From positions 118,993 through 182,992 of the forward strand of contig CAZWXQ010000001.1 of assembly GCA_964637955.1 (NCBI GenBank): 64,000 nt of DNA. The letters run 5' to 3'. This DNA is from an uncultured Gammaproteobacteria bacterium (lineage in GTDB: Bacteria; Patescibacteriota; Microgenomatia; Levybacterales; UBA12049). The notes under the pieces were generated by a model. It was not told where the DNA came from. It saw only the letters and a list, made by a program, of their open reading frames with translations, and made no database searches. Both the position numbers and the translations under genes were made by a program. Positions 1-64,000 of the stretch are shown piece after piece (position 1 is the stretch's first letter; each line of letters opens with the position of its first letter).

Positions 1-9
1 AGAAAAGAA

Positions 10-1986
10 ATGAAATTTGAAGAAATTTCAAATAAAGCATTTGAAATCGGTAAAAATCTTGGAGGTAAATTTGTCACTTCGGGAGATCTTATAACTGCGT
101 ATCTGTTAACATTTGAGCCAGAAACTAAGCTTTTATTTGATAAAAAAATTCGAGAAGAAGATCTACTTAATATAAACAGATGGTCAAGAACTTGTGTTTC
201 TGAGGAACGGCCAAGAATTAGAAGAGCTAGGTTTGTTGGAGTAGGATTTGGAGAAGCACTTACTTATGGATGGACACCAGAAGCTAAGAAATATACTAAG
301 GATCACACTTTCTCGAGTATAAAAAAGAGAAGCCTTATCGAAGGCAGGGAGAAAGAATACAAACTGCTTTTGGATACAATGGAAAAGCCACAGAATAATA
401 ATGTTCTTTTGGTTGGAGAACTTGGAACTGGAAAAGATAATTTGGTTGAAAATTTTATTTATGAAAGCTATGAAGGAAAGCTTTTAAAATTAAATCACAG
501 GAGATTCCTCGAGATTATGGTTGGGGCATTCGTTGCAGGATCAACTAGTAGAGAAGATTTGGAAATCAGGCTTCAAGACATAATTGCGGAAGTAAAACAC
601 TCTGGAAATATCGTTTTATATATTCCGGAATTTCAAAACCTTATGGGTTCAAGCTCATACAATATTGATTTGTCCGGCGCTATCCTTCCATATCTTAGAG
701 ATGGAAATATGCCAATTATAGCCACGATGACCAACGGGGAATATAAGAGATTTTTTGAGAAAAATGCTCTTCGTGAAGTGTTCGAAGTGATAATGCTTGA
801 AGAACCAAGTTTTGCAGTAGCATTAAAGATGCTTTTTATGAAGACTGATGAAATAGAGCTTCAAAATAATGTAAACCTTAGTTTCGCAGCGGTGACATCA
901 GCAGTTAGATTAGCAGATAAATATGAGCCAAATTCTGTTTTGCCTGGTACTGCGGTGGACTTACTTAACGCAGCATCAAATACAGTAAAAATAAGTAGAG
1001 GAAAAAATGCAACAGTTCTCGAGGAGGATGTAGTAGCGACAGTTGAGCAAAAAAGTAAGATTCCTGTTGGAGCGCCTACTCATAAAGAAAAAATGATTCT
1101 TTTAAATCTTGAGAATGAAATGCACAAATATATTATTGGGCAAAATGAAGCAATCACAAAAGTTTCTGTAGCTCTTCGTAGGATCCGAGCTGGGTTAGCC
1201 CGCGAGAAGCCAATTTCATTTTTGTTCTTAGGTCCTACCGGTGTTGGAAAAACTGAAACTGCAAAAACACTAGCTAGGTTATATTTTGGAGGAGAAGCCC
1301 AAATTATACGACTAGATATGAGTGAGTATGGGACTTCTGATGGGCTCAATCGTCTAATTCAATCAGGAGCTGGAAGCTTTCTCGATAAAGTGGAAACTCA
1401 TCCATTTTCTCTGATTTTACTTGATGAGTTTGAAAAGGCAGATCCGAAGATCTTAAATTTATTCCTTCAGGTTTTGGATGATGGACGCATGACAGATTCG
1501 ATCGGTAAAACTGTTTCATTTAATAATACTATTATCATCTCCACAAGTAATGCAGGCTCTGAATATATAAGACAAAATGTAGATAATGAAAAAAATATTG
1601 AAAGTCAGGAACTTCTCGATTATCTTCAAAAGCAAGGAATCTATGCGCCTGAGCTTCTAAATAGATTTGATGATGTGGTAGTGTTTAATCCTCTAAATCA
1701 GGAAGAAATAGCCTCAGTCACAAGACTTGTTATGTCTGATATTACTTCAAAGCTAGCTGCTCAAGATATTAAATTAATAGTTACGAATGATGCTATAGCT
1801 AAGATTTCGAGAGATGGGTTTAATCATGAATTTGGTGCACGTCCGCTTAGGCGTTTTGTGCAAAATAATGTGGAGGATGTTATTGCCAAAATGGTTTTAT
1901 CTAGTGAGGTAAATAGAGGAGATGGTGTAGAGGTAAAAGTAGATTTAAATTCAAATCTTATAATTGAGAAAAAATCCTCAGTTTGA
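10..1986 (+). CDS. ClpC/ClpB-like AAA+ chaperone ATPase; Clp_N-like N-terminus; first nucleotide-binding module has degenerate Walker A (GELGTGKD), second module canonical (GPTGVGKTETAKTLA...LDMSEYG). Reading frame is open back to position 1, so the 5' end may lie outside the window
   Basis: Translated ORF shows Clp D2 signature motifs (GPTGVGKT Walker A, DEFEKA Walker B-like, sensor/arginine finger region NRFD) and a Clp N-domain-like start; no stop codon in frame between nt 1 and 10. Confidence 0.75.
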   Translation: MKFEEISNKAFEIGKNLGGKFVTSGDLITAYLLTFEPETKLLFDKKIREEDLLNINRWSRTCVSEERPRIRRARFVGVGFGEALTYGWTPEAKKYTKDHTFSSIKKRSLIEGREKEYKLLLDTMEKPQNNNVLLVGELGTGKDNLVENFIYESYEGKLLKLNHRRFLEIMVGAFVAGSTSREDLEIRLQDIIAEVKHSGNIVLYIPEFQNLMGSSSYNIDLSGAILPYLRDGNMPIIATMTNGEYKRFFEKNALREVFEVIMLEEPSFAVALKMLFMKTDEIELQNNVNLSFAAVTSAVRLADKYEPNSVLPGTAVDLLNAASNTVKISRGKNATVLEEDVVATVEQKSKIPVGAPTHKEKMILLNLENEMHKYIIGQNEAITKVSVALRRIRAGLAREKPISFLFLGPTGVGKTETAKTLARLYFGGEAQIIRLDMSEYGTSDGLNRLIQSGAGSFLDKVETHPFSLILLDEFEKADPKILNLFLQVLDDGRMTDSIGKTVSFNNTIIISTSNAGSEYIRQNVDNEKNIESQELLDYLQKQGIYAPELLNRFDDVVVFNPLNQEEIASVTRLVMSDITSKLAAQDIKLIVTNDAIAKISRDGFNHEFGARPLRRFVQNNVEDVIAKMVLSSEVNRGDGVEVKVDLNSNLIIEKKSSV

Positions 1987-2039
1987 ATTACCCAGTTTGA
2001 GCTGCCGAACGCCAGCTTTTGAGTTCGAATCTAATTCCC

Positions 2040-2075
2040 CTGAGAGTCCCGGTCTCGAACCATTTAATCATTATA
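2040..2075. repeat. 36-bp direct repeat copy 1 (ctgagagtcccggtctcgaaccatttaatcattata); candidate left att site of integrated element
   Basis: 35/36 nt identical to 16767-16802 in same orientation; lies in non-coding gap after clpC-like gene. Confidence 0.6.
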
Positions 2076-2079
2076 ACTT

Positions 2080-2142
2080 AAAGGGCAAGTTAGCTCCTTT
2101 TGGGCTTCTCACTTCTCCTCAAGCAACTCCCACTTGCCCTTT
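2080..2142. other. Long stem-loop: 11-bp perfect inverted repeat (aaagggcaagt / acttgcccttt) enclosing a 41-nt pyrimidine-rich loop, immediately downstream of repeat copy 1
   Basis: Read directly from sequence; arms at 2080-2090 and 2132-2142. Confidence 0.5.
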
Positions 2143-2221
2143 CTCAGATTGTATCAGTTTATGGCTAAATGAGACATGTAAGACATTTAAAAATAGTTTC
2201 TAAATCCTTTGAATTTGGTTA

Positions 2222-2256
2222 TTGACATATACCCTTATGGGGTATACGATATTGAA
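2222..2256 (+). promoter_or_regulatory. csoR promoter with embedded CsoR-type operator: -35 TTGACA (2222-2227), GC-tract palindrome TATACCC-N5-GGGTATA (2228-2246) overlapping spacer/-10 (TACGAT 2245-2250); start codon 7 nt after the -10 (leaderless-like)
   Basis: Palindrome matches the known CsoR operator architecture (e.g. B. subtilis copZA operator ATACCC...GGGGTAT); consensus -35 hexamer. Confidence 0.6.
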
Positions 2257-2529
2257 ATGAAAACACATTACGAAGATGCCAAAGAAAATGCGCAAAAAAG
2301 ATTAAACATCATTAAGGGTCAAATAGAAGGTCTTCAGAAGATGGTTGAGAATGATGAATATTGTATGGATTTATTAAACCAAAGCCTAGCAATACAGAAC
2401 TCCCTAAAAAGCTTAGATGCAGTTCTTTTTGAAAGACATCTTAAGACTCATGTTATGCATCAAATGCAAGAAGCCCCAGAAAAAGCCATAGAAGAAGTTT
2501 TAACTTTATTCAAAAAAGTAGATAAATAA
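2257..2529 (+). CDS. csoR: CsoR/RcnR-family copper-sensing transcriptional repressor (Cys-His-Cys ligand set present: YCMD...HLKTHV... )
   Basis: Protein aligns by eye to CsoR (RLxxIxGQIxGLQKMVENDxYCxDLLxQ). The true start is likely the ATG at 2257, because the upstream part of the 2209 ORF is the promoter/operator. Confidence 0.8.
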   Translation: MKTHYEDAKENAQKRLNIIKGQIEGLQKMVENDEYCMDLLNQSLAIQNSLKSLDAVLFERHLKTHVMHQMQEAPEKAIEEVLTLFKKVDK

Positions 2530-2539
2530 GGAAAATTAA

Positions 2540-4828
2540 ATGGAGACTCAAACATTTGATGTTATCGGAATGCACTGCGCTTCCTGCAGTAATATAATAA
2601 GTAAGAAGCTAAAAAAGCTCCCCGGAATTGAGTCGTGCGATGTAAATTTTGCTACAGAAAAAGCTAAAGTTAAGTTTGATTCATCCCAAGTCAATGAGGA
2701 TAAAATGAATTCTGAAATAAAGAAATTAGGATATGCATTCTCCTCTAAAGACCACACGATGATGAACTCAATGAGTGGAATGAAAAGAATGGATCATTCA
2801 CAGCATCTTGGCTTAAACCAATCTAAAGAAGCTAAGATAAAAGAGTTAAAAGAGATGATGAAAAAATTATTATTTGTTCTTCCTTTTACCGCAATTATTT
2901 TTACTTATATGATGTGGGAGATTTTAGCTAAGTTCATTCCTCAAATCCCGTCCTTAGATTTCTCAATGAGATATCTAAACACCTTCATGTTCTTGGTTAG
3001 TATTATCACTCTCTTCTGGGTAGGAAAGCCATTTATCGAAGGAGTTACTAGATTTATTAAATACAGAGCCGCAAATATGGATACGCTTATTGGAATCGGA
3101 ACTCTTACTGCATTTATTTATAGCAGCATCATTTTTCTTTTTCCTGAAGTAGCAACATTTATAAATGCTCCTGAATATGTGTATTTCGATGTCGTAATTG
3201 TAGTAATAGGATTTGTCACTTTAGGTAAATACTTGGAAACAAGATCCAAGATTAAAACTGGAGAAGCCATTGAAAAACTTATGGAGCTTGGAGCGAAAAC
3301 TGCAATTGTAAAAAGAGATGGGAAGGAATTAGAAATTCCTATTAATGAGGTGAAGATTGATGATGTTATTGTAGTAAAACCAGGTTCCAAAATCCCAACT
3401 GACGGAATAATTACAGAGGGAAAATCTAGTATTGATGAATCCATGATCAGTGGAGAGCCTATTCCTGTAGAGAAAAAAGAAGGAGACTTAGTAATCGGTG
3501 GAACGTTAAATAAACAAGGAGGGTTTCTATTTAAAGCAACCAAAGTTGGATCTGACACTATGCTTTCTCAGATCATAAAGATGGTCGAAGAGTCACAGAA
3601 TTCCAAAGCAGAAATTCAAAATTTAGCTGACAAGGTTTCATCATATTTTGTTCCAGTAGTTCTGGGTTTTGCCTTAGTAACCTTTTTTATTTGGATTACG
3701 GTTGGATTCCATTTTCTTGGTATGTCTCAAGCATTTTCTTATGGATTATTATCATTTGTAGGAATTCTAGTTATTGCATGCCCCTGTGCGCTTGGTCTTG
3801 CTATTCCAACTGCTTTAATTGTGGGTACTGGCAAAGGAGCACAGAATGGAATTCTCATTAAAAATGCAAATAGTCTTGAAAATCTTTATAAAGTTAAAAC
3901 TCTTGCTCTTGACAAGACTGGGACTATAACAAATGGAAAACCAGAAGTGACAGATGTAATTAGTCTAAGTAGCGATTATTCTGAAAAACAAATAATTGGC
4001 TTTAGCGCTAGTGTTGAAAGTTTTTCAAGTCATCCCCTAGCTATAGCTGTTATCGATAAAGCAAAAAAAGATAATGTCAAGCTTGTCAAAGCAGATGACT
4101 TCGAAGAAAAAGAAGGATCAGGAGTGAATGCAGTTATAGGTGGATATAAAGTTGAAATTAGAAAACCTAATTTAGAAGAATCAGAAAAATTATCAAGCTA
4201 TTTAAAGGATGGAAAGACAGTTATTTCAGTTGTGATTGAAAATGAATTAGTTGGCGCACTAGTAATTAACGATACAGTTAAAAGTAACGCAATTGAGTCA
4301 ATTAAAAAATTAAAAAAGATGGGAATAAAAACAGTGATGATTACAGGAGATAATAAAAAAGCTGCTGAGTATATTGGAGATAAAACGGGAATTGATAAAG
4401 TCATCTCTGAAGTCATCCCACAAGAAAAAGCAAAGATTATTGATGATTTAAAAGAGGATAATAATTCACTTGCTATGGCAGGAGATGGAATAAATGATGC
4501 ACCAGCGCTATCTCGTGCTGATGTTGGAATTGCTATGGCAACAGGAACAGACATTGCAATTGAGTCATCTGATATAGTTCTACTTAATGGTGATATTTCT
4601 AAAATTCCTCAAGCTTTTAAGCTTTCAAAGTTAACCATGAGAACAGTAAAGCAAAACTTATTCTGGGCATTTATTTATAACATAGTTGGTATTCCAATCG
4701 CAGCTGGAATCTTGTATCCTTTCTTCGGAATTGTTCTAAATCCAGTATTAGCTGGAATGGCTATGGCACTCTCATCCGTATCAGTTGTTGCAAATTCTTT
4801 ATTACTTAAAAGAGCAAAATTAGTATGA
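2540..4828 (+). CDS. copA: Copper-translocating P1B-type ATPase: N-terminal HMA domain (GMHCASC), CPC motif, DKTGT phosphorylation site, GDGINDAP
   Basis: All canonical P1B-ATPase motifs present in translation; SD-like aagga 8 nt upstream. Confidence 0.92.
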   Translation: METQTFDVIGMHCASCSNIISKKLKKLPGIESCDVNFATEKAKVKFDSSQVNEDKMNSEIKKLGYAFSSKDHTMMNSMSGMKRMDHSQHLGLNQSKEAKIKELKEMMKKLLFVLPFTAIIFTYMMWEILAKFIPQIPSLDFSMRYLNTFMFLVSIITLFWVGKPFIEGVTRFIKYRAANMDTLIGIGTLTAFIYSSIIFLFPEVATFINAPEYVYFDVVIVVIGFVTLGKYLETRSKIKTGEAIEKLMELGAKTAIVKRDGKELEIPINEVKIDDVIVVKPGSKIPTDGIITEGKSSIDESMISGEPIPVEKKEGDLVIGGTLNKQGGFLFKATKVGSDTMLSQIIKMVEESQNSKAEIQNLADKVSSYFVPVVLGFALVTFFIWITVGFHFLGMSQAFSYGLLSFVGILVIACPCALGLAIPTALIVGTGKGAQNGILIKNANSLENLYKVKTLALDKTGTITNGKPEVTDVISLSSDYSEKQIIGFSASVESFSSHPLAIAVIDKAKKDNVKLVKADDFEEKEGSGVNAVIGGYKVEIRKPNLEESEKLSSYLKDGKTVISVVIENELVGALVINDTVKSNAIESIKKLKKMGIKTVMITGDNKKAAEYIGDKTGIDKVISEVIPQEKAKIIDDLKEDNNSLAMAGDGINDAPALSRADVGIAMATGTDIAIESSDIVLLNGDISKIPQAFKLSKLTMRTVKQNLFWAFIYNIVGIPIAAGILYPFFGIVLNPVLAGMAMALSSVSVVANSLLLKRAKLV

Positions 4829-5853
4829 ATTTAGGATTAATATTCTTAACAGGTTTAACTATAGGAGGACTCACATGTCTAGCGGTTCAAGGTGGCCTTT
4901 TGGCTTCAGTTATCGCATCTAGAGAAAAAGAAGGTATCGAAAAAAAAGGAAAAGTTGATAGAATATTCCCAACTCTAGCTTTTCTTTTAGCCAAACTTTT
5001 TGCATATACTACGCTTGGCCTTGTTCTTGGAGCACTAGGATCATTTATAAGTTTAACATCTCAAGTTCAATCTTTTATTCAATTAATGGCTGGAGTTTAT
5101 ATGATAATAATTGCATTAAATTTACTTGATGTTCATCCGATTTTTCGTTATGCAGTAATCCAGCCACCTAGATTTTTAACTAAAAGAATAAGAAATCAAT
5201 CTAAAAGCTCTGATATATTTGCTCCGGCTATGTTGGGTTTAATGACCATATTTATTCCCTGTGGTACTACCCTTGCTATGGAAGCATTAGTCATAAGTAC
5301 TGCAAGCCCTATTAAGGGCGCATTGATAATGGCTACTTTTGTACTTGGGACATTTCCGATGTTTTTTGGAATTGGATATGTTACTTCTCTGCTTGGCGAA
5401 AAATTTAAAGACAATTTCTTAAGAATTGCAGCGGTATTATTATTTTTCTTAGGATTTCTATCAATATATGGCGGAATGGTGGCATTAGGTGTACCAATAT
5501 CAGTCTCTAAAGTTACAGCGTTATACAAAGTTAATTCTAATAATAGTTCTGGAAATATGTCTGTTGCTTATCCTCCTGTAAAAAATGGTTTTCAGGAAAT
5601 ATTAATTAATGTAAGTAGTAGTGGCTACACTCCGAATAATATAATTCTTAAGGCTGGTGTTCCCACCAAGCTAAATTTAAGGACCAGTAATGCGTATTCA
5701 TGTGCAATTGCATTTAGAATTCCATCTCTTAAGATGGGTGTTAATTTAAAACCTGACGGATTACAAACCTTAGAGCTGCCAAAGCTTGCTAAAGGTGACT
5801 ATTCATTTAATTGTTCTATGGGAATGTATACGGGGGTGATTAAAGTCTTATGA
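4825..5853 (+). CDS. Polytopic membrane protein (Cys-containing TM helices) with C-terminal cupredoxin_1-like putative Cu-binding domain (…KAGVPTKLNL…YSFNCSMGMYTGVIKV)
   Basis: Hydrophobic N-terminal two thirds; C-terminal ~100 aa resemble the Pfam Cupredoxin_1 pattern (C…CxMGM); start overlaps copA stop (ATGA coupling). Confidence 0.55.
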   Translation: MNLGLIFLTGLTIGGLTCLAVQGGLLASVIASREKEGIEKKGKVDRIFPTLAFLLAKLFAYTTLGLVLGALGSFISLTSQVQSFIQLMAGVYMIIIALNLLDVHPIFRYAVIQPPRFLTKRIRNQSKSSDIFAPAMLGLMTIFIPCGTTLAMEALVISTASPIKGALIMATFVLGTFPMFFGIGYVTSLLGEKFKDNFLRIAAVLLFFLGFLSIYGGMVALGVPISVSKVTALYKVNSNNSSGNMSVAYPPVKNGFQEILINVSSSGYTPNNIILKAGVPTKLNLRTSNAYSCAIAFRIPSLKMGVNLKPDGLQTLELPKLAKGDYSFNCSMGMYTGVIKVL

Positions 5854-6065
5854 AGAAAATAGTATTAGATATTCATGGAATGCACTGTAATAGTTGTGCT
5901 ATGAATATTGATTTTGATCTGGAAGATCTAGAAGGAATAAAAGAATCTAAAACAAGCTATGCAAAACAAAAATGTGAAGTAGAGTTTGATGAAGAGAACA
6001 TCTCTGAGAAAGAAATATTAAAGCAAATAAAGGAAACTGGATATGACGCTAGTTTAGCTAATTAA
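5850..6065 (+). CDS. copZ: CopZ-like heavy-metal-associated (HMA) copper chaperone, MHCNSC metal-binding motif
   Basis: 71-aa ORF with GMxCxxC ferredoxin-like HMA signature. Confidence 0.8.
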   Translation: MKKIVLDIHGMHCNSCAMNIDFDLEDLEGIKESKTSYAKQKCEVEFDEENISEKEILKQIKETGYDASLAN

Positions 6066-6067
6066 AC

Positions 6068-6583
6068 ATGAAAAGATTATTAGTAGTAATAGGTTCAATT
6101 ATATTTGTCATTCTAATTATTTTATTTGGATATAAGATCTACAGTAAAGTAACAGTTCCAAAGAAGGTCCACTATCACGCAGGTTTCATAGTTTTCAAAG
6201 ACAATAAGAAAATAAACTTCTCAGATTTTAAATATATGTATGAAAAGCCATGCACTATTAATGGAAAAGAGAATGAAGAAAGCGAAAATGAAAAATTAGA
6301 AAAAGCACATCTTCATGATAATGTTGGCGATGTCGTACATATTGAAAAATCTGGAGCTAAGTGGGGAGATTTATTTACAAATATTAAATATCCAATAGAT
6401 AAAGATGCAATTATTTATATAAACGGTAAGGAGATTAAAAACTTCCAAAAACTTTCCATTAAACCTTATGATTCCTTGGTTATGTTCATTGGGAGTAACA
6501 ATGTAAACGAGGATATAAAACAGGCACTTACGCAAAAATACATAGAAGAAATGGGAAGTAAGAGTAAAACTTGTGGTGACTAG
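6068..6583 (+). CDS. Membrane-anchored hypothetical protein with His-containing motifs (HYHAGF, HLHDNVGDVVH); part of copper cluster
   Basis: N-terminal TM helix, no recognisable family; operon position. Confidence 0.35.
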   Translation: MKRLLVVIGSIIFVILIILFGYKIYSKVTVPKKVHYHAGFIVFKDNKKINFSDFKYMYEKPCTINGKENEESENEKLEKAHLHDNVGDVVHIEKSGAKWGDLFTNIKYPIDKDAIIYINGKEIKNFQKLSIKPYDSLVMFIGSNNVNEDIKQALTQKYIEEMGSKSKTCGD

Positions 6584-6599
6584 TAAAGGAGGTGATTGA

Positions 6600-7046
6600 A
6601 TGAAAAAAGAATATTTATATGGATTAATAGGATTATTGGGAGGAATAATAATTGCATTTGTGTTTTCAGCGTCAATTGTTAAAAGCAATAATACAAATAT
6701 GATGAAAATGATGGGAATTTACGCCGTAAAAGATAATGATGATCAAGCGAATATGCCGGTTAAGCAGCACATGATGACTAGCGGAAATATGATGGGAAAT
6801 GATGAAGGCAATTCAATGACAATGAATGATATGGTTTCTGGATTAAATGGAAAAACAGGAGATGCTTTTGACAAGGCATTTATTGCAGAAATGATTCCAC
6901 ATCATCAAGGCGCAATTGATATGGCAAAACTTGTTGAAGAGAATGCAAAACATCAAGAGCTTAAAGATCTTGCTAAAGACATAATTACTGCACAGACAAA
7001 TGAAATTAAGCAGATGAGGCAGTGGCAAGCAGCTTGGGGATATTAA
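6600..7046 (+). CDS. DUF305-family protein with N-terminal TM helix and Met-rich (MMKMMG, MMTSGNMMGN, SMTMNDM) putative Cu(I)-binding region
   Basis: C-terminal half matches DUF305 signature (EMIPHHQGAIDMA...); Met-rich motifs typical of periplasmic copper binders; SD aaaggagg upstream. Confidence 0.6.
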   Translation: MKKEYLYGLIGLLGGIIIAFVFSASIVKSNNTNMMKMMGIYAVKDNDDQANMPVKQHMMTSGNMMGNDEGNSMTMNDMVSGLNGKTGDAFDKAFIAEMIPHHQGAIDMAKLVEENAKHQELKDLAKDIITAQTNEIKQMRQWQAAWGY

Positions 7047-7064
7047 TTCTTTTCTAGCAAATCT

Positions 7065-7090
7065 GAAGAAAGTTAAGATAATCTTCTTTT
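7065..7090. terminator. Weak bidirectional terminator-like hairpin (gaaga…tcttc) followed by T-run between convergent genes
   Basis: 5-bp stem plus tttt at 7088-7090 in the convergent gap 7047-7140; weak. Confidence 0.25.
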
Positions 7091-7140
7091 ACTTAAGTTT
7101 AATAGCAGTCTTAATGCTAACCTGTCATATAACTTGAATT

Positions 7141-7983
7141 CTACGACGCAGGATTTTCTAGGCTTTTAGAATACTTATTGAATCTGGTAAATTCAGTCGG
7201 ATTATAAGCATTATATATTTGTAAAAAGATTTGAAGTGTTGCGCAATAGCAAATATAGCTAACCGCTAAAATTCTCTCCGCGTCATCTGGTTTTGAATCA
7301 ATATCTAAAAAAGGCTCACGTGCTGATGCAGGGCCTCTCATATATCTTGTGAGTCCAGGCATCGTTGAATGAACTGAGTCAGAAAAATATGGATAAAATA
7401 ATGTATAAAACTTTTCCGCACTGTTATTTTCAGAAAATTTTCCAATTTTTTTAAGATGAGCGTCTATTGCGATTGTTCTGTCAAATAAAGTTGGTAGTTT
7501 GTTAACATTTTTATCTTTATATCGCTTTCTATCTTTGCTTAATAATTCAGAATTCTCTTTAATGAATATTTCCCAGTCGCCGGCTTTCTTAATTGTCCCA
7601 AATTCCATATTCCAAGTAGGATATTTATCCCAGAGTCTTTTGTGTCTTTTTGCAAATTCATTGGATTGCATGATTAGATCAGATAAAAACAATCTTGCTT
7701 TATCTTCGGATCTACTCGAATATATAAATCTTATATTTAGCCAAATTTCGAACTGCGATCTTAACAAGGATTCTCCTGGCTTTTCATAAGTAGGTGAAGA
7801 TCCCATGAGTTTTAAAATACTCTCCGAATAGCTTTGTGAGGCGCCCATCATAAAATATAAGATTCTTTTTCTTACTCTTACTCTTTTTAGATCTAAAGGG
7901 ATAGAGCTTATCTTTTTAAATCCATATACTAACGCCTCATGATATTCGTTAATTAATTCTTTTTGTTTTTCATTAAATTCCAT
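7141..7983 (-). CDS. Hypothetical protein (280 aa), no confident family assignment
   Basis: Long ORF with coding-like composition; first gene of phage-like module. Confidence 0.4.
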   Translation of the reverse strand: MEFNEKQKELINEYHEALVYGFKKISSIPLDLKRVRVRKRILYFMMGASQSYSESILKLMGSSPTYEKPGESLLRSQFEIWLNIRFIYSSRSEDKARLFLSDLIMQSNEFAKRHKRLWDKYPTWNMEFGTIKKAGDWEIFIKENSELLSKDRKRYKDKNVNKLPTLFDRTIAIDAHLKKIGKFSENNSAEKFYTLFYPYFSDSVHSTMPGLTRYMRGPASAREPFLDIDSKPDDAERILAVSYICYCATLQIFLQIYNAYNPTEFTRFNKYSKSLENPAS

Positions 7984-8050
7984 AATATTGCCAATGCAAA
8001 ATATAAATTTCTCGCCATAAAAAGTTCTCGTTATTTAATTGGTCTAATTT

Positions 8051-8278
8051 TTATCCTCTTGGTGGAAATGGATCATTTCCGTAAGTCCATTCAGTGCGAA
8101 ATTGACCACCTACTCCTTGAATTAGAATCTGTGATAAGGTTCCAGCAGGTAAACCACCAACATGTTGTTTTGCAGCTTTTATTGCTTCTGCCTGAGTAGA
8201 ATAAAAACCTTCATTGCAATGTTCGCATTGTACCTTCCATTGATTTCCATGGGATAAAACATATACTTTTTGTCTCAT
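8051..8278 (-). CDS. DUF2188-family small protein
   Basis: Matches DUF2188 pattern (…hGnqWkV…AeAikaAkq…G…ndpfP). Confidence 0.5.
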   Translation of the reverse strand: MRQKVYVLSHGNQWKVQCEHCNEGFYSTQAEAIKAAKQHVGGLPAGTLSQILIQGVGGQFRTEWTYGNDPFPPRG

Positions 8279-8340
8279 TTATTTCTCACCTCCTTTGACC
8301 CCCTCTAAGAGAAATATAAAAGAGAAGGGTACTTTTTGAA

Positions 8341-8592
8341 TTATGCATTTTTCTTCCTTCTGTTATAGGGAGACTTATTTGTGGGATGCAGAGAAAGATT
8401 TAACTCATGAGCTTTCGAATATATAGCATTTGGAGATCTTCCTAGCTCATAAGCAATTAAAGGAGTTGGTTTATTTCCTGTTATTGATTTTCTAAGCCTA
8501 GCTTCTTGTGAATCTGTCCACTGTTTGCCGTTATTTATTGGTGTTTTAGCCACTTTGATCACCTGCCTTATGAAATTTGCAATGAATAGCAA
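8341..8592 (-). CDS. Small hypothetical protein divergent from lexA (TTG start implied); possible HTH-like
   Basis: ORF only; start codon at 8590-8592 is TTG on minus strand; no internal Met. Confidence 0.3.
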   Translation of the reverse strand: MLFIANFIRQVIKVAKTPINNGKQWTDSQEARLRKSITGNKPTPLIAYELGRSPNAIYSKAHELNLSLHPTNKSPYNRRKKNA

Positions 8593-8643
8593 ATTTTCAT
8601 ATAATTAAGTTAATGTTCAGTATAGCACTATAATTTTGTGCTA
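8573..8643. promoter_or_regulatory. lexA-divergent control region with two palindromes: AAATTTGC-N8-GCAAATTT (8573-8596) and TAGCAC-tataatttt-GTGCTA (8623-8643, embracing a TATAAT hexamer)
   Basis: Inverted repeats read from sequence; positioned over candidate -10 elements of lexA promoter, consistent with autoregulatory operator. Confidence 0.4.
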
Positions 8644-8657
8644 GTCAATACTTATTT

Positions 8658-9263
8658 ATGCTAACACCACGACAAAAAGAAATTTTAGATTTTATTAAAG
8701 AATATGTAGCCAAAAATGGCTATGCTCCTACTCTTAGCGAAATCAAACAAAAATTTCAATTTCGATCAAATTCAGCTGCACATCAACATGTGGCAGCTCT
8801 TCAAAGAAAAGGATTTTTAAAAAAATTACCTTTCCAAACTAGATCTATTTCCTTATTTCAGGAGACAGATGCCATGAAGGAGATTCCCCTAGTAGGAAGA
8901 ATTGCCTTGGGAGAGCCAATAGAATCTTTTAATGCACAGGAAACAATAAACGTACCGGATATGCTGGTTTCAAAAAGCGGACAATATTATGCTTTAGAAG
9001 CAAGAGGCAACAGCATGAATGATGATGGAATTCTAAATGGCGATCTAATTATTGTTAGGCAAACTAGTTATGCTGAAAATGGAGATATAGTTGTTGCATT
9101 AGTTCCTGATGGTGGAGCAACCCTAAAAAGGTTTTATAATCTAGGTAATAAAATTGAACTGAGGCCTAAGTCTCTGGATTCAGAGTTTATGTCCAAATTT
9201 TATCCATATGGAGAAGTTGAGGTGCAAGGGATATTTTCTGGATTAATAAGGAGAGAATTATAA
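8658..9263 (+). CDS. lexA: LexA-family repressor (N-terminal winged HTH, C-terminal S24 peptidase with Ser in GNSM and Lys in LKRF); putative autocleavage site reads Leu-Gly (IALGEP) rather than canonical Ala-Gly
   Basis: Domain order and catalytic dyad motifs present in translation. Confidence 0.8.
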   Translation: MLTPRQKEILDFIKEYVAKNGYAPTLSEIKQKFQFRSNSAAHQHVAALQRKGFLKKLPFQTRSISLFQETDAMKEIPLVGRIALGEPIESFNAQETINVPDMLVSKSGQYYALEARGNSMNDDGILNGDLIIVRQTSYAENGDIVVALVPDGGATLKRFYNLGNKIELRPKSLDSEFMSKFYPYGEVEVQGIFSGLIRREL

Positions 9264-9919
9264 TGCCAAAATTAAATCAAGAATCTTCTTTGGTGATTAG
9301 CTACAGTAATTCAATTGAGATATTTCCACCCGAATTTTTTGATAACTTAACAGCAATTAATAAACAGATGGAACCCCTAATGGAATCCATACGCAAAATG
9401 AATGAGAGCACGTTATTTGTAATTCAGAAATCTTTTGAAGACATAGATAAGAATATAGGACAGATATTTGCAGTTCAGATGAAATTAGTAAATTTCGCAA
9501 ATATATTTATTAGACCTAGTTTCCCACCTTCACAAATTGTAGATGTTGAACCTACTGAGATTACTCCTTCGCTGCTTCCCACCTCGAGGGTTTTGGCTAT
9601 AGTAGGTAAATTCGAAAATTTTAACATTGGAATCTCTATAGAAGGGAAATTCTATTATGGAGAAAAGCAAATAATTGGATTAACTTTAGGATCAAATCAT
9701 GGGAAATTCTTAAAAATGCTCCTCGAGTCAGATTTTAATTATGTATCTGATGAATATGCATTAAGCATTTTAAATCCTTCAGATAAAGAAAAAGGTATAG
9801 GATTTATTAGAGACGACCTTATCAAGGTTCTAAGAAATAAAAATACCTTAAATGTGCAATTATTTAGAGACAGGAAGCAGGGATATCGACTTATTTCCAT
9901 ACAACCTTTAACCAATTAG
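9263..9919 (+). CDS. Hypothetical protein (218 aa) translationally coupled to lexA (ATAATG overlap); C-terminus has OmpR-like wHTH flavour (…GYRL)
   Basis: ORF with coupling; no confident homology. Confidence 0.35.
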   Translation: MPKLNQESSLVISYSNSIEIFPPEFFDNLTAINKQMEPLMESIRKMNESTLFVIQKSFEDIDKNIGQIFAVQMKLVNFANIFIRPSFPPSQIVDVEPTEITPSLLPTSRVLAIVGKFENFNIGISIEGKFYYGEKQIIGLTLGSNHGKFLKMLLESDFNYVSDEYALSILNPSDKEKGIGFIRDDLIKVLRNKNTLNVQLFRDRKQGYRLISIQPLTN

Positions 9920-9993
9920 CTCCTGATCTTTTCCTGGATTTTTCCTGACAATTTTCAGTTTTTAATCTTCCAAGATTATCCTATTCTCTAACT

Positions 9994-11349
9994 ATGGCAC
10001 AAGATTTGAAAATATCTCAAATAAAGATAAATGAACTTAACCCTGCTGAATATAACCCCAGGAAATGGGACGAAACCTCTATTGCTCAACTTACCGAAAG
10101 CATTAAGAGATTTGGATTTGTAGATCCCATAATCGTAAACGGCGCTGAGAGCAGGAGAAACGTGGTTATAGGCGGACATTTTCGTCTGAAAGTCGCAAGG
10201 GATCTAGGCTTTACGGAAATTCCAGTTGTATATATTAATATACCTGAAATTGAAAAAGAAAAAGAGTTAAATCTTCGTTTAAATAAAAACACAGGTGAGT
10301 GGGATTATGAATTACTTGCTTCATTTGATGAATCAATACTTAACGATATAGGTTTTAACTCTGAAGAATTAGATGAAATTTTCAATTTTGATGATAATCC
10401 AGATGAATTCGATTTACAAAAAGAGCTTCAGAAATTGCAGATTAATAAAATTGAGATACAAAAAGGTGATGTCTGGGCTTTAGGTGAAAGTAAGCTTATG
10501 TGTGGTGATTCGACTTTTGAACAGGATATCCTAAAACTCATGGATGGGGAGAAAGCAGCTATGTGTTTTACAGATCCACCTTATATATTAGATTACCTTC
10601 ATGGAAAAAAGAAAAACGGAAAACCGGCTACAGGATTTGGTGCAAAAAGAGACAGAAGATATCTTGAAACCGATGTTCTCCCATCAAATTTTACAGAGTT
10701 GTGGATGGCTAATATTGCAAAAATTCAGAATGAGCATTTTTCAATAATAGTTTATGAGAATTGGAAGAATATAAGAACCATTTGGGATGAGATGGAAAAG
10801 TATTGGAAAGTTAAAAATATGCTTGTTTGGCATTTACCTAATAGGCACCAGGGTTTCTCAGCTAAGTATAAGTTCTTTTCAAAGCATGATATAGCAATGG
10901 TGGGTGCATCGCCAAACACAGATGTTCAATTTAATGCAGATAATGAAAAAGATGGTTTGCAAGAAGAATATGAAACCGCGCTATATGCAATTTCTGGCAA
11001 ACCACATTGGGAAGGTTATCAAAGAGGAAGGAAAAATCAGCCAACAGATTTTATTGAATATGTTGCTTCGGACGAAAAGCATTCAGGGCAAGGAATTATT
11101 TTTGGAACAAAACCAATCGAGATATTAATCCCATATATAAAAATGTTAACTAAAAGAGGAGATTTGATAATTGAACCTTTTGGAGGATCAGGATCAACTT
11201 TGATAGCTTCAGAAAAGATGAAACGACGATGTTTCATTATGGAAAAATCTCCAGTATATGCTGAAGTGATTAAAAAGCGATGGGAAAACTTAACAGGTCA
11301 GAAAGGAGTGAGGATTGCATGTGGGATAAAATCGAAAAAAGACAATTAA
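9994..11349 (+). CDS. ParB-like nuclease domain fused to beta-class N6-adenine/N4-cytosine DNA methyltransferase (motif IV DPPY precedes motif I EPFGGSGST)
   Basis: N-terminal ParB/Srx-like motifs (…GGHFRLKVARDLG…); MTase motifs in beta-class order; typical phage/plasmid architecture. Confidence 0.8.
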   Translation: MAQDLKISQIKINELNPAEYNPRKWDETSIAQLTESIKRFGFVDPIIVNGAESRRNVVIGGHFRLKVARDLGFTEIPVVYINIPEIEKEKELNLRLNKNTGEWDYELLASFDESILNDIGFNSEELDEIFNFDDNPDEFDLQKELQKLQINKIEIQKGDVWALGESKLMCGDSTFEQDILKLMDGEKAAMCFTDPPYILDYLHGKKKNGKPATGFGAKRDRRYLETDVLPSNFTELWMANIAKIQNEHFSIIVYENWKNIRTIWDEMEKYWKVKNMLVWHLPNRHQGFSAKYKFFSKHDIAMVGASPNTDVQFNADNEKDGLQEEYETALYAISGKPHWEGYQRGRKNQPTDFIEYVASDEKHSGQGIIFGTKPIEILIPYIKMLTKRGDLIIEPFGGSGSTLIASEKMKRRCFIMEKSPVYAEVIKKRWENLTGQKGVRIACGIKSKKDN

Positions 11350-11744
11350 AAAATAAGCAGGAACTTCTTGAGCAACTTAAGAAAACACCAATAATCCAAA
11401 TAGCCTGTGGTAAATCAAATATAAGTCGTGCCACATACTATCGCTGGCGAAATGAAGATAAAGAGTTTGCTCAGAGCGCTGATAAGGCTATTGATGAAGG
11501 TTCAGCCTTAGTTAATGATATTGCTGAATCTCAATTATTGAATGCGATTAAACAGCAAAATTTAACTGCCATTATTTTCTGGTTGAAGCACCATCACGCA
11601 GCCTACGCCAACAAGATCGAGTTAACAGCAAGATTTAAAGCAGACGAGGAAATACTAACTCCTGAGCAGGAAAAGTTAGTGACTAGAGCACTAAAAATAG
11701 TATCTTTAATGCCTAAGGAGGATAAGGATGTTAACTCAAAATGA
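11319..11744 (+). CDS. Putative phage terminase small subunit (HTH-containing; …ISRATYYRWRNEDKEF…)
   Basis: Position immediately upstream of and overlapping terminase large subunit; RBS aaaggag 10 nt upstream of ATG at 11319; the 11280 start in ORF track overlaps MTase. Confidence 0.5.
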   Translation: MWDKIEKRQLKNKQELLEQLKKTPIIQIACGKSNISRATYYRWRNEDKEFAQSADKAIDEGSALVNDIAESQLLNAIKQQNLTAIIFWLKHHHAAYANKIELTARFKADEEILTPEQEKLVTRALKIVSLMPKEDKDVNSK

Positions 11745-13221
11745 GATTGAAGAATTAAAAAAGAAAAGATCTGTCAGAAGAGCAATTTCAAAAAGAAGTC
11801 ATTACTGGTTTTTTTCAATATATTTAAATCACTACATTAAATATCCATTTGCTCAGTTTCACATTGAAATGTTTCACTTAACGGAAAACGAGGCTTTAAG
11901 GTTGGCAGTTCTTGTTGCATTTAGAGGATCTGGAAAATCCACTCTAATAACTCTTTCCTATGTAATCTGGTCAATAATTGGAGTTCAAAACAAGAAGTTT
12001 GTTTTAGTATTAAGTCAGACTCAGGCTCAGGCGAAACTACATTTAGCCAACATAAAAAGAGAGCTTGAGAGCAACGATTTATTAAAAGCAGATATAGGAC
12101 CGTTTGAAGAAATAAGTGATGAATGGGGTTCAAATTCAATAGTAATTTCAAAATTTGGAGCAAGAATTACTGTTGCTTCAACAGAACAAAGCATAAGAGG
12201 ATTAAGACATGGACAACATCGACCAGATTTAGTGATTTGTGATGATGTTGAAGACTTAAATTCAGTAAAGACTAAAGAAGGAAGAGATAAAACTTTCCAA
12301 TGGCTTGCTGGAGAAGTTTTGCCAATTGGAGATCAAAACACAAAAATAGTAATAGTTGGAAATCTTCTTCATGAAGATAGTCTCTTAATGAAATTAGTTA
12401 ATGCTATAAAAAATGGAAAATTAAATGGAAAATATTTTTCTTATCCTCTACTTGATGATGAAAATAATATTACATGGCCAGAGAAGTTTAAATCAAAGAC
12501 TGATATCGAAAATTTAAGAACTTCTATAGGAACAGATAGCGCATGGTATAGGGAGTATTTGCTTAAAATAATTTCAGATGCTGATAGGCTTGTTCATCCT
12601 GAATGGATTCAATATTACAATGAGATTCCTTCTGAGGAAAATGGGCATTTTATGTATACAGCTACAGGAATTGATCTTGCTATTTCAGAGAAAGAATCAG
12701 CAGATTATACAGCTATGGTGTCGGCCAAAGTTTATGGAAGCGGAGAAAATTTAAAGGTTTACATACTCCCTAACCCTATAAATAAAAGAATGAGTTTTCC
12801 AGAAACATATGAAACGGCTAAAATGATTTCTAAGGAATTAGGAAATGGATATTATACAAAGTTATTTATTGAAGATGTTGGCTATCAAAGAGCTTTAATT
12901 CAGAATTTATCTAATAATAATATTCCTGCTGAAGGGGTTAAGGTTTCTGGTCAGGATAAAAGAAGTAGACTTGCATTAGTTACTCATTTGATAGAGCAAG
13001 GAAAAATTATATTTCCCGATCAAGATAGATGTAGAAATTTGATACTACAACTTACTGGTTTTGGATTAGAAAAACATGATGATCTTGCAGATGCATTTTC
13101 TCTTCTAATGTTAAAAATAATTGAGGAAGATTCAGGAAGTGTAGGCTTCTTCTTTATAGGTGGTTCAGATCTATCTAGTTTTTCAGACTACAGACCCTTG
13201 AGCTTCAATCAGCCATTTTAA
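11728..13221 (+). CDS. Phage terminase large subunit (Walker A RGSGKST, Walker B VICDDVED, C-terminal nuclease region)
   Basis: Motif content and size typical of Terminase_6-type TerL. Confidence 0.8.
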   Translation: MLTQNEIEELKKKRSVRRAISKRSHYWFFSIYLNHYIKYPFAQFHIEMFHLTENEALRLAVLVAFRGSGKSTLITLSYVIWSIIGVQNKKFVLVLSQTQAQAKLHLANIKRELESNDLLKADIGPFEEISDEWGSNSIVISKFGARITVASTEQSIRGLRHGQHRPDLVICDDVEDLNSVKTKEGRDKTFQWLAGEVLPIGDQNTKIVIVGNLLHEDSLLMKLVNAIKNGKLNGKYFSYPLLDDENNITWPEKFKSKTDIENLRTSIGTDSAWYREYLLKIISDADRLVHPEWIQYYNEIPSEENGHFMYTATGIDLAISEKESADYTAMVSAKVYGSGENLKVYILPNPINKRMSFPETYETAKMISKELGNGYYTKLFIEDVGYQRALIQNLSNNNIPAEGVKVSGQDKRSRLALVTHLIEQGKIIFPDQDRCRNLILQLTGFGLEKHDDLADAFSLLMLKIIEEDSGSVGFFFIGGSDLSSFSDYRPLSFNQPF

Positions 13222-13424
13222 AAAAGATCAGATAGTTGAACTTTAAGAGCTTTGGAAATTTTATCAATTGTTTGAACCGGCGGATTACTTATACCCCTTT
13301 CGATTCTGGAAATTGTAGTATAGTGCAGGCCAACTCTATCAGCTAATTCTTCTTGTGACATTTTCTTGTCTCTCCTAGCTTTTCTAATTCTTTTACCTAG
13401 TTTTTCGTTAACTTTATATTTCAC
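13218..13424 (-). CDS. XRE-family HTH transcriptional regulator (Cro/CI-like)
   Basis: …MSQEELADRVGLHYTTISRIERG… canonical HTH_XRE. Confidence 0.8.
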   Translation of the reverse strand: MKYKVNEKLGKRIRKARRDKKMSQEELADRVGLHYTTISRIERGISNPPVQTIDKISKALKVQLSDLF

Positions 13425-13465
13425 TTATTAGTTATAAATTAATGAAAAACAGAAAGTTTGAGTAT

Positions 13466-13557
13466 AGCGTCAGACGCTTTATTTAGCCTTGACTTTATGC
13501 TTAAATATAAGTAATATGCCTTACGTAAGCACGAAATTAATAGAAAGGAGGTGAATT
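13466..13557. promoter_or_regulatory. Divergent control region: 13-bp palindrome AGCGTCaGACGCT (13466-13478), -35 TTGACT (13489-13494) / -10 TAATAT (13512-13517), 10-bp perfect palindrome CTTACGTAAG (13520-13529), RBS aaaggagg (13545-13552)
   Basis: Read from sequence between xre (minus) and ltp-like (plus). Confidence 0.5.
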
Positions 13558-14052
13558 ATGAACTGGATTAAAAAACATAAAATAGTGTCAGGAATTATTG
13601 GAGTTGTCGCATTTTTTATAATAGTTGGAGCTTTAGGTTCAAGCAGTACAACAACTAAATCAGAATCAACTAACTCTACTTCTGTCAAAAGTCAATCAAA
13701 TAATGCTGAACCAACAGCAACAATTGAAAACAAGCAGCCCAATGTTCCAGCGGAATATAAATCAGCACTCAAGAAAGCAACTAGCTATGCGACTATAATG
13801 CATATGTCAAAAAGAGGTGTATATGACCAGTTAGTCTCAGACTATGGTGAAAAGTTTTCGCCAGAAGCTGCACAGTATGCAATTGATAATGTGAAAGCTG
13901 ATTGGAATGCAAATGCTTTAGCTAAAGCAAAGAGCTATCAAGAGCAACAGAGTATGTCACCTGCTGCCATTCAAAATCAATTAATATCTGATTACGGTGA
14001 AAAGTTCACGCAAGCGGAAGCAGATTATGCTATTCAACACCTAAGTAAATAG
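13558..14052 (+). CDS. Ltp-family (host cell surface-exposed lipoprotein-like) protein with N-terminal TM anchor and two tandem Ltp repeats (…QLVSDYGEKFSPEAAQYAI… / …QLISDYGEKFTQAEADYAI…); candidate superinfection-exclusion protein
   Basis: Tandem repeat with conserved D-Y/F-G-E-K-F…A-x-YA motif characteristic of the Ltp superinfection-exclusion family; low-complexity linker. Confidence 0.6.
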   Translation: MNWIKKHKIVSGIIGVVAFFIIVGALGSSSTTTKSESTNSTSVKSQSNNAEPTATIENKQPNVPAEYKSALKKATSYATIMHMSKRGVYDQLVSDYGEKFSPEAAQYAIDNVKADWNANALAKAKSYQEQQSMSPAAIQNQLISDYGEKFTQAEADYAIQHLSK

Positions 14053-14325
14053 CGGGAGTTAGTAGTAGCTAAGCGGTGAAGCAAGAACAAGAAAAACATT
14101 CGATATTAAAATCGCATGTTTTTCTTTGGATTAAATATAGTATTTTAAGCCTAGACTTAATCAAAATCCTGCGGTACTGTGTACTCAAATGAATACAGAG
14201 GCAGGAATACTTAAGCTAATAACTAGATGCGAGAATTACTTCTATAAGTACCTCTTAACACAAGATAAATCATACATAGACAAATACTTTAAAACTTCAA
14301 GTCAACTCAAAAGAAAGGTTAAGAA

Positions 14326-15618
14326 ATGGAAAATGAAATAAAAGCACCCATAGATTACTGTTTGTATGCTCGAAAATCTACAGAAGATGATGAAAGACAA
14401 GCAATGAGTATAGATTCTCAAATTAAAGAGATGTCTGAAATGGCTTTAAAGGAAGAGATATTCATAAAAGAAATCCGACAAGAAAAGCATTCAGCGAAAA
14501 TGTCAGGGCAAAGGCCTGTTTTTAATCAGCTATTAGCAGATATAAAAAGTGGTATGTTTAGGGGAATATTAACTTGGGCGCCTGACAGGTTAAGCAGAAA
14601 TGCAGGAGATTTAGGCGTGCTTGTAGATTTAATGGATCATGGCAAGTTAACTAATATTAAAACATATACTCAGGCCTTCACAAATAGTCCTAGCGATAAG
14701 TTTTTACTCATGATTCTTTGCTCTCAAGCAAAACTCGAAAATGATCAGAAAGGAATAAATGTTAAAAGAGGGATAAGAGCCAAATGTCAGATGGGATGGA
14801 GACCTGGTGTTCCGCCAACAGGTTATTTTAATAGAACAATGAATGGGGTTAAAGATATAATCCCCGATCCTCAACGAGCTCCATTTATAACCGAAATGTT
14901 TCAAAGAGTTGCCGATGGACAAAGTGGTTGGGATATAAAAAGATGGTTTGATAAATCTGGAATGACTACTAGATCTGGAAAAAAAGTTTACTTAGGCAAT
15001 TTATATCTTATGCTGAAAAATTCATTTTATTATGGAGAATTTGAATACCCTATTAATAGTGGTAATTGGTATAAGGGAAAACATAAACCATTAATAACAA
15101 AAATTCTATTTGATAAAGTACAAAATCAGCTTATTACTTCAACTAAATCAGATTGGGGCAGTAATATTGCTCCATTCAAAGGATTATTTAGATGCGGAAC
15201 ATGTGGGAAAAAACTAATTGGCGAAGAAAAAATCAGAAAAAGAAAATGGGGAGCCCCCATAAGACATGTTTATTACCACTGTGCCCGAAACCTTAGTGAT
15301 TGCTCAGAGCCATATATAAGTGAGGAAAAATTAATAAAACAAATTCTTAGATATATTAATTTCATGAGTATCGCGCATCCTAATTTCCTCAAGCTAACAG
15401 ACCCTTTACATATAAGTTTGTTGTCATATAGCTTAATTAGAAATGAAGTACTTTATGAGCAAGATATTAATCCAAATGATCAAAAATCCGATCCGGTAAA
15501 TTTTAGTAGATATATTCTGAATAAAGGGTCCGTTGATGAAAAAAGAGACTTAGTTATGTCTTTAGGGAAGCAGATGTATATTAAAAATAAGTATTTGGTT
15601 TCCTCTGTATCTGAATAA
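14326..15618 (+). CDS. Large serine recombinase (resolvase catalytic domain YARKSTEDDERQ…, recombinase domain, zinc beta-ribbon CGTCGKK…HVYYHCAR)
   Basis: Domain organisation from translation. Confidence 0.85.
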   Translation: MENEIKAPIDYCLYARKSTEDDERQAMSIDSQIKEMSEMALKEEIFIKEIRQEKHSAKMSGQRPVFNQLLADIKSGMFRGILTWAPDRLSRNAGDLGVLVDLMDHGKLTNIKTYTQAFTNSPSDKFLLMILCSQAKLENDQKGINVKRGIRAKCQMGWRPGVPPTGYFNRTMNGVKDIIPDPQRAPFITEMFQRVADGQSGWDIKRWFDKSGMTTRSGKKVYLGNLYLMLKNSFYYGEFEYPINSGNWYKGKHKPLITKILFDKVQNQLITSTKSDWGSNIAPFKGLFRCGTCGKKLIGEEKIRKRKWGAPIRHVYYHCARNLSDCSEPYISEEKLIKQILRYINFMSIAHPNFLKLTDPLHISLLSYSLIRNEVLYEQDINPNDQKSDPVNFSRYILNKGSVDEKRDLVMSLGKQMYIKNKYLVSSVSE

Positions 15619-15684
15619 TTCATAAAATATTATCCTTAATTTGCCTCAATTCAATCTATAGGATAAAATGCTGCATATAAATTT

Positions 15685-16710
15685 ATGAATCATTTTGAAA
15701 GCAGCAATCTGGATAAAATTTTCTATCTTAATCCCAGTAAAAATCATTTAATAGGATCAAGAGAGTCGACCGTACTTGAATTTAAGGAAAATTTTTCTTT
15801 TGCAAATCTAGCGGATTACGCTAAAGTAATGGCTTCTTTTGCAAACAAAGATGGAGGCTATATAGTTTTTGGTTTAGAAGATAATCCTAGAAAGATTGTT
15901 GGAATCGATAGGAATACTTTCGATACTATTGATCAAGCCAAATTAACTGAGGGATTAAATGATATATTTCAGCCTGCAATGGAATGGGATATTGCAGTTC
16001 ATGATTGGAATGGATTTTCATTTGGAATAATTTATGTATTTAAGACTGTTCAAAAGCCTATCATTGCAAGAAAAAATTATGGTTCCGAAATTAAGGAAGG
16101 TGAAATTTATTATAGATATAGAGCTAGATCGGAGAAAATTAAATATTCTGAGTTGCGTCATTTACTTGATGAGCAAAAGGAGTTGACCAATGAAGCATGG
16201 AGAAAAGTTATAGAAAAGGCTTCATCGATCGATCCTAGAAATGTAGCTATGTTAGATACGATAACAGGTGAATTAACAGGAGATGGAGGAACAGTAGTAA
16301 TAGATGAGTCATTAATATCTAAATTGAAATTTATAAGGGATGGAGATTTTAATCAAAAAGATGGTGCTCCAACTCTTAAGCTTATAGGTGATCTTCAGGC
16401 TGTTCCTGTAGCAGCTGTAAAGAGTAAAAAAGTACTTATTGGGGAAGATATTTATAAATTTAGAGCTTCGCAGGTTGCAAAAGAAGTTCAGTCAGGTATA
16501 GCTAAAAATTTTAGTATTCAGCTACATACTAAGGCATGGAAAATGTATGAATCGAGACCTAAAGAGAAAAATTCGGGTTTTAAAAATGAATTTTCAGAAT
16601 TAAAGCAAGCCGAAAACGATTATCGATATTCTCAAGCATGGATCGATTTTCTGATAAATAAATTAAAAACTGATCAGGAATATCAAAAATTATTAGATTT
16701 CAAAATATAA
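15685..16710 (+). CDS. AlbA_2 (Schlafen-like putative DNA-binding, PF04326-like) domain protein (…EsTvLEFKEnfS…FANkDGGYIVFGLEDNpRKIVGI…)
   Basis: N-terminal motif set matches AlbA_2 domain; C-terminal region unassigned. Confidence 0.6.
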   Translation: MNHFESSNLDKIFYLNPSKNHLIGSRESTVLEFKENFSFANLADYAKVMASFANKDGGYIVFGLEDNPRKIVGIDRNTFDTIDQAKLTEGLNDIFQPAMEWDIAVHDWNGFSFGIIYVFKTVQKPIIARKNYGSEIKEGEIYYRYRARSEKIKYSELRHLLDEQKELTNEAWRKVIEKASSIDPRNVAMLDTITGELTGDGGTVVIDESLISKLKFIRDGDFNQKDGAPTLKLIGDLQAVPVAAVKSKKVLIGEDIYKFRASQVAKEVQSGIAKNFSIQLHTKAWKMYESRPKEKNSGFKNEFSELKQAENDYRYSQAWIDFLINKLKTDQEYQKLLDFKI

Positions 16711-16766
16711 TTTAAATTTTAGAGAGCTGAATGGCGAGGGTACGGTGGGGCGATAGTAATAGTGTG

Positions 16767-16802
16767 CTGAGAGTACCGGTCTCGAACCATTTAATCATTA
16801 TA
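16767..16802. repeat. 36-bp direct repeat copy 2 (ctgagagtaccggtctcgaaccatttaatcattata); candidate right att site
   Basis: 35/36 identity with 2040-2075. Confidence 0.6.
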
Positions 16803-16941
16803 GCAGTGTCTCTTATAAAGGCTAAATAAGACAATTAATACAGTATTAAAAATAAAAAAATTTATTTAGGTTAGTAAAGAAATATATTTCAAAATAAGTC
16901 CTATAGTTTACATAATGATATTTTTTTGATATAATTAATAT

Positions 16942-17067
16942 ATGACAGAGCAACAACCATTTCTTAAAACAGCTGAAAAAGCACAAATGCTTCAGGATGC
17001 ACAACCAACGCCACTTGAAGTTGTTAGAAGATATGAAATTGATAGGGATAAAATAGCACAAGATTAG
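16942..17067 (+). CDS. Candidate small ORF (42 aa, MTEQQPFLKTAEKAQMLQDAQPTPLEVVRRYEIDRDKIAQD) with coding-like GC in an AT-rich gap; TATAAT 6 nt upstream (leaderless-like)
   Basis: ORF and local composition only. Confidence 0.2.
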   Translation: MTEQQPFLKTAEKAQMLQDAQPTPLEVVRRYEIDRDKIAQD

Positions 17068-17159
17068 ATAGATAATGGAGTTATCCCTGATATACTTGTC
17101 TCCAATGAACCAACTGATAAAATAGGCTAATAGCATCAAAGATAGATATTATTTTTGTA

Positions 17160-17570
17160 TTACATATCCCATTCTTCGTATCTTATTTCATCTAATGCAA
17201 CTAGATCTGGATGAGGTTTAGAGATTAATTTAACAATAATGCTTCCAGCAAGATCAAGAAAATCATCATCTTCTCTTGTTCCGTCAAGCATTTCAACAAA
17301 TATTCCTGAGTAAGAAAAAGCTGTTTCATGCATTTTTTTATGAAGTTCAGCGATTATTTTTACACATAATTCTTGGTAAGTTAATCCAGTTGCAAAAATT
17401 TCATCGCCAAGTATTTTAAACGCTGAAGACAGTAGTAAATTGGGTTCAAGTGTCGTAGGATTGATATATCGAGAATTTTTAAAAAATTCTATAGTCTCAA
17501 GAGTTAGAAAATCTGTACCTAGAAATGGTCTCTTTAAATCATTTAATTCTTCCGATTTTGCTATAGACAT
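17160..17570 (-). CDS. Hypothetical protein (136 aa)
   Basis: ORF; last gene of minus-strand operon 17160-22654. Confidence 0.4.
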   Translation of the reverse strand: MSIAKSEELNDLKRPFLGTDFLTLETIEFFKNSRYINPTTLEPNLLLSSAFKILGDEIFATGLTYQELCVKIIAELHKKMHETAFSYSGIFVEMLDGTREDDDFLDLAGSIIVKLISKPHPDLVALDEIRYEEWDM

Positions 17571-17576
17571 AGTATT

Positions 17577-18287
17577 TTATTTATTAATTTCTACTGCTGG
17601 TGTAATTCTAAAAGCTGCTCTTGCTCCTGCAAAAACAGGTGTTTCGAAAATTCTTGATCTTGCACTCTCTACAGGAGTTCCGCTTTTCATTACTTGTAAC
17701 CATTTAAATCTAAGCATTTCTTCTGGGGTGATAAAACCTCTAGGGTCAAGTTCCGTTGGATAGTGATGAACATCACCCATTGTTACATTTAAATCGATCA
17801 ATCTTGGAATTCTATTAAGTAATTTACCCTTGTTTGTTCTAAAATTATCAAATTCAAATGCAATTTTTCTTCCCTCAAGATCTTTCAACACAGCCCAATA
17901 TAATTGATCGAATTCATGAGTTGCGCCATCAGCAAGTTTTTTCCTCCCATCTTTTAAATAGCGTACTACTTGACCATCTCTATACATTTGAGGCCTAAAT
18001 TCTCTTCCAAAAATAATAGTGTCAGTTGGAATATGTTGAGGGGTAACTAGGAAAGCTTCGAAATCTCTTGCTGCGTTTTCTCCTAGTGTTTTCAATTTTG
18101 ATCCTAGCTCTGGATTGCTTATTAAATCTGATTGATCAGTATCTACAGCAAAATAAATATTTTGCTCGAGAATTGAAATAGGGCCATTGCCTGAGGAGCA
18201 ATCATCTTCAAAAGAATGACCATGCCATAATTCAGGTCCCGGTTCTATTCTAATATCTGGGTCAAATGGTCCGACTAATTCTCCCAT
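17577..18287 (-). CDS. Hypothetical protein (236 aa), Arg/Gly/Pro-rich composition atypical for this genome
   Basis: ORF; 6-nt gap to downstream gene, same strand. Confidence 0.4.
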   Translation of the reverse strand: MGELVGPFDPDIRIEPGPELWHGHSFEDDCSSGNGPISILEQNIYFAVDTDQSDLISNPELGSKLKTLGENAARDFEAFLVTPQHIPTDTIIFGREFRPQMYRDGQVVRYLKDGRKKLADGATHEFDQLYWAVLKDLEGRKIAFEFDNFRTNKGKLLNRIPRLIDLNVTMGDVHHYPTELDPRGFITPEEMLRFKWLQVMKSGTPVESARSRIFETPVFAGARAAFRITPAVEINK

Positions 18288-18332
18288 ATTAAATTATTTA
18301 TCCTTTAGATTCATATCAAATAAAATATAAAA

Positions 18333-19675
18333 TCAAGCCACTTGAGATACTCTTTTATTAAAATCAATAATATCTCCTTCTCTTGGAAGCGATATTCTTG
18401 CAATATCCAATTCTTCTTTAGCTCGACTAGCAAAAGCTTCGCGAGCAGTATCCTCTCCGTGTGTCAAAACTAACTCCCTAAAATGAACTGGTCCGTTTAC
18501 GGTATGTTCTAGCCAATGCATTAAATCATCTTGATCAGCATGTGCGCTTAATCCTCCTGCTTGGAATACAGTAGCTTTAACAGGTATATCTTCTCCATAA
18601 AGTCGAACTGATTTTTGCCTTCTAGAAGTCTACGACTCGGAGTTCCTGCAGCTGCAAACCCAGCTAGCATGATTCTAGTTTTTTTATCAGGCAATTCTCT
18701 TGCAGCATGTCCAACAATTCTTCCTCCATTCATCATGCCTGATCCAGCGATAATTACTCGGGGACCATGCTTAGGAAGTCTGGACTTCTTAACATTTTTA
18801 TTATCTGTATCAATAAGTTCTTTGAATTTTAATGGATGCTTTTGCTCTTGAATCCTTGGGCTTAGTAGTCTTGGATTGCTGCGATATACCTCTGTAACTG
18901 CACTTGCCATTGGACTATCTAAAATTACTGGTGGAACCCTAACGCCTCTTTCGGATAAAGTCTTAAAGATATCTATAATCTTTTGAGTTCTGTCAATGCT
19001 AAATGCTGCAATTAATCCAGGCCCTTTTAGGCCATCTATAAACTCAAATATAACTTCTTCCATATCTTCATCTGAATGACTCCTGTCTCCATAAGTACTT
19101 TCCATAGTTATAATATCTGCAGAATCAATCGGCGTTGCTGGTCTTAATATGCTTGAATGCGGATTTCCTATATCCCCACTAAACACATAAGTTTGTCCGT
19201 CACTGTCCTTAACTGCCACACTTGCAGATCCTAAGATATGACCTGCATCTTTTAAAGTAACTTTTGCTCCCCCAATTTCTACTTGAGAATCATAAGGTAA
19301 TACTTGAACTCTACTCAAAACCTCTTTCACGCTGCCAGGTGGATATAAGCGAGGTGAGAGTTTTTTTGCATTATTAAGTGCGATTTTACCAATCTCAAGT
19401 GTTGGACCTGTCATGTATATTGGAACTTCAGGTATTTGAGGATGAGCTAAAAAAGGGAGTCTGCCAATATGATCTGCATGAGCATGAGTAATAAATACAC
19501 CGGCTAATTCTGAAAAATCAGTATTATCCTGACTTTGATTACGTGCATCTTGATTTCCGTGCCCTTGAAAAGCGCCATAATCTACCAGTACTTTTTTTCC
19601 ACTTCTTAAGCTCAGTAAATTTCCCGAACCTGTTACTTCACCCCCTGCTGCACCTAATAATTCTAAACTTGCCAT
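18333..19675 (-). pseudogene. beta-CASP family MBL-fold nuclease (HAHADH, ESTYGDR, C-terminal …SAHADQDDL…LTHGE motifs) interrupted by a frameshift near a T5/A5 homopolymer at 18613-18617
   Basis: The N-terminal 375-aa ORF (18548-19675) ends in out-of-frame residues. The adjacent frame, open from about 18640, encodes the conserved beta-CASP C-terminus and runs on into ORF 18333-18521. Confidence 0.7.
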
Positions 19676-19678
19676 AAA

Positions 19679-22654
19679 TTACCTTATTTCTATATGTCTT
19701 GTAAGGATGTCATTTCTGATTTGATGAATTTTTTTATTTATGGCACTTGTTGGAACTAGTAAAGAATCTGTTGCAGGATCAAAATTAGGACTATCATAAA
19801 ATCCTTCTTCATTTAAGGACTTTTGACTAAAAGATCCACCTTTTGGAGAAATTCTATCAAGCGCGTCAGCATTATAATGCAATATTTTAACTGGCCTGTT
19901 TGGTTCAATCATTACTGCCATTCCACCAGTTACAGCCTGATAACCTAGACCCATTTCAAATGATGATTGTTTTGCTAAAGCAGGTGCAACTGCCATAAGT
20001 TTATGTTGATGAAGTAAAGCTTGAAAATGATGCCAATGTGCAAATAAAGCAATATTTATTTGTTCTGCAGTTAATCCTAAACCTCTTAATAAGTCTATTG
20101 CTTGGTAGACCGGCATGCCAGGAGTTGCCCCCTTGCCACCTTTACCTAAAATTTTATGTTGTCCTGCAACTAGAATTTCACCTACTTTATCTAATGCTAA
20201 ATGTGAATCAAGAAAATCTCCTTCACGTGTTAGAATTCTCTCTGATATAGATACCCTAGGATCATTTCGGTCAACTCCGTACCAATCCCTGAATGACATA
20301 TCTGTTTCTCTTACACCATTTATTCCTGTTTTGTCATAACTACTCCCATCAAACTCGTGATTTCCAACTGCACCAACTATCTTTTCAATAAGTCCTTGAA
20401 TCTGTCTGTGCGAAAGATCAGAAGTGGTACCTTTTAGGACTGCATCAAACATGTCAAATTGATCAGGAACTCTATGTAGACCTAATGCAGGGGCTTCATT
20501 CATGAACTTAGAATAAACTGTTGCCCCGTGAGTTAAATCTCCAAGAGGCATCAATCTTACATGTCCTCTATTTGGTAGGTCTTTAACAACATGTCTAACC
20601 CAGTGAATTCCTCTTCTAAAATCTGTAGTGGGTGAACCAATTTGCCAATCATTTAATGTAGCATAAATCGTTGTTTCTGGAACTGATTCGGATAAAGCTA
20701 ATAATTTTTCGTCAAAAAAACTAACCTCCATTACACCATCCTTAAGAGAAGTCATAATAGCTCCTGGCTCTGAAGGGCGTCCTCTTGTATAAAGTGCTCT
20801 CATTGCTGGGTTTTTACCCGATTGTGCATACATTCCCTGCTGATCTATAACATCTCTACTACTAACCATTCCGGGTAAATCCATAATGGCTCCGTGTCTT
20901 GTTGCAGTTATTATCCCTTCATAATTTCCCGTTCCTACTAATAGATCGGGCACAAGCTCTCCATTAATTACCAATTCTTTAGAAATCATCGTTGGAATTC
21001 TCATGATTTCTTGATGAATAGTTGGGCCATCCATTTTAAATCTATTTCTTACCCACTGAGTAACTTCTGAATCTTTTTTACTTTGCATGCTTATATTTGC
21101 TCCATCAGTAACGGTAAAACTATCCCTTAACCACGGCCCGGGGATATTGTTAACATCTACAATTTGTTGAAATGCTGCAGGAACTATCTCTGCTGGAATG
21201 AAAGCTTCATCTTCTTCATGTGCTTCCCATGCTATACTTAACGCTTGATGTGCTTCCCAAAGCATAAGATACTCTTCCATTCTGATTCCCCCTTTAGTAA
21301 AAGCTTCTACTTCATCAGCAGACTTAAGTCCTCTGCCGTTTCTTAGCATGTATTCAAAAACTACATCATGCTCAAATATTTTATGCATCGGATATTCTCT
21401 ACTTGATTCAATCTTATGAATATCTTCAAAAGTCATATAGCTTCCTTTCTCAGAATCTCTTAATGGATTCGCAGCACTTCTAATTACTTTAACTGCTTCA
21501 ATTGCGCCATCTCTAATATGATTTCTATCGTTAACGCCCATCACGTATATAATTGGAACTCCAATTTCCCTAAGCATTTCGATAAGCTCTTTTGAGGCTC
21601 TAAATTGATCTTCTGAGCTGGAAAGAGAAAGACCTACAGTCGCATCTACGTTTGTATGCTTATGGGTGCCTTCTACAATATTTCCAACTACGATAGCGTC
21701 TGGTCTTTCTTTTTCTGGTAATTCCTTTACTGTTTCAATAACTTGTTTTACGAATCTTGAGTCACTTACTGAGGATCCAGTAATAATCCCATCAAGCCAA
21801 AGTGTTCTATTTTTTTTGCTTGATTTTATCTCTACATCAGGTACTCTGAATCTATCTCTTGATGCATCTTGAGCTGTAATCACATCATCCCAAGATTCAA
21901 TTGGTTTATGAGATGTGCTAAGCGCATCGCTTGAAGCAAATACACCTTTTAGCTCCCAGAAGCCCAACGCATGTCTCTTTTTACCTATAGATGTTAATTT
22001 AATTGTTCCTTTTGCGGTTGTTCTAATATATCCAGTTTCATCAAATGAGCTTATTATTTGAGTAACTAAATCTAATGGTATTTCTCTAAATCTTTCGGAA
22101 ACTGCATCTTTGATTTCATCTGCCGTTTTCGCACCTGAACTCAATTGGTCTTTTATAACAGATCCTACTTTATTGTATATATCCGGAGGAACTATATTTA
22201 TGAGTTCTGCATTTATTCTTGTTTTATCTATAGCTTGATCTTCACCCTCGTGTAAATCATGTTCCTGAGTGCTAGTTCTGATCAAATCAAGCGCAGCATC
22301 AAATGTAGAATTCGAGTCAGATTCTAAAGATTCTTGAGGCATTGAGCCATCAGGTTCAGGGGTTGAAACTGATGGCTCCTCAGTAATTAAAGGTAATTCA
22401 ATTTGTTCTCCTTCGATTATAATCTGTTCAGGATCACCTAAGATTTGACCTTCTAAAACAACTTGAGTAAATGCTGGAAACATTAAATCTGCACCTTCTA
22501 AAGATTCACCAAGCATTAAATATAGGGGATCTGGGTTTAGAGCTAATGGACTTAACATGCTTGAGTCATCGATACCAGTGGTGATTTCAACGGGTGGGGA
22601 AGATGGTATAGTTGCTAAAATTGGATCAATATTGCCTTTATCTCTTTCAGTCAT
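19679..22654 (-). CDS. Large (991 aa) protein with acidic low-complexity N-terminus and two calcineurin-like metallophosphoesterase-like modules (module 2: GDLTHG … GNHEFDG … FAHWHH; module 1 degenerate: DGIITGS … GNIVEG … GVNDRNH)
   Basis: MPP signature motifs read from translation; no family-level match recognised. Confidence 0.5.
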   Translation of the reverse strand: MTERDKGNIDPILATIPSSPPVEITTGIDDSSMLSPLALNPDPLYLMLGESLEGADLMFPAFTQVVLEGQILGDPEQIIIEGEQIELPLITEEPSVSTPEPDGSMPQESLESDSNSTFDAALDLIRTSTQEHDLHEGEDQAIDKTRINAELINIVPPDIYNKVGSVIKDQLSSGAKTADEIKDAVSERFREIPLDLVTQIISSFDETGYIRTTAKGTIKLTSIGKKRHALGFWELKGVFASSDALSTSHKPIESWDDVITAQDASRDRFRVPDVEIKSSKKNRTLWLDGIITGSSVSDSRFVKQVIETVKELPEKERPDAIVVGNIVEGTHKHTNVDATVGLSLSSSEDQFRASKELIEMLREIGVPIIYVMGVNDRNHIRDGAIEAVKVIRSAANPLRDSEKGSYMTFEDIHKIESSREYPMHKIFEHDVVFEYMLRNGRGLKSADEVEAFTKGGIRMEEYLMLWEAHQALSIAWEAHEEDEAFIPAEIVPAAFQQIVDVNNIPGPWLRDSFTVTDGANISMQSKKDSEVTQWVRNRFKMDGPTIHQEIMRIPTMISKELVINGELVPDLLVGTGNYEGIITATRHGAIMDLPGMVSSRDVIDQQGMYAQSGKNPAMRALYTRGRPSEPGAIMTSLKDGVMEVSFFDEKLLALSESVPETTIYATLNDWQIGSPTTDFRRGIHWVRHVVKDLPNRGHVRLMPLGDLTHGATVYSKFMNEAPALGLHRVPDQFDMFDAVLKGTTSDLSHRQIQGLIEKIVGAVGNHEFDGSSYDKTGINGVRETDMSFRDWYGVDRNDPRVSISERILTREGDFLDSHLALDKVGEILVAGQHKILGKGGKGATPGMPVYQAIDLLRGLGLTAEQINIALFAHWHHFQALLHQHKLMAVAPALAKQSSFEMGLGYQAVTGGMAVMIEPNRPVKILHYNADALDRISPKGGSFSQKSLNEEGFYDSPNFDPATDSLLVPTSAINKKIHQIRNDILTRHIEIR

Positions 22655-22866
22655 TATTTATTTGTGTATATATATATTTCATACAATTTACTTACTTTCT
22701 TTTTACCTAATTCTTACAATTAGTATTGTGATAATATGGTTCCAGTAAGTTAACAAGCAAATATACTACGAGACATATTTATCTTAAGAACATATTTAGA
22801 TTGATATATCAAGCTAAATTAAGGTAATAATATAAATATATATGTATATATATAAATTAATATTTT

Positions 22867-23850
22867 ATGGAAATTAGAAATTTACAGAAGACTGGAGGAG
22901 CAAGTTATACAATAATACTTCCTAAGGACTGGGTTAAATCGCTTAATTTAAATGAAAAAGATAAGGTTGAAATTTTTAAGCAAAAGAAAGACCAATTAGC
23001 AATTAGACCTCAAAGAGAAAAGAGAGAACTGTCTTCAACTATCTACGTAGATTCTTATTCTAAAGAAAGAATTTTAAGAGAAATAATTGCATTATATTTA
23101 TCAGGTGTTATGGAAATTAATGTCAGGAGTCAAATGTATTCAAATGAACTAAGATCAACAATTAGAGAAGTTTCATATAAGTTAGCAGGTTTTGAAATAT
23201 TTGATACTACATCAAATAATCTAATACTTAAGAATGTTGCTGAAAATAGAATTTCAGTTGTTGAGTATATCGGTAAGATGATAAGAATTATCAATTCTAT
23301 GTACGCTGATATGGAGAATGTTCTTTTTGAAAATGATAAATTACTGGCAAAAGATATTATAGATAGAGACGTAGAGGTAGATAGAATCGAATTAATTACT
23401 ATACGTGAATTTAACATATTACTTAATTCCCTTTATCCGTCTGAAAATTCTGACATATTCCTTTTAGAAAAACATTATTATGAACACGTGGCAATAAGGC
23501 TTGAAAGAATTGCAGATCATATAGTTAGAATTGCGATGACTACACTTCAACTAAATAAATCTGAAAAAATTGTTTTAACTAAATCTGAAAAAGACAGAAT
23601 CAAGAGAGTGCATAGATACCTAGATCAAGCAAATCTTATAATTCAAAATCTGGATAGATTAAAAGCACACGATTTACTAGATGAATTAGACCATATAAAT
23701 AAGAACGCATTTATAAATAAAGAAATCTCAAAAAAATCATCTATTAATATATTGATTGAGGATAGTATTGAAAGGATAAGGAGCTATATATCAAATATTG
23801 CAGAAGAAACAATAAATTATGATTCAATTAAGAGAAGTATTGCTTATTAG
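22867..23850 (+). CDS. AbrB/MazE-type swapped-hairpin DNA-binding domain fused to PhoU-like domain (putative phosphate-responsive regulator)
   Basis: N-terminus …KTGGASYTIILPKDWVKSLNL… (SpoVT/AbrB-like); remainder shows PhoU-like repeated helical motifs (D.DVEVDRIE…, RLERIADHI…). Confidence 0.55.
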   Translation: MEIRNLQKTGGASYTIILPKDWVKSLNLNEKDKVEIFKQKKDQLAIRPQREKRELSSTIYVDSYSKERILREIIALYLSGVMEINVRSQMYSNELRSTIREVSYKLAGFEIFDTTSNNLILKNVAENRISVVEYIGKMIRIINSMYADMENVLFENDKLLAKDIIDRDVEVDRIELITIREFNILLNSLYPSENSDIFLLEKHYYEHVAIRLERIADHIVRIAMTTLQLNKSEKIVLTKSEKDRIKRVHRYLDQANLIIQNLDRLKAHDLLDELDHINKNAFINKEISKKSSINILIEDSIERIRSYISNIAEETINYDSIKRSIAY

Positions 23851-23986
23851 AAGCATTATTAGTTAACTTAATTAGTCGCATTACTTGAGTTGTGCGACTC
23901 CATTTTCTGGATAATTAAGTTTGACGAGAAAAGCATTAAGCTAATGTTAATTGTAATAGGATTTTAGTTTAGTTATAATCATTTTT

Positions 23987-24523
23987 ATGAAATGCCCCAA
24001 TTGTGATGGAAATCTAACGCCTAGAACTTTTAATAAAGTAAAAATTGAAGAATGCGAAAAATGTCATGGTCTGTGGTTTGACCATGATGAATTAAAACGA
24101 GCTAAGGATTCAGCCGATGCCGATCTAGCATGGCTTGATTTTGATATTTTTGAAGAAAAAGAAAATAAATACACAAAATCTGAATCACATAGGCATTGCC
24201 CCATTGATTCAACTAAGCTTGATAAGCTCACTTATTCTCATTCAAGTGTAAGTATTGATGCGTGTTCAGATTGTCATGGAATTTTCCTAGATAAAGATGA
24301 ATTTGACAAAATTATTAAGTTTCTTGAAGATGAAGTTGTAGAAAATACTTCTGGAGATTGGGCAAAAGAGGCACTTTCTCAATTCGGTGAAATTTTAGAT
24401 GCGGAAGATATGAAAGCATCAGAGTTTAAAGACCTGTTCACTATATTAAAGCTTGGAGAAACCAGACTCTCTGCAGAGCACGAAAAGATTACGGCAATTC
24501 TTACTTTCTTCCCAATAAGATAA
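23987..24523 (+). CDS. Protein with two zf-TFIIB-like zinc-ribbon modules (CPNC…CEKCHGLWFDHDEL; CP…CSDCHGIFLDKDEF)
   Basis: Paired CxxC…CxxCxGxWxD motifs. Confidence 0.55.
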   Translation: MKCPNCDGNLTPRTFNKVKIEECEKCHGLWFDHDELKRAKDSADADLAWLDFDIFEEKENKYTKSESHRHCPIDSTKLDKLTYSHSSVSIDACSDCHGIFLDKDEFDKIIKFLEDEVVENTSGDWAKEALSQFGEILDAEDMKASEFKDLFTILKLGETRLSAEHEKITAILTFFPIR

Positions 24524-24726
24524 ATTGATTTACTGCGTACCAGATGGAACCCGATTTATTCTTAGAAATCTATAAGCGCTTGCGCCGCTTGCTTCGTTTG
24601 GTGGTACTTCGTCGCTAAACTTTACTTGCTCCTCGCACCATTCCTTTCAGTCTTACTGCGTCGCTGCTGTGCCTTAGATGCACACCACTCCTTGACACAT
24701 TAATTTATTTATGTTCATAATAAGTT

Positions 24727-24954
24727 ATGGACAATAACACAGCACAAACACCAGCACCAGAAGCAGCGTCAGCAGCCCCAGCTGCAACACCTGCTCAGCC
24801 AGCGGCTCCTGTTGCTCCAGCCGGTACACCAGCACCTGCGGCAGCAAAGCCTGCAAAATCAATGAAGAAAATGATTATCACTGTTGTTCTAGTTCTTGCA
24901 ATTCTCGCAGTTCTAGGCGGCGTAGGTTATTTCCTCTTCACTACAATGATGTAA
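24727..24954 (+). CDS. Small Ala/Pro-rich protein with C-terminal TM helix; TTGACA-17/18-CATAAT promoter with ATG 5-6 nt downstream (leaderless-like)
   Basis: ORF plus promoter hexamers at ~24687-24716. Confidence 0.45.
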   Translation: MDNNTAQTPAPEAASAAPAATPAQPAAPVAPAGTPAPAAAKPAKSMKKMIITVVLVLAILAVLGGVGYFLFTTMM

Positions 24955-24965
24955 TCCGTTTAGGA

Positions 24966-25538
24966 TTAAAGTCTACCTGAAATTAAGTCTCTAACATTAT
25001 TAAATCTTTCTTCTTTTGTGCCACTTAGTAGCTCATAAGGAATTTTATATTTAGCAAAAAAATCTAGAAAACCTTGATGAACTTTATTTCTAGTAATTTC
25101 AGATTCTCTTCTTCCTAAGTTTGGTTCAAAGGGTACGCCCTCAGGGTCGAGTAACAATATTTGTTGATATGTAGGAAGCCAAAATTCTACATTTGCCAGT
25201 AATTCTTCTGCGCCTTCTATATCTCCAAATGCAAATAAATGAGCAGGTGAATCTAATACAGATCTGTCACAAATTATCACTTCAGGATTTTTCTCATTTG
25301 CAGATTGTTCTCTTGAGAGAATAATTCCCTGTAGTTCTTTCTGAATGGTTGGCGAAAAAATTAAGTGCTCAGGAAGATTTGGACGGGCTTCAAAATAAGG
25401 TCTTCCTGATTCTTCTATGAAAATTATATTTGGATTATCTAAGTAATGTTCTTTTAGTGCATTAAAAGTTGTGGTTTTCCCAGTACTTGCTGCCCCTACG
25501 AGTGCATATTTATTAAGCATTACTTTTTTTGGACTCAT
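24966..25538 (-). CDS. AAA_28/NadR-C-like P-loop ATPase/kinase (GAASTGKTT)
   Basis: Walker A and size/fold pattern similar to the NadR kinase-domain family. Confidence 0.5.
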   Translation of the reverse strand: MSPKKVMLNKYALVGAASTGKTTTFNALKEHYLDNPNIIFIEESGRPYFEARPNLPEHLIFSPTIQKELQGIILSREQSANEKNPEVIICDRSVLDSPAHLFAFGDIEGAEELLANVEFWLPTYQQILLLDPEGVPFEPNLGRRESEITRNKVHQGFLDFFAKYKIPYELLSGTKEERFNNVRDLISGRL

Positions 25539-25540
25539 AA

Positions 25541-27703
25541 TTATCTTCCAAATCTATTAGTTATATCCCTAAGTCTTTTTAATTTGTAAGTTGGTTTTGC
25601 TCCGTAAGGATCAATTTCTTCTTCAGTTATTAAAGCAGTTTTAAGCCCAAGAGCATTTCCTGCAATAATATCGTCTTCCTGTTTATCTCCTACATATAAT
25701 ACCCGATCAGAAGCTGCTATGCCCAGTAGCTCAAGTGCTTTTGCAATTGGTTCAGGATGAGGTTTTCTTCTATCAACGTTATCTCTAGTAATAATTACAT
25801 CAAAATATTTTTCAATATCATATCTTTTCAAACTTCTCATAAGAGAATTTATTCTGCGCGTAGTAACAATTCCCATTTTTTTACCTGATTTTTTGAGTGT
25901 CTCAAGCATTTCTACTGTATCTTCGGAGAGCGTAAAATAATGATCCAGAGTTCCAGAAACTTCTTTATTTACTGCCTCAATTTCTTCTTCGGTAATTGGA
26001 TTTTCAGAGCTTTTTTCAGAGTGCATTCTCGCCATAATTTTAACCATTTCTTTCCAATCACTTCTATTTCCAATTTCTATAATTTCTTCATCGCTGAAAA
26101 ATAGACCCATACGCAAGCTAATCTCTTTCATTCTTGCTGCTAGTTCTTCCTTATCTCCAAACTGGAGAGTGTTATCAAAGTCAAAAAGCACCGCATCAAT
26201 TGCATGCGCATCATCAAGAATTCCTCGTTCAACTTTCTGTCTGAGCTCCCGGTATCTTATAGCAGCTTCCTGGGCATTTTTTGGAGCATCGCCGACATAA
26301 TCTCTTGGTCTTAGGGTAAGTAGAGCCTGTCTTTTTTCGGGATCTTGAATTGTACTCATGACAAGATCTTGATACTGGGTTCTATTGAGACGTTTTCCTT
26401 GTGTTGCATCTTTTATTTGCATGTAACTCCCAGGATTTCCTTCCATCCTAAGCGCTAGTTGAATAGCTTCAGCAAAAATTTCATAATGTCTTTCTAATTC
26501 AGCTTCAGTAATTTCGGTATCAATTCTGACTTGCGCTAAGTCATCTGCAATATAAGCTAGTCCTGCTAGGCTCATTCCAAGCATTTCTCCATAGCCTCTT
26601 TCCCATGCATGATCATGAGAATCTCTTTCCAAATCAGTTTTAATCAGTCCATCAGCTGCGCCATTAATTAAATTTGAACTTTTGTCTAAAGTTCCTCTTC
26701 CTGTTTCGAATCTCCAGGGATTTGGGGCTTTATGTGCCATAACCGAAGAGCCGATCTGACCAGGTCGTGGTGCTAAAAATACATGATCTTGAAGGATATA
26801 AAGTCCTACATTTTCAGCAAGACTTACTGCGATTGTATTCATTGTTTTTATTTGATGAAGGAAATCTACAATATCAATATGATTATTGGTTTGATTTGTT
26901 GTCTCAAGATACGTAAATCCAAACCTTTCGACGAAATCTCTACTAAATGCTCTGTAGTCAAAGTCTGGTGCTAAAACTGAGATTGCATTGTTATTTCCAA
27001 CTGCTCCCGAAAATTTTGCCCCCAATCTAACTTTGCCCATTTCCTCTACTTCCTTCATCATTTTTTCTAAGTGCTCAGAAAATCTTTTTCCATAGGTGGT
27101 TGGAGAAGCAGCTTGATAATGAGTCCTTCCAAGAACGGGAGTATCTTTATGCTCCTCTGCAAGTAAAGCTAATCTATCCATGATTCCTACTGCTTGAGGT
27201 AACCACGCTTCATTTATAGCGTCTCGAAACATGAGGTTAAGTGCAACATTATTTATATCTTCAGAAGTAACTGCAAAATGAATCCATTCCTTCAGATGGC
27301 CATTTCCGCTAGCATCGAATAGCTCTCCTAAGTATAGTTCTACTGATTTAACATCATGTTCAGTTGGATACTTTCTCTGTTCTTCTTCTTGACCATCTTT
27401 TAATCTTCCAATATGGTCATACTCCGTGACAATTTTTGGATCAAATACATCTGGAGAAGTAAGTCCTCGAAGATTTGATTTAGTCATTTCATCTATTTCG
27501 GGTTTTCCTGGGAAATCACTTTCAGATAGCGCAATCAAAGCTTCAACTTCTATAATTGCTCTATATCGGTGGAACGCTCCTTCTGAAAGAATTGGAGCTA
27601 TCTCTCGGGTAAATGGAGCGTCTCTTCCATCAACTGTTGAGACCTGGTCGAGACTTCTGGTATAAATTTCTTCTCTCGCTCTCAGATCTTTCTCTGCTGA
27701 CAT
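25541..27703 (-). CDS. purB: Adenylosuccinate lyase (long E. coli-type PurB; signature GSSVMAHKAPNP) fused to C-terminal HAD-superfamily hydrolase domain (DFDNT … KPHPEP … GDKQEDD)
   Basis: N-terminal ~470 aa align by eye to E. coli PurB including HF(A/C)xTSEDINN and SSxMxxKxNP; C-terminal ~230 aa carry HAD motifs I-IV. Confidence 0.7.
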   Translation of the reverse strand: MSAEKDLRAREEIYTRSLDQVSTVDGRDAPFTREIAPILSEGAFHRYRAIIEVEALIALSESDFPGKPEIDEMTKSNLRGLTSPDVFDPKIVTEYDHIGRLKDGQEEEQRKYPTEHDVKSVELYLGELFDASGNGHLKEWIHFAVTSEDINNVALNLMFRDAINEAWLPQAVGIMDRLALLAEEHKDTPVLGRTHYQAASPTTYGKRFSEHLEKMMKEVEEMGKVRLGAKFSGAVGNNNAISVLAPDFDYRAFSRDFVERFGFTYLETTNQTNNHIDIVDFLHQIKTMNTIAVSLAENVGLYILQDHVFLAPRPGQIGSSVMAHKAPNPWRFETGRGTLDKSSNLINGAADGLIKTDLERDSHDHAWERGYGEMLGMSLAGLAYIADDLAQVRIDTEITEAELERHYEIFAEAIQLALRMEGNPGSYMQIKDATQGKRLNRTQYQDLVMSTIQDPEKRQALLTLRPRDYVGDAPKNAQEAAIRYRELRQKVERGILDDAHAIDAVLFDFDNTLQFGDKEELAARMKEISLRMGLFFSDEEIIEIGNRSDWKEMVKIMARMHSEKSSENPITEEEIEAVNKEVSGTLDHYFTLSEDTVEMLETLKKSGKKMGIVTTRRINSLMRSLKRYDIEKYFDVIITRDNVDRRKPHPEPIAKALELLGIAASDRVLYVGDKQEDDIIAGNALGLKTALITEEEIDPYGAKPTYKLKRLRDITNRFGR

Positions 27704-27760
27704 ATGAGGCGATTATATTGCTGCTCCAGTCCAAAGTCAACGAATCTCACTAGTATCGCC

Positions 27761-27799
27761 TTGAGGTTGACCTCGAATTCTGGTATACTTACATTCATT
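27761..27799 (+). promoter_or_regulatory. nusA promoter: TTGAGG(27761-66)-17-TATACT(27784-89) or TTGACC(27767-72)-17-TACATT(27790-95); ATG at 27800 only 4-10 nt downstream (leaderless-like)
   Basis: Hexamers and spacing read from sequence in the divergent gap purB/nusA. Confidence 0.45.
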
Positions 27800-29035
27800 A
27801 TGCCAGCAGTACAAAGAAGCGAATTCGCTTTAGCATTAAATCAGGTAGCAAATGAAAGAGGAATTGATCCTACAATCGTTCTTGAAACAGTTCAGAACGC
27901 GATTCTTGCGGCTTATAGAAAAGATCATCCTGAAAGTGAATTAGAAGAATATTCAGCAACTCTTGATCCAAATTCAGGTGAAGCACACATTTGGCATGAT
28001 GGAGAAGATGTAACTCCTCCAGGATTTGGAAGAATCGCAGCTCAAACCGCAAAGCAAGTAATTCTCCAGAAAATCCGCGAAAAGGAAAAAGAAGCCATAA
28101 TCACTGACTATAAAGTTAGAATTGGGACTATCGTAAATGGTATGGTTCTTAGATTTGCTGGACCAAATATTATAGTAGACATAGGAAAAGCTGAAGGGGT
28201 CATGCCTCCAAATGAGCAAATCTCAAATGAAAAGTATCATCTTAATCAAAGATTTTCAGTTTATCTAAAAGAAATTCATGAAGGACCAAAAGGCGAAGAA
28301 GTTTTAGTCTCTCGTGCTGATAATGGTCTTCTTGAAGGGTTACTTAAGCGTGAAGTTCCTGAAGTAGCACAAGGATCAGTTGAGATCAAATCTATTGAAA
28401 GAGAGCCTGGAAATAGAGCAAAGATTGCTGTTTCTTCAACTCAAGCAGGAATTGATCCGGTTGGAAGTTGTGTTGGTCAAAAAGGAGTACGTGTTCAGGC
28501 TATTATTGCTGAATTTAGTGGTATTGAAAAAATTGACATAATTCAGTGGCAAGAAAATCCAAAAGAATATGTAATTCAAGCTCTTTCACCAGCAAAAAAT
28601 ATAACAGTTGAAATAGATGAGAAAGAAAAAACAGCTTTTGTTAAAGTTCCTCAAGAAGAATTATCACTTGCGATTGGAAAAGATGGTCAAAATGTAAGAT
28701 TAGCCTCAAAGCTTACAGGATACAGAATTGAAATTGAAGGATCAGAAGAATTGGTTACTGAAACAGAGGATCATAAAGTAGAAGTTGTAGAGGCTAAAGA
28801 TGAGGTAGAAACACCAGAAGAAAAAATTGAAACTAGTGAAAGTGTTGAAACATCCGAAGATATTAAAACTTCAGAAGTAGTAACTCCGGAGGACGAAGCT
28901 ACAGCAGAAGCTGCAACGGAAATAGTTGAAGCTACAAAAGAATCAGAAGAAGCAGAAACTCCAGCTGAAATTGAAGAGGAAGAATCATTAAATAAACCTC
29001 TTGAGCCTGAAAATCCTGATACTGATGCTAAATAA
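27800..29035 (+). CDS. nusA: Transcription termination/antitermination factor NusA (NTD, S1, two KH) with acidic Glu-rich C-terminal tail
   Basis: KH motifs (GSCVGQKGVRVQAI…; AIGKDGQNVRLAS) and S1 region; the likely start is the ATG at 27800 (MPAVQRSEF…) rather than 27704. Confidence 0.85.
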   Translation: MPAVQRSEFALALNQVANERGIDPTIVLETVQNAILAAYRKDHPESELEEYSATLDPNSGEAHIWHDGEDVTPPGFGRIAAQTAKQVILQKIREKEKEAIITDYKVRIGTIVNGMVLRFAGPNIIVDIGKAEGVMPPNEQISNEKYHLNQRFSVYLKEIHEGPKGEEVLVSRADNGLLEGLLKREVPEVAQGSVEIKSIEREPGNRAKIAVSSTQAGIDPVGSCVGQKGVRVQAIIAEFSGIEKIDIIQWQENPKEYVIQALSPAKNITVEIDEKEKTAFVKVPQEELSLAIGKDGQNVRLASKLTGYRIEIEGSEELVTETEDHKVEVVEAKDEVETPEEKIETSESVETSEDIKTSEVVTPEDEATAEAATEIVEATKESEEAETPAEIEEEESLNKPLEPENPDTDAK

Positions 29036-29155
29036 TATGAATTTTCAATTTAAAATTTTAAATTTTTAATGAAATCCGAATGTTTAAATTTTTAAAGATT
29101 AATTAATTGGAAATTCAATGAAAATTGATAATTTAAGATTAAAAATTAAACATTT

Positions 29156-30616
29156 ATGGATAAAAACAAAACAATTGAACAATTCCCCCCTGTAGTAGCT
29201 GTACTTGGTCACGTTGATCATGGGAAAACCACGCTTTTAGATACAATCAGAAAAACTTCTATCGCCGATCGTGAGCATGGTGGAATCACCCAAAAAATTG
29301 GAGCATCATCTGTAGAAATTGATCATGAAGGTAAAAAAAGAAGAATTACTTTTATAGACACGCCAGGACATGAGGCTTTTGCAAAAATGAGAGGGCGTGG
29401 TGCCCAAGCTGCAGACATAGGACTTCTCATAGTTTCTGCAGTGGACGGCGTAATGCCTCAAACAAAGGAAAGTATTTCACTTCTTAAAGCCTCAGGTGTC
29501 CCATATATAGTAGTGCTAACCAAAATTGATTCTCCAGAAAAAAATCCTGAAAAAGCCAAAAAGCAATTGGCAGTTGAAGAAGTTATGATTGAGGGTTATG
29601 GTGGAGATGTGCCTGTAATCGAAATTTCAGCAAGAACTGGTGAAAACATAAAAGAGTTACTAGATTTGATTCTTCTTGTGAACGATTTACATCCAAAAGA
29701 AGCAGACGTAAATCTAGATTCGCCTCTTAAAGCAATTGTTATTGAATCCAAGCAAGATCCTAAGGCTGGGCCTAAGGCTAGTATAGTTATAAAAAATGGA
29801 AAACTAGCTGTAAGAGATGATATAACTACAGGAAAAGTGAGCGGTCGAGTTAGAAGTCTAATTGCTGATTCTGGAGTTCAGATTAAAGAAGCAGGCGTGG
29901 GTGAAGCTGTGGAAATATTAGGTTTTAATGAGGCTCCAAGCGTGGGTGATGTTGTCTACAAAGTCCCCTCCGACGCTAGAGCTATGGCGGGCAGGTCTGA
30001 GAGCGATCATAATGCTGTTAGCGAAGCTAAGGTTAAAGAAAAGCATGATGATGAGTCTATATCATTAATTTTGGTTGCTGACACTCTAGGCTCTCTTGAG
30101 GCAATTGTGGCTTCGCTTCCAGCAAAATTAAACATTATTTCTAAGAAAACAGGAGAAATTTCACTTGCAGACGTGCTTATGGCTAAATCCATAGGTGCAT
30201 TAGTTCTCGGTTTTAACATAAAAATTAAGCCTGAAGTAGCAAAGCTTGCATTAACTGAAAAAGTCTTAGTTAAGAACTACACAATTATCTATGAAATGCT
30301 TCAAGAAATTGAAGATGTAGTTGAAGGAAAACGCGTTTCGCTTCTCGAGGAAATATATGGTGTAGCTAAAATTCAAGCTTCATTTCCATTCGATAAGCAG
30401 ATTGTCATGGGTGTAAAGGTGCTTGAGGGTCGCGTGGCAAAAGGAGATAAGGTTAGGATAGAGCGTGGAGAAGAGATAATTGGCGAGGGTCATATAAATT
30501 CTGTTAGAGCTGGAAAAGATCAAACCTCAAAAGTAGAATCCCCAAATGAGGCAGGTATTATAGTAGGGCCTGCACTTGACTTTCAGGTAGGGGATATGGT
30601 AATATCCCATAGCTAA
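29156..30616 (+). CDS. infB: Translation initiation factor IF-2, short form (G domain GHVDHGKTTLLD…DTPGHEAF)
   Basis: GTPase motifs and domain order; follows nusA. Confidence 0.88.
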   Translation: MDKNKTIEQFPPVVAVLGHVDHGKTTLLDTIRKTSIADREHGGITQKIGASSVEIDHEGKKRRITFIDTPGHEAFAKMRGRGAQAADIGLLIVSAVDGVMPQTKESISLLKASGVPYIVVLTKIDSPEKNPEKAKKQLAVEEVMIEGYGGDVPVIEISARTGENIKELLDLILLVNDLHPKEADVNLDSPLKAIVIESKQDPKAGPKASIVIKNGKLAVRDDITTGKVSGRVRSLIADSGVQIKEAGVGEAVEILGFNEAPSVGDVVYKVPSDARAMAGRSESDHNAVSEAKVKEKHDDESISLILVADTLGSLEAIVASLPAKLNIISKKTGEISLADVLMAKSIGALVLGFNIKIKPEVAKLALTEKVLVKNYTIIYEMLQEIEDVVEGKRVSLLEEIYGVAKIQASFPFDKQIVMGVKVLEGRVAKGDKVRIERGEEIIGEGHINSVRAGKDQTSKVESPNEAGIIVGPALDFQVGDMVISHS

Positions 30617-30735
30617 TTGAGCCTATAGAATATAAATTCAAAATTCATAACTTAAAAGTCAAAAGTTCAATTCAAAACTTTTCAACTTTTTAATTTAAAT
30701 TTTGCATTTTTAATTTTAAATTCTAAATTTTTTAT

Positions 30736-31935
30736 ATGGATATTCAAAGATTAAAAGACATTTTTGAAAAAGCTGGCACATATGCTATTGTTGTGGGTCA
30801 AAACTACACAATAGACGAAATGGGCTCAGCCCTCTCTATTTATTTAACTCTTAAATCACTTGGTAAAGATGTAAGCGTGATTTCAGGAAAAGAACCACTT
30901 GTTGAAGTTTCAAATTTAGTTGGAATTGACAGCGTAAAATCAAGCTTTGAATCAGCTTCTGGAGATCTTATAGTTTCATTTCCATATCAACAGGATGAAA
31001 TTGGAAAAGTTTCATATACTCTTGAGGATGGTTTATTAAACATTATAGTAAAACCAAAAGACCAGCCTCTTTCATTCGGTGAAAAGGATGTTATTTTCAA
31101 AAGAAGTGGAAGTAATCCAGAAGTTATTATTACCGTTGGTGTTAAGAGAATATCAGAGCTTCAAACTTTCTTTGATGTTCAATCCCTTAAGGATACAACT
31201 ATTATAAATATAGATAGAGCAGGAAATAATGAAGGGTTTGGAGATGTAGTTATAGTTGGTCAGGGTGCTTCGTCTGTTTCTGAGCAAGTAGCAAACCTTA
31301 TGCTTTCACTAGGATACCCACTTGACGCAGATATTTCTCAAAACCTTATAGGTGGAATAGTAGCTTCAACTGGAAATTTCCAGAGTCCAAGAACAAGTTC
31401 GCTTGCATTTGAAATGGCTGGAATACTTCTTAGAAATGGTGCTAAAAGAGAAGCTTTAAGATCACAAAATCCAGGACAAACTAGAACTCCACAGCAGTTT
31501 GGATATAACATGACTGGAGATAATCAGCCACAAATCCCACCAATGCCATCAATGCCAGGTCTTCCACCTATGCCGAGACCACAAATGAATCAACCAAGAC
31601 AACAACAGGCAAGAGCCCAAATGCCGAGACCACAACGTGCTCCTATGCCAAGACCACAAATACCACCTATGCCTAGCTCACAGAGGAGTCCATTAGATGA
31701 CGATCAATTACCACCACCACCTATGCCAAGGTCTCAAAAAAGTCCAATAGATGATGATCAAATGTCACCTATGAGCCAAAATGATAAGATAAATCAAATT
31801 AACCAACAGCTCTCAAGTATGAGTGGAGACTATCAAAAAGAGGCAAAAATAGATGATGCACCAATTGACACCCCAGATGCGCCGCCAGATTGGCTCGCAC
31901 CAAAAATCTTCAAAGGATCTACAACAGTTGAGTAA
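30736..31935 (+). CDS. DHH/DHHA1-like (NrnA-like) protein with degenerate DHH catalytic motifs and a C-terminal Pro/Met/Gln-rich repeat tail (PPMPSMPGLPPMPRPQMNQPRQQQ…)
   Basis: Overall NrnA-like topology and DHHA1-like GGGH-equivalent region (IGGIVAS); canonical DHH/PDGD residues replaced (GQNYTIDEMGS). Confidence 0.45.
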   Translation: MDIQRLKDIFEKAGTYAIVVGQNYTIDEMGSALSIYLTLKSLGKDVSVISGKEPLVEVSNLVGIDSVKSSFESASGDLIVSFPYQQDEIGKVSYTLEDGLLNIIVKPKDQPLSFGEKDVIFKRSGSNPEVIITVGVKRISELQTFFDVQSLKDTTIINIDRAGNNEGFGDVVIVGQGASSVSEQVANLMLSLGYPLDADISQNLIGGIVASTGNFQSPRTSSLAFEMAGILLRNGAKREALRSQNPGQTRTPQQFGYNMTGDNQPQIPPMPSMPGLPPMPRPQMNQPRQQQARAQMPRPQRAPMPRPQIPPMPSSQRSPLDDDQLPPPPMPRSQKSPIDDDQMSPMSQNDKINQINQQLSSMSGDYQKEAKIDDAPIDTPDAPPDWLAPKIFKGSTTVE

Positions 31936-31940
31936 GTAAA

Positions 31941-32495
31941 ATGATAGATAGAGACACTTTTGCCTCAATGAGAAAGCTAGCGGAATATAGATCAGGGCGA
32001 GCTCCTATGGATCGAGATATTGAAATACCAATTAGATTGGCAAGTACTGCGAAGAGTTACTTAAGAGCTTATGGCAAGGTCACTGAAGAAGAGGGAAAAT
32101 CTGTTAGGATTGTTCACTTAACAGGGAGAGATCCTTTTGATAGGCTTATGCGATTTGTGTGGAGATTGAAAGATATTGAAGTAGAGGTTGATCCAGATTC
32201 AATGGATATTAGATCAATTGGAGATTTAAATCACGGACTTATTATTGAGGGTTATGAGCTGGTCGAAGTTGAATATTCTAATAGAAGTGGCTTTATGTCA
32301 CATAAGTTGCCAACTTTAGATTTACCAAGAGTTGCACGTTCCCAAAGATACCTGGAAATAGAGGTTGATCATGGTGCGGACAATCTAAATAGTACATTAG
32401 ATGCTTTGTGGGATTCTTTTCCTGCACGTGAAAGTTTATTTGAGATGGCACAAACAAAAAGCTTTATTTCTAGAAGTGAAGGGTTGTCTCTATAG
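31941..32495 (+). CDS. Hypothetical protein (184 aa)
   Basis: ORF only. Confidence 0.35.
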   Translation: MIDRDTFASMRKLAEYRSGRAPMDRDIEIPIRLASTAKSYLRAYGKVTEEEGKSVRIVHLTGRDPFDRLMRFVWRLKDIEVEVDPDSMDIRSIGDLNHGLIIEGYELVEVEYSNRSGFMSHKLPTLDLPRVARSQRYLEIEVDHGADNLNSTLDALWDSFPARESLFEMAQTKSFISRSEGLSL

Positions 32496-32582
32496 TTTAT
32501 TGTAATAAGTTCGGGGTTTTGATATAATACCTGAATACAAAAATTTTTAATTTGAAATTTTAAATTTTTAATTTAATAAGAT

Positions 32583-32852
32583 ATGCCTCTAAGTACAACA
32601 CAAAAACAAGAGATTATAGAGAAGTTCGCTATTGAAAAAGGCGATACTGGTAGTCCTGAGGTGCAAATTGCACTTCTTACTACAAGAATTGAAAAGCTCA
32701 CAGAGCATTTAAAAGCTCATGGTCATGATGTTCATAGTAGACGCGGATTATTAACTATGATTGCTAAGAGAAGAAGACTTATTAACTTTTTAACAAAAGT
32801 TGATAAGGCGCGTGCTGGTGACATTACTAAAAAAGTAGGATTGAAAGATTAA
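32583..32852 (+). CDS. rpsO: Ribosomal protein S15
   Basis: …GDTGSPEVQIALLTTRIEKLTEHLKAH…HSRRGLL…RRRLINFL… canonical S15. Confidence 0.9.
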   Translation: MPLSTTQKQEIIEKFAIEKGDTGSPEVQIALLTTRIEKLTEHLKAHGHDVHSRRGLLTMIAKRRRLINFLTKVDKARAGDITKKVGLKD

Positions 32853-32923
32853 GAAGAATAGATTAAAATAAACTTCATAGTCCTCGTATTTAGTAGTTGT
32901 GTGAGAGAGAATAAAATAAATAA

Positions 32924-35341
32924 ATGAAAAAAACCTCAGTAGAATTAGAGTTAGCCGGAAAAAAGTTAACATTTGAAACAGGCGAATTAGCAGTACAAGC
33001 TACAGCGTCTATTTTGGCGCGCCTTGGAGATACTGTGGTTCTAGTTACAGTTGTAGAAGGCGGAAAAACTGATCTCGATTACTTCCCACTTTCTATTGAA
33101 TATCAAGAAAGACTTTTTGCTGGTGGAAAAATAAAAGGTTCAAGATGGGTAAAAAGAGCTGGAAGACCAACAGATGAATCTATTTTAGCAGGAAGACTTA
33201 TCGACAGATCTGTAAGACCACTTTTTCCAAAGACATTTAAAAATGAAGTTCAGGTTATCGTAACTATTCTTTCTGTTGATGGAGAAAATCAGGCAGACAT
33301 TCTAGCTTTAAATGCAGTTTCTGCAGCGCTCGCAATTTCAAGAATTCCATGGAACGGTCCAATTGGTGCAACCAGAATGGGTTATTCTCTTGAAAAGCAG
33401 GAATTGATCGCAAATCCTACTCTTCCAGAAACACAGACTTCAGAGCTCGATATCGTTTTCTCTCAATCTGTTGATAAAACAGTTATGATTGAGGCTGGAG
33501 CAAATCAAGTTTCTGAGGATATCCTAAATGATGCTATAGCAAAGGCTCATATTGAAACTCAAGCAGTTATAAAAGGAATTGAAGAATTAGTTAAGAAAGT
33601 GGGACAGAAAAAAATTGAAGTAAGTGAAGATGCAAGTCTTCACGATGTTGTTGGTTTAATCGAAAAATCTTATAAATCAGAAGTTGAAGGACTAATTGAA
33701 AATCGCGTAAGTAAAGAAAGTGGTGGAGATGAAACTGGAGCTTTAGTAGATAAGATTTTTGAAGATGAAAAAGTAAGAGATCCAAAAACTGAAATTGATA
33801 AAAAGACAATCGGAGCTGCAATTGAAAAAGTAATGTTTAAAATCATAAGAACAAATGTTATTTCTAAGAAAAAAAGAGCAGATGGTAGAAAAATGGATGA
33901 AATCAGAGAAATTAATATGTCACTTGATCTTCTCCCAAGAACTCATGGATCTGCACTATTTCAGCGAGGAATCACCCAAGCTTTATCAGTAGTTACTCTT
34001 GGGAGTCCTAGAATGGGACAACTTCTTGAGTCAGCTGAAGGCGAAGAGGAAAAGAGATATATTCATCATTATTCAGGTCTTCCTTATTCATTTGGACAAG
34101 CAGGAAGAGTAAGTGGAGCTTCACGTAGAGAAATTGGTCATGGTGCGCTCGCAGAAAGAGCGCTTCTTGCAGTTATTCCTTCACAAGTAGATTTCCCTTA
34201 CACAATTCAAGTAGTTTCTGAAGTTTTGTCACAAAACGGATCTAGCTCTATGGCTTCAACTTGTGGATCAACTTTGGCTCTTATGGCTGCTGGAGTTCCA
34301 ATCAGAAAGCCAGTTGCTGGAATCTCAATCGGTATGATGTCGGACGAAAAAGATTATGAGCTTTTGACTGATATTATCGGACTTGAAGATTTTTCAGGTG
34401 ACATGGATTTCAAAGTTGCAGGAACAGACGCTGGTGTTACAGCAATTCAGCTGGATGTAAAAATCCCAGGACTTACTGATGAGCAGGTTAAAAATATTCT
34501 CGAAAGAGCAAAAACAGCAAGACTAGAAATTCTAGAAAAAATAAAAGCAATTATTCCTGAGCCTAGAAAACAGTTATCGACTTATGCTCCAAAGATAGAA
34601 AATGTACAGATTCCAGTTGATAAGATTGGTGAGCTCATCGGACCAGGTGGAAAGATGATTAAGCACATCATAGCTACAACTGGAGCTCAGGTAGATGTAG
34701 AAGATGATGGAATGGTTACTATTTCAGGCGTAGATCAAGAAGGTGTAACTAAAGCAACTGATTGGATTAAGAATATGATGAGAGAAGTAACACCTGGAGA
34801 AATTTTTGAAGATTGTGAAGTAAAGAGAATGCTCGCATTTGGAGCCTTCGTGGAATTCTTGCCAGGAAAAGAAGGAATGGTGCACGTTTCTCAAATGAGT
34901 AATGAGTACGTAAAAGATCCTTCAGACGTGATGAATATTGGTGACAAAGTAAAAGTAAGAGTAATGGAGATTGATGATCAAGGAAGAATAAATCTTTCTA
35001 TGAAATTTAATGAAGATGGAAGTATCCCGCCTGATGATAATAGAGGAAATAGAGGCGGTGGAGACAGAGGTCATCAAGGAGGAAATGGTGGAGGTTATAA
35101 TAGAGGTGGCGGAGATAGAGGCGGAAGCAGGCCTCCATATAATTCAAGACCATCTTATTCATCTAATTCAAATGGAACTCCAAGGCCTCCAATGAGAGGG
35201 CCAAGACATGATGATCCAACAGCAGGACCTGCAACTCCACATCCACTCGCAATGCAATTTAGAAGAGAGCGTGAAGAAAATTATAAAAGAGATAGAAGAC
35301 CAGGAAGTAGTCCTCGTCCTTACAAAAAAACCCACTATTAA
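32924..35341 (+). CDS. pnp: Polynucleotide phosphorylase (two RNase PH domains, KH, S1) with Gly/Arg-rich (RGG-like) C-terminal low-complexity extension
   Basis: Canonical PNPase motifs; C-terminal ~110 aa GNRGGGDRGHQGGNGGGYNRGGGDRGGSRPP…. Confidence 0.9.
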   Translation: MKKTSVELELAGKKLTFETGELAVQATASILARLGDTVVLVTVVEGGKTDLDYFPLSIEYQERLFAGGKIKGSRWVKRAGRPTDESILAGRLIDRSVRPLFPKTFKNEVQVIVTILSVDGENQADILALNAVSAALAISRIPWNGPIGATRMGYSLEKQELIANPTLPETQTSELDIVFSQSVDKTVMIEAGANQVSEDILNDAIAKAHIETQAVIKGIEELVKKVGQKKIEVSEDASLHDVVGLIEKSYKSEVEGLIENRVSKESGGDETGALVDKIFEDEKVRDPKTEIDKKTIGAAIEKVMFKIIRTNVISKKKRADGRKMDEIREINMSLDLLPRTHGSALFQRGITQALSVVTLGSPRMGQLLESAEGEEEKRYIHHYSGLPYSFGQAGRVSGASRREIGHGALAERALLAVIPSQVDFPYTIQVVSEVLSQNGSSSMASTCGSTLALMAAGVPIRKPVAGISIGMMSDEKDYELLTDIIGLEDFSGDMDFKVAGTDAGVTAIQLDVKIPGLTDEQVKNILERAKTARLEILEKIKAIIPEPRKQLSTYAPKIENVQIPVDKIGELIGPGGKMIKHIIATTGAQVDVEDDGMVTISGVDQEGVTKATDWIKNMMREVTPGEIFEDCEVKRMLAFGAFVEFLPGKEGMVHVSQMSNEYVKDPSDVMNIGDKVKVRVMEIDDQGRINLSMKFNEDGSIPPDDNRGNRGGGDRGHQGGNGGGYNRGGGDRGGSRPPYNSRPSYSSNSNGTPRPPMRGPRHDDPTAGPATPHPLAMQFRREREENYKRDRRPGSSPRPYKKTHY

Positions 35342-35421
35342 ATTAGTGATTAGTTGCTAGTGAATAGTGACTATTTTAAATTATTTTTAATACCAAGCTA
35401 TAATATCAATTATTTTGAATT

Positions 35422-35757
35422 TTAATCTCTTTGAGGCGTTCTATTTTCTAGTAATTGATCTCTTAGGTAAAGGACATGAATATCTACGGGTGTAGGAGTT
35501 AATTGCATAACAAAATTTTGTTTTCCTTCCTCAGAAATAGCCAGTTCAGGGTCAATCTGAGCAAGTAGTTCTATTCTTAATTTTGGAATAGTAGGGCATC
35601 CTTCTCTGCGTGCTTCTTGAGAAAAGGTGGAAACTCTTCCGCGTATTTGATCTTTATCAAGACCTTGGATGAGCACTGCTTCAATTAAATCTGAAGCTTT
35701 TTCGCCCTGAGGACATTTTACAGGGCATTCTTGACAAACATTAAGTTCTATCCTCAT
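35422..35757 (-). CDS. Hypothetical Cys-containing small protein (CQECPVKCPQGE…)
   Basis: ORF only. Confidence 0.3.
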   Translation of the reverse strand: MRIELNVCQECPVKCPQGEKASDLIEAVLIQGLDKDQIRGRVSTFSQEARREGCPTIPKLRIELLAQIDPELAISEEGKQNFVMQLTPTPVDIHVLYLRDQLLENRTPQRD

Positions 35758-35902
35758 TCAGGGATTGTAGCATAAATAATATACTATATCAAAATATATC
35801 ACTTATGAATATATGATAGCGTTATTTAATTCAATGGAATATGAATCGCTCTTTGATTGTTTTTAAAAAGATTTGCAAGGGTTTATAGCTTATAATTACC
35901 TA

Positions 35903-36574
35903 ATGAATGTATCGATTATAATTCGAGTAAAAAACGAAAAGGAAAATCTCGATAAACTTATAAAAATCTTAAAAGAACAAACATTTCAGGATTTTGAAGT
36001 AGTAATTGTTAATAATAATTCTTCAGACGGTTCAGATAAAGTTCCTTATGATTATTTTCCAAAAGAGAGAATTCAAATTGCTAATATTGATAGATTTACA
36101 TATTCCAAGGCATGCAATGAAGGGGTAAGAAAAGCCCGTGGAAAGTTTATTGTATTTCTTTCAGCGCATGCATATCCAATGACAAAAACATGGCTAGAAG
36201 ATGGTTTAAAAGACTTTAATGATAATAAAGTTGCTGCAGTTTTTGCATTTCCAGTCGCTGGAAGTGATGGAGGTGTCTGGGAAAAAATAAGTAGTATTCC
36301 AAATTACATTAAGAGAGGTGGATATATGGGAAATACAGATTCAATTATTAGACGCAATTTATGGGAAGAACATAAATTCGACGAAGAATTAATTAATGGC
36401 TCCGAAGATTACGAATGGTCATTATATTGGTCTAAGGAAGGCTGGAAAATAGTAAATGATCCCAAATTTAGAGTTTACCATTCTCATGGATTGAGCTTAA
36501 CTGAAATATTGAAACAACATAAAATGTGGAGTAAACAAAAAAAGGAAATAAATAATAAGTTTTTGATAAGATAA
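35903..36574 (+). CDS. Family 2 glycosyltransferase (…VSIIIRVKNEKENL…VVIVNNNSSDGSDKV…)
   Basis: GT2 N-terminal signature; start likely ATG 35903 (TATAAT at 35891-96). Confidence 0.6.
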   Translation: MNVSIIIRVKNEKENLDKLIKILKEQTFQDFEVVIVNNNSSDGSDKVPYDYFPKERIQIANIDRFTYSKACNEGVRKARGKFIVFLSAHAYPMTKTWLEDGLKDFNDNKVAAVFAFPVAGSDGGVWEKISSIPNYIKRGGYMGNTDSIIRRNLWEEHKFDEELINGSEDYEWSLYWSKEGWKIVNDPKFRVYHSHGLSLTEILKQHKMWSKQKKEINNKFLIR

Positions 36575-36578
36575 CGTT

Positions 36579-37571
36579 ATGGATCAACTAGTAGAAAAAC
36601 CTCAAGTGCCAGAGTTGGAACCGCTTCCTGCAAATTTAGATTTTCAAATATATTTTTCTCCTCATGGAACGCCTAAAGACTTTGAAGGTCTTCATGCGCT
36701 CATTGAAAATGCAGATATTTATATTCCTGAGGGATACGGATGGGATCTTGAGACATTAAATTTATTCAGAGAAGTATCTAAAGGGACAAAAACGATCGAC
36801 GACGCAAGAGAGTTAGGAGTTACTGACATGGGATTAGTTGAGCTCATTTCTCTTTACAATACAGGAAAACTTGTAACATTTATTGATCTACCAGGAGATA
36901 AGGTTGAGAGAGATCCACTCCTTTTGATGTCTGCTAGAAGCGTAGAAGATTTGTATGATAATGCAAGACATTATTTGCAAAAAAAAGGCTTAATGGATAG
37001 ATCAAGAGAAGAATACATGTTAAGTGTTCTAGATGAAAAAATCCGGATTGAACTAGGTAAAAATTCAGAATTAAAAGATAAACCACGAATTAATGTTTTA
37101 TTATCATTGGGCAGTTTTCATACTGGAATTTATCATGAATTAAAAAGACAAGGTAGAAATGTCAGTAGAACTTTAAATGGTGAGTTTGTTTATGGCCCCA
37201 TAGAAGAAGTAAAAAGGAGGTTTAGATTTGGAAAAGAGGTGAGCGAAGAGCTAATCGCACAGGCTTTTTTAGAGAACGTTTTCTACTCAGTTTTTAATTC
37301 CCGATTAAGTGATTTAACAGAAGAAACAAATAAGATATTGGAATTTGAAGGACTAGTGGCTAGATGCTTTAGTCAAGATGAAATAAATGATATTTTTAGA
37401 AATTTACCTTTACATGGTTGGGATTATTTTAAGGGATCATTTGAAAGTTATATCCAGTATTTATTAGAGAAAAAAGGAATTAAGATTCCTGAATCCGAAG
37501 AAGAGTTGAGTGAAATTATTAAGCAAAATCAAGTATCCAAACAAACGCCCAGAAAACAAATTAAGGAATGA
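36579..37571 (+). CDS. Hypothetical protein (330 aa)
   Basis: ORF only. Confidence 0.35.
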   Translation: MDQLVEKPQVPELEPLPANLDFQIYFSPHGTPKDFEGLHALIENADIYIPEGYGWDLETLNLFREVSKGTKTIDDARELGVTDMGLVELISLYNTGKLVTFIDLPGDKVERDPLLLMSARSVEDLYDNARHYLQKKGLMDRSREEYMLSVLDEKIRIELGKNSELKDKPRINVLLSLGSFHTGIYHELKRQGRNVSRTLNGEFVYGPIEEVKRRFRFGKEVSEELIAQAFLENVFYSVFNSRLSDLTEETNKILEFEGLVARCFSQDEINDIFRNLPLHGWDYFKGSFESYIQYLLEKKGIKIPESEEELSEIIKQNQVSKQTPRKQIKE

Positions 37572-37632
37572 AACAATTATCTACATTTTAGTAACTAGCG
37601 TTTGGTTAACCACCTTAATTGGTAAATAATAT

Positions 37633-38721
37633 TTGGTAAATGATAAGATAATATATATGGATAAAACTGCCCAAGGATTAGCCGCTGAGATCACAAAACT
37701 CGAACAGGAATTAGCCAGTAATAAGCTTCCTCCTGAGCTTCTTGAAAAAGGTCGAGGAATGATTGAAATTCTTAAAGTTTCACTTGCTCAGGGTGGAAAT
37801 TATGGAAATCTTGAGGGAGTAGCAAATTATATAGATGTAATTTCGGCAATTCCATTTGAAACTATGACACCTGATAACTCAGATTTAAATAATGCTAAAG
37901 AAATTCTTAACAAAAATCATTATGGACTTGCTACGGCTAAAGATAGAATTTTAGAATACCTGGCCTCAATTATGCTTAATATAAAAAATAATAATACATC
38001 AGTGACTCATGCTCCGATTCTTTGCTTAGTCGGGCTCGTAGGAACTGGAAAGACTACTCTTTCAAAGTCAGTGGCAGATGCGCTGGGACGTAAGTTTGAG
38101 CGTATTCCTCTTGGAGGAATGGGAGATGTAAGAGCAATAAGAGGTCAATCTCGAGTTTATCCAGACGCAGAACCTGGTCAAATCATAAAGAAAATAATTC
38201 ATGCTAAGAGTAAAAACTGTGTGATTCTTCTTGATGAATTAGATCGCGTAACTGACGCTGCACGTGCAGATATTATGGGTGCACTAGTTGAGCTTTTGGA
38301 TCCAGAGCAAAATATGGCTTTTACGGATCACTACGTAGATTTTCCGGTAGATTTAAGTAATGTTCTATTTATCGCAACAGCAAATAATACAACAAACATT
38401 TCGACAGCAGTTCTCGACCGTCTTGAGTTAATACAAATGCCTTCATATTCAGATGAGGAGAAAATGGTAATTGGCAAGAATTTTCTTCTTCCAAAAATCG
38501 CTGCATTTTCAGGATTGCAACCAAATACGCTTGCAGTTGATGATAGCGTTTGGCCACTTATAATTCGCCCTCTCGGATTTGACTCAGGTATTAGAAGTTT
38601 GGAGAGGACAATTGAAGGGATTTGTCGAAAGGTGGCAAGGCTTTTGGTCGAAGGCCAAATTCAGCAAGGTGCTATAATTACAATTAATTCACAGAATATA
38701 AAACAATTCATGCCCCAATGA
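37633..38721 (+). CDS. Lon-like AAA+ ATPase module only (Walker A GLVGTGKTT, LLDELDR, LDPEQN…DHYVDFPVDLSNVLFIATAN, LDRLELI); no LON N-domain and no S16 protease domain
   Basis: Strong motif-by-motif resemblance to the ATPase domain of LonA; ORF ends at 38721 and next gene is RNase J. Confidence 0.65.
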   Translation: MVNDKIIYMDKTAQGLAAEITKLEQELASNKLPPELLEKGRGMIEILKVSLAQGGNYGNLEGVANYIDVISAIPFETMTPDNSDLNNAKEILNKNHYGLATAKDRILEYLASIMLNIKNNNTSVTHAPILCLVGLVGTGKTTLSKSVADALGRKFERIPLGGMGDVRAIRGQSRVYPDAEPGQIIKKIIHAKSKNCVILLDELDRVTDAARADIMGALVELLDPEQNMAFTDHYVDFPVDLSNVLFIATANNTTNISTAVLDRLELIQMPSYSDEEKMVIGKNFLLPKIAAFSGLQPNTLAVDDSVWPLIIRPLGFDSGIRSLERTIEGICRKVARLLVEGQIQQGAIITINSQNIKQFMPQ

Positions 38722-38784
38722 TAAAATTTATTGGGATAATAATCCCAAAAGATTGGGAAGTGGGATTAAAACCCAAATAAAATA

Positions 38785-40461
38785 TTGAAAATAAAAATGA
38801 ATACAAATGATACATTAAAATACTTACCTCTTGGTGGCGTAACCGGCGTTACCAAAAACATGCATTTATATGAATATAACGACCAGATTCTAATTGTAGA
38901 TTGTGGAATTGGTTTTGCAGATGAAAATATGCTTGGAGTGGACCTTATGCTTCCAGATATTTCCTATTTACTTAAAAATCCTCAGAAAAAAATTGTCGGA
39001 ATAGCCATTACTCATGGACACGAAGATCACTTGGGTGCGCTTCCATATATTCTTCCCCAGCTTCCAGGAAAATTTGACGTTTTCGCGACGCCTCTTGCAG
39101 CAGGTTTTATAAATGAAAAATTAAAGGAATTTAATCTTAATTCAAAAGTAGTAAGTATTAATTTTGATCGCGATGTGCTTCTAGGACCTTTTATGATTTC
39201 ATTTATCAGAGTTACTCACTCGGTTCTAGATACTTCAAATATTTTTATAAAAACTCCGGTCGGAAATATTTATCATGGGTCTGATTTTAAATTTGATATG
39301 ACTCCATATGATGGTCATAAATCCGATTTTGCGAAGATTGTGCGCAAATCAGACGAAGGAATAATGTGTCTTATGTCAGACTGTTTGGGCGCTGAGAGAG
39401 TAGGATTTACTCCAACAGAACTTCCAATTGGAGACAAGATTTATGAAGAAATGAAAAGCACTACAGGTAAGTTTATAGTTACTACTTACTCTTCAAACAT
39501 AAATAGACTTAATCAAATTCTAGACGGCGCAAAAGCTCTAAATAGGAGGATATGCTTTGTAGGCAGGTCACTTATAAAAGCAAAAGATGTTGCAGTTTCC
39601 CTAGGTTACATGAAGATAGATAAGAATATGGAAATTGAACTGCACGATGTTAGAAATTATAACGATAAACAGGTAGTTCTAATAGTCGCAGGAAGTCAGG
39701 GTCAGGAGAATTCTGCCTTAAGTAGAATTGCTCATGGAGATCATAGAGATATAAGAGTAAATCCAAATGACACCATTCTTTTTTCTTCAGATCCTATTCC
39801 GGGAAATGAAATTGCAGTAAATTCTCTGATAGATGATATAGCTAAAGCTGGAGCGAGAGTGCTTTATTCAACAGTTTCAAATAACCTTCATGTTTCAGGT
39901 CATGGCCCACAGGGAGATTTGTCACTTCTTATGAGTTTGGTTCGACCTAAAAAGGTTTTGCCGATTGGGGGAACTTATAAGCATATGGTGGCATATAAAA
40001 ATCTAGCAAAGAAAAATGGATTTGAGAATAAAGATATACTTTTGCCTGATGATGGTCAGGAAGTTGTATTTACTAAGGCTGGAGATGCAAGGTTGGGAAA
40101 GAAGATCGCTCTTCAAAATATTTATGTAGATCAAGTTTCAGGTGAAGAAGTAGACACTTTTGTTCTTAGAGATCGTGAGAAGATTTCTAAAGAAGGTGTG
40201 GTTATTGTAATGTGCGAAGTTGATACATTTGGAGGATTGGTCGATAAACCAAATATAATAGTTCGAGGATTTTCTGGTGCAGAAGTTCCTGAAATAGTGA
40301 ATGGACTTGCGGCTGAAATAAAAAATAACATTAAGCCAAAAAATACAAAAGTTAATGATTGGGCATATGTAAGAAAGTCTATTGGAAATATATCCGAGCG
40401 CTATCTCGGCAAGAAAATGAAACGACATCCTCTAGTTCTTCCCGTAGTTATTGAGGTTTAA
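38785..40461 (+). CDS. rnj: Ribonuclease J (MBL + beta-CASP + C-terminal domain; HGHEDHLGALPYI)
   Basis: N-terminal …LPLGGVTGVTKNMHLYEY…; canonical RNase J motifs. Confidence 0.85.
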   Translation: MKIKMNTNDTLKYLPLGGVTGVTKNMHLYEYNDQILIVDCGIGFADENMLGVDLMLPDISYLLKNPQKKIVGIAITHGHEDHLGALPYILPQLPGKFDVFATPLAAGFINEKLKEFNLNSKVVSINFDRDVLLGPFMISFIRVTHSVLDTSNIFIKTPVGNIYHGSDFKFDMTPYDGHKSDFAKIVRKSDEGIMCLMSDCLGAERVGFTPTELPIGDKIYEEMKSTTGKFIVTTYSSNINRLNQILDGAKALNRRICFVGRSLIKAKDVAVSLGYMKIDKNMEIELHDVRNYNDKQVVLIVAGSQGQENSALSRIAHGDHRDIRVNPNDTILFSSDPIPGNEIAVNSLIDDIAKAGARVLYSTVSNNLHVSGHGPQGDLSLLMSLVRPKKVLPIGGTYKHMVAYKNLAKKNGFENKDILLPDDGQEVVFTKAGDARLGKKIALQNIYVDQVSGEEVDTFVLRDREKISKEGVVIVMCEVDTFGGLVDKPNIIVRGFSGAEVPEIVNGLAAEIKNNIKPKNTKVNDWAYVRKSIGNISERYLGKKMKRHPLVLPVVIEV

Positions 40462-42110
40462 TTTTTTAATTTTATTGATGAGATTATTTCGTCAAGCTTA
40501 GATACATCAGCTTCAGAAAGTCTGTCATAGATTATCTCCATGGCAAAATCGTCTTTCACGATATAAATTCTTTTTTTTGAGGTTGCAAATTCTTTATCAA
40601 TAATATACATGCGATAGCCATTAATGTCTTTTATGTCGGTTACCTTAGAGTAATATGGATCATTTAATAATTCGTCAATGTCTTTTTTTGAATCAATATA
40701 ATAAGCTTCATCCCAATAATCAAAGTCATCATAAAATTGATCGTAGGTAGATGTTTCAATAGTTCCATCAACTTCTATGTTTGAGCTTATCTTACCATCA
40801 AGTAAAAATCCTATTTTTTTATTTCCATCTATGTCAGTAGATTCATCAACATCTGCCCCGTCGGGATAATTTATTGAGAAATATTTATTTTCAAACGTTC
40901 TGGGTTCAAGATTTTTATTTTTACTTATGGATATTGTTGGAATTAGACTAACTAAAACATTTTGTCCATTTTCATTGTAGTGATCAAGGATAAGTGAATA
41001 AATAGCATCATCCGCTTTTATCATTATTGATAAATTGTTAAAATTATCCTGGGTTCTGTAATCATTTCTGTTAAAAAGCAGATATTCCTCACCGGATGAC
41101 AATTTGCCTTCTTTTATTTTTGTAACTTTTATATCATTAACCTCATCTTCAAATGACTCCTTATTTAATGGAAAAGATTTTGTTTTATTGAATCTTTCCA
41201 GTACGTAATTATATTGATTAGAATTTTCTCTAGAGTCCCTTCTTATATAGATAATATTTAATTTTCTTTCTTTCGATTTCTCGATTAGATAATCTTCCTC
41301 AATTTCTTTTTTTGTGGGTTTTAATTCTGAAACGTATTCATTTTCCAATTTTTGCCAATTTGATGGATACTTGAAGCTAATTCCTAATGATTTTCCTTCA
41401 AAAGTTGCCCAATTAGAAGTTGAAATAGTACTGATCTTGCTGATCTCTGGTGTTTTTGGTTTTTTGATTTGATAAATGATTTCAGGAAGGATAAAAATTC
41501 CCGATAAAGAAACTATGAATATTAATATTAATATTAATTCAATTATTATCCAAATCGGAACTTTTCTTTTTTTCTCATTTGAATTATTTATTATTCTTTG
41601 ACTTTCGATAGCAGCGTTACTAGTCGGTTGAAGGGGACTAGCTGCTGTATTTGTTTCTAGCTGTGTATTTTGGTTATCTACTGATTTTTCTTTGAATAAA
41701 TGTTTGAGTAATATAGTGCCTATGATTAAGTTAAATCCCGTCGCCCAAATAGGGCCAGCTATAAATCCTCCAAATCCTGCAAATTCGCAACCAGAATTAC
41801 TAAAGGCATTACATAAATATGAATCTAGAGTTCCAAATAATAAAGCAAAAACAAAATATATAAATAAATAAAGAAATTGCAGTAATATAAGTGAAACAAA
41901 TATTCTTATTGTGAATTTTTTAAAAATTGCGAGGGTTATTGCGATAGTTAGTGCTCCAATAATGGGAATGTTTAATATTCCTGCATATAGAATATATTCA
42001 ATATCATTTTTTTTGTTAAATTTGGGTAATAGTATTAATAATCCGAGCGTAATTGGTACCCACTGTGTATAAATTGGAGCAAAAATTAAGAGATAAAGAT
42101 TATCAAGCAT
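40458..42110 (-). CDS. Polytopic membrane protein with large extracytoplasmic C-terminal domain, hypothetical
   Basis: Multiple hydrophobic helices in N-terminal 200 aa. Confidence 0.45.
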   Translation of the reverse strand: MLDNLYLLIFAPIYTQWVPITLGLLILLPKFNKKNDIEYILYAGILNIPIIGALTIAITLAIFKKFTIRIFVSLILLQFLYLFIYFVFALLFGTLDSYLCNAFSNSGCEFAGFGGFIAGPIWATGFNLIIGTILLKHLFKEKSVDNQNTQLETNTAASPLQPTSNAAIESQRIINNSNEKKRKVPIWIIIELILILIFIVSLSGIFILPEIIYQIKKPKTPEISKISTISTSNWATFEGKSLGISFKYPSNWQKLENEYVSELKPTKKEIEEDYLIEKSKERKLNIIYIRRDSRENSNQYNYVLERFNKTKSFPLNKESFEDEVNDIKVTKIKEGKLSSGEEYLLFNRNDYRTQDNFNNLSIMIKADDAIYSLILDHYNENGQNVLVSLIPTISISKNKNLEPRTFENKYFSINYPDGADVDESTDIDGNKKIGFLLDGKISSNIEVDGTIETSTYDQFYDDFDYWDEAYYIDSKKDIDELLNDPYYSKVTDIKDINGYRMYIIDKEFATSKKRIYIVKDDFAMEIIYDRLSEADVSKLDEIISSIKLKN

Positions 42111-42321
42111 TTATATAATATTCACATTTAAAATTTATGATGTCAATTTATAGATAGTGGGTTCTCGATAAGATTCAGATCTTAAATTTTGAGATTGCTG
42201 CTTTTCAAATTTTACATTCATTTTTAGAGTCTTATGGAAAAGATATATAATCCAAAACTATTTTCTAGAGAATAGTATCTTAAAATTGACAAAATTTGCT
42301 AACCCTTCGGTCTTTCCGCAA

Positions 42322-43500
42322 TTATTGAGGTCTAGTTAGGTGGGTTTCGAAAAATCCTACTCCAGTAAAATTTCTTCCAAAAATTGTGCCATTAAATGCA
42401 CTTGAAGCCTCAGTAAATCTAGGTCCGATTGGCAGTTGAAAGATTTGATTATCAGAATTTGTCTTTCCGTTTGAAGTTAGAAAAGTCTGATTATTTAGAT
42501 TAAGATTTAGATTCCAGTTATTTGGAAAATTAGTACTGCCATAATTATTAATATTTAAATTTCCAACATTTCCACATCTGTTATTTCCGTTTGGATTTCT
42601 TTTTACCCAATATGAATATTTGGGTCCTGAGTCATAAATTTGAGTTACAAAGCCAACTGCATGATCAGGATTTGATCTACTAAACAAATTATCAGTTTCC
42701 GTAAAGTGCATATTAGTCCAGTAGTGTCCTTTCCAATCAGGGGGCGGTGAAGAATTAAACCATTGGTGGTCAATCCAAGCTTTTCCGGATTTGATTTCTA
42801 ATACGCTGCCGTTTATGTCTGTAATTTTTCCTGAAATATCAAGATCAGGAATGCTGTAGTAAAAAGTATCATTAGGCTTAAATACTGAAATTTTCCCTAT
42901 GCAACTACCATTTTCTTCTCCCCAAAGTAATGGCTTAGAAACACCTGTTGTTGGGGCAGTTCTTTCTTTCAGGACTAAATTAAATGTTCCAATTTCTGGA
43001 GTTCTACCATTTAATTTAAAAATACGTTTCCTATCACTATCTTGTGGCATTTCCTGAAGAATCATGTATCTGTCGCTATTTTCATAATTTAAAAATAAAT
43101 ATTTATTATTTTTTAAATAACTGGTTATTTTCCCATTTGAGTTAGTATTTTCCGCAAATGTTGAATTAGTTTTATCATTCCTACTGCTAAGTAAGTAAAA
43201 ATTTCCTAAAATTCTTGAAAACGAAATTACGTAATCTAATTGCTTATTTTCGCTGGTGTTTGTGATTAGATTTAAGTACCACCATTCAGAATTATAAGAA
43301 GGATGCGCATTATAATCTCGGGGGAAAGAGATTAAAGCTGAAGCGCTGGATCTGTTTACGTAAAGCTGAATTTTTGGAATTAAATTTGCCAGAACGATTA
43401 GTATTAATGCGCTTAAAAGTAAGAAGAATAGAGCCCATTTATTTTTTTGATGTGATTTAGACATATATTTGATGATAAACAATATCTTAATCGATATCAA
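42322..43500 (-). CDS. Secreted AttH/CrtC-like lipocalin-domain protein (…HPSYNSEWWYLNLI…)
   Basis: N-terminal signal/TM; EWWY motif region characteristic of the AttH/CrtC N-terminal domain family. Confidence 0.45.
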   Translation of the reverse strand: MISIKILFIIKYMSKSHQKNKWALFFLLLSALILIVLANLIPKIQLYVNRSSASALISFPRDYNAHPSYNSEWWYLNLITNTSENKQLDYVISFSRILGNFYLLSSRNDKTNSTFAENTNSNGKITSYLKNNKYLFLNYENSDRYMILQEMPQDSDRKRIFKLNGRTPEIGTFNLVLKERTAPTTGVSKPLLWGEENGSCIGKISVFKPNDTFYYSIPDLDISGKITDINGSVLEIKSGKAWIDHQWFNSSPPPDWKGHYWTNMHFTETDNLFSRSNPDHAVGFVTQIYDSGPKYSYWVKRNPNGNNRCGNVGNLNINNYGSTNFPNNWNLNLNLNNQTFLTSNGKTNSDNQIFQLPIGPRFTEASSAFNGTIFGRNFTGVGFFETHLTRPQ

Positions 43501-43532
43501 ATATCTGTCAATTTTGTTTATTTTATTGAAGT

Positions 43533-44021
43533 TTAATTGCTAAGTTGAAGAGGGATTATTACTTTATCAATCTCGCTTCCATCTTTGGCGCTGTATTGAA
43601 AGACTTCAAGAGTTCCTTCAGTTTGATCTGAAGTAAATGCAATAGCTTTCTCAAAAGGTCCAAATTGGCCTGCTTCTGGGGCATTCGCAATGGTACTTGT
43701 TTCTATAAGTATGTTTCCATTTGAATCTATTAATCTAAGAGTCACACTGTTTTCGAAAGTCCTTGCATTCCCTTTTATTACAAATCCCGATTTAACATTG
43801 TCTCCCATGAGAGGAGATAATACTTCAATATTCTTAGAAGCAGATGGTGTAATGGAGCTACGAGTTTCAATATCGCTTGATGCGATTGAGACGGTAGGAT
43901 ATGGGGTAGTTGCTGCAAGTTGATTTTTTAGATCATTTGGAGATAAGTTACGTGCTACAAAAATCATAAAAATGGCAGCAGGAATAAGGATCAGAAGTAG
44001 AATTAATACATCTTTTCTCAA
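43533..44021 (-). CDS. Secreted Gmad2 immunoglobulin-like domain protein
   Basis: …IKGNARTFENSVTLRLIDSNGNIL…EVFQYSAKDGS… matches the Gmad2 pattern. Confidence 0.5.
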   Translation of the reverse strand: MRKDVLILLLILIPAAIFMIFVARNLSPNDLKNQLAATTPYPTVSIASSDIETRSSITPSASKNIEVLSPLMGDNVKSGFVIKGNARTFENSVTLRLIDSNGNILIETSTIANAPEAGQFGPFEKAIAFTSDQTEGTLEVFQYSAKDGSEIDKVIIPLQLSN

Positions 44022-44066
44022 AGCCTAAATATGTTAGCATTTAAGCTTATAGAAAGTCAAACTAGC

Positions 44067-44309
44067 TTATTTTGTCTGCCTTATTGGGATGCTTTTGAAT
44101 GTAAAAAGGTTTACGAGTCGCATCCTGAAGTTTTTTGGGAGTCTTATTTTTGTGGAGTTTGAAAGGATCATATAAATACAAAACGCCATTGCAAAATTAA
44201 GTAACACAGGACCAAGTTCCAATGGATGCGTGATGGCATATCTAATTTGTGCGATTGAAGTAATCGAAAATAAAAATAGAATTGTAAGTAATACTGATAA
44301 AATTTTCAT
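44067..44309 (-). CDS. Small membrane protein, hypothetical
   Basis: ORF with two hydrophobic segments. Confidence 0.3.
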   Translation of the reverse strand: MKILSVLLTILFLFSITSIAQIRYAITHPLELGPVLLNFAMAFCIYMILSNSTKIRLPKNFRMRLVNLFTFKSIPIRQTK

Positions 44310-44371
44310 AGAATTAATATATAACTTAAGGGTTAAAAATTCTTAGCAAAAAAGTAGTAATTTTGTAAGAG

Positions 44372-45049
44372 TTATTGGCAGTTGAATTGTTGCAAACAGG
44401 CTGATTTGGCAGCTCCTGTGAGCGAATTACAAATTTTGCATTCCTGAGAGTTATCTGTAGAATTTGCAGAACTTGTAGGCGCAGTAGTAGTTTTTGTCAT
44501 AGCGTCAGTTGGCGCTGTGTTCCCAAAGCTGGTGAATTTAATTGTAGTAGGTGGAGTGAAAAGCTTGGCGTCCTCCGTCCAAGTTACACATTTAAAGTCC
44601 ATTTCTTTTTCGGGATCAAATGTATTAAATGATTCATTTTCTTGCATTTTTGAAGCAAAATCATTTACATTCATAACCATTTTTATTCCCATTGGGATAG
44701 AATCGCCCCACATATAAAATGTATCGCCTGTCCTGATCATATGAGCTACTGTTTCTTTGTTGTTAACAGTCGTTGAGATATCAGCGCGCGCGTTTTCTCC
44801 GGAAGTGTAGACTGTTCCGTTAGTATTTCCTTTTTCATTTTCAGTCGAGAATGTGCATTTTGATTTTTCACCCTTTGTTAAAAGTGCAGTTATAGAGTTT
44901 GCCATCGCATTATTTGGTGTAGGAGTGACTTGTTCTGCAACTGTGGTTACTTTATTTTTTGGTTGGGATTGGGAGTAAAGAAAAGCACCAGCTGCACCTA
45001 GTAAGATTAATACTCCCACAACTAATGCTATTATGGCCTGTTTAGTCAT
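44372..45049 (-). CDS. Secreted hypothetical protein with Cys-rich C-terminus
   Basis: N-terminal TM/signal, ORF. Confidence 0.4.
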   Translation of the reverse strand: MTKQAIIALVVGVLILLGAAGAFLYSQSQPKNKVTTVAEQVTPTPNNAMANSITALLTKGEKSKCTFSTENEKGNTNGTVYTSGENARADISTTVNNKETVAHMIRTGDTFYMWGDSIPMGIKMVMNVNDFASKMQENESFNTFDPEKEMDFKCVTWTEDAKLFTPPTTIKFTSFGNTAPTDAMTKTTTAPTSSANSTDNSQECKICNSLTGAAKSACLQQFNCQ

Positions 45050-45114
45050 AGGCGTATTCTACCTCAACCTGCATAAAAGTCAATAGAAAATTATATGTTA
45101 TTTATTATTAATCA

Positions 45115-45597
45115 ATGGATTCTGCGACTGAAACATTTACTGGAGAAAAAGAGATTGATGTTAGGCCTAAAGTTCAAATTGAATTCTTCGGATTTAGCCA
45201 TAATCCATTAAACTTAGATGTAGTACCGTATTTACGAAGCACATTTGAAGATCATTTAGCAAAATCACCAAATACTACTCTTTTTTTTGAAAGCGCTGAA
45301 GGTACACAGGAGGATTCTGATTTTCAAAACGAAGTTATAGAAAAATATGGGTTTAGAGCATTGCTTATATCAAGTTTAATTAATCAGAACGATGATGATA
45401 TTAGGTTGATTGGAAGTCCCGAGAACGTACAGAGGAGAATAAATGAAATTGAGACATCTATTATGAGCGGTGAACTAAGAATTGATCTTCTTCCTCTTCA
45501 AGATCTTCAAATGTATTTAATATATAGAGATCGATCAGTTAAAAGAGCTATACCCTTTTTCATTTCAAAGAGAAGCGCATTCTCCAGACGTGATTAG
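45115..45597 (+). CDS. Hypothetical protein (160 aa)
   Basis: ORF. Confidence 0.35.
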   Translation: MDSATETFTGEKEIDVRPKVQIEFFGFSHNPLNLDVVPYLRSTFEDHLAKSPNTTLFFESAEGTQEDSDFQNEVIEKYGFRALLISSLINQNDDDIRLIGSPENVQRRINEIETSIMSGELRIDLLPLQDLQMYLIYRDRSVKRAIPFFISKRSAFSRRD

Positions 45598-46144
45598 GAA
45601 AGCGCGAGGTCTTCGTCCGGAAGCTAACAGAATGTTTTCGGTTGCAGATGCTGCATGGCAGGAGGGTAGATTTGAAGTATTTAAAAAACTTGCTGATTCT
45701 TACCATAAATTATCAGTTGCAGGAGGTAGATACAGAGAAGAAGAAGCTGCTGAAATGCTTAAGAAAAAAACTAATAAATTAATGATGTCGACTGACGGTG
45801 GATCAATTTTTGTATTAATGGGTAGAAATCACTCAAGCATACTTGATCCACTAAGAAAAAAATTTAAAAAAGGGACTGTAGATTTCAAAGTATCAGGTGG
45901 TCTATCGGATTCTCTTGATAGATTAACGCCTATGCAGAGATATTTATCTATGGTAATTTTATTTAAGCTTGAGGATGAATATAACGTGCAGGAGAAAACT
46001 TTAGAATTTGGAAACAAGTTTACGGTAACTCAGGTTAAAATTGAAGAAATTGTTGCCAATTTAAAAGAAGAAGAAATTAAAGATTTATGCGAAACACAAG
46101 TTGAACTTCTTAAATTTATTAGAGAAAAAGGCTTAAACGCATGA
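45590..46144 (+). CDS. Hypothetical protein (184 aa); GTG start overlapping upstream ORF by 8 nt
   Basis: ORF. Confidence 0.35.
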   Translation: MIRKARGLRPEANRMFSVADAAWQEGRFEVFKKLADSYHKLSVAGGRYREEEAAEMLKKKTNKLMMSTDGGSIFVLMGRNHSSILDPLRKKFKKGTVDFKVSGGLSDSLDRLTPMQRYLSMVILFKLEDEYNVQEKTLEFGNKFTVTQVKIEEIVANLKEEEIKDLCETQVELLKFIREKGLNA

Positions 46145-46569
46145 AAAAAAGAGAGTCCGTAGGTAGATGCCCACTCGCTCTCTTTCTCTGCCAGCACTCA
46201 CGTCACCATCTCAATGCTTCGGATCCACAAATATTTTGCATCTCGACGGACCATCTCGTCCTTTTGTCATAACGCGGCATACTTTTACCCAGAGAAGTGA
46301 CTTCCGAGGAAGCCATCCTTAGCGGTATGCCCAGCTCTTGTTTGCCCTGCCATAGCGTACTACTTCAAACAACCTAAAGCTTAAATGCGCTAGGGGATTC
46401 CAAAACCCTTCGAAGAAAGATTTCGATTACCCCCATGCGGAGTCTATAAAGATTAGTCCGTTTAGATTGGATTGTCAATTAGTTCAAAGTATATCTCAAT
46501 ATTTCTTTTGACTTTATAAATAAAAATATCTATCTTGCATTTTTGTTCTCTTCAAATTATTATTAGGAC
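46145..46569. ncRNA. GC-rich (~50%) ORF-free block in an AT-rich genome; candidate structured ncRNA gene (tmRNA- or RNase P RNA-sized); strand and identity unresolved
   Basis: No ORF >=60 aa on either strand over ~425 bp; abundant local and long-range complementarity (e.g. AGAGAG…CUCUCU, GUAGGUAGAUGC…GCAUCU, GGAC…GUCC); minus-strand 5' segment GGGGGUAAUCGAAAUC…UUCGAAGGGUUUUGGAAUCCC is reminiscent of a tmRNA tRNA-like domain. Confidence 0.3.
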
Positions 46570-47013
46570 ATGAAAATCACTAGTCCTGCCTTTGAAGATA
46601 GCGACATGATTCCTGCTACATATACATGTGATTCAGATAACGTTAATCCCCCTCTTTTAATTTCAGATGTTCCAGAAGGGACTAAAAGCTTGGCTCTTAT
46701 TATGGATGACCCTGATGCGCCAGGTGAAGCATTCACTCATTGGATTATGTGGAATATTCCACCAGATACTACTAGGATTGAAGAAAATGATTGGGTAGAT
46801 GGAGCAGAACAAGGTATGAATGATGGTGGAGATTTAGGATACACAGGTCCATGTCCGCCGGAAGGAATTCATCATTATTATTTTAGGCTTTATGCTCTAG
46901 ATTCAGTGTTAGATTTACAAGGAGAAGTAACGCGAATGGATTTGGAAATGCAAATTAGTAGCCACATGATTGATGAAGCAGAGCTCATTGGTCTTTATAA
47001 ACTTCAATCATAG
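46570..47013 (+). CDS. YbhB/YbcL-family PEBP (Raf kinase inhibitor-like) protein
   Basis: …DDPDAPG…THW…GYTGPCPP…HHYYFRLYALD… PEBP signature. Confidence 0.8.
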   Translation: MKITSPAFEDSDMIPATYTCDSDNVNPPLLISDVPEGTKSLALIMDDPDAPGEAFTHWIMWNIPPDTTRIEENDWVDGAEQGMNDGGDLGYTGPCPPEGIHHYYFRLYALDSVLDLQGEVTRMDLEMQISSHMIDEAELIGLYKLQS

Positions 47014-47074
47014 CTCCACATCATTATCCTATAGCTTTAATTTTGCTTCAAAATAGAGTATAATTCCCCAGATT

Positions 47075-48667
47075 ATGGAAAGAAAAGCAGCTCATGGTTA
47101 CACTCCGGGTTTAGATGCGCAGCTGGATTCGGACAGAGGATTCAGCGTGAATATAGAAGTAGAGTTATTAGCAAATGAAAGGCAAACGCTTTTTATGCTT
47201 GGTCAAGGCAATAGCTTAAATTTTGTATCAGGCCAGCTTGGTGTCGAGGTTGGCAATCTCAAAACAAATTTGAAAACAATGAGAAGTCGTTTAGGAGTAA
47301 ATACAAATCTTGGAGCTTTGAGAATGGCGATGCAGCAGAGAATTTTAAGTGCTCAAGAGATTTTGCCTGATGATTATACCGATGATAATTTTAGATATTT
47401 AACCCCTGAACAATTAGATGCTCTGAATAATTATTACGATAATCATGATCTGAAAAGCGATGAGGAGATTGCGGCTAAACTAGGTTTATCTGCGGAGGAT
47501 TTTCTTCAAGATCTTTATAGAGGTTTTGGTGTAATTAATGCAAAGACTATTTTAAACGCTGCAGTCATGATTCAAGCTCAAAGAGATAGATTAATTCCTG
47601 CATCTGATCCTGTTTCTGAGAATGAAGAAATTGGTCAGCTAAGCCCCGATTCACCTCGAGTTAGAGAAGTAAAAAGATCGATTAGCCCTAGAGAGCTTGA
47701 GGTATTTACACTTAAGGCAAAAGGATTAATAAATAAGGAAATAGCTGCATCGATGGGTGTCTCTGAGCAAACAGTTAAGAATCATGCAGCTTCTGCATTT
47801 GTTAAGCTAGGTGTTCAGTCCTCAGGGGAAGCGATAAGGCAAATTATTGGTATTGGGCTTATAGATATATCTGAATTATTGCCAGCAGAATTTGATCCTT
47901 CTGTGATGGGAGAAGTGTCAGATAAAGAAGCTGAGATTATAAAACATTTAGGGACTTCTGGGGATTCAAATGTCGCTATCGCTTTGAGGGTTGGCTCGAA
48001 TGAGAACACTGTTGGAAGTCGAATTTCAAAATCCATGAAAAAAACAGGCACTGTCAGTCGAGAGCAAATTATGGTTTTTTATCTCGGTGCAAAAAAGATA
48101 AAAGAAGAACAGGCTGTAGAGATGGGGGTAGATCCTGAATCCGTAGATCCTTTTGACTGGAGAAGAGAAGATCAGGAATATGAAATGCCATCATTGTCAC
48201 CCAGAGAGCTAGATGTTCTACGGGCTGTAAGTAGAGGTTTATCGAATGCTGAAATTGCAGGATTTTTGGGAAAATCTGAATATATGGTAAAGGTACAGAT
48301 GAGCTCTATTTTATATAAGTTAGATGCTAGGAATAGAGTAGTAGCAGTTAAGAAAGCAATTGATTTGAAGTTAGTTGACATAGGGGAAATTACAAGTGAT
48401 GAATTGGAACTAATTAATTCTCTTTCAAATAGGGAGAAAGAATTACTAGAATTAATAGCTTCAAGTGGACTTTCGAATAAAGAGCTTGCTCAACACTTGG
48501 GTATCTCAAAGTATACAGTTAACTGTCATATGTTGACCTTGTTGGGCAAGTTAGATGTAGCTAGTAGAGTTGAAGCAATGACTTTATGGATAAAAGCAAA
48601 TAGAATAATCGATTCGACTTCTGAAGCTGAACAAGATGTGGTTTATTCTTCAGAAGCAGTTATTTAG
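47075..48667 (+). CDS. Protein composed of six tandem LuxR/GerE-type HTH modules (three canonical, three degenerate)
   Basis: Repeated …SPRELEVLxLxAxGLSNKEIAxxLGxSExTVKxHxxxxxxKLxVxxRxxA… units at ~aa 30, 105, 200, 280, 370, 440. Confidence 0.6.
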   Translation: MERKAAHGYTPGLDAQLDSDRGFSVNIEVELLANERQTLFMLGQGNSLNFVSGQLGVEVGNLKTNLKTMRSRLGVNTNLGALRMAMQQRILSAQEILPDDYTDDNFRYLTPEQLDALNNYYDNHDLKSDEEIAAKLGLSAEDFLQDLYRGFGVINAKTILNAAVMIQAQRDRLIPASDPVSENEEIGQLSPDSPRVREVKRSISPRELEVFTLKAKGLINKEIAASMGVSEQTVKNHAASAFVKLGVQSSGEAIRQIIGIGLIDISELLPAEFDPSVMGEVSDKEAEIIKHLGTSGDSNVAIALRVGSNENTVGSRISKSMKKTGTVSREQIMVFYLGAKKIKEEQAVEMGVDPESVDPFDWRREDQEYEMPSLSPRELDVLRAVSRGLSNAEIAGFLGKSEYMVKVQMSSILYKLDARNRVVAVKKAIDLKLVDIGEITSDELELINSLSNREKELLELIASSGLSNKELAQHLGISKYTVNCHMLTLLGKLDVASRVEAMTLWIKANRIIDSTSEAEQDVVYSSEAVI

Positions 48668-49261
48668 CTAGTTTTCTAAGCTTTTCCAGAGAATTCTACT
48701 CGCTACAGTTCTATAAGGAGACCATTTACTGGAAATCAAAATCAACTCTTCTTTTTTGGGCTTTGGGCCCAAATTATAGATTTTTATCATTGCATTCTGA
48801 AGTCCTAAGTCTCCTGCAGAAAAGACATCGGGACGTGCGAGTGTAAACATCAAATACATTTCTGCGGTCCACTGACCTATGCCTTTAAGCTTGACTAATT
48901 CTAGGATCACTTCTTCATCTTTCATTTTGTCGAGTTTGTTAAGATTGATTTGTTTATCAACCACAGCACCCGCAATTCCTTTTATATATTTAATTTTAGA
49001 AAAAGAAATTCCACATTCTCTTATTTTCTGATCATCAAGTTTTAATATTGCTTCAGGGCTAATTTGCTCATCTTTAAAAAGTTTTTTAAATCTCTTGAAG
49101 ATAGTGTCAGAAGCCTTGATAGATAATTGCTGGGAAATAATGGATTCTGCTAAATCTAAGAAGTAGTCTTCGGATTTTCCTGGTTCATCAAGTTTGATCT
49201 TGACCGCTACAGCGTAAAGAACCGGATCCACATTTTTAAAATGTTTTAAGGCGTCTTCCAT
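48668..49261 (-). CDS. HhH-GPD base-excision DNA glycosylase (AlkA/3-methyladenine glycosylase II-like)
   Basis: …LKGIGQWTAEMYLMF…RPDVFSAGDLGLQNAM…. Confidence 0.7.
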   Translation of the reverse strand: MEDALKHFKNVDPVLYAVAVKIKLDEPGKSEDYFLDLAESIISQQLSIKASDTIFKRFKKLFKDEQISPEAILKLDDQKIRECGISFSKIKYIKGIAGAVVDKQINLNKLDKMKDEEVILELVKLKGIGQWTAEMYLMFTLARPDVFSAGDLGLQNAMIKIYNLGPKPKKEELILISSKWSPYRTVASRILWKSLEN

Positions 49262-49350
49262 AAGTAAGTTATTATATCACTTAGCCTCGCAAGGCCAGGC
49301 CTTGCGAGGCTAAAGCTGGTTGACTTAAATGGTGATTTTATATATAATTC

Positions 49351-49866
49351 GTGCCTATGACAGTTAAAGCAGAGATTTTAACGCCTCAATTTGATTCTTA
49401 TGTCGGAGATTTTAATAGATTTCCAGGTAGATCAGTGAGGCTTCATTCAGAGCCAAAAAATCATTTGGTGTATTGGTTGGATTACGAGGATGAAGATCAA
49501 AGAAGAAAGTTTGAAGTTCCAAATAAATTTGATGTAATCTCTTCCAGATCAAGTTGGGGAGATCCGGAAGCTGATGTTAATTCAGTTTCTGGACGCGCAA
49601 CTGAAGTGATTATTGTCAGTGGAAATGAATTGTCTCTTCAAATTCAAAGGTGGTATAGAGGTGAAGCTCAAAATACTCAGCAAAGACCTTTAACTGGTGA
49701 TGGAATTAATAATGATTTACTTATAGTAAGATTTCCGTTACCAAACAATAGAGATGTACAGGCGTTATTAAGATGGGAAAGAGATACGATTACCAAAAGA
49801 TTGCAGAATGTTGCTCAGGGTGCTGTTGAAAGAGTTTTATTAGTAGGCGCTCCTGCGGCTAGATAA
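49351..49866 (+). CDS. Hypothetical protein (171 aa)
   Basis: ORF. Confidence 0.35.
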   Translation: MPMTVKAEILTPQFDSYVGDFNRFPGRSVRLHSEPKNHLVYWLDYEDEDQRRKFEVPNKFDVISSRSSWGDPEADVNSVSGRATEVIIVSGNELSLQIQRWYRGEAQNTQQRPLTGDGINNDLLIVRFPLPNNRDVQALLRWERDTITKRLQNVAQGAVERVLLVGAPAAR

Positions 49867-49868
49867 AT

Positions 49869-51161
49869 TTATTTTTCGATTAATTTATAACCCCGTGTTT
49901 TTACTGTCACGATTTCATAATTTTTCTTTTGACTATTCATTTTTGCTCTAAGTCTAGCGATAAGTCTATCTATTGCCCAGTCTGTAACTCCAATTTCTTC
50001 AGCTTCTGGCCATACTGCTTCGATTATCGCTTCTCTTTCGCAGATTTCATTTTTGTTTGCTTCCAAGAAATTTAATAGTAAAAGTTCTTTTTTGCTCAGT
50101 TCTGAAGCATTCTTTTCTTTTTTCCTTTCTTCGCTTTTTGATTTAACGAAGTGCTCAAATATTGGATTAAATATCTTGTTTGTTTTTTGTTCAAAAAATC
50201 CTGTATTTATAAGATAATCTGCATTTTTAATTTCTTCAGCGATAAGTTTTTCCCGACCTGCTACCTTTATGAGTATTTCCTGCTCTTTTGGACTTAGGCT
50301 TTCCCAAAGTTCTTCTGACTGGAGAGAAATTCTCTCATCATTTTTTAGAAAATCAAAAAGTTCCGTTTCGTCTATGGGTTTTGATTGTTCTCCGATTGCA
50401 ATCAATGCAAATAGTAGATATTGAGTATGACCATCCACATATTTAAGAAGCTCCTGAGTAAGCCCAGGTTTTAGACTAAGATGGCTTTCATTTACACTTG
50501 ATTCAAAAATTATTTTAGTATCCTGTTTTTCTGCCGGTTTTATATAGTGGTTATCTGCGAATACAGAAACTGATTGCTTGGTAAACACTTCAGGGACCAG
50601 ATAATCTAGAGTTCTGTCACTAGTAAAAACATAAGAAAGTTTTCTGTGAGTCGCGTCGATGAGGCCTTGGAAATTGGCAAAAAAGTCATGAGTAGTAGCA
50701 TCTTTTATTCGGTCAAATCTGAGGAAGAAGATTGTCGGTAGATAACCTTTTTCAGTAATAAAGACCAGACTTTTTCTAAGATTCTCTATAGTTAAAAATA
50801 AGTCCTGAGATTGGATAGAATCTAAGAAATATTCTTCAACTTGTTTTTGAATTTCCAGTGGAAGATTTGAATTTTCAACACTGTCAGAAATTCTTTTAAA
50901 AGTAAGAACCCAAAATGGGTAAATTTCTCGTTCTACCAGATCATTTAAATCAACAGGGATAAAGAAATGCTTTTCTGACTTGAGATATTTTTCATTTATT
51001 CCGGGATGGTATAAAAAGTAGCGCAGGAAATTACTTATTCCTACTCTTTTCATTCCAGTAAGAACTACATTTCGCCTATTATTAATCGCGCTTGCGAGCT
51101 TTTTTGTTTCGTCTTTTCTGAAATCAAAAGGATAATTTACTTCAATAACATGAGAATTCAT
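49869..51161 (-). CDS. Transcriptional regulator: N-terminal NTPase-like domain + C-terminal OmpR/PhoB-type winged-helix DNA-binding domain
   Basis: C-terminus …EREAIIEAVWPEAEEIGVTDWAIDRLIARLRAKM…VKTRGYKLIE matches Trans_reg_C. Confidence 0.5.
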   Translation of the reverse strand: MNSHVIEVNYPFDFRKDETKKLASAINNRRNVVLTGMKRVGISNFLRYFLYHPGINEKYLKSEKHFFIPVDLNDLVEREIYPFWVLTFKRISDSVENSNLPLEIQKQVEEYFLDSIQSQDLFLTIENLRKSLVFITEKGYLPTIFFLRFDRIKDATTHDFFANFQGLIDATHRKLSYVFTSDRTLDYLVPEVFTKQSVSVFADNHYIKPAEKQDTKIIFESSVNESHLSLKPGLTQELLKYVDGHTQYLLFALIAIGEQSKPIDETELFDFLKNDERISLQSEELWESLSPKEQEILIKVAGREKLIAEEIKNADYLINTGFFEQKTNKIFNPIFEHFVKSKSEERKKEKNASELSKKELLLLNFLEANKNEICEREAIIEAVWPEAEEIGVTDWAIDRLIARLRAKMNSQKKNYEIVTVKTRGYKLIEK

Positions 51162-51439
51162 CCCGTTAGAGACAGCGAGCGTTTTAATCTGTTTTTGAGA
51201 TATCTTTTACCCATACCGGATTTGAGATATTTTTCTCGCGTCGTTGCATCCTCCTCATGCAAGCTTGCTTCATAGTATATCAATTTAAATTGACCTCTTC
51301 CTTTTGTGTATGTTGATCGATCATTTTGATGTTCATTAAAACGCTTGCGTAAATCATTAGTATATCCCGTATACCATTTATTGCTTTTCAAACTTTGTAA
51401 AACGTAAACATAATAAAAGCGGTCTCTAACGGGATTCAT
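51158..51439 (-). CDS. GIY-YIG nuclease-family small protein (UPF0213-like)
   Basis: YYVYVLQS…WYTGYTNDLRKRFNEH. Confidence 0.65.
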   Translation of the reverse strand: MNPVRDRFYYVYVLQSLKSNKWYTGYTNDLRKRFNEHQNDRSTYTKGRGQFKLIYYEASLHEEDATTREKYLKSGMGKRYLKNRLKRSLSLTG

Positions 51440-51557
51440 TCCGTAATTTTAAAGTTTTATATGCAAATAATCAAATCTGACAGGTGTCAGAAATCTGTCA
51501 GGAAAAAATTCAAACTCCGTCAAGCCTTTAATTACTTGTTGAGTTAATATATTTTTC

Positions 51558-51857
51558 ATGAAATCAGAGCGAGGAGATTTAAGAGATCATGAATCTGTAA
51601 GAATTCATATGGGAGACAGAAGAGAAGATGGTACTTACAGAATTTTAAGATTGGAAGGAAGAACTTCCAGAGGGGTAATTGACGGCGCTACTTCTAGGCG
51701 AATGGAAAAATTTGAATCTGCACAAAATGGTGGAGGAGCAACCAGTGATGCTAGTATGCATAGGTTGTCACCTGATAGTTTTTATCAGCCAGTTGAAGCA
51801 AATTTAACAGGCGGAATAATCTTTAACGGCCTTTCCGAAGGAGGACTTAAAGCTTAA
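51558..51857 (+). CDS. Hypothetical protein (99 aa)
   Basis: ORF. Confidence 0.3.
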   Translation: MKSERGDLRDHESVRIHMGDRREDGTYRILRLEGRTSRGVIDGATSRRMEKFESAQNGGGATSDASMHRLSPDSFYQPVEANLTGGIIFNGLSEGGLKA

Positions 51858-51860
51858 TTT

Positions 51861-53120
51861 ATGGCTCAGTCTGAAGCTCTTCAAGTTACACAAGATGTTG
51901 GTTTTGATGCCTCAGTGGCAAGAGATTTTTTTACCCATGACTTATCTCCAGCTTTACCAACTTTACAAGGAGAAACTTTGATAGATGCAGCTATAATGGA
52001 TACATATATGTCAAGTGATGAAATCAGGGAATCAGAAATTAATATTCCAGTTGAAGATTTAGCCGATCATTACGCTGAAGTTGTAGTTGGTCCTGCTGCT
52101 GTTGCAGGCTTAATAACAATGCTTGAGGGTTATCAGGGAAGAGAAAGTATTACTCCTGATGAGATAGCAGTTTTAAAAATTCAAATAGATAATGTCGCTA
52201 AAAGGGCTGCGGAAAGTGGATTTAGAATGGAGGGAATTGGGGGTAAAAGAAGAGCGAATGTTAAGACATCCGTAGATGGTTTTGAAGGACAGAAAGAAGG
52301 AAGAAAAAATAAAGATGAAGCCGTAGAGCATTTGGATGGTGAACATGCTCCAGAAAAAGAGGAAGAAGGAATACCGACTGTAAATGTAAGTTCCTTTATG
52401 GATGTAGTTGAGGGAACAAAATTTCTCGCTAATAGAAGAAAAAGAGCTATTTCTGTTCTTGCAGGAATTGAGGGTGGTAAAATTCAAAAACCTCCAAGCG
52501 AGGATGATTGGCATTATACTGATATTTTTGCAGCGGGCACCAGAATGAAAGATATATTAACTCCTGAAATGACATTCGATGAAAAAATAGATGCCATGAT
52601 TACTGCATATGGTAAGCAAGATTCTCCATGGGAGGTAGAAATGAGAATTCTTGGAGGTGAAAAGAGAAAAAGAAATCATGATTATATTGAAAGAGCGAAG
52701 GCAAAAGGGATTACGGTACTCGAGCTTGAAGATGGAGATTGCGCACCTATGCTTGAAGCACTTCTTTCAGATAGGCCAATTTTCTCTGCAGGAAGCGGTG
52801 GAAAGGAAGAGGTTAGAATTGCGGCAGTAGCTGCATATATGGCTAGAGCTTTTTGGAACGGAGAAAATATTCGAGTCGACAAAGATAATAATGTTATAGC
52901 TAGGGAAGGAAGAGTCTTTGCAGATTCAGATATAGTAACAGGAGATAGAGATAGAGCATTTATTGTGGCAGCGGGAATAACAGGCGAAGATTTTCTTGGT
53001 TTAAAACCGATTGAGCTGCAAGCTTCTGATGATGGCGCTGGAGATGTATGGAAAGTGCATTTATTTAAAGCTACTAGTAATTCAAATAGACATGATGATT
53101 TAAGTGTAGCTTCTATTTAA
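51861..53120 (+). CDS. Divergent GlpX-like (class II fructose-1,6-bisphosphatase superfamily) protein
   Basis: C-terminal third resembles GlpX (…ITVLELEDGDCA…SAGSGGKEEVRIAAVAAYMA…IVTGDRDRAFIVAAGITGEDFLGL… vs GlpX …VRVFAIPDGDVA…GIGGAPEGVVSA…IVTGADRERDLFFCATGITKGELL…). Confidence 0.4.
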   Translation: MAQSEALQVTQDVGFDASVARDFFTHDLSPALPTLQGETLIDAAIMDTYMSSDEIRESEINIPVEDLADHYAEVVVGPAAVAGLITMLEGYQGRESITPDEIAVLKIQIDNVAKRAAESGFRMEGIGGKRRANVKTSVDGFEGQKEGRKNKDEAVEHLDGEHAPEKEEEGIPTVNVSSFMDVVEGTKFLANRRKRAISVLAGIEGGKIQKPPSEDDWHYTDIFAAGTRMKDILTPEMTFDEKIDAMITAYGKQDSPWEVEMRILGGEKRKRNHDYIERAKAKGITVLELEDGDCAPMLEALLSDRPIFSAGSGGKEEVRIAAVAAYMARAFWNGENIRVDKDNNVIAREGRVFADSDIVTGDRDRAFIVAAGITGEDFLGLKPIELQASDDGAGDVWKVHLFKATSNSNRHDDLSVASI

Positions 53121-53162
53121 CCTTCCTTGTAGTCTTCTGATTCAATGCTATAATAGTAAAAT

Positions 53163-55253
53163 ATGGCTAAGCGTGGTCGTTACGGTAAACGCGGAAAATT
53201 TAAGTTTAAGCTTAAATCTAAAACAATCTACAACATTTTTGGAATAGGCTCTATTGGATTTGGAGTTCTAATATTTCTTTCTTTCATAGCAAACGGTCCT
53301 TCTATGGAATTTCTCAATACCTGGATCAGGCAGTATTTTGGTTGGCTATCATTTTTCTTGCCTTTAGTATTTATTCTATTTGGTTTTCTATTTTTTAAGT
53401 CAAAGCTTGCTTTATCTAAGCCAAATGTATTTGCAGGGTTTGCGATACTTTATTTCTCAGCAGTTATAATGTTTCGCTCTGGTTATATCGGACAAATGAT
53501 GTTCGCAAACATAGCTGAGGTAGTTACTCCGGTTGGAACATTTCTGGTTTTCTTAACAGGTGTTTTCATCGGACTAATTATTCTTTTTGATACTTCAGTT
53601 GATGAAATTCTTAAGGGATTGTCCGTAACCAAGAAAACTGGCGGAAAGCTTCTTCCCGTAAATGCTTTAAAGAAAAAACCTGACGCTCTTTCTGGGAAGC
53701 CAATGACTATAAAAGGTGATGTTCAAATAAATAAAGGACCTGCGATTGTCTCAAATACAGTTAAGAAAGATGAAAATATGATTTCAGAAAAGCTTGTTAG
53801 CAACACATTATCATCAGGACTTATATGGGAATATCCTCCGCTTGATCTTCTTTCTGATGATGAGGGAGGAAAAGCTGATCGTGGAGACGTAAAAGCGACA
53901 GCTGCAAAAATTGAAGAAACACTTCAGAGTTTTGGCATTATAGCAAAAGTTGTTGAGGTAAATCTCGGACCTGCCGTTACTCAGTACGCTTTAGAAATCG
54001 CACTTGGAACTAAAGTTTCAAAAATTACTTCCCTGGCAAATGACCTTGCATTAAATACGCAGGCTCCTACTGGTCAGATCCGTATTGAGGCTCCAATTCC
54101 TGGAAGAAATCTTGTAGGTATTGAAATACCGAATAAAAGCTTACAGATGGTTACTCTTCGAACCATGCTTTCAAGTGAGGTTATGCGAAAAAATAAATCT
54201 AAGCTTGCTGTTTCAATGGGACTTGATGTTAGTGGAAATCCTGTAATTGCAGATATCGGCAAAATGCCTCATGTTCTTGTAGCAGGAACCACAGGTTCTG
54301 GAAAATCAGTTTTGGTTAACTCATTCATCAATTCGATATTGTTTAGAGCTTCTCCTGAAGAGGTAAAGTTAATCATGGTCGATCCAAAACGCGTTGAGTT
54401 AACTGGTTATAATGGAATTCCTCATCTAATGGTGCCTGTTATTGTGGAAGTGGAGAAAATTCTCTCAGCGCTCAAGTGGGCAACAAATGAGATGGATCGC
54501 AGATATAAGACTTTTGCTGAACGTGGAGTAAGAAATATTGATGGTTATAACGAGCTTGCCGGATTTCAGGCTCTTCCATATATTGTAATCTTTATTGACG
54601 AGTTAGCTGATCTTATGATGTTTGCGCCTGTGGAGGTGGAAGACACGATTGCTAGATTAGCTCAAATGGCTCGTGCGACAGGAATTCATTTGGTAATAGC
54701 GACTCAAAGACCATCTGTGGATGTTATTACAGGTTTAATTAAAGCAAATGTTCCAGCTAGAATCGCATTCAACGTGTCCAGTATGATTGACTCACGTGTT
54801 ATTATAGACGGACCAGGTGCTGAGAAGCTACTTGGTCGAGGAGACATGCTTTATACTCCGCCGGACATGGCAAAGCCAACTCGTATTCAGGGAGCTTACG
54901 TTTCTGATAAAGAAGTAAAAGCATTAGTTTCCTATCTTAAAGAAAAATCACCAGCAGTAGAATATACAGAGGAAATTCTTGCTACTCCATATACGCCTAA
55001 AGGATCCGGTGGCGGTGGAGGCGGAGGTGATTCTAAGGATCCAGTTTTTGCAGAAGCTGTAAGAGTTATTTGTGAATACGATAAAGCGTCAGCATCACTT
55101 TTACAGAGAAGGCTTTCTATTGGCTACTCAAGAGCTGCTAGGATACTAGATCAACTTGAGGAGCAGGGAATTGTGGGAAGAGCAGAAGGAAGTAAACCAA
55201 GAGACGTTCTTATCAAGGATCCATCGCAGATTTTAGGCGAGCAATCTGAGTAA
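53163..55253 (+). CDS. ftsK: FtsK/SpoIIIE DNA translocase (4 N-terminal TM helices, motor domain, gamma wHTH)
   Basis: Walker A GTTGSGKSV, …LLQRRLSIGYSRAARILDQLE… gamma domain. Confidence 0.88.
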   Translation: MAKRGRYGKRGKFKFKLKSKTIYNIFGIGSIGFGVLIFLSFIANGPSMEFLNTWIRQYFGWLSFFLPLVFILFGFLFFKSKLALSKPNVFAGFAILYFSAVIMFRSGYIGQMMFANIAEVVTPVGTFLVFLTGVFIGLIILFDTSVDEILKGLSVTKKTGGKLLPVNALKKKPDALSGKPMTIKGDVQINKGPAIVSNTVKKDENMISEKLVSNTLSSGLIWEYPPLDLLSDDEGGKADRGDVKATAAKIEETLQSFGIIAKVVEVNLGPAVTQYALEIALGTKVSKITSLANDLALNTQAPTGQIRIEAPIPGRNLVGIEIPNKSLQMVTLRTMLSSEVMRKNKSKLAVSMGLDVSGNPVIADIGKMPHVLVAGTTGSGKSVLVNSFINSILFRASPEEVKLIMVDPKRVELTGYNGIPHLMVPVIVEVEKILSALKWATNEMDRRYKTFAERGVRNIDGYNELAGFQALPYIVIFIDELADLMMFAPVEVEDTIARLAQMARATGIHLVIATQRPSVDVITGLIKANVPARIAFNVSSMIDSRVIIDGPGAEKLLGRGDMLYTPPDMAKPTRIQGAYVSDKEVKALVSYLKEKSPAVEYTEEILATPYTPKGSGGGGGGGDSKDPVFAEAVRVICEYDKASASLLQRRLSIGYSRAARILDQLEEQGIVGRAEGSKPRDVLIKDPSQILGEQSE

Positions 55254-55282
55254 TTATTTATTATTATTTATGGGAGTAAAAT

Positions 55283-55921
55283 ATGAAAACAATAGGTCAA
55301 GAATTTGCTGAAGAAAGAAAAATACAAGGTAAAACAATTGAAGAGGTTTCAAAAGCCACAAAGATAAAGGAAGAGTTTTTAAGAGCAATTGAAAAAGGAG
55401 ACTTTAAAGCACTACCATCCCCAACTTACTCTTATGGTTTTGTAAGAAATTATGCCAAGTATTTGGGTCTTCCGGTTGAGAAAAGCTTGGCAATTTACAG
55501 GCGCGAGTATGATGTAAAGAAGAATGTAGAGGTTTTACCAAAGGGTTTTTCAAATCCAAAAGAATACACGCCGCCCAAATTTAGACTTGGTCGTTCAATA
55601 GCAGTACTTAGTGTATTTTTTGTTTTAATTGCAGGGTTTTTGGTTTTTCAGTATAGAGCTGCAGTATTTAATCCAGGTCTTAGCATAGATTCTCCGAAAG
55701 AAAATGAAACGTTAAAATCGTTAGTTGTTGATGTTCGAGGTAAGACTGATTCTGCTTCAACCCTTCAAATAGATGGCAAGGAAGTTCCCGTTAATTCTGA
55801 TGGGACATTTGCGAAAAAAATTACTGTTTTTCCAGGTGAAAGTGTAATTTCTTTTAGAGTAGAAAATAAGTTTGGAAGAATCACTACGGTTGAGCGAAAA
55901 GTTGTTATAAGATCGAACTAG
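55283..55921 (+). CDS. RodZ-like protein (XRE-type HTH, TM helix, C-terminal DUF4115-like domain)
   Basis: Architecture and N-terminal HTH_25-like motif. Confidence 0.55.
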   Translation: MKTIGQEFAEERKIQGKTIEEVSKATKIKEEFLRAIEKGDFKALPSPTYSYGFVRNYAKYLGLPVEKSLAIYRREYDVKKNVEVLPKGFSNPKEYTPPKFRLGRSIAVLSVFFVLIAGFLVFQYRAAVFNPGLSIDSPKENETLKSLVVDVRGKTDSASTLQIDGKEVPVNSDGTFAKKITVFPGESVISFRVENKFGRITTVERKVVIRSN

Positions 55922-56048
55922 ATTTATATACTTTGCTAATATTGACTGCTCGGTCACTATAGTATAGATTAATAATACGATTGTTGTTTGATGAGCTTGG
56001 TTTGTTAAGGATAAAAATATCCTTCGATACGCTCAGGATAACATTGCG

Positions 56049-56333
56049 ATGTTTATGTACGATCCTGCCCAAATACTACTATTTATCGTAATTATTGTTC
56101 TAACAATATTTCTAGTGATTTTAGGAATTCAAGTTTCTCTCATACTTAAAGATCTTCGAAAAACCATAGCTAAAACCAATAAAATTCTTGATGATACGCA
56201 AGAAATGACAACTGCAGTAAAGGATCCTGTCGTGGGCTTATCAGGAGCAATCATGGGTATAAAAACCGGAAGTACTCTTCTTAGCATAATGAATAGATTT
56301 ACTTCAAAGGAGGAAAAGCATCATGGGAAATAA
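56049..56333 (+). CDS. DUF948-like small membrane protein
   Basis: N-terminal TM + coiled-coil; pairs with YtxH-like gene. Confidence 0.4.
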   Translation: MFMYDPAQILLFIVIIVLTIFLVILGIQVSLILKDLRKTIAKTNKILDDTQEMTTAVKDPVVGLSGAIMGIKTGSTLLSIMNRFTSKEEKHHGK

Positions 56334-56670
56334 TAACGGAAGATTTTCTGATGGGTTTTTGATGGGGGCAATCATTGGTGGAGCGGCTGTGTTTTTGCTT
56401 GGAACTGAAAAAGGGAATAAAGTTCTAAAGCTAATGCTAGAAGAAGGTCGAGCAGGGTTTTCGGAGCTTATGGATGAAATCGATGAGTATAAAGGTAAAG
56501 CCCAAGACATCATGGAATTAGTTGAAGATGAAGAAGTAGATGACATTGATGAGGCGATCGAAGGTGAAGGGTCTACAGAACAGACTTCTGAAGCTCCAAA
56601 AAAAGCAGATAGTTCACATGAGTCTAAAAATGGCTCATCTTCCAAAAGATTCTTTAAAAAGGGTAAGTAA
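56323..56670 (+). CDS. YtxH-like protein
   Basis: …GFLMGAIIGGAAVFLLGTEKG… typical YtxH N-terminus. Confidence 0.5.
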   Translation: MGNNNGRFSDGFLMGAIIGGAAVFLLGTEKGNKVLKLMLEEGRAGFSELMDEIDEYKGKAQDIMELVEDEEVDDIDEAIEGEGSTEQTSEAPKKADSSHESKNGSSSKRFFKKGK

Positions 56671-56678
56671 ATTACTAA

Positions 56679-57212
56679 TTAAGATTGTTTTCTTTTGATG
56701 AATGATTCAAGTACTTCGTCTGCGACTTTTAGCATTTGTTCCTTTGGAGCGATATATGGGTCATAATTTTCTTCATTAACTATACTTTCAACTTCCTTAG
56801 GATCTTTCAGTAAAGCTTGAGTAATTACTTGAACGGGATTTCCATTTGAATCAGTCGCCAGAGCTTTAACATCTTCTTGCATGCCAAAGTCAACCAACTC
56901 CCAATTTTTCACCTTTTCAAATTCTTCTTCAGTAAGATCCCAAATAGTTCCATAAGTAACTGCACCTACCTTTTGTCTAGAAGTATAAAGTTTGAAATTT
57001 TCTCCGAATCCGGCTTTTATAATCGCTCTTGGAGATCTGTCAAAAGGATGAATGATTTCGTCTCTAATTTGATTTATGTCTTGAATGCATAGCTCATATC
57101 CCAGTAGCTTTCCAGGTACACCTTTAAGATTATTGTTGCCCACCATATGAGCCATCATGTCCAAATCTTTATTTGTTCCGAATCCGAAATATTTAATAAT
57201 TTTAATTGCCAT
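56679..57212 (-). CDS. Gamma-glutamyl cyclotransferase (AIG2/GGCT)-like protein
   Basis: N-terminal YFGFGTN motif (YGSN-type). Confidence 0.4.
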   Translation of the reverse strand: MAIKIIKYFGFGTNKDLDMMAHMVGNNNLKGVPGKLLGYELCIQDINQIRDEIIHPFDRSPRAIIKAGFGENFKLYTSRQKVGAVTYGTIWDLTEEEFEKVKNWELVDFGMQEDVKALATDSNGNPVQVITQALLKDPKEVESIVNEENYDPYIAPKEQMLKVADEVLESFIKRKQS

Positions 57213-57289
57213 GCATAAATATAGAGTAGGTTAATTAATTTTTAATTGCAATATTTGCTTACAAAATATTTTAATGATACGATTTTTTT

Positions 57290-59038
57290 ATGAGCGAGAC
57301 ATCAGGTTCCGGAGTAAATTTTGTTCGTCAAAGCCCTGATTTGGTTGGTCCCGTTGAACAGCTCCCCAAGGGGGCTGTTTCTAGAGAGCTTGGAAAAATA
57401 ACTCACCGGGAAATTCTTGCAGCTTCGGAAAGACCTTTAGAAAAAGGTGGCACACGTATATTTTTACAGGTAAATGCTAAGGATGATAGGAGTAAGGATG
57501 CAACTGATTTGGGTGCTTTGGTTCCCGAATCAGCACAAATGGTACAAGATGGAGCTAAGGAGTCTCTAGATAAAATATTGGCAGGGATTCCTGAAGGTGA
57601 GAGAAAAGACGTAAAAATAGTTGTAATTGCTGGAGACCATACACTAGAGACTCCGGGAGGATTAAAAAGTCCCCATAAGAGAGCAGTTGAATCTGGAGAA
57701 AGAGTAATTACTGGACTTAGAAGTTCATTGTTTGAGCATCATCTTTTGGAAGAACAACTATTAAATAATTCAGCGGAGTCTGGTGCAGGTGGAAAACCTA
57801 TTGAAGTTACAGGCCTTCGGGACTTAGCCATGTTTGAGTCTCCGGAGTTTGTAAAGTTTATGACAGATAAATATGGAACTGATGGGACTGCATTATGGGA
57901 GGCATATGAAGCAGATGCCGACAAAGAAACAAGAATAGCAATGGGAGTAGAGGGTCCGGATGAAATAGCAGAAAGAGTAAATTACACAGTTTCGCTTCAA
58001 GCTCAGTTAGCAAAAGAATTCCATGAGCATAATCCGGGACAGAGGCTAATTGTTTGGGCAGTAGGATCTTATGATTCACTAAGTCCTTACATAAAAAGAA
58101 ATGTTCAAGGTGTAGATCCAGCAAAAAACTATCTAGGAATGGATAAGAGTGGAGGAATAGCTCTGGATATAGCTCCGGACGGCGGAATTTCTACCACTAT
58201 CCAAGGAAAAAAGTTGCCCATAAAATCTGTATTACCAAAAATCCCGGAAAATCCCGAAAAATTTCCAATTATTACTTCACAAGACATAAAGCTTGATCCA
58301 CCTGCAAATGGTACAACAATAGTTTTTCAAAGACATGCTAAATACCAACGAGAAGATGGTCCAGGTGTAGGAAGCTTAGTAGAAGGAGCATATGAAGAGC
58401 AGAGAGATTTAGTTCAAGGTATGGTGGGAAATTTATTTGATTCACTGGGAGATGATGCTGGTAAAACTGACTTTTTAGTATTAGGAAGCGATACTTTTTA
58501 CCGTGGTGGAGGACAAAGAAGTATGGAAACTGCTGCTGCGGCGCTTGAGGGGATTAGCATAGAAATAGAAAGTAGAGGTTTGAAATCAGTTATTTTAAAT
58601 AATCAAGAAGACGGCAAACCGAGACCCACGCCAAGTTTAAGAGAGCCTAATATGTTTACGGAGGCACCTGATTTTGTAAAGTTTATGGAAGAAAAATATC
58701 CTAAAGATTTTTGGAAATTCTACGAAGAAGATATTGAAAAAGAAATAAGAGAAAGTGTAGGAGCAGAAGGCCCTATTGAGCTTGGAGATAGGCTCGCAAA
58801 ATATGAAAGAGCTCTTGAGAGGTACTCCCGGTTTTACCACAAGAGCTACCCAGGGAGAAGGCTTGTCATTTGGGCAGCAACCCATTATGACACTATTAGC
58901 CCATATGTAAAAAATCATGTAATGAAAAAATCTGGGATACAACCAGTAGATTATGGAGGAGGAATTTCAATAAATATAGACTCTGAAGGAAGATCGAAGA
59001 CTAGTGTTGCGGGAGTAGATTACTTCTTACCTTCTTGA
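57290..59038 (+). CDS. Hypothetical 582-aa protein built from two homologous ~290-aa halves (internal duplication)
   Basis: Half 1 …SPEFVKFMTDKYGTDGTALWEAYEADADKETRIAMGVEGPDEIAERV…RLIVWAVGSYDSLSPYIKRNV… aligns to half 2 …APDFVKFMEEKYPKDFWKFYEEDIEKEIRESVGAEGPIELGDRL…RLVIWAATHYDTISPYVKNHV…. Confidence 0.5.
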   Translation: MSETSGSGVNFVRQSPDLVGPVEQLPKGAVSRELGKITHREILAASERPLEKGGTRIFLQVNAKDDRSKDATDLGALVPESAQMVQDGAKESLDKILAGIPEGERKDVKIVVIAGDHTLETPGGLKSPHKRAVESGERVITGLRSSLFEHHLLEEQLLNNSAESGAGGKPIEVTGLRDLAMFESPEFVKFMTDKYGTDGTALWEAYEADADKETRIAMGVEGPDEIAERVNYTVSLQAQLAKEFHEHNPGQRLIVWAVGSYDSLSPYIKRNVQGVDPAKNYLGMDKSGGIALDIAPDGGISTTIQGKKLPIKSVLPKIPENPEKFPIITSQDIKLDPPANGTTIVFQRHAKYQREDGPGVGSLVEGAYEEQRDLVQGMVGNLFDSLGDDAGKTDFLVLGSDTFYRGGGQRSMETAAAALEGISIEIESRGLKSVILNNQEDGKPRPTPSLREPNMFTEAPDFVKFMEEKYPKDFWKFYEEDIEKEIRESVGAEGPIELGDRLAKYERALERYSRFYHKSYPGRRLVIWAATHYDTISPYVKNHVMKKSGIQPVDYGGGISINIDSEGRSKTSVAGVDYFLPS

Positions 59039-59586
59039 TATTTTTTGAGGAGAAAATCTGTGGCTTCTTGAACAGACTTAAATTCTGGAACACCTTTTTT
59101 CTTCCACTGCCTAATCCAATTTCTGTGCCATAAAACTCCAGAGAGCCTTTCCATAGTTGCACCTCCATCGTAATTTTCTTTTTCTCTGGTGGCAATATAT
59201 CTTTTATGAGTACTCCAGTTAGGAAGGACTATGGCATCTGGTGGAAGAAAATTGTTGGAAGCGCCTATCACCCAAAGTCCAAGAGATTTGGCCTGAATTG
59301 TAATTACATCGCTTCTTTGGTCAATGGTATCAATAACTCCACCGCCCCAAGTCCACCATTCACCTTTAGGATGAGCATTTGTTTTTTCCCAAAGAGTGTC
59401 ACCATCTATCCAATGTTTTTCTTTTTGTCTTTCAAGAAAATAGCTTTTTCCTGCCCCAGATGGAGCCATAATGAAATAACCTTGTGTATGTTTAATACTG
59501 TCCTTAATGAATGATTCGTATATATCTGTTCCATCAGAGAAGGCCAGGGGAGTCTTAAAATCCATTGTACCAAAGTGTACTGGCAT
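59020..59586 (-). CDS. Small P-loop NTPase/kinase-like protein (APSGAGKS)
   Basis: Walker A motif; convergent 19-nt overlap with upstream gene. Confidence 0.4.
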   Translation of the reverse strand: MPVHFGTMDFKTPLAFSDGTDIYESFIKDSIKHTQGYFIMAPSGAGKSYFLERQKEKHWIDGDTLWEKTNAHPKGEWWTWGGGVIDTIDQRSDVITIQAKSLGLWVIGASNNFLPPDAIVLPNWSTHKRYIATREKENYDGGATMERLSGVLWHRNWIRQWKKKGVPEFKSVQEATDFLLKKYQEGKK

Positions 59587-59671
59587 AAAGTAAATATAAC
59601 TTTTTTATTTAGGGAAAGCAATAATTATAGTCCGTATTTTTCGATATTGAACTTTTCTTCCAAAAGATTCT

Positions 59672-60562
59672 TCAAAAAGAAGTAATTTCGTCCAAAGGTT
59701 TTGTGTAATCTATAAATGCGGCAGAGCTTGTATTGAAATTGCTTATAGGTAAGACTTGTTTTCCAGGATAAACATATTTACGGAAAAAATCAGTTCCTTT
59801 TTGAAGAGTTACGCCTGAATGCGAATCTTCTTCGAAAAGAATTACTTGTTTTCCTTTACCTTCAGATTGTAAATACACAGCTTCTTCCTCTGACATCATA
59901 GGTCTAGCATCATTCTTTTTACTTCTTGAAAACCTTACAACATAAAGACTTGAGTCTTTGCGTTTGGTAATATCGGCATGTCTTAAAAATACATCCATTC
60001 CTGCAGCTGTAGCGCCTTGTCCTAAGGCAATTAGCATTAAGGAATCTTGTGGAAATCTAAATGCAAGGTTCATTGCCGTTTGGTAAGAATATTGCGGATC
60101 AGTCCCTATCCAGGTCGCTCGGTCATCTTTTTGATGTATGTCCCAAGCAAGTTCTTCGGGTGTAAGTGAAGATTTATATTTTTCAGCTTCGACAATTGCT
60201 TTCTCATAATCTTTCCTGTATGCAGCAAGTCCAATTCCTATTGCTCCCCGTACTCTTTCTACCTGTCCGGCGTGAGGATTTTCTACATTTTGATCTATGA
60301 TTCCTCTAATTAATACTTGCGGTAAAATAGCAATGCTTTTTAAATTACCAGCTCTATCAGGAGCTTTAATAGCTGAAATAAGGCTATCAATCGCAGATTC
60401 GGTAGTGCCATCAAATACCATCTCAGAACTTAGGTCTTCAAAGTTTGGTCTTGGAATTTGATCTAAAAACTGTTCATATGGAGAAATATGTAATTTACCG
60501 GTTCTAATTCTTTCACTAAACTGCTGAAATAATAAATCGTCGTTTACTGTTGCTTCACCCAT
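59672..60562 (-). CDS. Phosphoribosyltransferase-like domain protein (…VILFEEDSHSGVTL… PRPP-binding-like motif)
   Basis: Type I PRT hydrophobic-acidic-…-G-T motif near C-terminus; weak. Confidence 0.3.
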   Translation of the reverse strand: MGEATVNDDLLFQQFSERIRTGKLHISPYEQFLDQIPRPNFEDLSSEMVFDGTTESAIDSLISAIKAPDRAGNLKSIAILPQVLIRGIIDQNVENPHAGQVERVRGAIGIGLAAYRKDYEKAIVEAEKYKSSLTPEELAWDIHQKDDRATWIGTDPQYSYQTAMNLAFRFPQDSLMLIALGQGATAAGMDVFLRHADITKRKDSSLYVVRFSRSKKNDARPMMSEEEAVYLQSEGKGKQVILFEEDSHSGVTLQKGTDFFRKYVYPGKQVLPISNFNTSSAAFIDYTKPLDEITSF

Positions 60563-60650
60563 GAAATAATTATATCCAAAATTTTTAAATAAATGCTAAA
60601 TTCTTTACTCTATTTGTTTATTTCCTAGCAATTTAATATAATGCCTGCCT

Positions 60651-61340
60651 ATGGGTGAAGTATTGGCTCCTATTGACTTAGAGATGCAGCTTCATGCTGC
60701 TTTTTTAGAGCTTGAAATAACTCCTGAGCAAAAGACTTTAGCACTTGAGCTCCTTGCTCCACTAAAAGAAAAAGATGAAATTCATCGTGCGCATTATGAG
60801 CACAGTATAAGAGTAGGACTTTTAGCAAAAAGAATTGGTGGATACTTGAACTTAGATCAAAAAGCTTTGTTTTTTGCGGGAATTTTTCATGACTTGGGAA
60901 AAAGTGAGATTGATGATTCTCTTTTGGGAAAGACTGAAGCCTGGACAGAAGAAGATTATAGACAAATTCAAGAGCATCCAGTGATTGGCCACAAAATGCT
61001 TAAAGGAAAATTTGATTTTTCTGCAGATATAATCGTAAGACATCATAGGCATCAAGAAAAAAGATATCCAAAAAGATTACCAAAATATTTACATAATTAT
61101 TCTGCTGAGACGAAAGCCGAGATAGATGAATATGCAAGAATCCTTGCACTCGCAGACGTTTATGATGCACTTCATCGGGTGAATAGTAAATTTGGAGAAT
61201 TGAAAAGACTAAGCGATCAAGAAATATATGAGCAAATGATGATTCTTAATCCTGATAGAGTTGATCTCGTGCGTGAGCTTTATAGTGCGGGGATTTTCAT
61301 AAATTCAGATAGACTGAATCAACAAGCAGCTACTTTATAG
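60651..61340 (+). CDS. HD-domain phosphohydrolase with HD-GYP-like arrangement (H…HD…H…HHRH…RYP; GYP degenerate)
   Basis: …HSIRVG…IFHDLGK…RHHRHQEKRYP…. Confidence 0.55.
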   Translation: MGEVLAPIDLEMQLHAAFLELEITPEQKTLALELLAPLKEKDEIHRAHYEHSIRVGLLAKRIGGYLNLDQKALFFAGIFHDLGKSEIDDSLLGKTEAWTEEDYRQIQEHPVIGHKMLKGKFDFSADIIVRHHRHQEKRYPKRLPKYLHNYSAETKAEIDEYARILALADVYDALHRVNSKFGELKRLSDQEIYEQMMILNPDRVDLVRELYSAGIFINSDRLNQQAATL

Positions 61341-62291
61341 TCCATATTTTGAGATATTTGATTCGTGTTCGTCGAGAGTTTTGCCGTAATGATTTATCCC
61401 GTTTCCGTCAGTGATGTAGAAAAGATAATCTGTTTTTGAAGGATTAATAGCAGCTCTAATGCTCTCGATTCCAGGATTGCTTATGGGCGCTGGTGGAAGA
61501 CCCGCGACTTTATAAGTGTTATATGGAGAATTGATTTGTTTATCATCATTGGTTAGGCCTTGTTTCCACCATCTTTTTTCTGCTTTTTGATAGCCTAGGA
61601 TGTATTGAAGAGTGGCGTCGATATCAAGTTTCATTCCGATTCCAAGTCTGTTATTAATTACGCTTGATACGATAGGCCTGTCTTCGTCGTGTCTTGCCTC
61701 GCGTTCAATTAGAGATGCCAAAGTTACGATCTGAGTTTTTGTAAGTTTAGTTTTACTTGTATCAAGAGTCGCATACTTAGAATCGAAGTTATCTCGCATA
61801 GTTTTAACGATCATATCTATGTCAGCATCTTTCGGGAATGAATAAGTATCAGGGAATAAATATCCTTCGTTTTTTTCTAGCTCCGCATTCCAGCTCTCAT
61901 CATAATTCGGCATTTTATTTTCCAAAGTTTCAGCTATTTCTGCTGCACGCTGTCCTTCAGGAACAGTTACCCAAAGATCTTGTGTTCCGTGGGTAAACTC
62001 TGTGGCAATTTCAGCAGCTGACATATTCGGGATAAGTCTAAATTCTCCGGCCTGAATTTTACTATCTATCCCCATCTTTTTAGTTAAAAGAAAGAATGCA
62101 ACTTGGTCTTTAATAAGTCCCTGTTCTTTTAGGTTTTTGGAGACTGCTCGAATTCCCTGACCTGGCTGAATCACAAAAATTACAGGCTTATTATTATTTT
62201 TATTTACCGCAGATGTTCCATTGATCCACCAAGCTAGGGCAATTACAAAGAGAACAAGAAGAATTGCGACTGTGATGTAGATTCTCTTCAT
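61335..62291 (-). CDS. mltG: MltG/YceG-family endolytic murein transglycosylase
   Basis: N-terminal TM + YceG-like domain motifs. Confidence 0.7.
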   Translation of the reverse strand: MKRIYITVAILLVLFVIALAWWINGTSAVNKNNNKPVIFVIQPGQGIRAVSKNLKEQGLIKDQVAFFLLTKKMGIDSKIQAGEFRLIPNMSAAEIATEFTHGTQDLWVTVPEGQRAAEIAETLENKMPNYDESWNAELEKNEGYLFPDTYSFPKDADIDMIVKTMRDNFDSKYATLDTSKTKLTKTQIVTLASLIEREARHDEDRPIVSSVINNRLGIGMKLDIDATLQYILGYQKAEKRWWKQGLTNDDKQINSPYNTYKVAGLPPAPISNPGIESIRAAINPSKTDYLFYITDGNGINHYGKTLDEHESNISKYGL

Positions 62292-63562
62292 CGAATTGTT
62301 ACAAAAGGGAAATTCTCAATTGAGTCTTTTCCTTCCTTAAGATTATACACAGAATCAGAGTAAAATGTACAGATCGGTTCGTTCTTTACTACCTTTTCGC
62401 CAAGTTTCTTCCGAAGATAAATTCCAGCGGTTTTCATATCAGGAGCACCAAGAACTCTGGTAAGTTTTGATAAGTTTTTTATTTCAAACTCCATAACTTC
62501 GCCGCTTCCATGAGCTACGAAGTCAAAAGTATGTTTTCCAGGCTTTAGATCACTACTAGTTATTTTTGGATTCCCACCTTGGGCGTCAATAATTTCTTTA
62601 AATTTCGAAAGTGCTTCTCCAGATTTTAATATGTCCATTGCCCAGTTAAATCCATTTTTATGTTGATTCCTTACCTTTTCTCTGAGGGTCTTAGAACTGT
62701 CTGCGAGGCACAGTTCAAGAAGTGTTCCTGCCAAATTTATACTCCGAGCTTCCAGATCAAGGGCTCTGTTTGGATCTTGTTCAAGAACTAGCAGAGATTC
62801 TTTTGTTTCAAGAACTGGCCCAAGACCTCGTCCTGCTGGTTCTTCAGTTTTATGTACTAAGACTTCAATTTTTACCCCAAACTTTTTTGCCAAATTTTCA
62901 AATTTCCTCTTGAGAAGTTTTGCATCTGCTAAAGAGTGAACTTTGACAGTTTTTCCATAAGGAAGATCGATTACGACGTGAGTGCTCCCAAATGCGACTT
63001 TCTTAGCCATTATGGAAATTAAAATCTTGTCATATGATTCATATAGAAGTGCTTCTTCAACTTTTATAATAATGTCGTCAGCAGGAGCTATATTAAAACT
63101 TCCGCCCCAAACAATGCAGCCATTTGTTTTTTTAACGGTCGAGTAAATTTGTTCTTTGGTTAGATTTACCGGAGCCAAAACTTCAAAATCATCTGCTGTT
63201 CCTCCAGGTGTAGTTATAGCGCGCGATGAGCTTTTGGGAATTTTAAAGCCAGCAGCTGCTATGATTGGCACTACGATCATAGTAGTTCTTGTTCCAGGAA
63301 CACCTCCTATTGAGTGCTTGTCGGCTACGATTCCAGAAAACTCCAATTTTTCTCCTGTCTCAACCATTGCCTTCGTAAGAAAGTATATTTCTTCATCGGA
63401 AAAGCCTTTTGAAATTCCTGAGGCAGCAAAATAAGTCGTTAATATATCCCCAAGTTTTTTTTGGGAAATTTGATCCATGATGGCATAAATTTCTTTATAC
63501 TTTAGTTTTCGGCCAACCAGTTTGTCTTTTATAGCGCTTCTGGCTAAATCTTTTTCATCCAT
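62288..63562 (-). CDS. Thymidine/AMP phosphorylase-family (glycosyltransferase family 3) nucleoside phosphorylase
   Basis: …DKHSIGGVPGTRTT… signature. Confidence 0.75.
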   Translation of the reverse strand: MDEKDLARSAIKDKLVGRKLKYKEIYAIMDQISQKKLGDILTTYFAASGISKGFSDEEIYFLTKAMVETGEKLEFSGIVADKHSIGGVPGTRTTMIVVPIIAAAGFKIPKSSSRAITTPGGTADDFEVLAPVNLTKEQIYSTVKKTNGCIVWGGSFNIAPADDIIIKVEEALLYESYDKILISIMAKKVAFGSTHVVIDLPYGKTVKVHSLADAKLLKRKFENLAKKFGVKIEVLVHKTEEPAGRGLGPVLETKESLLVLEQDPNRALDLEARSINLAGTLLELCLADSSKTLREKVRNQHKNGFNWAMDILKSGEALSKFKEIIDAQGGNPKITSSDLKPGKHTFDFVAHGSGEVMEFEIKNLSKLTRVLGAPDMKTAGIYLRKKLGEKVVKNEPICTFYSDSVYNLKEGKDSIENFPFVTIR

Positions 63563-63571
63563 CCCGTTTAG

Positions 63572-63591
63572 AAGCAGATCGCGATCTGCTT
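63572..63591. promoter_or_regulatory. 20-bp perfect palindrome AAGCAGATCGCGATCTGCTT, 10 nt upstream of phosphorylase start codon
   Basis: Read from sequence. Confidence 0.4.
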
Positions 63592-63815
63592 GTCTCCTAA
63601 TTTATTGTTTTGTTATTATCATAGATTATCATTTTTCATTGCATATTAATTGTGATCGCGGCTTCTAACGGGATCCATTTTTAACTTGATCAAATGCTCT
63701 CGCCACAGTGTTTTTTATAAGGTTTAGTAAAAAATAAAAAAATCCAGTTAAAAATCTATGAATTTTTGACCAAAAAACGTAAATATATTTTTGAGTATCA
63801 GTTCTTTCCATAATT

Positions 63816-64000
63816 TCAGAGTTCTTGAATCCTTGCTTTCAAAATCAGCCTTTTCCAGATAGTTCCTGGAGGAGTACAAGTAATAATTGTTATAAAACTA
63901 TCAGTAAAATTTTGTGCAAGAACAGATGTGTCTCCAGGATCTACCACAGTGACGCTTTCGATTTTATATCTATGTGTTTCATTTTTTATATTTACCAAGA
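63816..64000 (-). CDS. Sortase C-terminal fragment (…ITIITCTPPGT…R…); gene continues beyond window end
   Basis: TLxTC active-site Cys motif and downstream Arg. Confidence 0.5.
   Translation of the reverse strand, partial: LVNIKNETHRYKIESVTVVDPGDTSVLAQNFTDSFITIITCTPPGTIWKRLILKARIQEL

What the first reader, a model, noticed from the sequence alone, without database searches (positions are those of the whole stretch)
37633..38721. Stand-alone Lon ATPase module without N-domain or protease domain
The 362-aa ORF matches the LonA AAA+ domain motif for motif, but terminates before any S16 protease domain and lacks the LON substrate-binding N-domain. The downstream gene is RNase J. It could act as an unfoldase partner of another protease or as a regulator, or be a truncated remnant.
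Basis: partly seen in the sequence, partly recalled or inferred. Interest (0 to 1): 0.5.

Follow-up and report, generated by a model that had tools for sequence, protein, structure and literature searches.

The report
Protease-less Lon-derived ATPase of Microgenomates
This gene is not a broken Lon protease but a conserved housekeeping ATPase of two groups of ultra-small (CPR) bacteria. It kept Lon's ATP motor, lost the protease and substrate-binding domains, and rewired the substrate-gripping loop, so it probably does a non-proteolytic job that is still unknown.

Summary
It matches only the helical bundle plus AAA+ module of LonA (E. coli Lon residues about 253-577), ends in tandem stops, and has no LON N-domain or S16 peptidase.

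It is not a remnant. Orthologues of 344-438 aa occur in at least 592 species genomes of Microgenomatia and in Dojkabacteria. They form one clade separate from protease-bearing Lons and are under strong purifying selection (dN/dS about 0.04-0.10).

Walker A/B, sensor-1, arginine finger and sensor-2 are invariant, so an active ring ATPase is likely. The LonA pore-loop-1 signature (HRRT-Y-[VI]-G) is replaced by an acidic x-[PA]-[DE]-A-E-P-G loop, and the aromatic residue is kept in only about a quarter of species. This argues against a classical threading unfoldase.

The gene usually lies between PNPase and RNase J (both flank it in 43 of 58 evaluable loci). No S16 domain lies within 10 kb in about 90 loci. 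Whether one exists elsewhere in these genomes could not be tested.

Verdict: an uncharacterised variant of a known kind, of moderate interest.

The parts
37657..38721 (+). Coding sequence of the protease-less Lon-type AAA+ ATPase (354 aa plus stop). The mechanical ORF begins at TTG 37633.
   Evidence: P0001 is 100% identical, is 354 aa long and starts at this ATG.
37657..37986 (+). N-terminal helical region (aa 1-110), equivalent to the LonA helical bundle that precedes the AAA+ module (E. coli Lon about 253-345).
   Evidence: Sequence alignment to Lon structures. The AF2 model shows helices 2-21, 26-44, 49-63, 77-87 and 92-110. Fold match to 6n2i over 346 columns.
38032..38055 (+). Walker A motif GLVGTGKT (K132).
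   Evidence: Invariant in the family and in LonA.
38140..38178 (+). Pore-loop-1 region RGQSRVYPDAEPG. It is equivalent to E. coli Lon 392-404 (RGHRRTYIGSMPG) and has been remodelled to an acidic loop.
   Evidence: pLDDT is below 50 in the model.
38221..38238 (+). Walker B motif VILLDE (D193, E194).
   Evidence: Invariant.
38290..38352 (+). Lon/HCLR-type pre-sensor-1 hairpin region ELLDPEQNMAFTDHYVDFPVD.
   Evidence: E212, L214, D215, P216, Q218, N219, F222 and D224 are conserved in both the short family and LonA. The role of this element in Lon is described in PMC7239648.
38377..38421 (+). Sensor-1 N243 (38383-38385) and arginine finger R255 (38419-38421).
   Evidence: Invariant; equivalent to E. 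coli Lon N473 and R484.
38443..38718 (+). Lon-type lid (small AAA+ subdomain) with sensor-2 R313 (38593-38595). It ends at the position where the S16 domain begins in LonA.
   Evidence: Pfam Lon_lid hit. R313 is equivalent to E. coli Lon R542 and is invariant. The alignment ends at E. coli Lon about 577-580.
38719..38724 (+). Tandem in-frame stop codons TGA TAA.
32583..35341 (+). rpsO (32583-32852) and pnp (PNPase, 32924-35341, with a basic RGG-rich C-terminal tail). This is the conserved upstream context.
38797..40461 (+). rnj (RNase J), the conserved downstream neighbour. No + strand terminator-like site lies in the 75-nt spacer.

Best explanation
The gene encodes a functional member of a distinct, monophyletic family of LonA-derived AAA+ ATPases found in Microgenomatia and Dojkabacteria (Patescibacteria/CPR).

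What is shown:
- The family keeps the LonA helical bundle, the α/β ATPase core and the Lon-type lid.
- It has cleanly lost the LON substrate-binding domain and the S16 peptidase.
- All residues needed for ATP binding, ATP hydrolysis and inter-subunit activation (arginine finger) are invariant.

What is inferred:
- It most likely forms an ATP-hydrolysing ring.
- The residues that grip and thread polypeptide in Lon (R395, T397, Y398, I399, G400) are replaced by a conserved acidic loop, x-[PA]-[DE]-A-E-P-G. The protein therefore most likely does not work as a classical unfoldase feeding a protease.
- It more likely acts as a non-proteolytic, ATP-driven remodelling, chaperone-like or regulatory machine. 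This would be a fixed version of the protease-independent activity long ascribed to Lon.
- Its usual position in the rpsO-pnp-[this gene]-rnj string, and its acidic pore, make basic or RNA-associated proteins plausible clients. These could be the PNPase RGG tail, RNase J or ribosomal proteins. This last step is speculative.
For: - Domain content and boundaries.
- Fold: AF2 model with pLDDT 76.8, matching LonA AAA+ structures over its full length (6n2i: TMq 0.80, TMt 0.83).
- Family size and length: the best 120 database hits are 349-358 aa apart from one 280-aa entry. At least 592 relatives occur in GTDB species genomes, and the 80 best are all Microgenomatia with 344-438 aa ORFs. The Dojkabacteria branch is 347-456 aa and has no P domain.
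- Monophyly: an NJ tree puts all protease-less 'DAEPG' proteins in one clade of 117 sequences, separate from 108 other Lon-type sequences, mostly protease-bearing.
- Selection: dN/dS is 0.04-0.10.
- Motifs: K132, D193/E194, N243, R255 and R313 are conserved at 90% or more in both groups. LonA-invariant H394, R395, T397, Y398 and G400 are lost.
- Pore loop: 110 of 112 protease-bearing representatives are aromatic at the pore-loop position. In 76 short-family species the residue is H21, F14, S14, R8, Y6 and others. The roles of Y398/I399 and R395/R396 in substrate gripping are described in PMC7239648.
- No S16 or LON domain in the window or in about 90 loci with flanks of up to 10 kb.
- Synteny: PNPase lies upstream in 53 of 66 loci, RNase J downstream in 51 of 66, and both in 43 of 58. 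Gaps to rnj are often under 20 nt. PNPase also lies upstream in Dojkabacteria.
Against: - No experiment exists. Oligomeric state and ATPase activity are inferred from sequence only. In LonA the protease domain contributes much of the hexamer interface (general knowledge), so a ring without it is not guaranteed.
- The window protein itself, like other Levybacteria, still has an aromatic residue (Y168, or F) in the pore loop. Threading cannot be excluded for this subgroup.
- Whole genomes could not be searched, so a distant S16 or other peptidase partner is not excluded.
- The pnp/rnj context may be inherited gene order rather than functional coupling. About 11 Roizmanbacteria-type loci place the gene next to groES-groEL instead, and two Dojkabacteria loci have other contexts.
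Confidence: 0.6

Rival explanations
1. Split Lon. The ATPase docks in trans onto a separately encoded S16 peptidase (or a LonB/YlbL-like protein) located elsewhere in the genome, rebuilding an ATP-dependent protease.
For: The truncation falls exactly at the AAA+/P-domain boundary. ATPase motifs are intact. Two-component AAA+ proteases such as ClpXP and HslUV show that the principle works (general knowledge).
Against: No S16-like sequence lies within 10 kb of the gene in the window, in 80 Microgenomatia loci or in 4 Dojkabacteria loci. Partners of split enzymes are usually adjacent. The pore-loop-1 gripping residues are not conserved. The closest protease-bearing relatives come from unrelated phyla, not CPR.
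Confidence: 0.12
2. Dedicated accessory of the RNA-decay machinery. The ring is co-expressed with PNPase and RNase J and remodels or assembles them (a CPR 'degradosome' ATPase). Its acidic pore loops may engage the basic RGG-rich tail of PNPase.
For: The gene is flanked by pnp and rnj in 43 of 58 evaluable species loci, with gaps to rnj often under 20 nt. pnp is also upstream in Dojkabacteria. No + strand terminator-like site separates the gene from rnj in the window. The PNPases of these genomes carry 28-121 aa basic RGG-rich tails. The pore loop is acidic.
Against: rpsO-pnp...rnj-ftsK looks like an inherited housekeeping gene string in which unrelated genes (GT2, UDG, a metallophosphoesterase) also sit. 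Adjacency to rnj is lost in Dojkabacteria and Roizmanbacteria-type loci. No physical or phyletic coupling was tested.
Confidence: 0.15
3. Genuine unfoldase that hands substrates to a non-Lon peptidase such as ClpP, or works as a disaggregase-type chaperone by threading.
For: The window protein and its close relatives retain Y or F at the pore-loop position. A conserved P-L-G-[FY]-D motif (aa 305-309) superficially resembles the ClpP-docking IGF/LGF tripeptide. Some loci lie next to groES-groEL or clpB.
Against: The aromatic residue is absent in about three quarters of species, and the neighbouring hydrophobic residue is replaced by Pro/Ala plus acidic residues. The LGF motif sits in a 5-residue lid loop next to sensor-2, not on a long protruding loop. 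No ClpP gene was seen in any locus. No CIRCE heat-shock operator precedes the gene, although clpB-like and dnaJ genes in the same loci have one.
Confidence: 0.08
4. Pseudogene or recent truncation of a full-length lon gene.
For: The gene matches only the middle third of LonA.
Against: Orthologues in hundreds of species have the same length. dN/dS is 0.04-0.10. The gene ends in tandem stops, with no S16 remnant downstream in any frame. The family forms a single clade with its own conserved motifs.
Confidence: 0.01

Closest known systems
LonA protease (endopeptidase La, MEROPS S16; E. coli Lon, human LONP1)
   Same: About 40% identity over the helical bundle plus AAA+ module. Same fold. Same Walker A/B, sensor-1, arginine finger, sensor-2, pre-sensor-1 hairpin and Lon-type lid.
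   Different: No LON/PUA-like N-domain or coiled coil. No S16 Ser-Lys peptidase domain. Pore-loop-1 HRRT-Y-[VI]-G is replaced by an acidic x-[PA]-[DE]-A-E-P-G loop, and the pore-loop-2 region is also changed (G434 and P436 lost). The protein falls below the TIGR00763 cut-off.
Engineered E. coli Lon fragment 235-584 (PDB 6n2i, 'Lon protease AAA+ domain')
   Same: Almost the same boundaries as the natural protein; best sequence hit and best reciprocal fold match.
   Different: 6n2i is a laboratory truncation of a protease. This is a naturally evolved, conserved stand-alone gene with a divergent pore loop.
LonB and LonC subfamilies
   Same: They are Lon-family variants in which one module has been altered. 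LonC has a degenerate ATPase and LonB lacks the N-domain (general knowledge; subfamily overview in PMC9569914, abstract seen).
   Different: All described Lon subfamilies keep the protease domain. Here the protease is the module that is missing, and the ATPase is intact.
Non-threading AAA+ ATPases that lack an aromatic pore loop (for example MoxR/RavA-type chaperone-like ATPases, torsins)
   Same: Ring ATPase motifs are retained without a conserved aromatic pore-loop residue. This suggests remodelling rather than processive translocation. It is an analogy from general knowledge and was not tested.
   Different: There is no close sequence relationship. This family is clearly derived from LonA in the HCLR clade.

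Membership tests
LonA protease (TIGR00763 / MEROPS S16) | C-terminal S16 peptidase domain with a Ser-Lys dyad (Pfam Lon_C, PF05362) | tested here: not met
   No Lon_C hit. The protein ends at the AAA+/P boundary with tandem stops. tblastn with the E. coli Lon P-domain is negative in the window and in 80 loci.
LonA protease (TIGR00763 / MEROPS S16) | N-terminal LON substrate-binding domain (PF02190) | tested here: not met
   No Pfam hit. tblastn with E. coli Lon residues 1-250 (window) and 1-245 (loci) is negative. The protein starts at E. coli Lon position about 250.
LonA protease (TIGR00763 / MEROPS S16) | Full-length score at or above the curated cut-off of the equivalog model | tested here: not met
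   321.5 bits against a cut-off of 608.05; only model positions 254-573 of 795 are matched.
LonA protease (TIGR00763 / MEROPS S16) | Pore-loop-1 aromatic-hydrophobic pair (Y398-I399) with tandem arginines R395-R396 | tested here: not met
   The window protein has S-R-V-Y-P-D. Across 76 species the aromatic residue (Y or F) is present in 20, and R395 is replaced by Ser in 70 of 76. In 112 protease-bearing representatives the position is aromatic in 110. In 74 canonical HRRT-type LonA the Tyr is 100% conserved.
LonA protease (TIGR00763 / MEROPS S16) | Lon-type AAA+ module with Lon lid | tested here: met
   Pfam AAA plus Lon_lid. About 40% identity to Lon structures. Fold match.
AAA+ ATPase, HCLR clade (catalytically competent ring ATPase) | Walker A Lys, Walker B Asp-Glu, sensor-1 Asn, trans arginine finger, sensor-2 Arg, pre-sensor-1 hairpin | tested here: met
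   K132, D193/E194, N243, R255, R313 and the LDPEQN...F.D segment are conserved at 90% or more in 90 family members and in LonA.
AAA+ ATPase, HCLR clade (catalytically competent ring ATPase) | Hexamer formation and measurable ATPase activity | not testable with these tools
   Only a monomer model could be made. Biochemistry is needed.
Two-component AAA+ protease (ClpX/ClpA-type partner of ClpP) | Protruding IGF/LGF docking loop, and a ClpP gene in the genome or operon | tested here: inconclusive
   A conserved P-L-G-[FY]-D exists (aa 305-309), but it lies in a short lid loop next to sensor-2. No ClpP was seen in any fetched locus. Whole genomes were not searchable.
Split Lon (trans-acting S16 partner) | A stand-alone S16 peptidase encoded in the same genomes | not testable with these tools
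   None lies within 10 kb in about 90 loci. Complete genomes could not be scanned.

The most novel reading that the evidence does not exclude
The family is a dedicated ATP-driven component of a CPR RNA-decay complex. It would be a Lon-derived ring, co-transcribed with PNPase and RNase J, whose acidic pore loops engage the basic RGG-rich tail of PNPase or other basic RNA-binding proteins. It would assemble, recycle or regulate the RNases, taking the place that DEAD-box helicases hold in other degradosomes.
Probability: 0.12. Interest if true: 0.8.

Novelty: new variant of a known kind. Interest (0 to 1): 0.5.

Why it matters
Every described Lon subfamily keeps the protease domain. This family is a natural, ancient and strongly conserved experiment in which only the Lon motor survived and its substrate-gripping loop was rewritten.

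It offers a clean system for asking what a Lon ATPase can do without proteolysis. That bears on the long-debated chaperone-like and nucleic-acid-related roles of Lon.

It also bears on how genome-reduced CPR bacteria manage proteostasis and RNA turnover. The family is a core gene of Microgenomatia and Dojkabacteria, currently annotated only as 'AAA family ATPase' or, wrongly, 'ATP-dependent Lon protease'. A correct family definition would improve annotation of many CPR (Microgenomatia and Dojkabacteria) genomes.

Tried and rejected
- Frameshift or hidden protease domain. tblastn with the E. coli Lon P- and N-domains against the window (E up to 10) and against 80 loci gave only noise.
- Pseudogene. 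Rejected by the orthologue survey and by dN/dS.
- Extra folded domains in longer family members. The N- and C-terminal extensions of P0127, P0129, P0130, P0144, P0146, P0162 and P0193 are low-complexity Q/P/S/T-rich sequence with no Pfam hits.
- Heat-shock (HrcA/CIRCE) control. CIRCE-like sites precede clpB-like and dnaJ genes in some loci, but no convincing one (3 mismatches or fewer) precedes this gene; the only upstream hit is a 4-mismatch site in L046.
- Anti-phage defence. Only weak generic AAA hits in PADLOC.
- Structured RNA in the window. No Rfam hit at gathering threshold.
- Promoter and terminator scan. No + strand terminator between this gene and rnj, and promoter-like sites are not enriched over shuffles.
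- Literature. Seven full-text searches, six of them aimed at a protease-less LonA or Lon in CPR/Patescibacteria, found no description. The seventh looked for the paper on E. coli Lon DNA-binding residues and did not find it, so that comparison was dropped.
- Taxonomy of the closest full-length Lons. Where named, they come from unrelated phyla: Spirochaetota, Negativicutes and Vampirovibrionia. This gave no clue to a CPR full-length ancestor.
- Whole-genome search for an orphan S16 domain. Not possible with the available tools.

Full report
**1. Observation**

The ORF at 37633-38721 (+) is real.
- Pfam detects only an AAA core (aa 130-267 of the 362-aa ORF) and the Lon-specific lid (aa 294-342).
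- The NCBIfam endopeptidase-La model TIGR00763 matches only model positions 254-573 of 795. The score is 321.5 bits against a curated cut-off of 608.
- phmmer against PDB sequences aligns residues 14-350 to E. coli Lon 253-577. The best hit is the engineered E. coli fragment 6n2i.
- The frame ends in tandem stops, TGA TAA (38719-38724). RNase J begins 75 nt later, at ATG 38797.
- tblastn with the E. coli Lon N-domain (1-250) and P-domain (585-784) gives no credible hit anywhere in the 64-kb window. There is therefore no frameshifted or displaced protease domain nearby.
- The likely true start is ATG 37657, giving 354 aa. The identical database protein and all orthologues start there.
- The first ~110 residues are homologous to the LonA helical bundle that precedes the AAA+ module. 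Only the LON/PUA-like domain and the coiled coil are missing from the N-terminus.

**2. Not a remnant: a conserved family**

- The best 120 hits among 5.8 billion proteins are 349-358 aa (one 280-aa entry aside) at 63-100% identity. They are named 'AAA family ATPase' (Levybacteria, Patescibacteria) or, by JGI, 'ATP-dependent Lon protease'.
The 80 best are all Microgenomatia where the record title gives a meaningful taxon (Levy-, Gottesman-, Shapiro-, Ames-, Roizman-, Woese-, Curtiss- and Daviesbacteria), with ORFs of 344-438 aa.
- A profile of the most distant short forms retrieved a second large branch in Candidatus Dojkabacteria. These are 347-456 aa and again have only AAA plus Lon_lid.
- In the 50%-identity representative library, short forms appear at 41-57% identity. 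Full-length Lons appear at 48% or less.
- None of ten longer relatives without a P-domain has a LON or Lon_C domain. Their extra N- or C-terminal segments are low-complexity Q/P/S/T-rich sequence.
- A neighbour-joining tree of 244 AAA+ regions places all protease-less proteins in one clade of 117 sequences. The other Lon-type sequences, mostly protease-bearing, fall outside it.
- Nei-Gojobori dN/dS between the closest orthologue pairs is 0.04-0.10. dS is close to saturation, so the values are approximate, but they are far below 1.
- The pseudogene reading is refuted.

**3. Anatomy and what it implies**

An AlphaFold2 model (mean pLDDT 76.8, pTM 0.68) has five N-terminal helices, a Rossmann-type core and a helical lid. 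It superposes on LonA AAA+ structures over its whole length. The match to 6n2i has TM 0.80/0.83 over 346 columns.

I compared 90 family members with 74 canonical LonA sequences.
- Conserved in both groups: Walker A K132, Walker B D193/E194, sensor-1 N243, arginine finger R255, sensor-2 R313, and the LDPEQN..F.D pre-sensor-1 hairpin.
- Because the trans-acting arginine finger is conserved, an oligomeric, hydrolysing ATPase is the reasonable inference. This is inferred, not shown.
- Conserved in at least 95% of LonA (H394, R395, T397 and Y398 in 100%, G400 in 95%) but lost in the short family.
- Across 76 species the 'aromatic' pore-loop position is H21, F14, S14, R8, Y6 and others. It is followed by P/A, D/E, A/S and E.
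- Among 112 protease-bearing representatives, 110 are aromatic at that position.

In substrate-bound Yersinia pestis Lon, Y398 and I399 grip the polypeptide. R395/R396 are braced by E458 of the hairpin (PMC7239648).

The family has therefore kept the motor and its internal couplings but rewritten the substrate-contacting loop into a conserved acidic one. The window protein and other Levybacteria still have Y or F at this position (RVYPDAEPG), so threading cannot be excluded for them. Family-wide non-conservation still argues against a classical unfoldase mechanism.

**4. Genomic context**

Window gene order: clp-type ATPase ... nusA - infB - unknown - unknown - rpsO - pnp - (small ORF, GT2, 330-aa unknown) - this gene - rnj ... 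ftsK.

Across the 80 Microgenomatia loci:

| Neighbour | Present within the flank | Directly adjacent |
|---|---|---|
| PNPase upstream, same strand | 53 of 66 evaluable | 40 |
| RNase J downstream | 51 of 66 evaluable | 33 |
| Both flanking | 43 of 58 evaluable | n/a |

- Gaps to rnj are often under 20 nt.
- Where genes intervene, they are a UDG-family gene and a metallophosphoesterase.
- About 11 Roizmanbacteria-type loci have a different context. There the gene is divergent from groES-groEL and convergent with an RNaseH-like PF04308 gene.
- In Dojkabacteria, one locus keeps rpsO-pnp-gene-UDG...rnj and one keeps rpsO-pnp...gene...ftsK. Two are elsewhere, one of them near groES-groEL-clpB.
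- No + strand terminator-like site lies between the gene and rnj in the window.
- No CIRCE operator precedes the gene, although clpB-like and dnaJ genes in the same loci have one.
- The PNPases of these genomes carry 28-121 aa basic RGG-rich C-terminal tails.

The context suggests co-expression with RNA-decay enzymes. It may equally be an inherited housekeeping gene string.

**5. The partner-protease question**

No S16 or LON domain was found within 10 kb of the gene in the window or in any of about 90 fetched loci. This rests on tblastn and on precomputed Pfam annotation. The window contains no ClpP or S16 gene among the larger ORFs scanned. Whole genomes could not be searched, so a distant partner remains possible. 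I give this rival about 0.12.

**6. Comparison with known systems, and novelty**

By sequence and fold the protein is a LonA AAA+ module. It fails three defining features of LonA membership: the S16 domain, the LON domain and the equivalog cut-off. It also fails the pore-loop signature.

Published classifications treat every Lon (A, B, C) as carrying both ATPase and protease domains (abstract of PMC9569914, seen). Six full-text searches aimed at this question found no description of a protease-less LonA paralogue, or of Lon in CPR. No NCBIfam model reaches its cut-off on the protein.

I therefore rate it a new variant of a known kind. It is widespread and evidently functional, but its role is unknown.

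**7. Verdict**

- Observation: confirmed.
'Remnant' is refuted, 'unfoldase for another protease' is weakened, and 'regulator or non-proteolytic ATPase' is favoured.
- Best explanation (confidence about 0.6): a ring-forming, ATP-hydrolysing, Lon-derived remodelling or chaperone-like ATPase that no longer feeds a protease, possibly acting on basic or RNA-associated proteins.
- Interest: moderate, 0.5.

Noticed in passing
window 35003-35341 (C-terminus of pnp, 32924-35341 +); also PNPase genes in L010-L084: PNPase carries a ~110-aa basic, Gly/Arg-rich (RGG-like) disordered C-terminal tail. Similar tails of 28-121 aa (net charge +4 to +13) occur in many Microgenomatia PNPases. They have short conserved end motifs: 'HPL.QFRRER' in Levybacteria-type and 'GPHFPTSR' in Woesebacteria-type sequences.
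   Followed up: partly
window about 8658-16710: Apparent integrated mobile element or prophage remnant. It contains a ParB-N/DNA methylase fusion (9994-11349), a terminase large subunit (11728-13221), a large serine recombinase (14326-15618) and a Schlafen/AlbA_2 protein (15685-16710). It lies between the clp-type ATPase and nusA, which are adjacent in the related genome L002.
   Followed up: partly
window 18548-22654 (-): A second metallo-β-lactamase/β-CASP nuclease-like protein (375 aa) lies directly downstream of a 991-aa protein with no Pfam hit.
   Followed up: no
window 36579-37571 (+) and 35873-36574 (+): A 330-aa ORF with no Pfam or PADLOC hit and a family-2 glycosyltransferase are inserted between pnp and the Lon-type ATPase. 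The 330-aa ORF and this GT2 have no counterpart in the 80 species loci. A GT2 occupies the same slot in L002/L003.
   Followed up: partly
window 25541-27703 (-): A 720-aa fusion of adenylosuccinate-lyase-like (Lyase_1 + ASL_C) and HAD-hydrolase domains.
   Followed up: no
window 47075-48667 (+): A 530-aa protein with three LuxR/GerE-type HTH repeats.
   Followed up: no
L046, L054, L055, L060, L061, L063, L065, L068, L074, L077, L083, L086: Alternative conserved context in Roizmanbacteria-type genomes. The Lon-type ATPase is divergently adjacent to groES-groEL and is often followed by a convergent RNaseH-like (PF04308) gene. In L068 a near-consensus CIRCE element lies 46 nt from that RNaseH-like gene.
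   Followed up: partly
proteins P0121-P0126, P0138, P0142, P0154 and others: Proteins of about 890-3,900 aa (mostly 1,000-1,700) with 2-4 tandem Lon-type AAA+ modules are among the highest-scoring relatives. P0121 (1113 aa) is annotated as being from Candidatus Dependentiae. Many have W instead of Y in pore loop 1 (HNRTW...).
   Followed up: no
L026 pos 64, L047 pos 281, L031 pos 1358: CIRCE-like inverted repeats (1-3 mismatches) lie upstream of clpB/clpC-like and dnaJ genes. This suggests an HrcA-type heat-shock regulon exists in Microgenomatia.
   Followed up: no
record titles of L012-L014, L023, L026-L027 and others: Many MAG records whose gene content and sequence place them in Microgenomatia are titled 'uncultured Gammaproteobacteria bacterium', and one 'Candidatus Bathyarchaeia archaeon'. 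These look like mislabelled or placeholder taxonomy in the public records.
   Followed up: no
window 30736-31935 (+) and cluster c5 in most loci: A conserved ~300-400-aa gene with no Pfam hit occupies the slot between infB and rpsO, where rbfA/truB sit in model bacteria. It is conserved across 46 loci.
   Followed up: no

What the first reader, a model, noticed from the sequence alone, without database searches (positions are those of the whole stretch)
46145..46569. ~425-bp GC-rich ORF-free block: probable structured ncRNA gene (tmRNA- or RNase P RNA-sized) that I could not classify
This is the largest coding-free, GC-enriched segment in the window, with many short complementary segments. A minus-strand 5' segment (GGGGGUAAUCGAAAUC…UUCGAAGGGUUUUGGAAUCCC) loosely resembles a tmRNA tRNA-like domain, and a GCAAAC… reading frame (ANKSWAYR*) could be a tag. 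No acceptor or T-arm 3' end, or RNase P P4/CR motifs, could be confirmed. If it is a divergent tmRNA or RNase P RNA of a poorly sampled lineage it is of real annotation value.
Basis: seen in the sequence. Interest (0 to 1): 0.55.

Follow-up and report, generated by a model that had tools for sequence, protein, structure and literature searches.

The report
New 300-nt structured RNA gene
The GC-rich gap holds a real, independently transcribed ~300-nucleotide structured RNA gene on the minus strand; it is conserved in a few related uncultivated (probably Microgenomates/CPR) bacteria, matches no known RNA family, and is neither a tmRNA nor RNase P RNA.

Summary
Positions 46145-46569 have no ORF. 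Of these, 46144-46445 is 48% GC in a 35% GC genome, and the remaining 124 bp are AT-rich promoters. Only the minus strand folds better than shuffles (z = -4.0 against -0.1).

Homologues occur at the same site in five related metagenomic genomes. They are as conserved as, or more conserved than, the flanking genes (90-96% against 76-80% in close relatives). The six sequences share a consensus fold of 95 pairs. Pairing holds in 95.6% of cells, against 44-54% when partners are slid. Both-sided compensatory changes occur in 24 pairs, against 2-7.

An invariant TTGACA-17-TAATCT promoter and an 11-bp stem plus U-tract terminator bound the gene.

Rfam 15 (4227 families), ARAGORN and motif scans give no hit. 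The proposed tmRNA tag lies in a covarying helix and its frame breaks in a homologue. Sister genomes lack the RNA at this site, so it is probably accessory.

Best reading: a new, narrowly distributed, trans-acting structured RNA. I infer, without evidence, that it works as a protein-binding scaffold. Its function is unknown.

The parts
46473..46478 (-). -35 box TTGACA of the RNA gene's promoter
   Evidence: Invariant in all six homologues, with a 17-nt spacer to the -10 box.
46450..46455 (-). -10 box TAATCT. The predicted transcription start is 6-7 nt downstream, at about 46444/46443.
   Evidence: Invariant in all six homologues. Sequence conservation of the RNA begins right after it. The start site is inferred, not measured.
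46144..46445 (-). The RNA gene (~300 nt), from the predicted start to the end of the U-tract
   Evidence: Covariance model R1 scores 319 bits here and 266-328 bits in five other loci. 95 consensus pairs are 95.6% paired. Fold z = -3.98 on this strand only.
46439..46445 (-). 5' single-stranded tail (R)ACUCC. ACUCCG is invariant.
   Evidence: Unpaired in the consensus and invariant in six sequences. It is a candidate seed or tertiary partner, untested.
46389..46438 (-). 5' hairpin (H1-H2-H3) followed by the invariant junction YAGCGC
   Evidence: H2 has compensatory changes in 2 pairs and H3 in 4 pairs. The sequence is largely replaced in L085 while pairing is kept.
46383..46388 (-). H4 5' strand GCAUUU. 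It pairs with 46194-46199 (GAGUGC) and closes the core junction.
   Evidence: 6 pairs, 100% paired, one U-A/U-G change. The helix is almost invariant, so it is supported by pairing only.
46334..46380 (-). H5 hairpin with the conserved internal loop GAA / GGCAGGR
   Evidence: 18 pairs, 7 with compensatory changes, 96% paired.
46276..46331 (-). H6/H7 hairpin. The apex 46297-46314 is variable and is absent (11 alignment columns, shorter apex) in four homologues. The 3' side carries CUCUGGGG.AAAGU.
Evidence: H6 has 5 of 7 pairs with compensatory changes and is 100% paired. H7 has no compensatory support and is 85% paired.
46200..46275 (-). Core domain: H8 (GCGUUAUGA / UGGUGACGU) encloses J8/9 CAAAA, hairpin H9 (GGAC-GAGAUG-GUCC) and H10/H11.
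   Evidence: H8 has 3 compensatory pairs and H10 has 2. H9 is invariant. The 3' strands of H10, H8 and H4 are contiguous, forming a coaxial rod of about 25 bp.
46145..46188 (-). 3' hairpin H12/H13 plus U-tract. It is an intrinsic terminator whose upper stem and loop (CAUCUA) are conserved.
   Evidence: 11-bp stem plus U6-7 in all homologues. H13 has a G-C to A-U compensatory change. The loop CAUCUA can pair with AGAUG of the H9 loop; both are invariant, so this is untestable by covariation.
45115..46144 (+). Two orphan genes (160 and 184 aa) inserted between the RNA's terminator and the 225-aa gene. They are not part of the RNA unit.
   Evidence: The 184-aa protein has no homologue among 5.8 billion proteins. 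Both genes are absent from all relatives' syntenic loci.
44372..45049 (-). 225-aa secreted or membrane-anchored protein gene. It is the syntenic downstream neighbour of the RNA in relatives and has its own promoter.
   Evidence: TTGACW-17-TARAAT-6-ATG is conserved, including in genomes that lack the RNA.

Best explanation
Positions 46445 to 46144 on the minus strand are a free-standing gene for a ~300-nt highly structured non-coding RNA of a family not described so far.

Shown:
- It has its own sigma-70-type promoter (TTGACA-17-TAATCT) and an intrinsic terminator.
- It is conserved in at least five other genomes of one narrow clade, probably Microgenomates/Patescibacteria.
- The consensus fold has a 5' hairpin and a four-way junction (H4, H5, H6/7, H8).
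- H4-H8-H10-H11 form a rod of about 25 bp. Its 3' strand is continuous and its 5' strand carries three side hairpins.
- The 3' hairpin is conserved.
- Helices covary, while junctions and loops are invariant (ACUCCG, YAGCGC, GGCAGG, CAAAA, GAGAUG, CAUCUA).

Inferred:
- The RNA acts in trans as a stable, compactly folded molecule.
- A loop-loop contact between H9 (AGAUG) and the terminator hairpin loop (CAUCU) probably locks the fold.
- It most likely serves as a protein-binding scaffold or regulator (an RNP) rather than as an antisense RNA.
- It is accessory rather than essential, because sister genomes lack it at this site.
For: Strand-specific stability: z = -3.98 on the minus strand against -0.08 on the plus strand.

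Homologues lie at the syntenic site in L083, L085, L090, L091 and L092, with a partial copy in L093.

RNA identity is 90-96% where the PEBP coding DNA is 76-80% and the 225-aa gene is 77%.

Covariation: 95 pairs, 95.6% of cells paired against 44-54% with slid partners. 24 pairs have changes on both sides against 2-7 when slid. 0 of 500 shuffles reach the observed values.

Indels of 1, 2, 4 and 11 nt and a variable-length apex argue against coding.

The promoter boxes and the U-tract are invariant.

The downstream gene keeps its own promoter in genomes without the RNA, and in the window two convergent genes separate the RNA from it.

160 of 302 positions are invariant, including 54 of 114 unpaired ones. 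This pattern is typical of RNAs with tertiary structure, not of seed-plus-terminator sRNAs.
Against: There is no expression data.

Only six full sequences are available, all from one narrow clade, so some covariation counts reflect shared ancestry.

No partner protein or consistently linked gene was found, and neighbouring genes differ between lineages.

The kissing loop and the role of the 5' tail rest on invariant bases and cannot be tested by covariation.

H7 has no compensatory support, and its 3' strand UCUCUG can pair equally well with CAGRGA at the base of the terminator.

The RNP-scaffold function is an inference from the style of conservation only.
Confidence: 0.6

Rival explanations
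1. A base-pairing regulatory sRNA. The invariant single-stranded 5' end (ACUCCG, anti-Shine-Dalgarno-like) or another exposed loop pairs with target mRNAs, and the structured body and terminator give stability.
For: The RNA has its own promoter and a Rho-independent terminator with a U-tail. ACUCCG is invariant and unpaired at the predicted 5' end.
Against: Nearly the whole 300 nt is under structural and sequence constraint, with about 95 pairs and invariant junctions. That is far more than a seed-type sRNA needs. Most genes in the window lack an SD and look leaderless, so an anti-SD seed would have few targets. No extended complementarity was identified.
Confidence: 0.15
2. A cis-acting leader (riboswitch-like or protein-responsive attenuator) of the 218-230-aa secreted-protein gene. 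That gene follows the RNA on the same strand in five of six lineages. Terminator formation would compete with pairing of UCUCUG to CAGRGA.
For: Same orientation, 41-61 nt upstream of that gene in L083, L085, L090 and L092, and likewise just upstream in L091. An alternative 6-bp pairing between the H7 3' strand and the 5' base of the terminator is possible in all six sequences.
Against: The gene has its own TTGACW-17-TARAAT promoter ending 6 nt before the ATG. This promoter is conserved in relatives that lack the RNA altogether. In the window, two convergent genes lie between the RNA and this gene, yet the RNA is 96% identical to L091. That insertion could be recent, so this point is weak. The terminator loop and upper stem are invariant, which is unusual for an expression platform. 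The linkage is one synteny block in one clade, not repeated independent association.
Confidence: 0.08
3. A highly divergent housekeeping RNA (tmRNA, RNase P RNA, SRP RNA or 6S RNA) of a poorly sampled lineage.
For: The size fits. It is GC-rich in an AT-rich genome, like stable RNAs. There are short string resemblances: GGGGAAAGU against RNase P CR-I GAGGAAAGU, and AGAUGGUGAC against E. coli AGAUGAAUGAC, both compared with sequences recalled from memory. No housekeeping RNA was found elsewhere in the 64 kb.
Against: No Rfam family reaches E<=10 on 900 nt around the locus or on four homologous loci. ARAGORN is negative. No CR-I match with 2 or fewer mismatches occurs in the RNA. There is no acceptor or T-arm, because the 3' end is a terminator hairpin. 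The tag frame is not conserved. The AAAGU block pairs locally in H6 rather than in a long-range P4. The fold is branched, not a 6S-type rod with a central bubble. The RNA is absent from the syntenic site, and from a 20-kb stretch searched without filters, in sister genomes.
Confidence: 0.04
4. Non-functional DNA: a decayed gene remnant or a foreign GC-rich fragment.
For: It lies in a variable spot where orphan genes have been inserted on either side in different lineages.
Against: It is more conserved than neighbouring coding DNA. It shows compensatory changes in 24 pairs, an invariant promoter and terminator, and strand-specific folding.
Confidence: 0.01

Closest known systems
Orphan large structured bacterial ncRNAs found as GC-rich intergenic regions (raiA motif RNA, OLE, ROOL, GOLLD, HEARO; Breaker-lab GC-IGR candidates, e.g. 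PMC6429828, PMC8632094, PMC11109978)
   Same: It was found in the same way, as a long GC-rich intergenic region in an AT-rich genome. It is a multi-helix fold with covarying stems and invariant junctions and loops. It is a stand-alone gene with no obvious cis target and an unknown biochemical function. Its distribution is patchy and accessory.
   Different: It has no sequence or structure match to any of these families in Rfam 15. At ~300 nt it is smaller than OLE, ROOL and GOLLD. So far it is seen only in about six genomes of one CPR clade. It has no associated protein gene, unlike OLE (OAP) or HEARO (IscB).
tmRNA (SsrA; Rfam RF00023 and permuted models)
   Same: Similar size, a G-rich 5' end, and a short ORF-like stretch beginning GCA.
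   Different: There is no tRNA-like domain and no T-arm. The 3' end is a terminator. The frame is not conserved and lies in a covarying helix. ARAGORN and Rfam are negative.
Bacterial RNase P RNA (RF00010/RF00011)
   Same: Size class, a branched GC-rich fold, and an AAAGU block resembling part of CR-I.
   Different: There is no CR-I or CR-V and no long-range P4. Rfam gives no hit. It is absent from sister genomes at this locus, which is unexpected for an essential RNA.
Group I intron-containing tRNA genes of Patescibacteria (PMC13011429)
   Same: Same phylum-level setting. Those ~300-nt structured RNA genes escape ARAGORN and RF00028, according to the paper.
   Different: No acceptor stem can form: the complement of the 5' end, CGGAGU(C), is absent. 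There is no T-loop. The conserved block starts right at the promoter, so there is no 5' exon.

Membership tests
tmRNA | tRNA-like domain: 5' and 3' ends pair into an acceptor stem, with a T-arm and a 3' CCA or discriminator | tested here: not met
   ARAGORN finds 0 tRNA or tmRNA genes in 64 kb. The 3' end is an 11-bp stem plus U-tract. The only T-arm-like 11-mer in the region is on the wrong strand, with 2 mismatches, at chance frequency.
tmRNA | Conserved tag reading frame with a resume codon and a stop | tested here: not met
   The frame GCA AAC AAG ... UAA is shifted by a 2-nt insertion in L085. It overlaps helix H6, where 5 of 7 pairs show compensatory changes.
tmRNA | Match to the Rfam covariance models (standard and permuted) | tested here: not met
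   No hit at gathering threshold or at E<=10 on the locus. In the homologous loci the only tmRNA-model match (14 bits) lies elsewhere, in L090 3421-3494, not on the RNA.
Bacterial RNase P RNA | CR-I (GAGGAAAGUCC) and CR-V forming the long-range P4 helix | tested here: not met
   No match with 2 or fewer mismatches inside 46144-46445. The AAAGU block pairs locally with the 5' strand of H6.
Bacterial RNase P RNA | Match to the Rfam RNase P models (types A, B, archaeal, T) | tested here: not met
   No hit at E<=10.
SRP RNA (4.5S / large SRP) | Domain IV (helix 8) with symmetric and asymmetric loops and a GNRA loop; Rfam models | tested here: not met
   No Rfam hit at E<=10. No such hairpin appears in the consensus fold.
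6S RNA | Long rod with a large central bubble that mimics an open promoter | tested here: not met
   The consensus fold is branched, with a four-way and a three-way junction. The 3' strand of the rod is fully paired and has no bubble. There is no Rfam hit.
Riboswitch / T-box-type cis-regulatory leader | Sits in the 5' UTR of the regulated gene, with no intervening promoter, and the association recurs across lineages | tested here: not met
   The downstream gene has its own conserved promoter 6 nt before the ATG, also in RNA-less genomes. In the window two convergent genes intervene. No Rfam riboswitch or T-box hit.
tRNA gene interrupted by a group I intron (Patescibacteria type) | tRNA exon halves at both ends that form the acceptor, D and T arms | tested here: not met
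   The complement of the 5' end is absent from the RNA, and the sequence read directly shows no T-loop. ARAGORN is negative. The group I core itself was not modelled.
New family (this RNA) | Homologues share the fold, with compensatory changes beyond controls | tested here: met
   Six sequences, 95 pairs, 95.6% paired. 24 pairs have changes on both sides against 2-7 in slid controls, and 0 of 500 shuffles reach this. CM R1 scores 266-328 bits on members and 16 bits or less elsewhere in about 1 Mb.
New family (this RNA) | Transcribed as a discrete RNA | not testable with these tools
   Only promoter and terminator motifs and their invariance support this. No RNA-seq data are available.

The most novel reading that the evidence does not exclude
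This is the founding member of a previously undescribed class of complex-folded bacterial RNA, specific to a lineage of ultra-small CPR bacteria. The extensive invariant junction and loop nucleotides, the compact multi-junction core and the conserved terminator hairpin docking onto the core suggest more than regulation. They could reflect a catalytic or RNP-machine function, such as a ribozyme or the RNA subunit of an unknown enzyme.
Probability: 0.12. Interest if true: 0.85.

Novelty: categorically new. Interest (0 to 1): 0.55.

Why it matters
CPR/Patescibacteria have tiny genomes and are almost uncultivated, and their non-coding RNA repertoire is essentially unexplored. This gene spends about 300 bp on an RNA whose fold is kept by compensatory mutations, and it is conserved better than neighbouring proteins. 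Selection is therefore maintaining a function for the RNA itself. Large, complex-folded orphan RNAs are rare, and several have turned out to be ribozymes or RNP components. The present alignment and covariance model give a concrete handle for finding more members and for testing function. The narrow distribution and the lack of any functional clue limit the immediate impact. For annotation, the locus should be labelled as an ncRNA gene, not as tmRNA or RNase P RNA.

Tried and rejected
**Known RNA families**
- Rfam 15 was run at gathering threshold on the whole window and at E<=10 on the locus and on four homologous loci. Nothing relevant was found.
- ARAGORN found nothing.
- Motif scans for RNase P CR-I and a tRNA T-arm found nothing in the RNA, and window-wide counts were at chance.
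- glmS, T-box, ykkC and group I resemblances that I recalled are short strings in the wrong structural context and have no Rfam support. I rejected them.

**Searches for more homologues**
- Synteny through the 184-aa and 530-aa neighbours failed: both are orphans with only self-hits.
- The genome-contig scan with PEBP returned 80 loci from many phyla (best 54-55% identity). None carries the RNA.
- The metagenome scan with AGAGAGCGAGTNNGCATCTA gave 7 chance matches and no homologue.
- Three viral-contig scans and BLAST against phage and plasmid collections gave no homologue.

**Other tests**
- Conserved small ORFs in the RNA are rejected. Indels are not multiples of three, and the only ATG-initiated ORF on the RNA strand (37 aa) starts in the variable apex.
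- Linked protein genes: the 238/278/286-aa genes next to the RNA in L083, L090 and L092 have no Pfam match, are poorly related to each other, and are absent from the window, L085 and L091.
- The other GC-rich gap (24524-24965) is a small Ala/Pro-rich ORF, and its upstream part has no fold signal.
- One multi-locus filter-off CM search failed internally. The single-locus rerun on L086 was negative.

Full report
**1. Observation**

The interval 46145-46569 lies between the stop codon of a + strand gene (45590-46144) and the start of a PEBP-family gene (46570-47013). It contains no ORF longer than 55 aa.
- GC content is 46-51% over 46150-46450, against 24-35% on either side and 35.2% for the window.
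- The last 124 bp (46446-46569) are AT-rich.
- The only other GC-rich gap in the window (24524-24965) is explained by a 75-aa Ala/Pro-rich ORF.
- Folding is strongly strand-specific. The minus strand gives -106.8 kcal/mol (z = -3.98, no shuffle as good). The plus strand gives z = -0.08.

**2. Known families**

- Rfam 15 (4227 models) gives no hit at gathering thresholds in the whole window.
- At E<=10 on 45900-46800 it gives only a meaningless lncRNA match.
- Nothing falls on the homologous RNA in four related loci.
- ARAGORN finds no tRNA or tmRNA in 64 kb.
- No RNase P CR-I-like or T-arm-like motif lies in the RNA.

**3. Homologues**

The neighbours 45590-46144 (184 aa) and 47075-48667 (530 aa, three LuxR HTH domains) are orphans among 5.8 billion proteins. 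PEBP has a graded series of relatives at 84-60% identity. The one at 60% is named Microgenomates group bacterium GW2011_GWA2_37_6. This points to a CPR/Patescibacteria origin, which remains an inference.

I fetched contigs for these relatives and for a >=90% identical PNPase. They show a conserved block: RNase J - Gmad2 - small ORF - 218-230-aa secreted protein - [gap] - PEBP - HhH-GPD glycosylase.
- The RNA is found in that gap, on the strand of the 225-aa gene, in L083, L085, L090, L091 and L092, and partly in L093.
- Four other relatives (L086, with its duplicates L087 and L088, plus L089, L102 and L103) have gaps of only 86-245 bp. These contain just the two back-to-back promoters.
- A filter-free CM search of 20 kb of L086 finds nothing above 5 bits.
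- No copy occurs in 80 PEBP loci from other phyla, in 7 metagenome pattern hits, in viral contigs, in phage records or in plasmids.

**4. Conservation**

- RNA identity to the window is 90% for L083 and 96% for L091. There the PEBP coding DNA is 80% and 76% identical, and the 225-aa gene of L083 is 77% identical.
- For the more distant genomes the RNA is 73-75% identical, equal to PEBP and above the 225-aa gene at 64-67%.
- Differences include indels of 1, 2, 4 and 11 nt and a variable hairpin apex, so the region is not coding.

**5. Structure**

RNAalifold on six sequences gives 95 pairs in 13 helices. Counted on the alignment:
- 95.6% of cells are standard pairs, against 44-54% when the 3' partners are slid by 1-3 columns.
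- 24 pairs show changes on both sides, against 2-7 in the slid controls.
- No shuffle out of 500 reaches the observed pairing, the double-change counts or the covariation score.

Compensatory changes by helix:

| Helix | Pairs with compensatory changes |
|---|---|
| H5 | 7 of 18 |
| H6 | 5 of 7 |
| H3 | 4 |
| H8 | 3 |
| H2 | 2 |
| H10 | 2 |
| H13 | 1 |

H4, H9 and H12 are nearly invariant. H7 has none.

Architecture in window coordinates:
- A single-stranded 5' tail AGACUCC (46445-46439).
- A 5' hairpin H1-H3.
- H4 (46383-88 with 46194-99) closes a junction that holds hairpins H5 and H6/H7 and helix H8 (46267-75 with 46200-08).
- H8 encloses CAAAA, hairpin H9 (GGAC-GAGAUG-GUCC) and H10/H11.
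- A linker UGGCA follows, then the 3' hairpin H12/H13 and U7.

The 3' strands of H10, H8 and H4 are contiguous. These helices can therefore stack into one rod, with three hairpins branching from the 5' strand.

160 of 302 positions are invariant, including 54 of 114 unpaired positions. The H9 loop (AGAUG) is complementary to the H13 loop (CAUCU). Both are invariant, so this kissing contact is a hypothesis only.

**6. Transcription unit**

Upstream, all six loci keep TTGACA, a 17-nt spacer and TAATCT (46478-46473 and 46455-46450). The conserved RNA sequence starts 6-7 nt later. Downstream, all keep an 11-bp stem and U6-7.

The next gene, the 225-aa protein, has its own TTGACW-17-TARAAT box ending 6 nt before the ATG. 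This is a leaderless-type start that is common in this window. That promoter is conserved in genomes that lack the RNA. In the window, two convergent orphan genes lie between the RNA and this gene.

The RNA is therefore an independent gene, not a leader. The caveat is that the window's insertion may be recent.

**7.

- The 'tRNA-like' 5' segment is the H2/H3 hairpin.
- The 'tag' GCA AAC AAG AGC UGG GCA UAC CGC UAA spans the end of H5 and the 5' strand of H6. Its frame is broken in L085, and H6 covaries.
- The 3' end is a terminator, not an acceptor or T-arm.

tmRNA and RNase P are rejected. I also considered a tRNA gene carrying a divergent group I intron, because such genes escape ARAGORN and RF00028 in Patescibacteria (PMC13011429). 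No acceptor stem or T-loop can be formed, and there is no 5' exon.

**8. Interpretation**

What is shown is a conserved, covarying, independently bounded RNA gene with a patchy distribution that looks accessory. What is inferred is its mode of action.

Constraint extends over nearly the whole molecule. Junctions and loops are invariant, and the terminator hairpin is conserved in sequence. These features resemble RNAs with a defined tertiary fold (RNP scaffolds, ribozymes) more than seed-type sRNAs or riboswitch expression platforms.

I therefore favour a trans-acting structured RNA that works with protein partners, with a confidence of about 0.6 for the whole statement. The rivals are:

| Rival | Confidence |
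|---|---|
| Antisense sRNA using the 5' ACUCCG tail | 0.15 |
| Cis leader of the secreted-protein gene | 0.08 |
| Divergent housekeeping RNA | 0.04 |
| Non-functional DNA | 0.01 |

A catalytic role is not excluded (about 0.1).

**9. Novelty and limits**

There is no match to any Rfam family. I found no report in the literature searches, which covered GC-rich intergenic-region discovery papers and Patescibacteria RNA papers. It is best described as a new RNA family of unknown function.

Limits:
- Only six full sequences from one clade are available.
- There is no expression data.
- The source genome's taxonomy is not confirmed.
- Whole genomes could not be searched, so presence elsewhere in the 'RNA-less' relatives cannot be excluded.

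Noticed in passing
window 2040-2075 and 16767-16802: A 36-bp direct repeat (35/36 identical, GAGAGT[C/A]CCGGTCTCGAACCATTTAATCATTATA) brackets about 14.7 kb. That stretch carries a Cu-ATPase, a DsbD-like protein, a ParB-methylase and a serine recombinase (14326-15618). It looks like the attL/attR of an integrated element. The repeat contains a T-arm-like GGTTCGAGACC on the minus strand, yet ARAGORN calls no tRNA.
   Followed up: partly
window ~1987-23986, compared with L083 1-600: The close relative L083 goes directly from the ClpB-like gene to the Zn-ribbon gene. About 22 kb of the window is therefore extra, probably mobile, DNA.
   Followed up: no
whole window (gene starts): Most genes have no Shine-Dalgarno sequence. 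Instead they have a TAnAAT box 6-8 nt before the ATG, which indicates leaderless-type starts. The few strong AAGGAGG sites cluster in the 6.6-13.6 kb island.
   Followed up: partly
window 24727-24954 (+): A 75-aa Ala/Pro-rich ORF with a C-terminal transmembrane segment and its own TTGACA promoter. It explains the other GC-rich 'gap'. The 170 bp upstream (24530-24700) show no fold signal on either strand.
   Followed up: yes
window 45115-46144 and 47075-48667: Three orphan genes are absent from every relative's syntenic locus: 160 aa, 184 aa, and a 530-aa protein with three LuxR-type HTH domains. The two that were searched (184 aa and 530 aa) match only themselves among 5.8 billion proteins. 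The RNA-PEBP neighbourhood appears to be an insertion hot spot.
   Followed up: partly
L083 18303-19019; L090 4873-5709; L092 4170-5030: In three lineages a 238-286-aa gene with no Pfam match sits between the RNA promoter and PEBP, transcribed divergently from the RNA. The L090 and L092 proteins align along their whole length. The L083 protein is basic and Arg-rich at its N-terminus and is only 15-27% identical to the other two.
   Followed up: partly
L086 9800-9960 (minus strand): An RNA-less relative carries at the same site an unrelated hairpin of about 80 nt, with a repeated GCCCCGCACAAAC motif.
   Followed up: no
L089 (ENA contig_10310): Nearly all conserved genes are split into several short ORFs. 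This is probably a frameshift-rich long-read assembly rather than pseudogenisation.
   Followed up: no

Follow-up and report, generated by a model that had tools for sequence, protein, structure and literature searches.

The 530-residue protein encoded at positions 47075..48667 on the + strand of the window (the whole 64,000-nucleotide stretch of DNA analyzed, likely that of a member of the Patescibacteria (CPR)) is an array of three A-B di-modules, (A-B)x3, in which short conserved connectors alternate with long acidic linkers. The LuxR/GerE helix-turn-helix (HTH) domain from which the array is built is a single-copy output module that needs a sensor domain and non-covalent dimerization, and to our knowledge it is otherwise known only in that single-copy role. 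Across the whole class of proteins described here the domain is used differently, being chained head to tail in two alternating types, with conserved connectors and no sensor. The reading that we favor, and to which the sequence evidence gives a somewhat better than even chance, is that the array protein is a DNA-binding regulator of the cytoplasm, carrying several heads on a single chain of three A-B di-modules and lacking a sensor.

Six GerE-type modules in one chain

Residues 28-511 of the protein are taken up by six four-helix modules of ~65 residues each (M1 to M6), and all Pfam and NCBIfam matches are to HTH or sigma-4 models overlapping these same modules. The Pfam GerE model (PF00196) scores 169.1 bits over the whole protein (E = 1.5e-50), with five stretches at E <= 10. 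When the protein is scanned segment by segment against the GerE gathering cut-off of 23.5 bits, M3 (59.8 bits), M5 (50.7 bits) and M6 (57.4 bits) each pass individually, which is above the limit of one or two significant domains that had been set beforehand. M4 (17.2 bits, E = 0.004, profile positions 4-55 of 57) and M1 (13.0 bits, E = 0.08, profile positions 6-57 of 57) are sub-threshold, and M2 scanned alone has no match to Pfam GerE, becoming visible only when profiles are compared with profiles. The split into three canonical and three diverged modules made by the first-pass annotation is thus the one found here.

The diverged modules were compared by hhalign with a GerE profile made from single-domain LuxR proteins. 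M1 scores 58% alone and 98.2% with orthologues, M4 82% alone and 98.4% with orthologues, and M2 90.6% alone (P = 1.3e-6) and, once the two nearest orthologues are included, 95.8% (P = 6.7e-9); the reversed control in this test scores 0.4%. Ortholog-derived profiles of all six modules reach 98.4-99.8% against the same single-domain LuxR profile. A family-iterated module HMM gives i-E values for M1 to M6 of 1.7e-4, 0.079, 2.4e-23, 2.7e-6, 2.9e-22 and 9.9e-21, respectively. Sequence comparison thus shows homology to the GerE domain for every one of the six modules, even for the three that fail the Pfam cut-off, and the six LuxR/GerE modules originally proposed for this reading frame are all recognized at the profile-profile level.

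The predicted structures have the four-helix fold and are superposable on solved LuxR-type DNA-binding domains. Single modules superpose at 0.7-1.1 Å on the DNA-binding domains of DegU and LiaR in Foldseek, and at about 1 Å on GerE and on NarL-DNA. The PDB sequence matches of M3 are EL222 and GerE. Even M2 has four helices in both of our AF2 models, one of which, a single-sequence prediction (pLDDT 40), was used for secondary structure only.

The modules are unaccompanied by any of the domains with which they would be expected to work in a classical regulator. The protein has no match at E <= 10 to the receiver domain (Response_reg, PF00072), and thus no phosphorylation control. There is no LuxR autoinducer-binding domain among the Pfam matches, and the SdiA and PA1136 models of NCBIfam match the HTH region only, far below cut-off. 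No LAL/MalT-type ATPase or TPR family is found in Pfam, and the MalT model aligns over positions 836-891 of 903 only (67 bits versus a cut-off of 537). Likewise, the matches to the NarL, NarP and FixJ models of NCBIfam are confined to the C-terminal HTH part of each model and fall far short of the cut-offs. The absence of a sensor or receiver noted in the first-pass annotation is therefore borne out by Pfam and NCBIfam. Membership of a CRISPR CARF/Csa3 or other defence system was considered and rejected, since the PADLOC models CARF3, CasR and Csa3 match mainly through their C-terminal HTH (for example, positions 199-254 of 279).

The overlap with sigma-4 models (Sigma70_r4_2 at 75 bits and Sigma70_r4 at 56 bits over the same modules) could be taken to indicate an RNA-polymerase-directed factor, a sigma mimic or decoy whose sigma-region-4-like modules dock on the beta-flap or on a sigma/anti-sigma. 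We regard this as very improbable. GerE far outscores sigma-4 for every canonical module, and sigma regions 2 and 3 are both absent: region 2 has no match, the only sigma-70 models found being those for region 4, which overlap the GerE modules with lower scores, and Sigma70_r3 gives one match (E = 0.0036 over 15 residues) with no qualifying stretch.

The divergence of three of the modules might also be read as a sign of an artefact, whether through mis-assembly or gene fusion or through the decay of a pseudogene made up of duplicated LuxR fragments, but this explanation is effectively refuted. The open reading frame starts with ATG and is intact over all 530 codons. A second, independent Logan assembly contig carries the identical protein, and so the reading frame is not an assembly artefact. 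We sought DNA-level repeats inside the gene and found none, indicating that the module duplications are old. In addition, Levybacteria and other metagenomes contain orthologues whose modules come in the order seen here, the diverged M1 and M2 among them, and synteny is conserved, with neighboring genes 59-62% identical to those of the Levybacteria locus. The gene had been described as GC-richer than average, which is numerically correct (0.377 versus 0.353 ± 0.030 for 50 ORFs) but unremarkable, at z = 0.79 and with 15 ORFs GC-richer still.

The array is built from A-B di-modules

Module classes were assigned using class A and class B HMMs built without the query protein. These call M1 as A, M2 as B, M3 as A, M4 as B and M5 as A, and find M6 ambiguous or A-like, so that five of the six positions are assigned correctly. 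All parts of the array gene described below are on the + strand.

The first di-module is the most diverged. M1 (residues 28-92; 47156..47350) is a basic A-type module (pI 10.8; A-class HMM 22.7 versus 1.8 for B), and is joined by the acidic A-to-B connector 1 (residues 93-105; 47351..47389; AQEILPDDYTDDN), a degenerate form of an LVPxDFDP motif, to M2 (residues 106-172; 47390..47590), the most diverged of the modules, which is B-type and acidic (pI 4.65; B-class HMM 19.9 versus 5.2 for A). The long acidic B-to-A linker 1 that follows (residues 173-199; 47591..47671) has low pLDDT and is covered by only three sequences. The second di-module begins with M3 (residues 200-264; 47672..47866; pLDDT 96-98), a canonical A-type GerE module with TVKNH in its recognition helix. 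Connector 2 (residues 265-278; 47867..47908; ISELLPAEFDPSVM) is of the canonical LVPxDFDP type and is modeled as two short helices with pLDDT of at least 95. It leads into M4 (residues 279-343; 47909..48103), a basic B-type module (pI 9.7; B-class HMM 48.1 versus 19.4 for A) whose helix 4, spanning residues 329-350 in AF2, extends into the long acidic B-to-A linker 2 (residues 344-370; 48104..48184). This linker has a net charge of -9 and a conserved GxDPExVDxF motif. In the third di-module the canonical A-type GerE module M5 (residues 371-433; 48185..48373; A-class HMM 51.2 versus 29.7 for B), with MVKVQ in its recognition helix, is linked by the diverged A-to-B connector 3 (residues 434-446; 48374..48412; VDIGEITSDELEL; pLDDT 93-97) to M6 (residues 447-511; 48413..48607). 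M6 occupies a B position and has a canonical GerE score. It bears the one-residue insertion (IASSG) of the B type yet is A-like by class HMM (48.6 versus 37.9 for B), making it the sole exception to the A/B rule.

The lengths of the linkers alternate along the chain (10/23/10/23/9 residues). The earlier description of six consecutive copies is thus right in its count of modules, but these are not equal copies and instead form three A-B di-modules with alternating linkers. The array protein belongs to an (A-B)n tandem GerE di-module sub-family that we define in this analysis, no curated family being available. AB, ABAB or ABABAB patterns are found in about 25 proteins outside the set used to build the HMMs, relatives in the sub-family carry one to four AB units, and stand-alone AB proteins of ~200 residues exist. 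The start-to-start spacing from A to B is mostly 76-78 residues across the sub-family (range 73-81), whereas that from B to A is variable, at 64 to 102 residues. In the array protein the A-to-B spacing is 81 (M3-M4) and 76 (M5-M6) by module-HMM starts, M2 being missed by that HMM, and 79, 79 and 76 by module boundaries. The LVPxDFDP-type connector motif is common to 15 other top matches, and appears in the array protein as LLPAEFDP between M3 and M4, as the degenerate ILPDDYTD between M1 and M2, and in degenerate form between M5 and M6. Both the connector motifs and the long-linker motifs are kept by the orthologues.

AF2 with a 71-sequence alignment models residues 190-520 (M3-M6), connectors included, at a pLDDT of 95-98 (93-98 in the connectors), and reaches a pTM of 0.56 although 190 residues are unmodeled. 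M1-M2 are poorly modeled, and the alignment covers them with only three sequences. The long B-to-A linkers are partly helical. The single dip in confidence within residues 190-520 (pLDDT 64) lies at residues 361-370, in B-to-A linker 2, and marks one predicted hinge. Since the A-to-B connector is conserved, of near-fixed length and confidently modeled, the di-module is both the structural and the evolutionary unit of the array.

Tandem GerE proteins are widespread

The first-pass annotation called this architecture unusual, but it is not a one-off. With E <= 1e-10 as the limit, an exhaustive search yielded at least 182 cluster representatives, and among the 150 relatives listed nearly all carry 2-25 tandem modules; the search for similar multi-GerE proteins proposed at the outset has therefore uncovered a widespread group. 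An apparent uniqueness of the full-length protein, suggested by a word-index protein search that matched only the query itself, reflected the limit of that index. Other routes were less productive: single-domain response regulators dominated an alignment-based homologue search, which recovered none of the known multi-module relatives, a genome-contig search keyed on a generic GerE motif brought up LuxR regulators of the ordinary kind, and a connector-only profile, which is too short, gave 85 candidates and no significant match against a database of 5.8e9 sequences. Relatives with tandem GerE arrays are automatically annotated as 'LuxR C-terminal-related transcriptional regulator', and we found no literature on such arrays and no experimental study of any member in the searchable literature. 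Tandem LuxR-module proteins are thus a widespread and apparently unstudied class, of which the array protein is a real but not unique member.

The closest relatives among the matches are from Candidatus Levybacteria and Patescibacteria. MBI2420518.1 (P0014, Candidatus Levybacteria) and MEK9207404.1 (P0013, Patescibacteria) match at E = 1e-67 to 1e-68 with 31-36% identity, and arrays of this type share with the array protein the A-B order, the connector and long-linker motifs, and a syntenic neighborhood. They differ in the number of di-modules, with four in P0014 and two in the further relative P0018, as compared to three in the array protein. Orthologues also vary in their recognition-helix residues, and the evolutionary rate of the array gene is about double that of its neighbors. 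The differing di-module counts in syntenic orthologues, together with this fast evolution, suggest ongoing retargeting. We tentatively extend this to the view that (A-B)n arrays might serve Patescibacteria as a modular means of reading DNA that evolves fast. Each rigid di-module would stand in for a LuxR dimer and read one operator-sized segment, and gain and loss of di-modules would retune the composite target in both length and identity. This is a speculative proposal to which we assign only a small probability.

GerE arrays are also present in giant proteins of Mycobacteriales, where they are combined with WXG100-like, glutamine-deamidase toxin and hydrolase domains. Examples are WP_255059115.1 of Mycolicibacterium arenosum (7,764 aa) and its cluster representative MCP9271556.1 (7,703 aa), WP_462145903.1 of a Mycobacterium sp., and OMC13533.1 of Mycobacterium sp. 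SP-6446. Like the array protein, the giants have tandem GerE-type modules with a period of ~75-80 residues, of which they carry 7-25. Their arrays are homogeneous, with all modules A-like, whereas the array protein has two classes, and their position equivalent to NarL Lys188 is degenerate (39% K/R, 25% D/E). The WXG100-like and toxin domains, seen in P0022 and P0019, are absent from the array protein. These arrays sit in apparent secreted toxins, pointing to a use of GerE modules beyond classical gene regulation and speaking against a regulator reading. The association with type VII-secretion and toxin domains poses the question of what role a 'DNA-binding' array has in a secreted toxin.

The giants also raise the idea that GerE modules have been co-opted as a non-DNA-binding helical repeat scaffold, serving either as a rigid rod or as a platform for protein interactions, as may hold in the giants themselves with their 7-25 modules alongside WXG100-like, toxin and hydrolase domains. 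Conserved and very confidently modeled connectors, as in solenoid repeats, would fit such a scaffold, as would the acidic character of M2 and the linkers. We nevertheless think it distinctly unlikely for the array protein, because the (AB)n proteins have two module classes and keep the DNA-contact signature (64-69% K/R versus 39% in the giants), five of the six modules are basic, and secretion and toxin domains are absent from the array protein (Pfam and NCBIfam). Its N-terminus, as read off the translation, has no hydrophobic signal-peptide-like stretch.

DNA-contact residues and proposed function

The modules were aligned to NarL in a register verified against the real PDB sequence. A Lys aligned with NarL Lys188 is present in M1, M3 and M5, and M1 also keeps the Lys aligned with NarL Lys192. 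The NarL base-contact positions are L/Q/Y in M2 and N/C/L in M6, and M4 has Gly at the Lys188 position. At the key base-contact position the B-position modules M2, M4 and M6 thus carry L, G and N, residues unusual for the B class, so that fewer than six heads may be at work. Across the family, K/R occupies the Lys188 position in 64% of A-type and 69% of B-type modules, as compared to 73% of bona fide single-domain LuxR regulators. All modules other than M2 are basic (pI 9.0-10.8), and the whole protein has a predicted pI of 5.0, being acidic because of its linkers.

These features are consistent with a DNA-binding regulator in which each di-module would be a rigid two-headed unit replacing the non-covalent dimer of ordinary LuxR-type regulators. 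With the di-module standing in for the dimer, the chain would read an extended composite site of several half-sites as a monomer. Since they keep the Lys aligned with NarL Lys188, we take the A-type modules M1, M3 and M5 to be the probable main DNA-reading heads. Backbone contacts would probably be added by the basic M4 and M6. Contact of the acidic M2 with DNA is improbable, and its L/Q/Y at the NarL base-contact positions make it an unlikely reading head. With no sensor domain present, control of activity would fall to the expression level of the protein or to its partner proteins.

The array protein differs in this respect from known members of the fold. GerE of Bacillus subtilis is a 74-residue single domain that dimerizes non-covalently; the array protein compares with this stand-alone HTH (PDB 1fse) as six covalently linked domains of two alternating classes. 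The output domains of NarL/FixJ regulators (the NarL-CTD-DNA complex, PDB 1je8, and DosR, LiaR, DegU and VraR) have the same fold and the recognition-helix motif TVKxH, and relative to these regulators the array protein would replace or supplement dimerization on DNA by covalent tandem linkage. AraC/MarA/Rob proteins have two HTH per monomer and C2H2 zinc-finger arrays have conserved TGEKP linkers. Together with the eukaryotic Myb R1R2R3 and paired domains these offer an analogy only, in that small modules with short conserved linkers in one chain allow a monomer to read an extended asymmetric site; they are unrelated folds or families, and no homology was detected or is claimed. If the di-modules are DNA-reading covalent pseudo-dimers, they would represent a new bacterial design principle, that of monomeric readers with tunable site length, with a bearing on gene regulation in Patescibacteria. 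Such modular readers would play in bacteria the part of zinc-finger or Myb arrays.

A search for operator-like repeated motifs near the array gene or in the window found none, and a DNA target near the gene was discarded as there is no suitable tandem array in the window and there are no convincing repeats upstream. The missing nearby repeat would sit well with a low-specificity nucleoid-organizing protein that bridges DNA or coats it through its six heads and acidic linkers, as would the presence of many heads in one chain with no sensor domain, the degenerate base-contact positions in M2, M4 and M6, and the differences between orthologues in recognition-helix residues and di-module number. 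Harder to reconcile with nucleoid organization is that Lys188- and Thr186-equivalents are retained in the family about as often as in sequence-specific LuxR regulators. The protein as a whole, with a pI of 5.0, also differs from typical basic nucleoid proteins, and the family occurs as rare single clusters and not as a conserved core gene. We judge a nucleoid role to be unlikely, though deserving of some weight. Of the two functions suggested in the first-pass annotation, multi-site DNA binding thus appears the better supported, and DNA organization is retained as its rival.

The gene neighborhood

The array gene adjoins a gene for a 147-residue PEBP-family protein (46570..47013, + strand; Pfam PBP 134.5 bits). 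A PEBP gene lies beside the array gene in all three of the closest genomes, and that of the window is 62% identical to the Levybacteria copy. We considered PEBP as a functional partner and rejected it: it is not beside four more distant members, the whole neighborhood is syntenic with the Levybacteria locus, and the PEBP and array genes each seem to have their own -10 box. The adjacency is accordingly downgraded to inherited synteny. A GC-rich island upstream of the PEBP gene was rejected as a candidate RNase P, having no Rfam match at E <= 1 and no similarity to the Levybacteria locus. A candidate RNA is placed at 46145..46450 on the - strand. A tRNA search of the window found none, and an Rfam scan of the window gave no family match at the gathering threshold and thus neither rRNA nor any other marker RNA.

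Inspection of the sequences shows that GAGTATAATTCC (47054..47065, + strand) contains a perfect -10 box, which precedes the ATG of the array gene by 12 nt. A consensus promoter scan missed this box because it has no good -35. The Levybacteria orthologue has an identical 12-mer at the corresponding position, and the element is probably the array gene's own promoter, which would give a near-leaderless mRNA.

Domain content of the array protein

The array gene (47075..48667, + strand) starts at an ATG and encodes a protein of 530 amino acids, exactly the coordinates and length proposed in the first-pass annotation. An independently assembled Logan contig encodes the same protein with 100% identity and no internal repeats were found in the gene at the nucleotide level, so it is neither an assembly artefact nor a recent duplication; we give almost no credence to the array being an artefact. 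Across its full length the protein matches Pfam GerE (PF00196) in five stretches (169.1 bits, E=1.5e-50). Beyond GerE, Pfam and NCBIfam scans of the protein return only HTH or sigma-4 models on the same stretches, bearing out the earlier claim that it has no sensor or receiver domain. A sigma-4 mimic directed at RNA polymerase, which these matches bring to mind, strikes us as very unlikely. The defining extra domains of response regulators, quorum-sensing receptors, LAL/MalT-type regulators, sigma factors and CARF regulators were tested for and are absent from the protein, and its PADLOC matches are mainly to the HTH tails of CARF/Csa3 models. By domain content we place it in the LuxR/GerE HTH superfamily.

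When the protein was split into six segments (M1 to M6) and each was scanned with the GerE model at a cut-off of 23.5 bits, M3 (59.8 bits), M5 (50.7) and M6 (57.4) exceeded the cut-off, M4 (17.2) and M1 (13.0) fell below it with nearly full-length alignments, and M2 gave no match. Three segments, rather than only one or two, are thus significant, and the division into three canonical and three diverged modules made on first reading stands. Profile-profile comparison with a GerE profile from single-domain LuxR proteins recognizes all six claimed module positions as GerE at 98.4-99.8%. In stricter comparisons M2 scores 90.6% alone (P=1.3e-6) and 95.8% when the two closest orthologues are added (P=6.7e-9), with a reversed control at 0.4%, while M1 and M4 score 58% and 82% alone and 98.2% and 98.4% with orthologues. 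A family-iterated module HMM finds six modules in the array ORF and none elsewhere within the 64-kb window, and four helices per module are present in all six modules of AF2 models computed with and without an alignment. On these comparisons we regard the weak modules M1, M2 and M4 as genuine GerE-type modules. The gene had also been described as GC-richer than the genome, which is numerically correct but carries no meaning (0.377 against 0.353 +/- 0.030 for 50 ORFs; z=0.79; 15 ORFs are GC-richer).

The modules alternate in A-B pairs

Linker lengths from M1 to M6 alternate (10, 23, 10, 23 and 9 aa), and alignment with the closest relatives distinguishes two module types. The A-type modules, at the odd positions, close with a conserved connector of the GLIDLxxLVPxDFDP type. 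In the B-type modules, at the even positions, one to three residues are inserted ahead of the HTH, and the final stretch, TGAKNRTQ..VFYLEAKR, leads into an acidic linker in which the motif GEDPxxVDxF is conserved. Class HMMs trained on relatives only, with the query left out, place M1, M3 and M5 in class A and M2 and M4 in class B; M6 has the position and insertion of a B module, yet scores slightly higher as A. Judged by its modules and connectors, the protein is (AB)x3, a chain of three A-B di-modules.

Applied to the modules of 160 retrieved proteins, the class HMMs give clean alternation in about 25 proteins outside the training set, including AB (P0053, P0068, P0090, P0097, P0117), ABAB (P0023, P0054, P0055, P0070) and ABABAB (P0035) patterns. 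Measured from start to start in the retrieved proteins, an A module and the B module after it are mostly 76-78 aa apart (range 73-81), and a B module and the next A anywhere from 64 to 102 aa. The LVPxDFDP motif is present in 16 top matches. The alternating patterns, near-fixed A-to-B spacing and shared motif therefore identify the di-module as the evolutionary unit, and it also occurs alone as proteins of ~200 aa.

Without an alignment, AF2 modeled the array protein at a pLDDT of 40; with a 71-sequence alignment the mean pLDDT was 79.5 and the pTM 0.56. In the latter model residues ~190 to ~520 reach pLDDT 95-98, including both A-to-B connectors of this region, which fold as short helices, and most of the M4-to-M5 linker, with helix 4 of M4 reaching residue 350. 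The sole dip within this region is to 64 at residues 361-370. M1-M2, for which alignment coverage is three sequences only, are poorly modeled. From this model we infer two rigid di-modules (M3-M4 and M5-M6) linked via a short hinge, and the pTM, which exceeds expectation for independent 65-aa domains, suggests defined inter-module packing.

DNA-contact signature and proposed role

Five of the modules are basic (pI 9.0-10.8) and M2 is acidic (pI 4.65); the linkers are all strongly acidic (pI ~4.05) and the complete protein has a pI of 5.0. We placed the modules in register with NarL, verified against the actual PDB sequence; Lys188, Val189 and Lys192 are the residues of NarL that contact bases in the NarL-DNA structure. 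At the Lys188 and Lys192 positions the A-type modules carry K and K (M1), K and A (M3) and K and S (M5), and the B-position modules L and Y (M2), G and S (M4) and N and L (M6). In this register the B heads of the array protein are atypical at the contact positions, and DNA contact has probably been lost in M2. Across the sub-family of relatives with alternating modules, (AB)n, the Lys188 position is K/R in 64% of A-type modules (D/E 7%) and 69% of B-type modules (D/E 11%), near the 73% (D/E 9%) of single-domain LuxR regulators, and the DNA-reading signature is therefore kept in the sub-family.

On balance we favor a sensor-less, single-chain, multi-headed putative DNA-binding regulator, in which each A-B di-module, as a rigid unit, would stand in for the LuxR dimer that otherwise forms non-covalently, and all three would jointly read an extended composite site. 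No operator-like repeats were found near the array gene or in the window. A nucleoid organizer of low specificity is an unlikely alternative.

A large family of tandem-module proteins

The six-module architecture had been thought unusual, but it is not unique. A word-indexed search recovered just the array protein at full length, a result superseded when 1.84 billion cluster representatives were searched exhaustively with HMMER. That search gave 13,689 matches at E<=1e-3, of which 182 reach E<=1e-10 and 11 reach E<=1e-30. Among the 150 matches listed, nearly all have 2-8 tandem modules with a period of ~76-80 aa, and a group of giant proteins has 4-25 modules each. Databases auto-name the relatives 'LuxR C-terminal-related transcriptional regulator', and full-text literature searches gave no account of tandem LuxR/GerE arrays. 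The main interest of the array protein lies in its A-B di-module design, its variable repeat number and this large, apparently unstudied family.

The giants of the Mycobacteriales combine 7-25 tandem GerE modules with polymorphic-toxin features. They include proteins from Mycobacterium sp. LTG2003 (P0019, WP_462145903.1, 3371 aa), with five papain-fold glutamine-deamidase toxin domains and an alpha/beta hydrolase, Mycobacterium sp. SP-6446 (P0022, OMC13533.1, 1273 aa), with an N-terminal WXG100-like domain, Mycolicibacterium sp. CAU 1645 (P0017, MCP9271556.1, 7703 aa) and Nocardia (P0015/P0016); all except P0022, a 'hypothetical protein', bear the LuxR name. No paper joining LuxR arrays to such toxins was found. 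Their modules are degenerate at the Lys188 position (K/R 39%, D/E 25%), and a helical scaffold that does not bind DNA, as perhaps in these toxin-associated proteins, is a quite improbable role for the array protein.

The best two matches are a partial protein from a Patescibacteria-group MAG (P0013) and a 746-aa Candidatus Levybacteria protein annotated 'hypothetical' (P0014), whose contig (L082) is syntenic with the window: a PEBP-family gene adjoins the array gene, with FtsK and a 430-aa Trans_reg_C protein nearby. The array proteins (window 47075-48667, L082 3118-5358) are ~33% identical, against 62% for PEBP and 59% for the 430-aa protein, and di-modules number three in the window, four in the Levybacteria orthologue and two in the relative P0018. 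By this comparison the array gene evolves ~2x faster than its neighbors, with its repeat number changing. Given the synteny, the window most probably derives from a CPR bacterium related to Levybacteria.

Probable promoter and gene neighborhood

A 12-mer with a perfect -10 box (GAGTATAATTCC), identical in the window and the Levybacteria orthologue, lies 10-12 nt 5' of the ATG. It suggests that the gene has a conserved promoter of its own and a near-leaderless mRNA. In the three closest genomes (the window, L082 3118-5849 and the P0018 contig) the PEBP-family gene (46570-47013, +, in the window) and the array gene are direct neighbors on one strand, with the order of the two swapped in Levybacteria. 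Next to four more distantly related array genes no PEBP gene was found, and the adjacency is therefore treated as probable inherited synteny; PEBP could conceivably be a partner of the sensor-less regulator.

Upstream of PEBP, a ~300-nt GC-rich intergenic island in this AT-rich genome (46145-46450, - strand) is a candidate for a structured RNA that has escaped annotation. Its minus strand has a folding energy of -105.9 kcal/mol, compared with -88.8 +/- 4.6 for shuffled sequences (z=-3.75; none of 100 did as well). The strand terminates in a long hairpin and a U6 run, resembling an intrinsic terminator, with a promoter-like site just upstream on the same strand (46499-46471); the plus strand does not stand out (z=-0.43). 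The island has no Rfam match at E<=1, contains no tmRNA or tRNA and does not resemble the Levybacteria locus. The 64-kb window has no tRNA and no Rfam family at the gathering threshold, hence no rRNA or other marker RNA.

The 430-aa protein near the array gene (window 49869-51161, -; L082 1737-3029, -) carries an OmpR/PhoB-type winged helix at its C-terminus (Trans_reg_C, residues 352-426) and ~350 N-terminal residues without a Pfam family, and looks like an uncharacterized one-component regulator. A 93-aa ORF (51158-51439, -) overlaps the start of its gene by 4 nt, and its translation (YYVYVLQS...WYTGYTNDLRKRFNEH) looks by eye like a putative GIY-YIG nuclease domain. Two further ORFs, of 160 aa (45115-45597, +) and 184 aa (45590-46144, +), have no Pfam family; they overlap by 8 nt, and the gene calls on the independent Logan contig include both.
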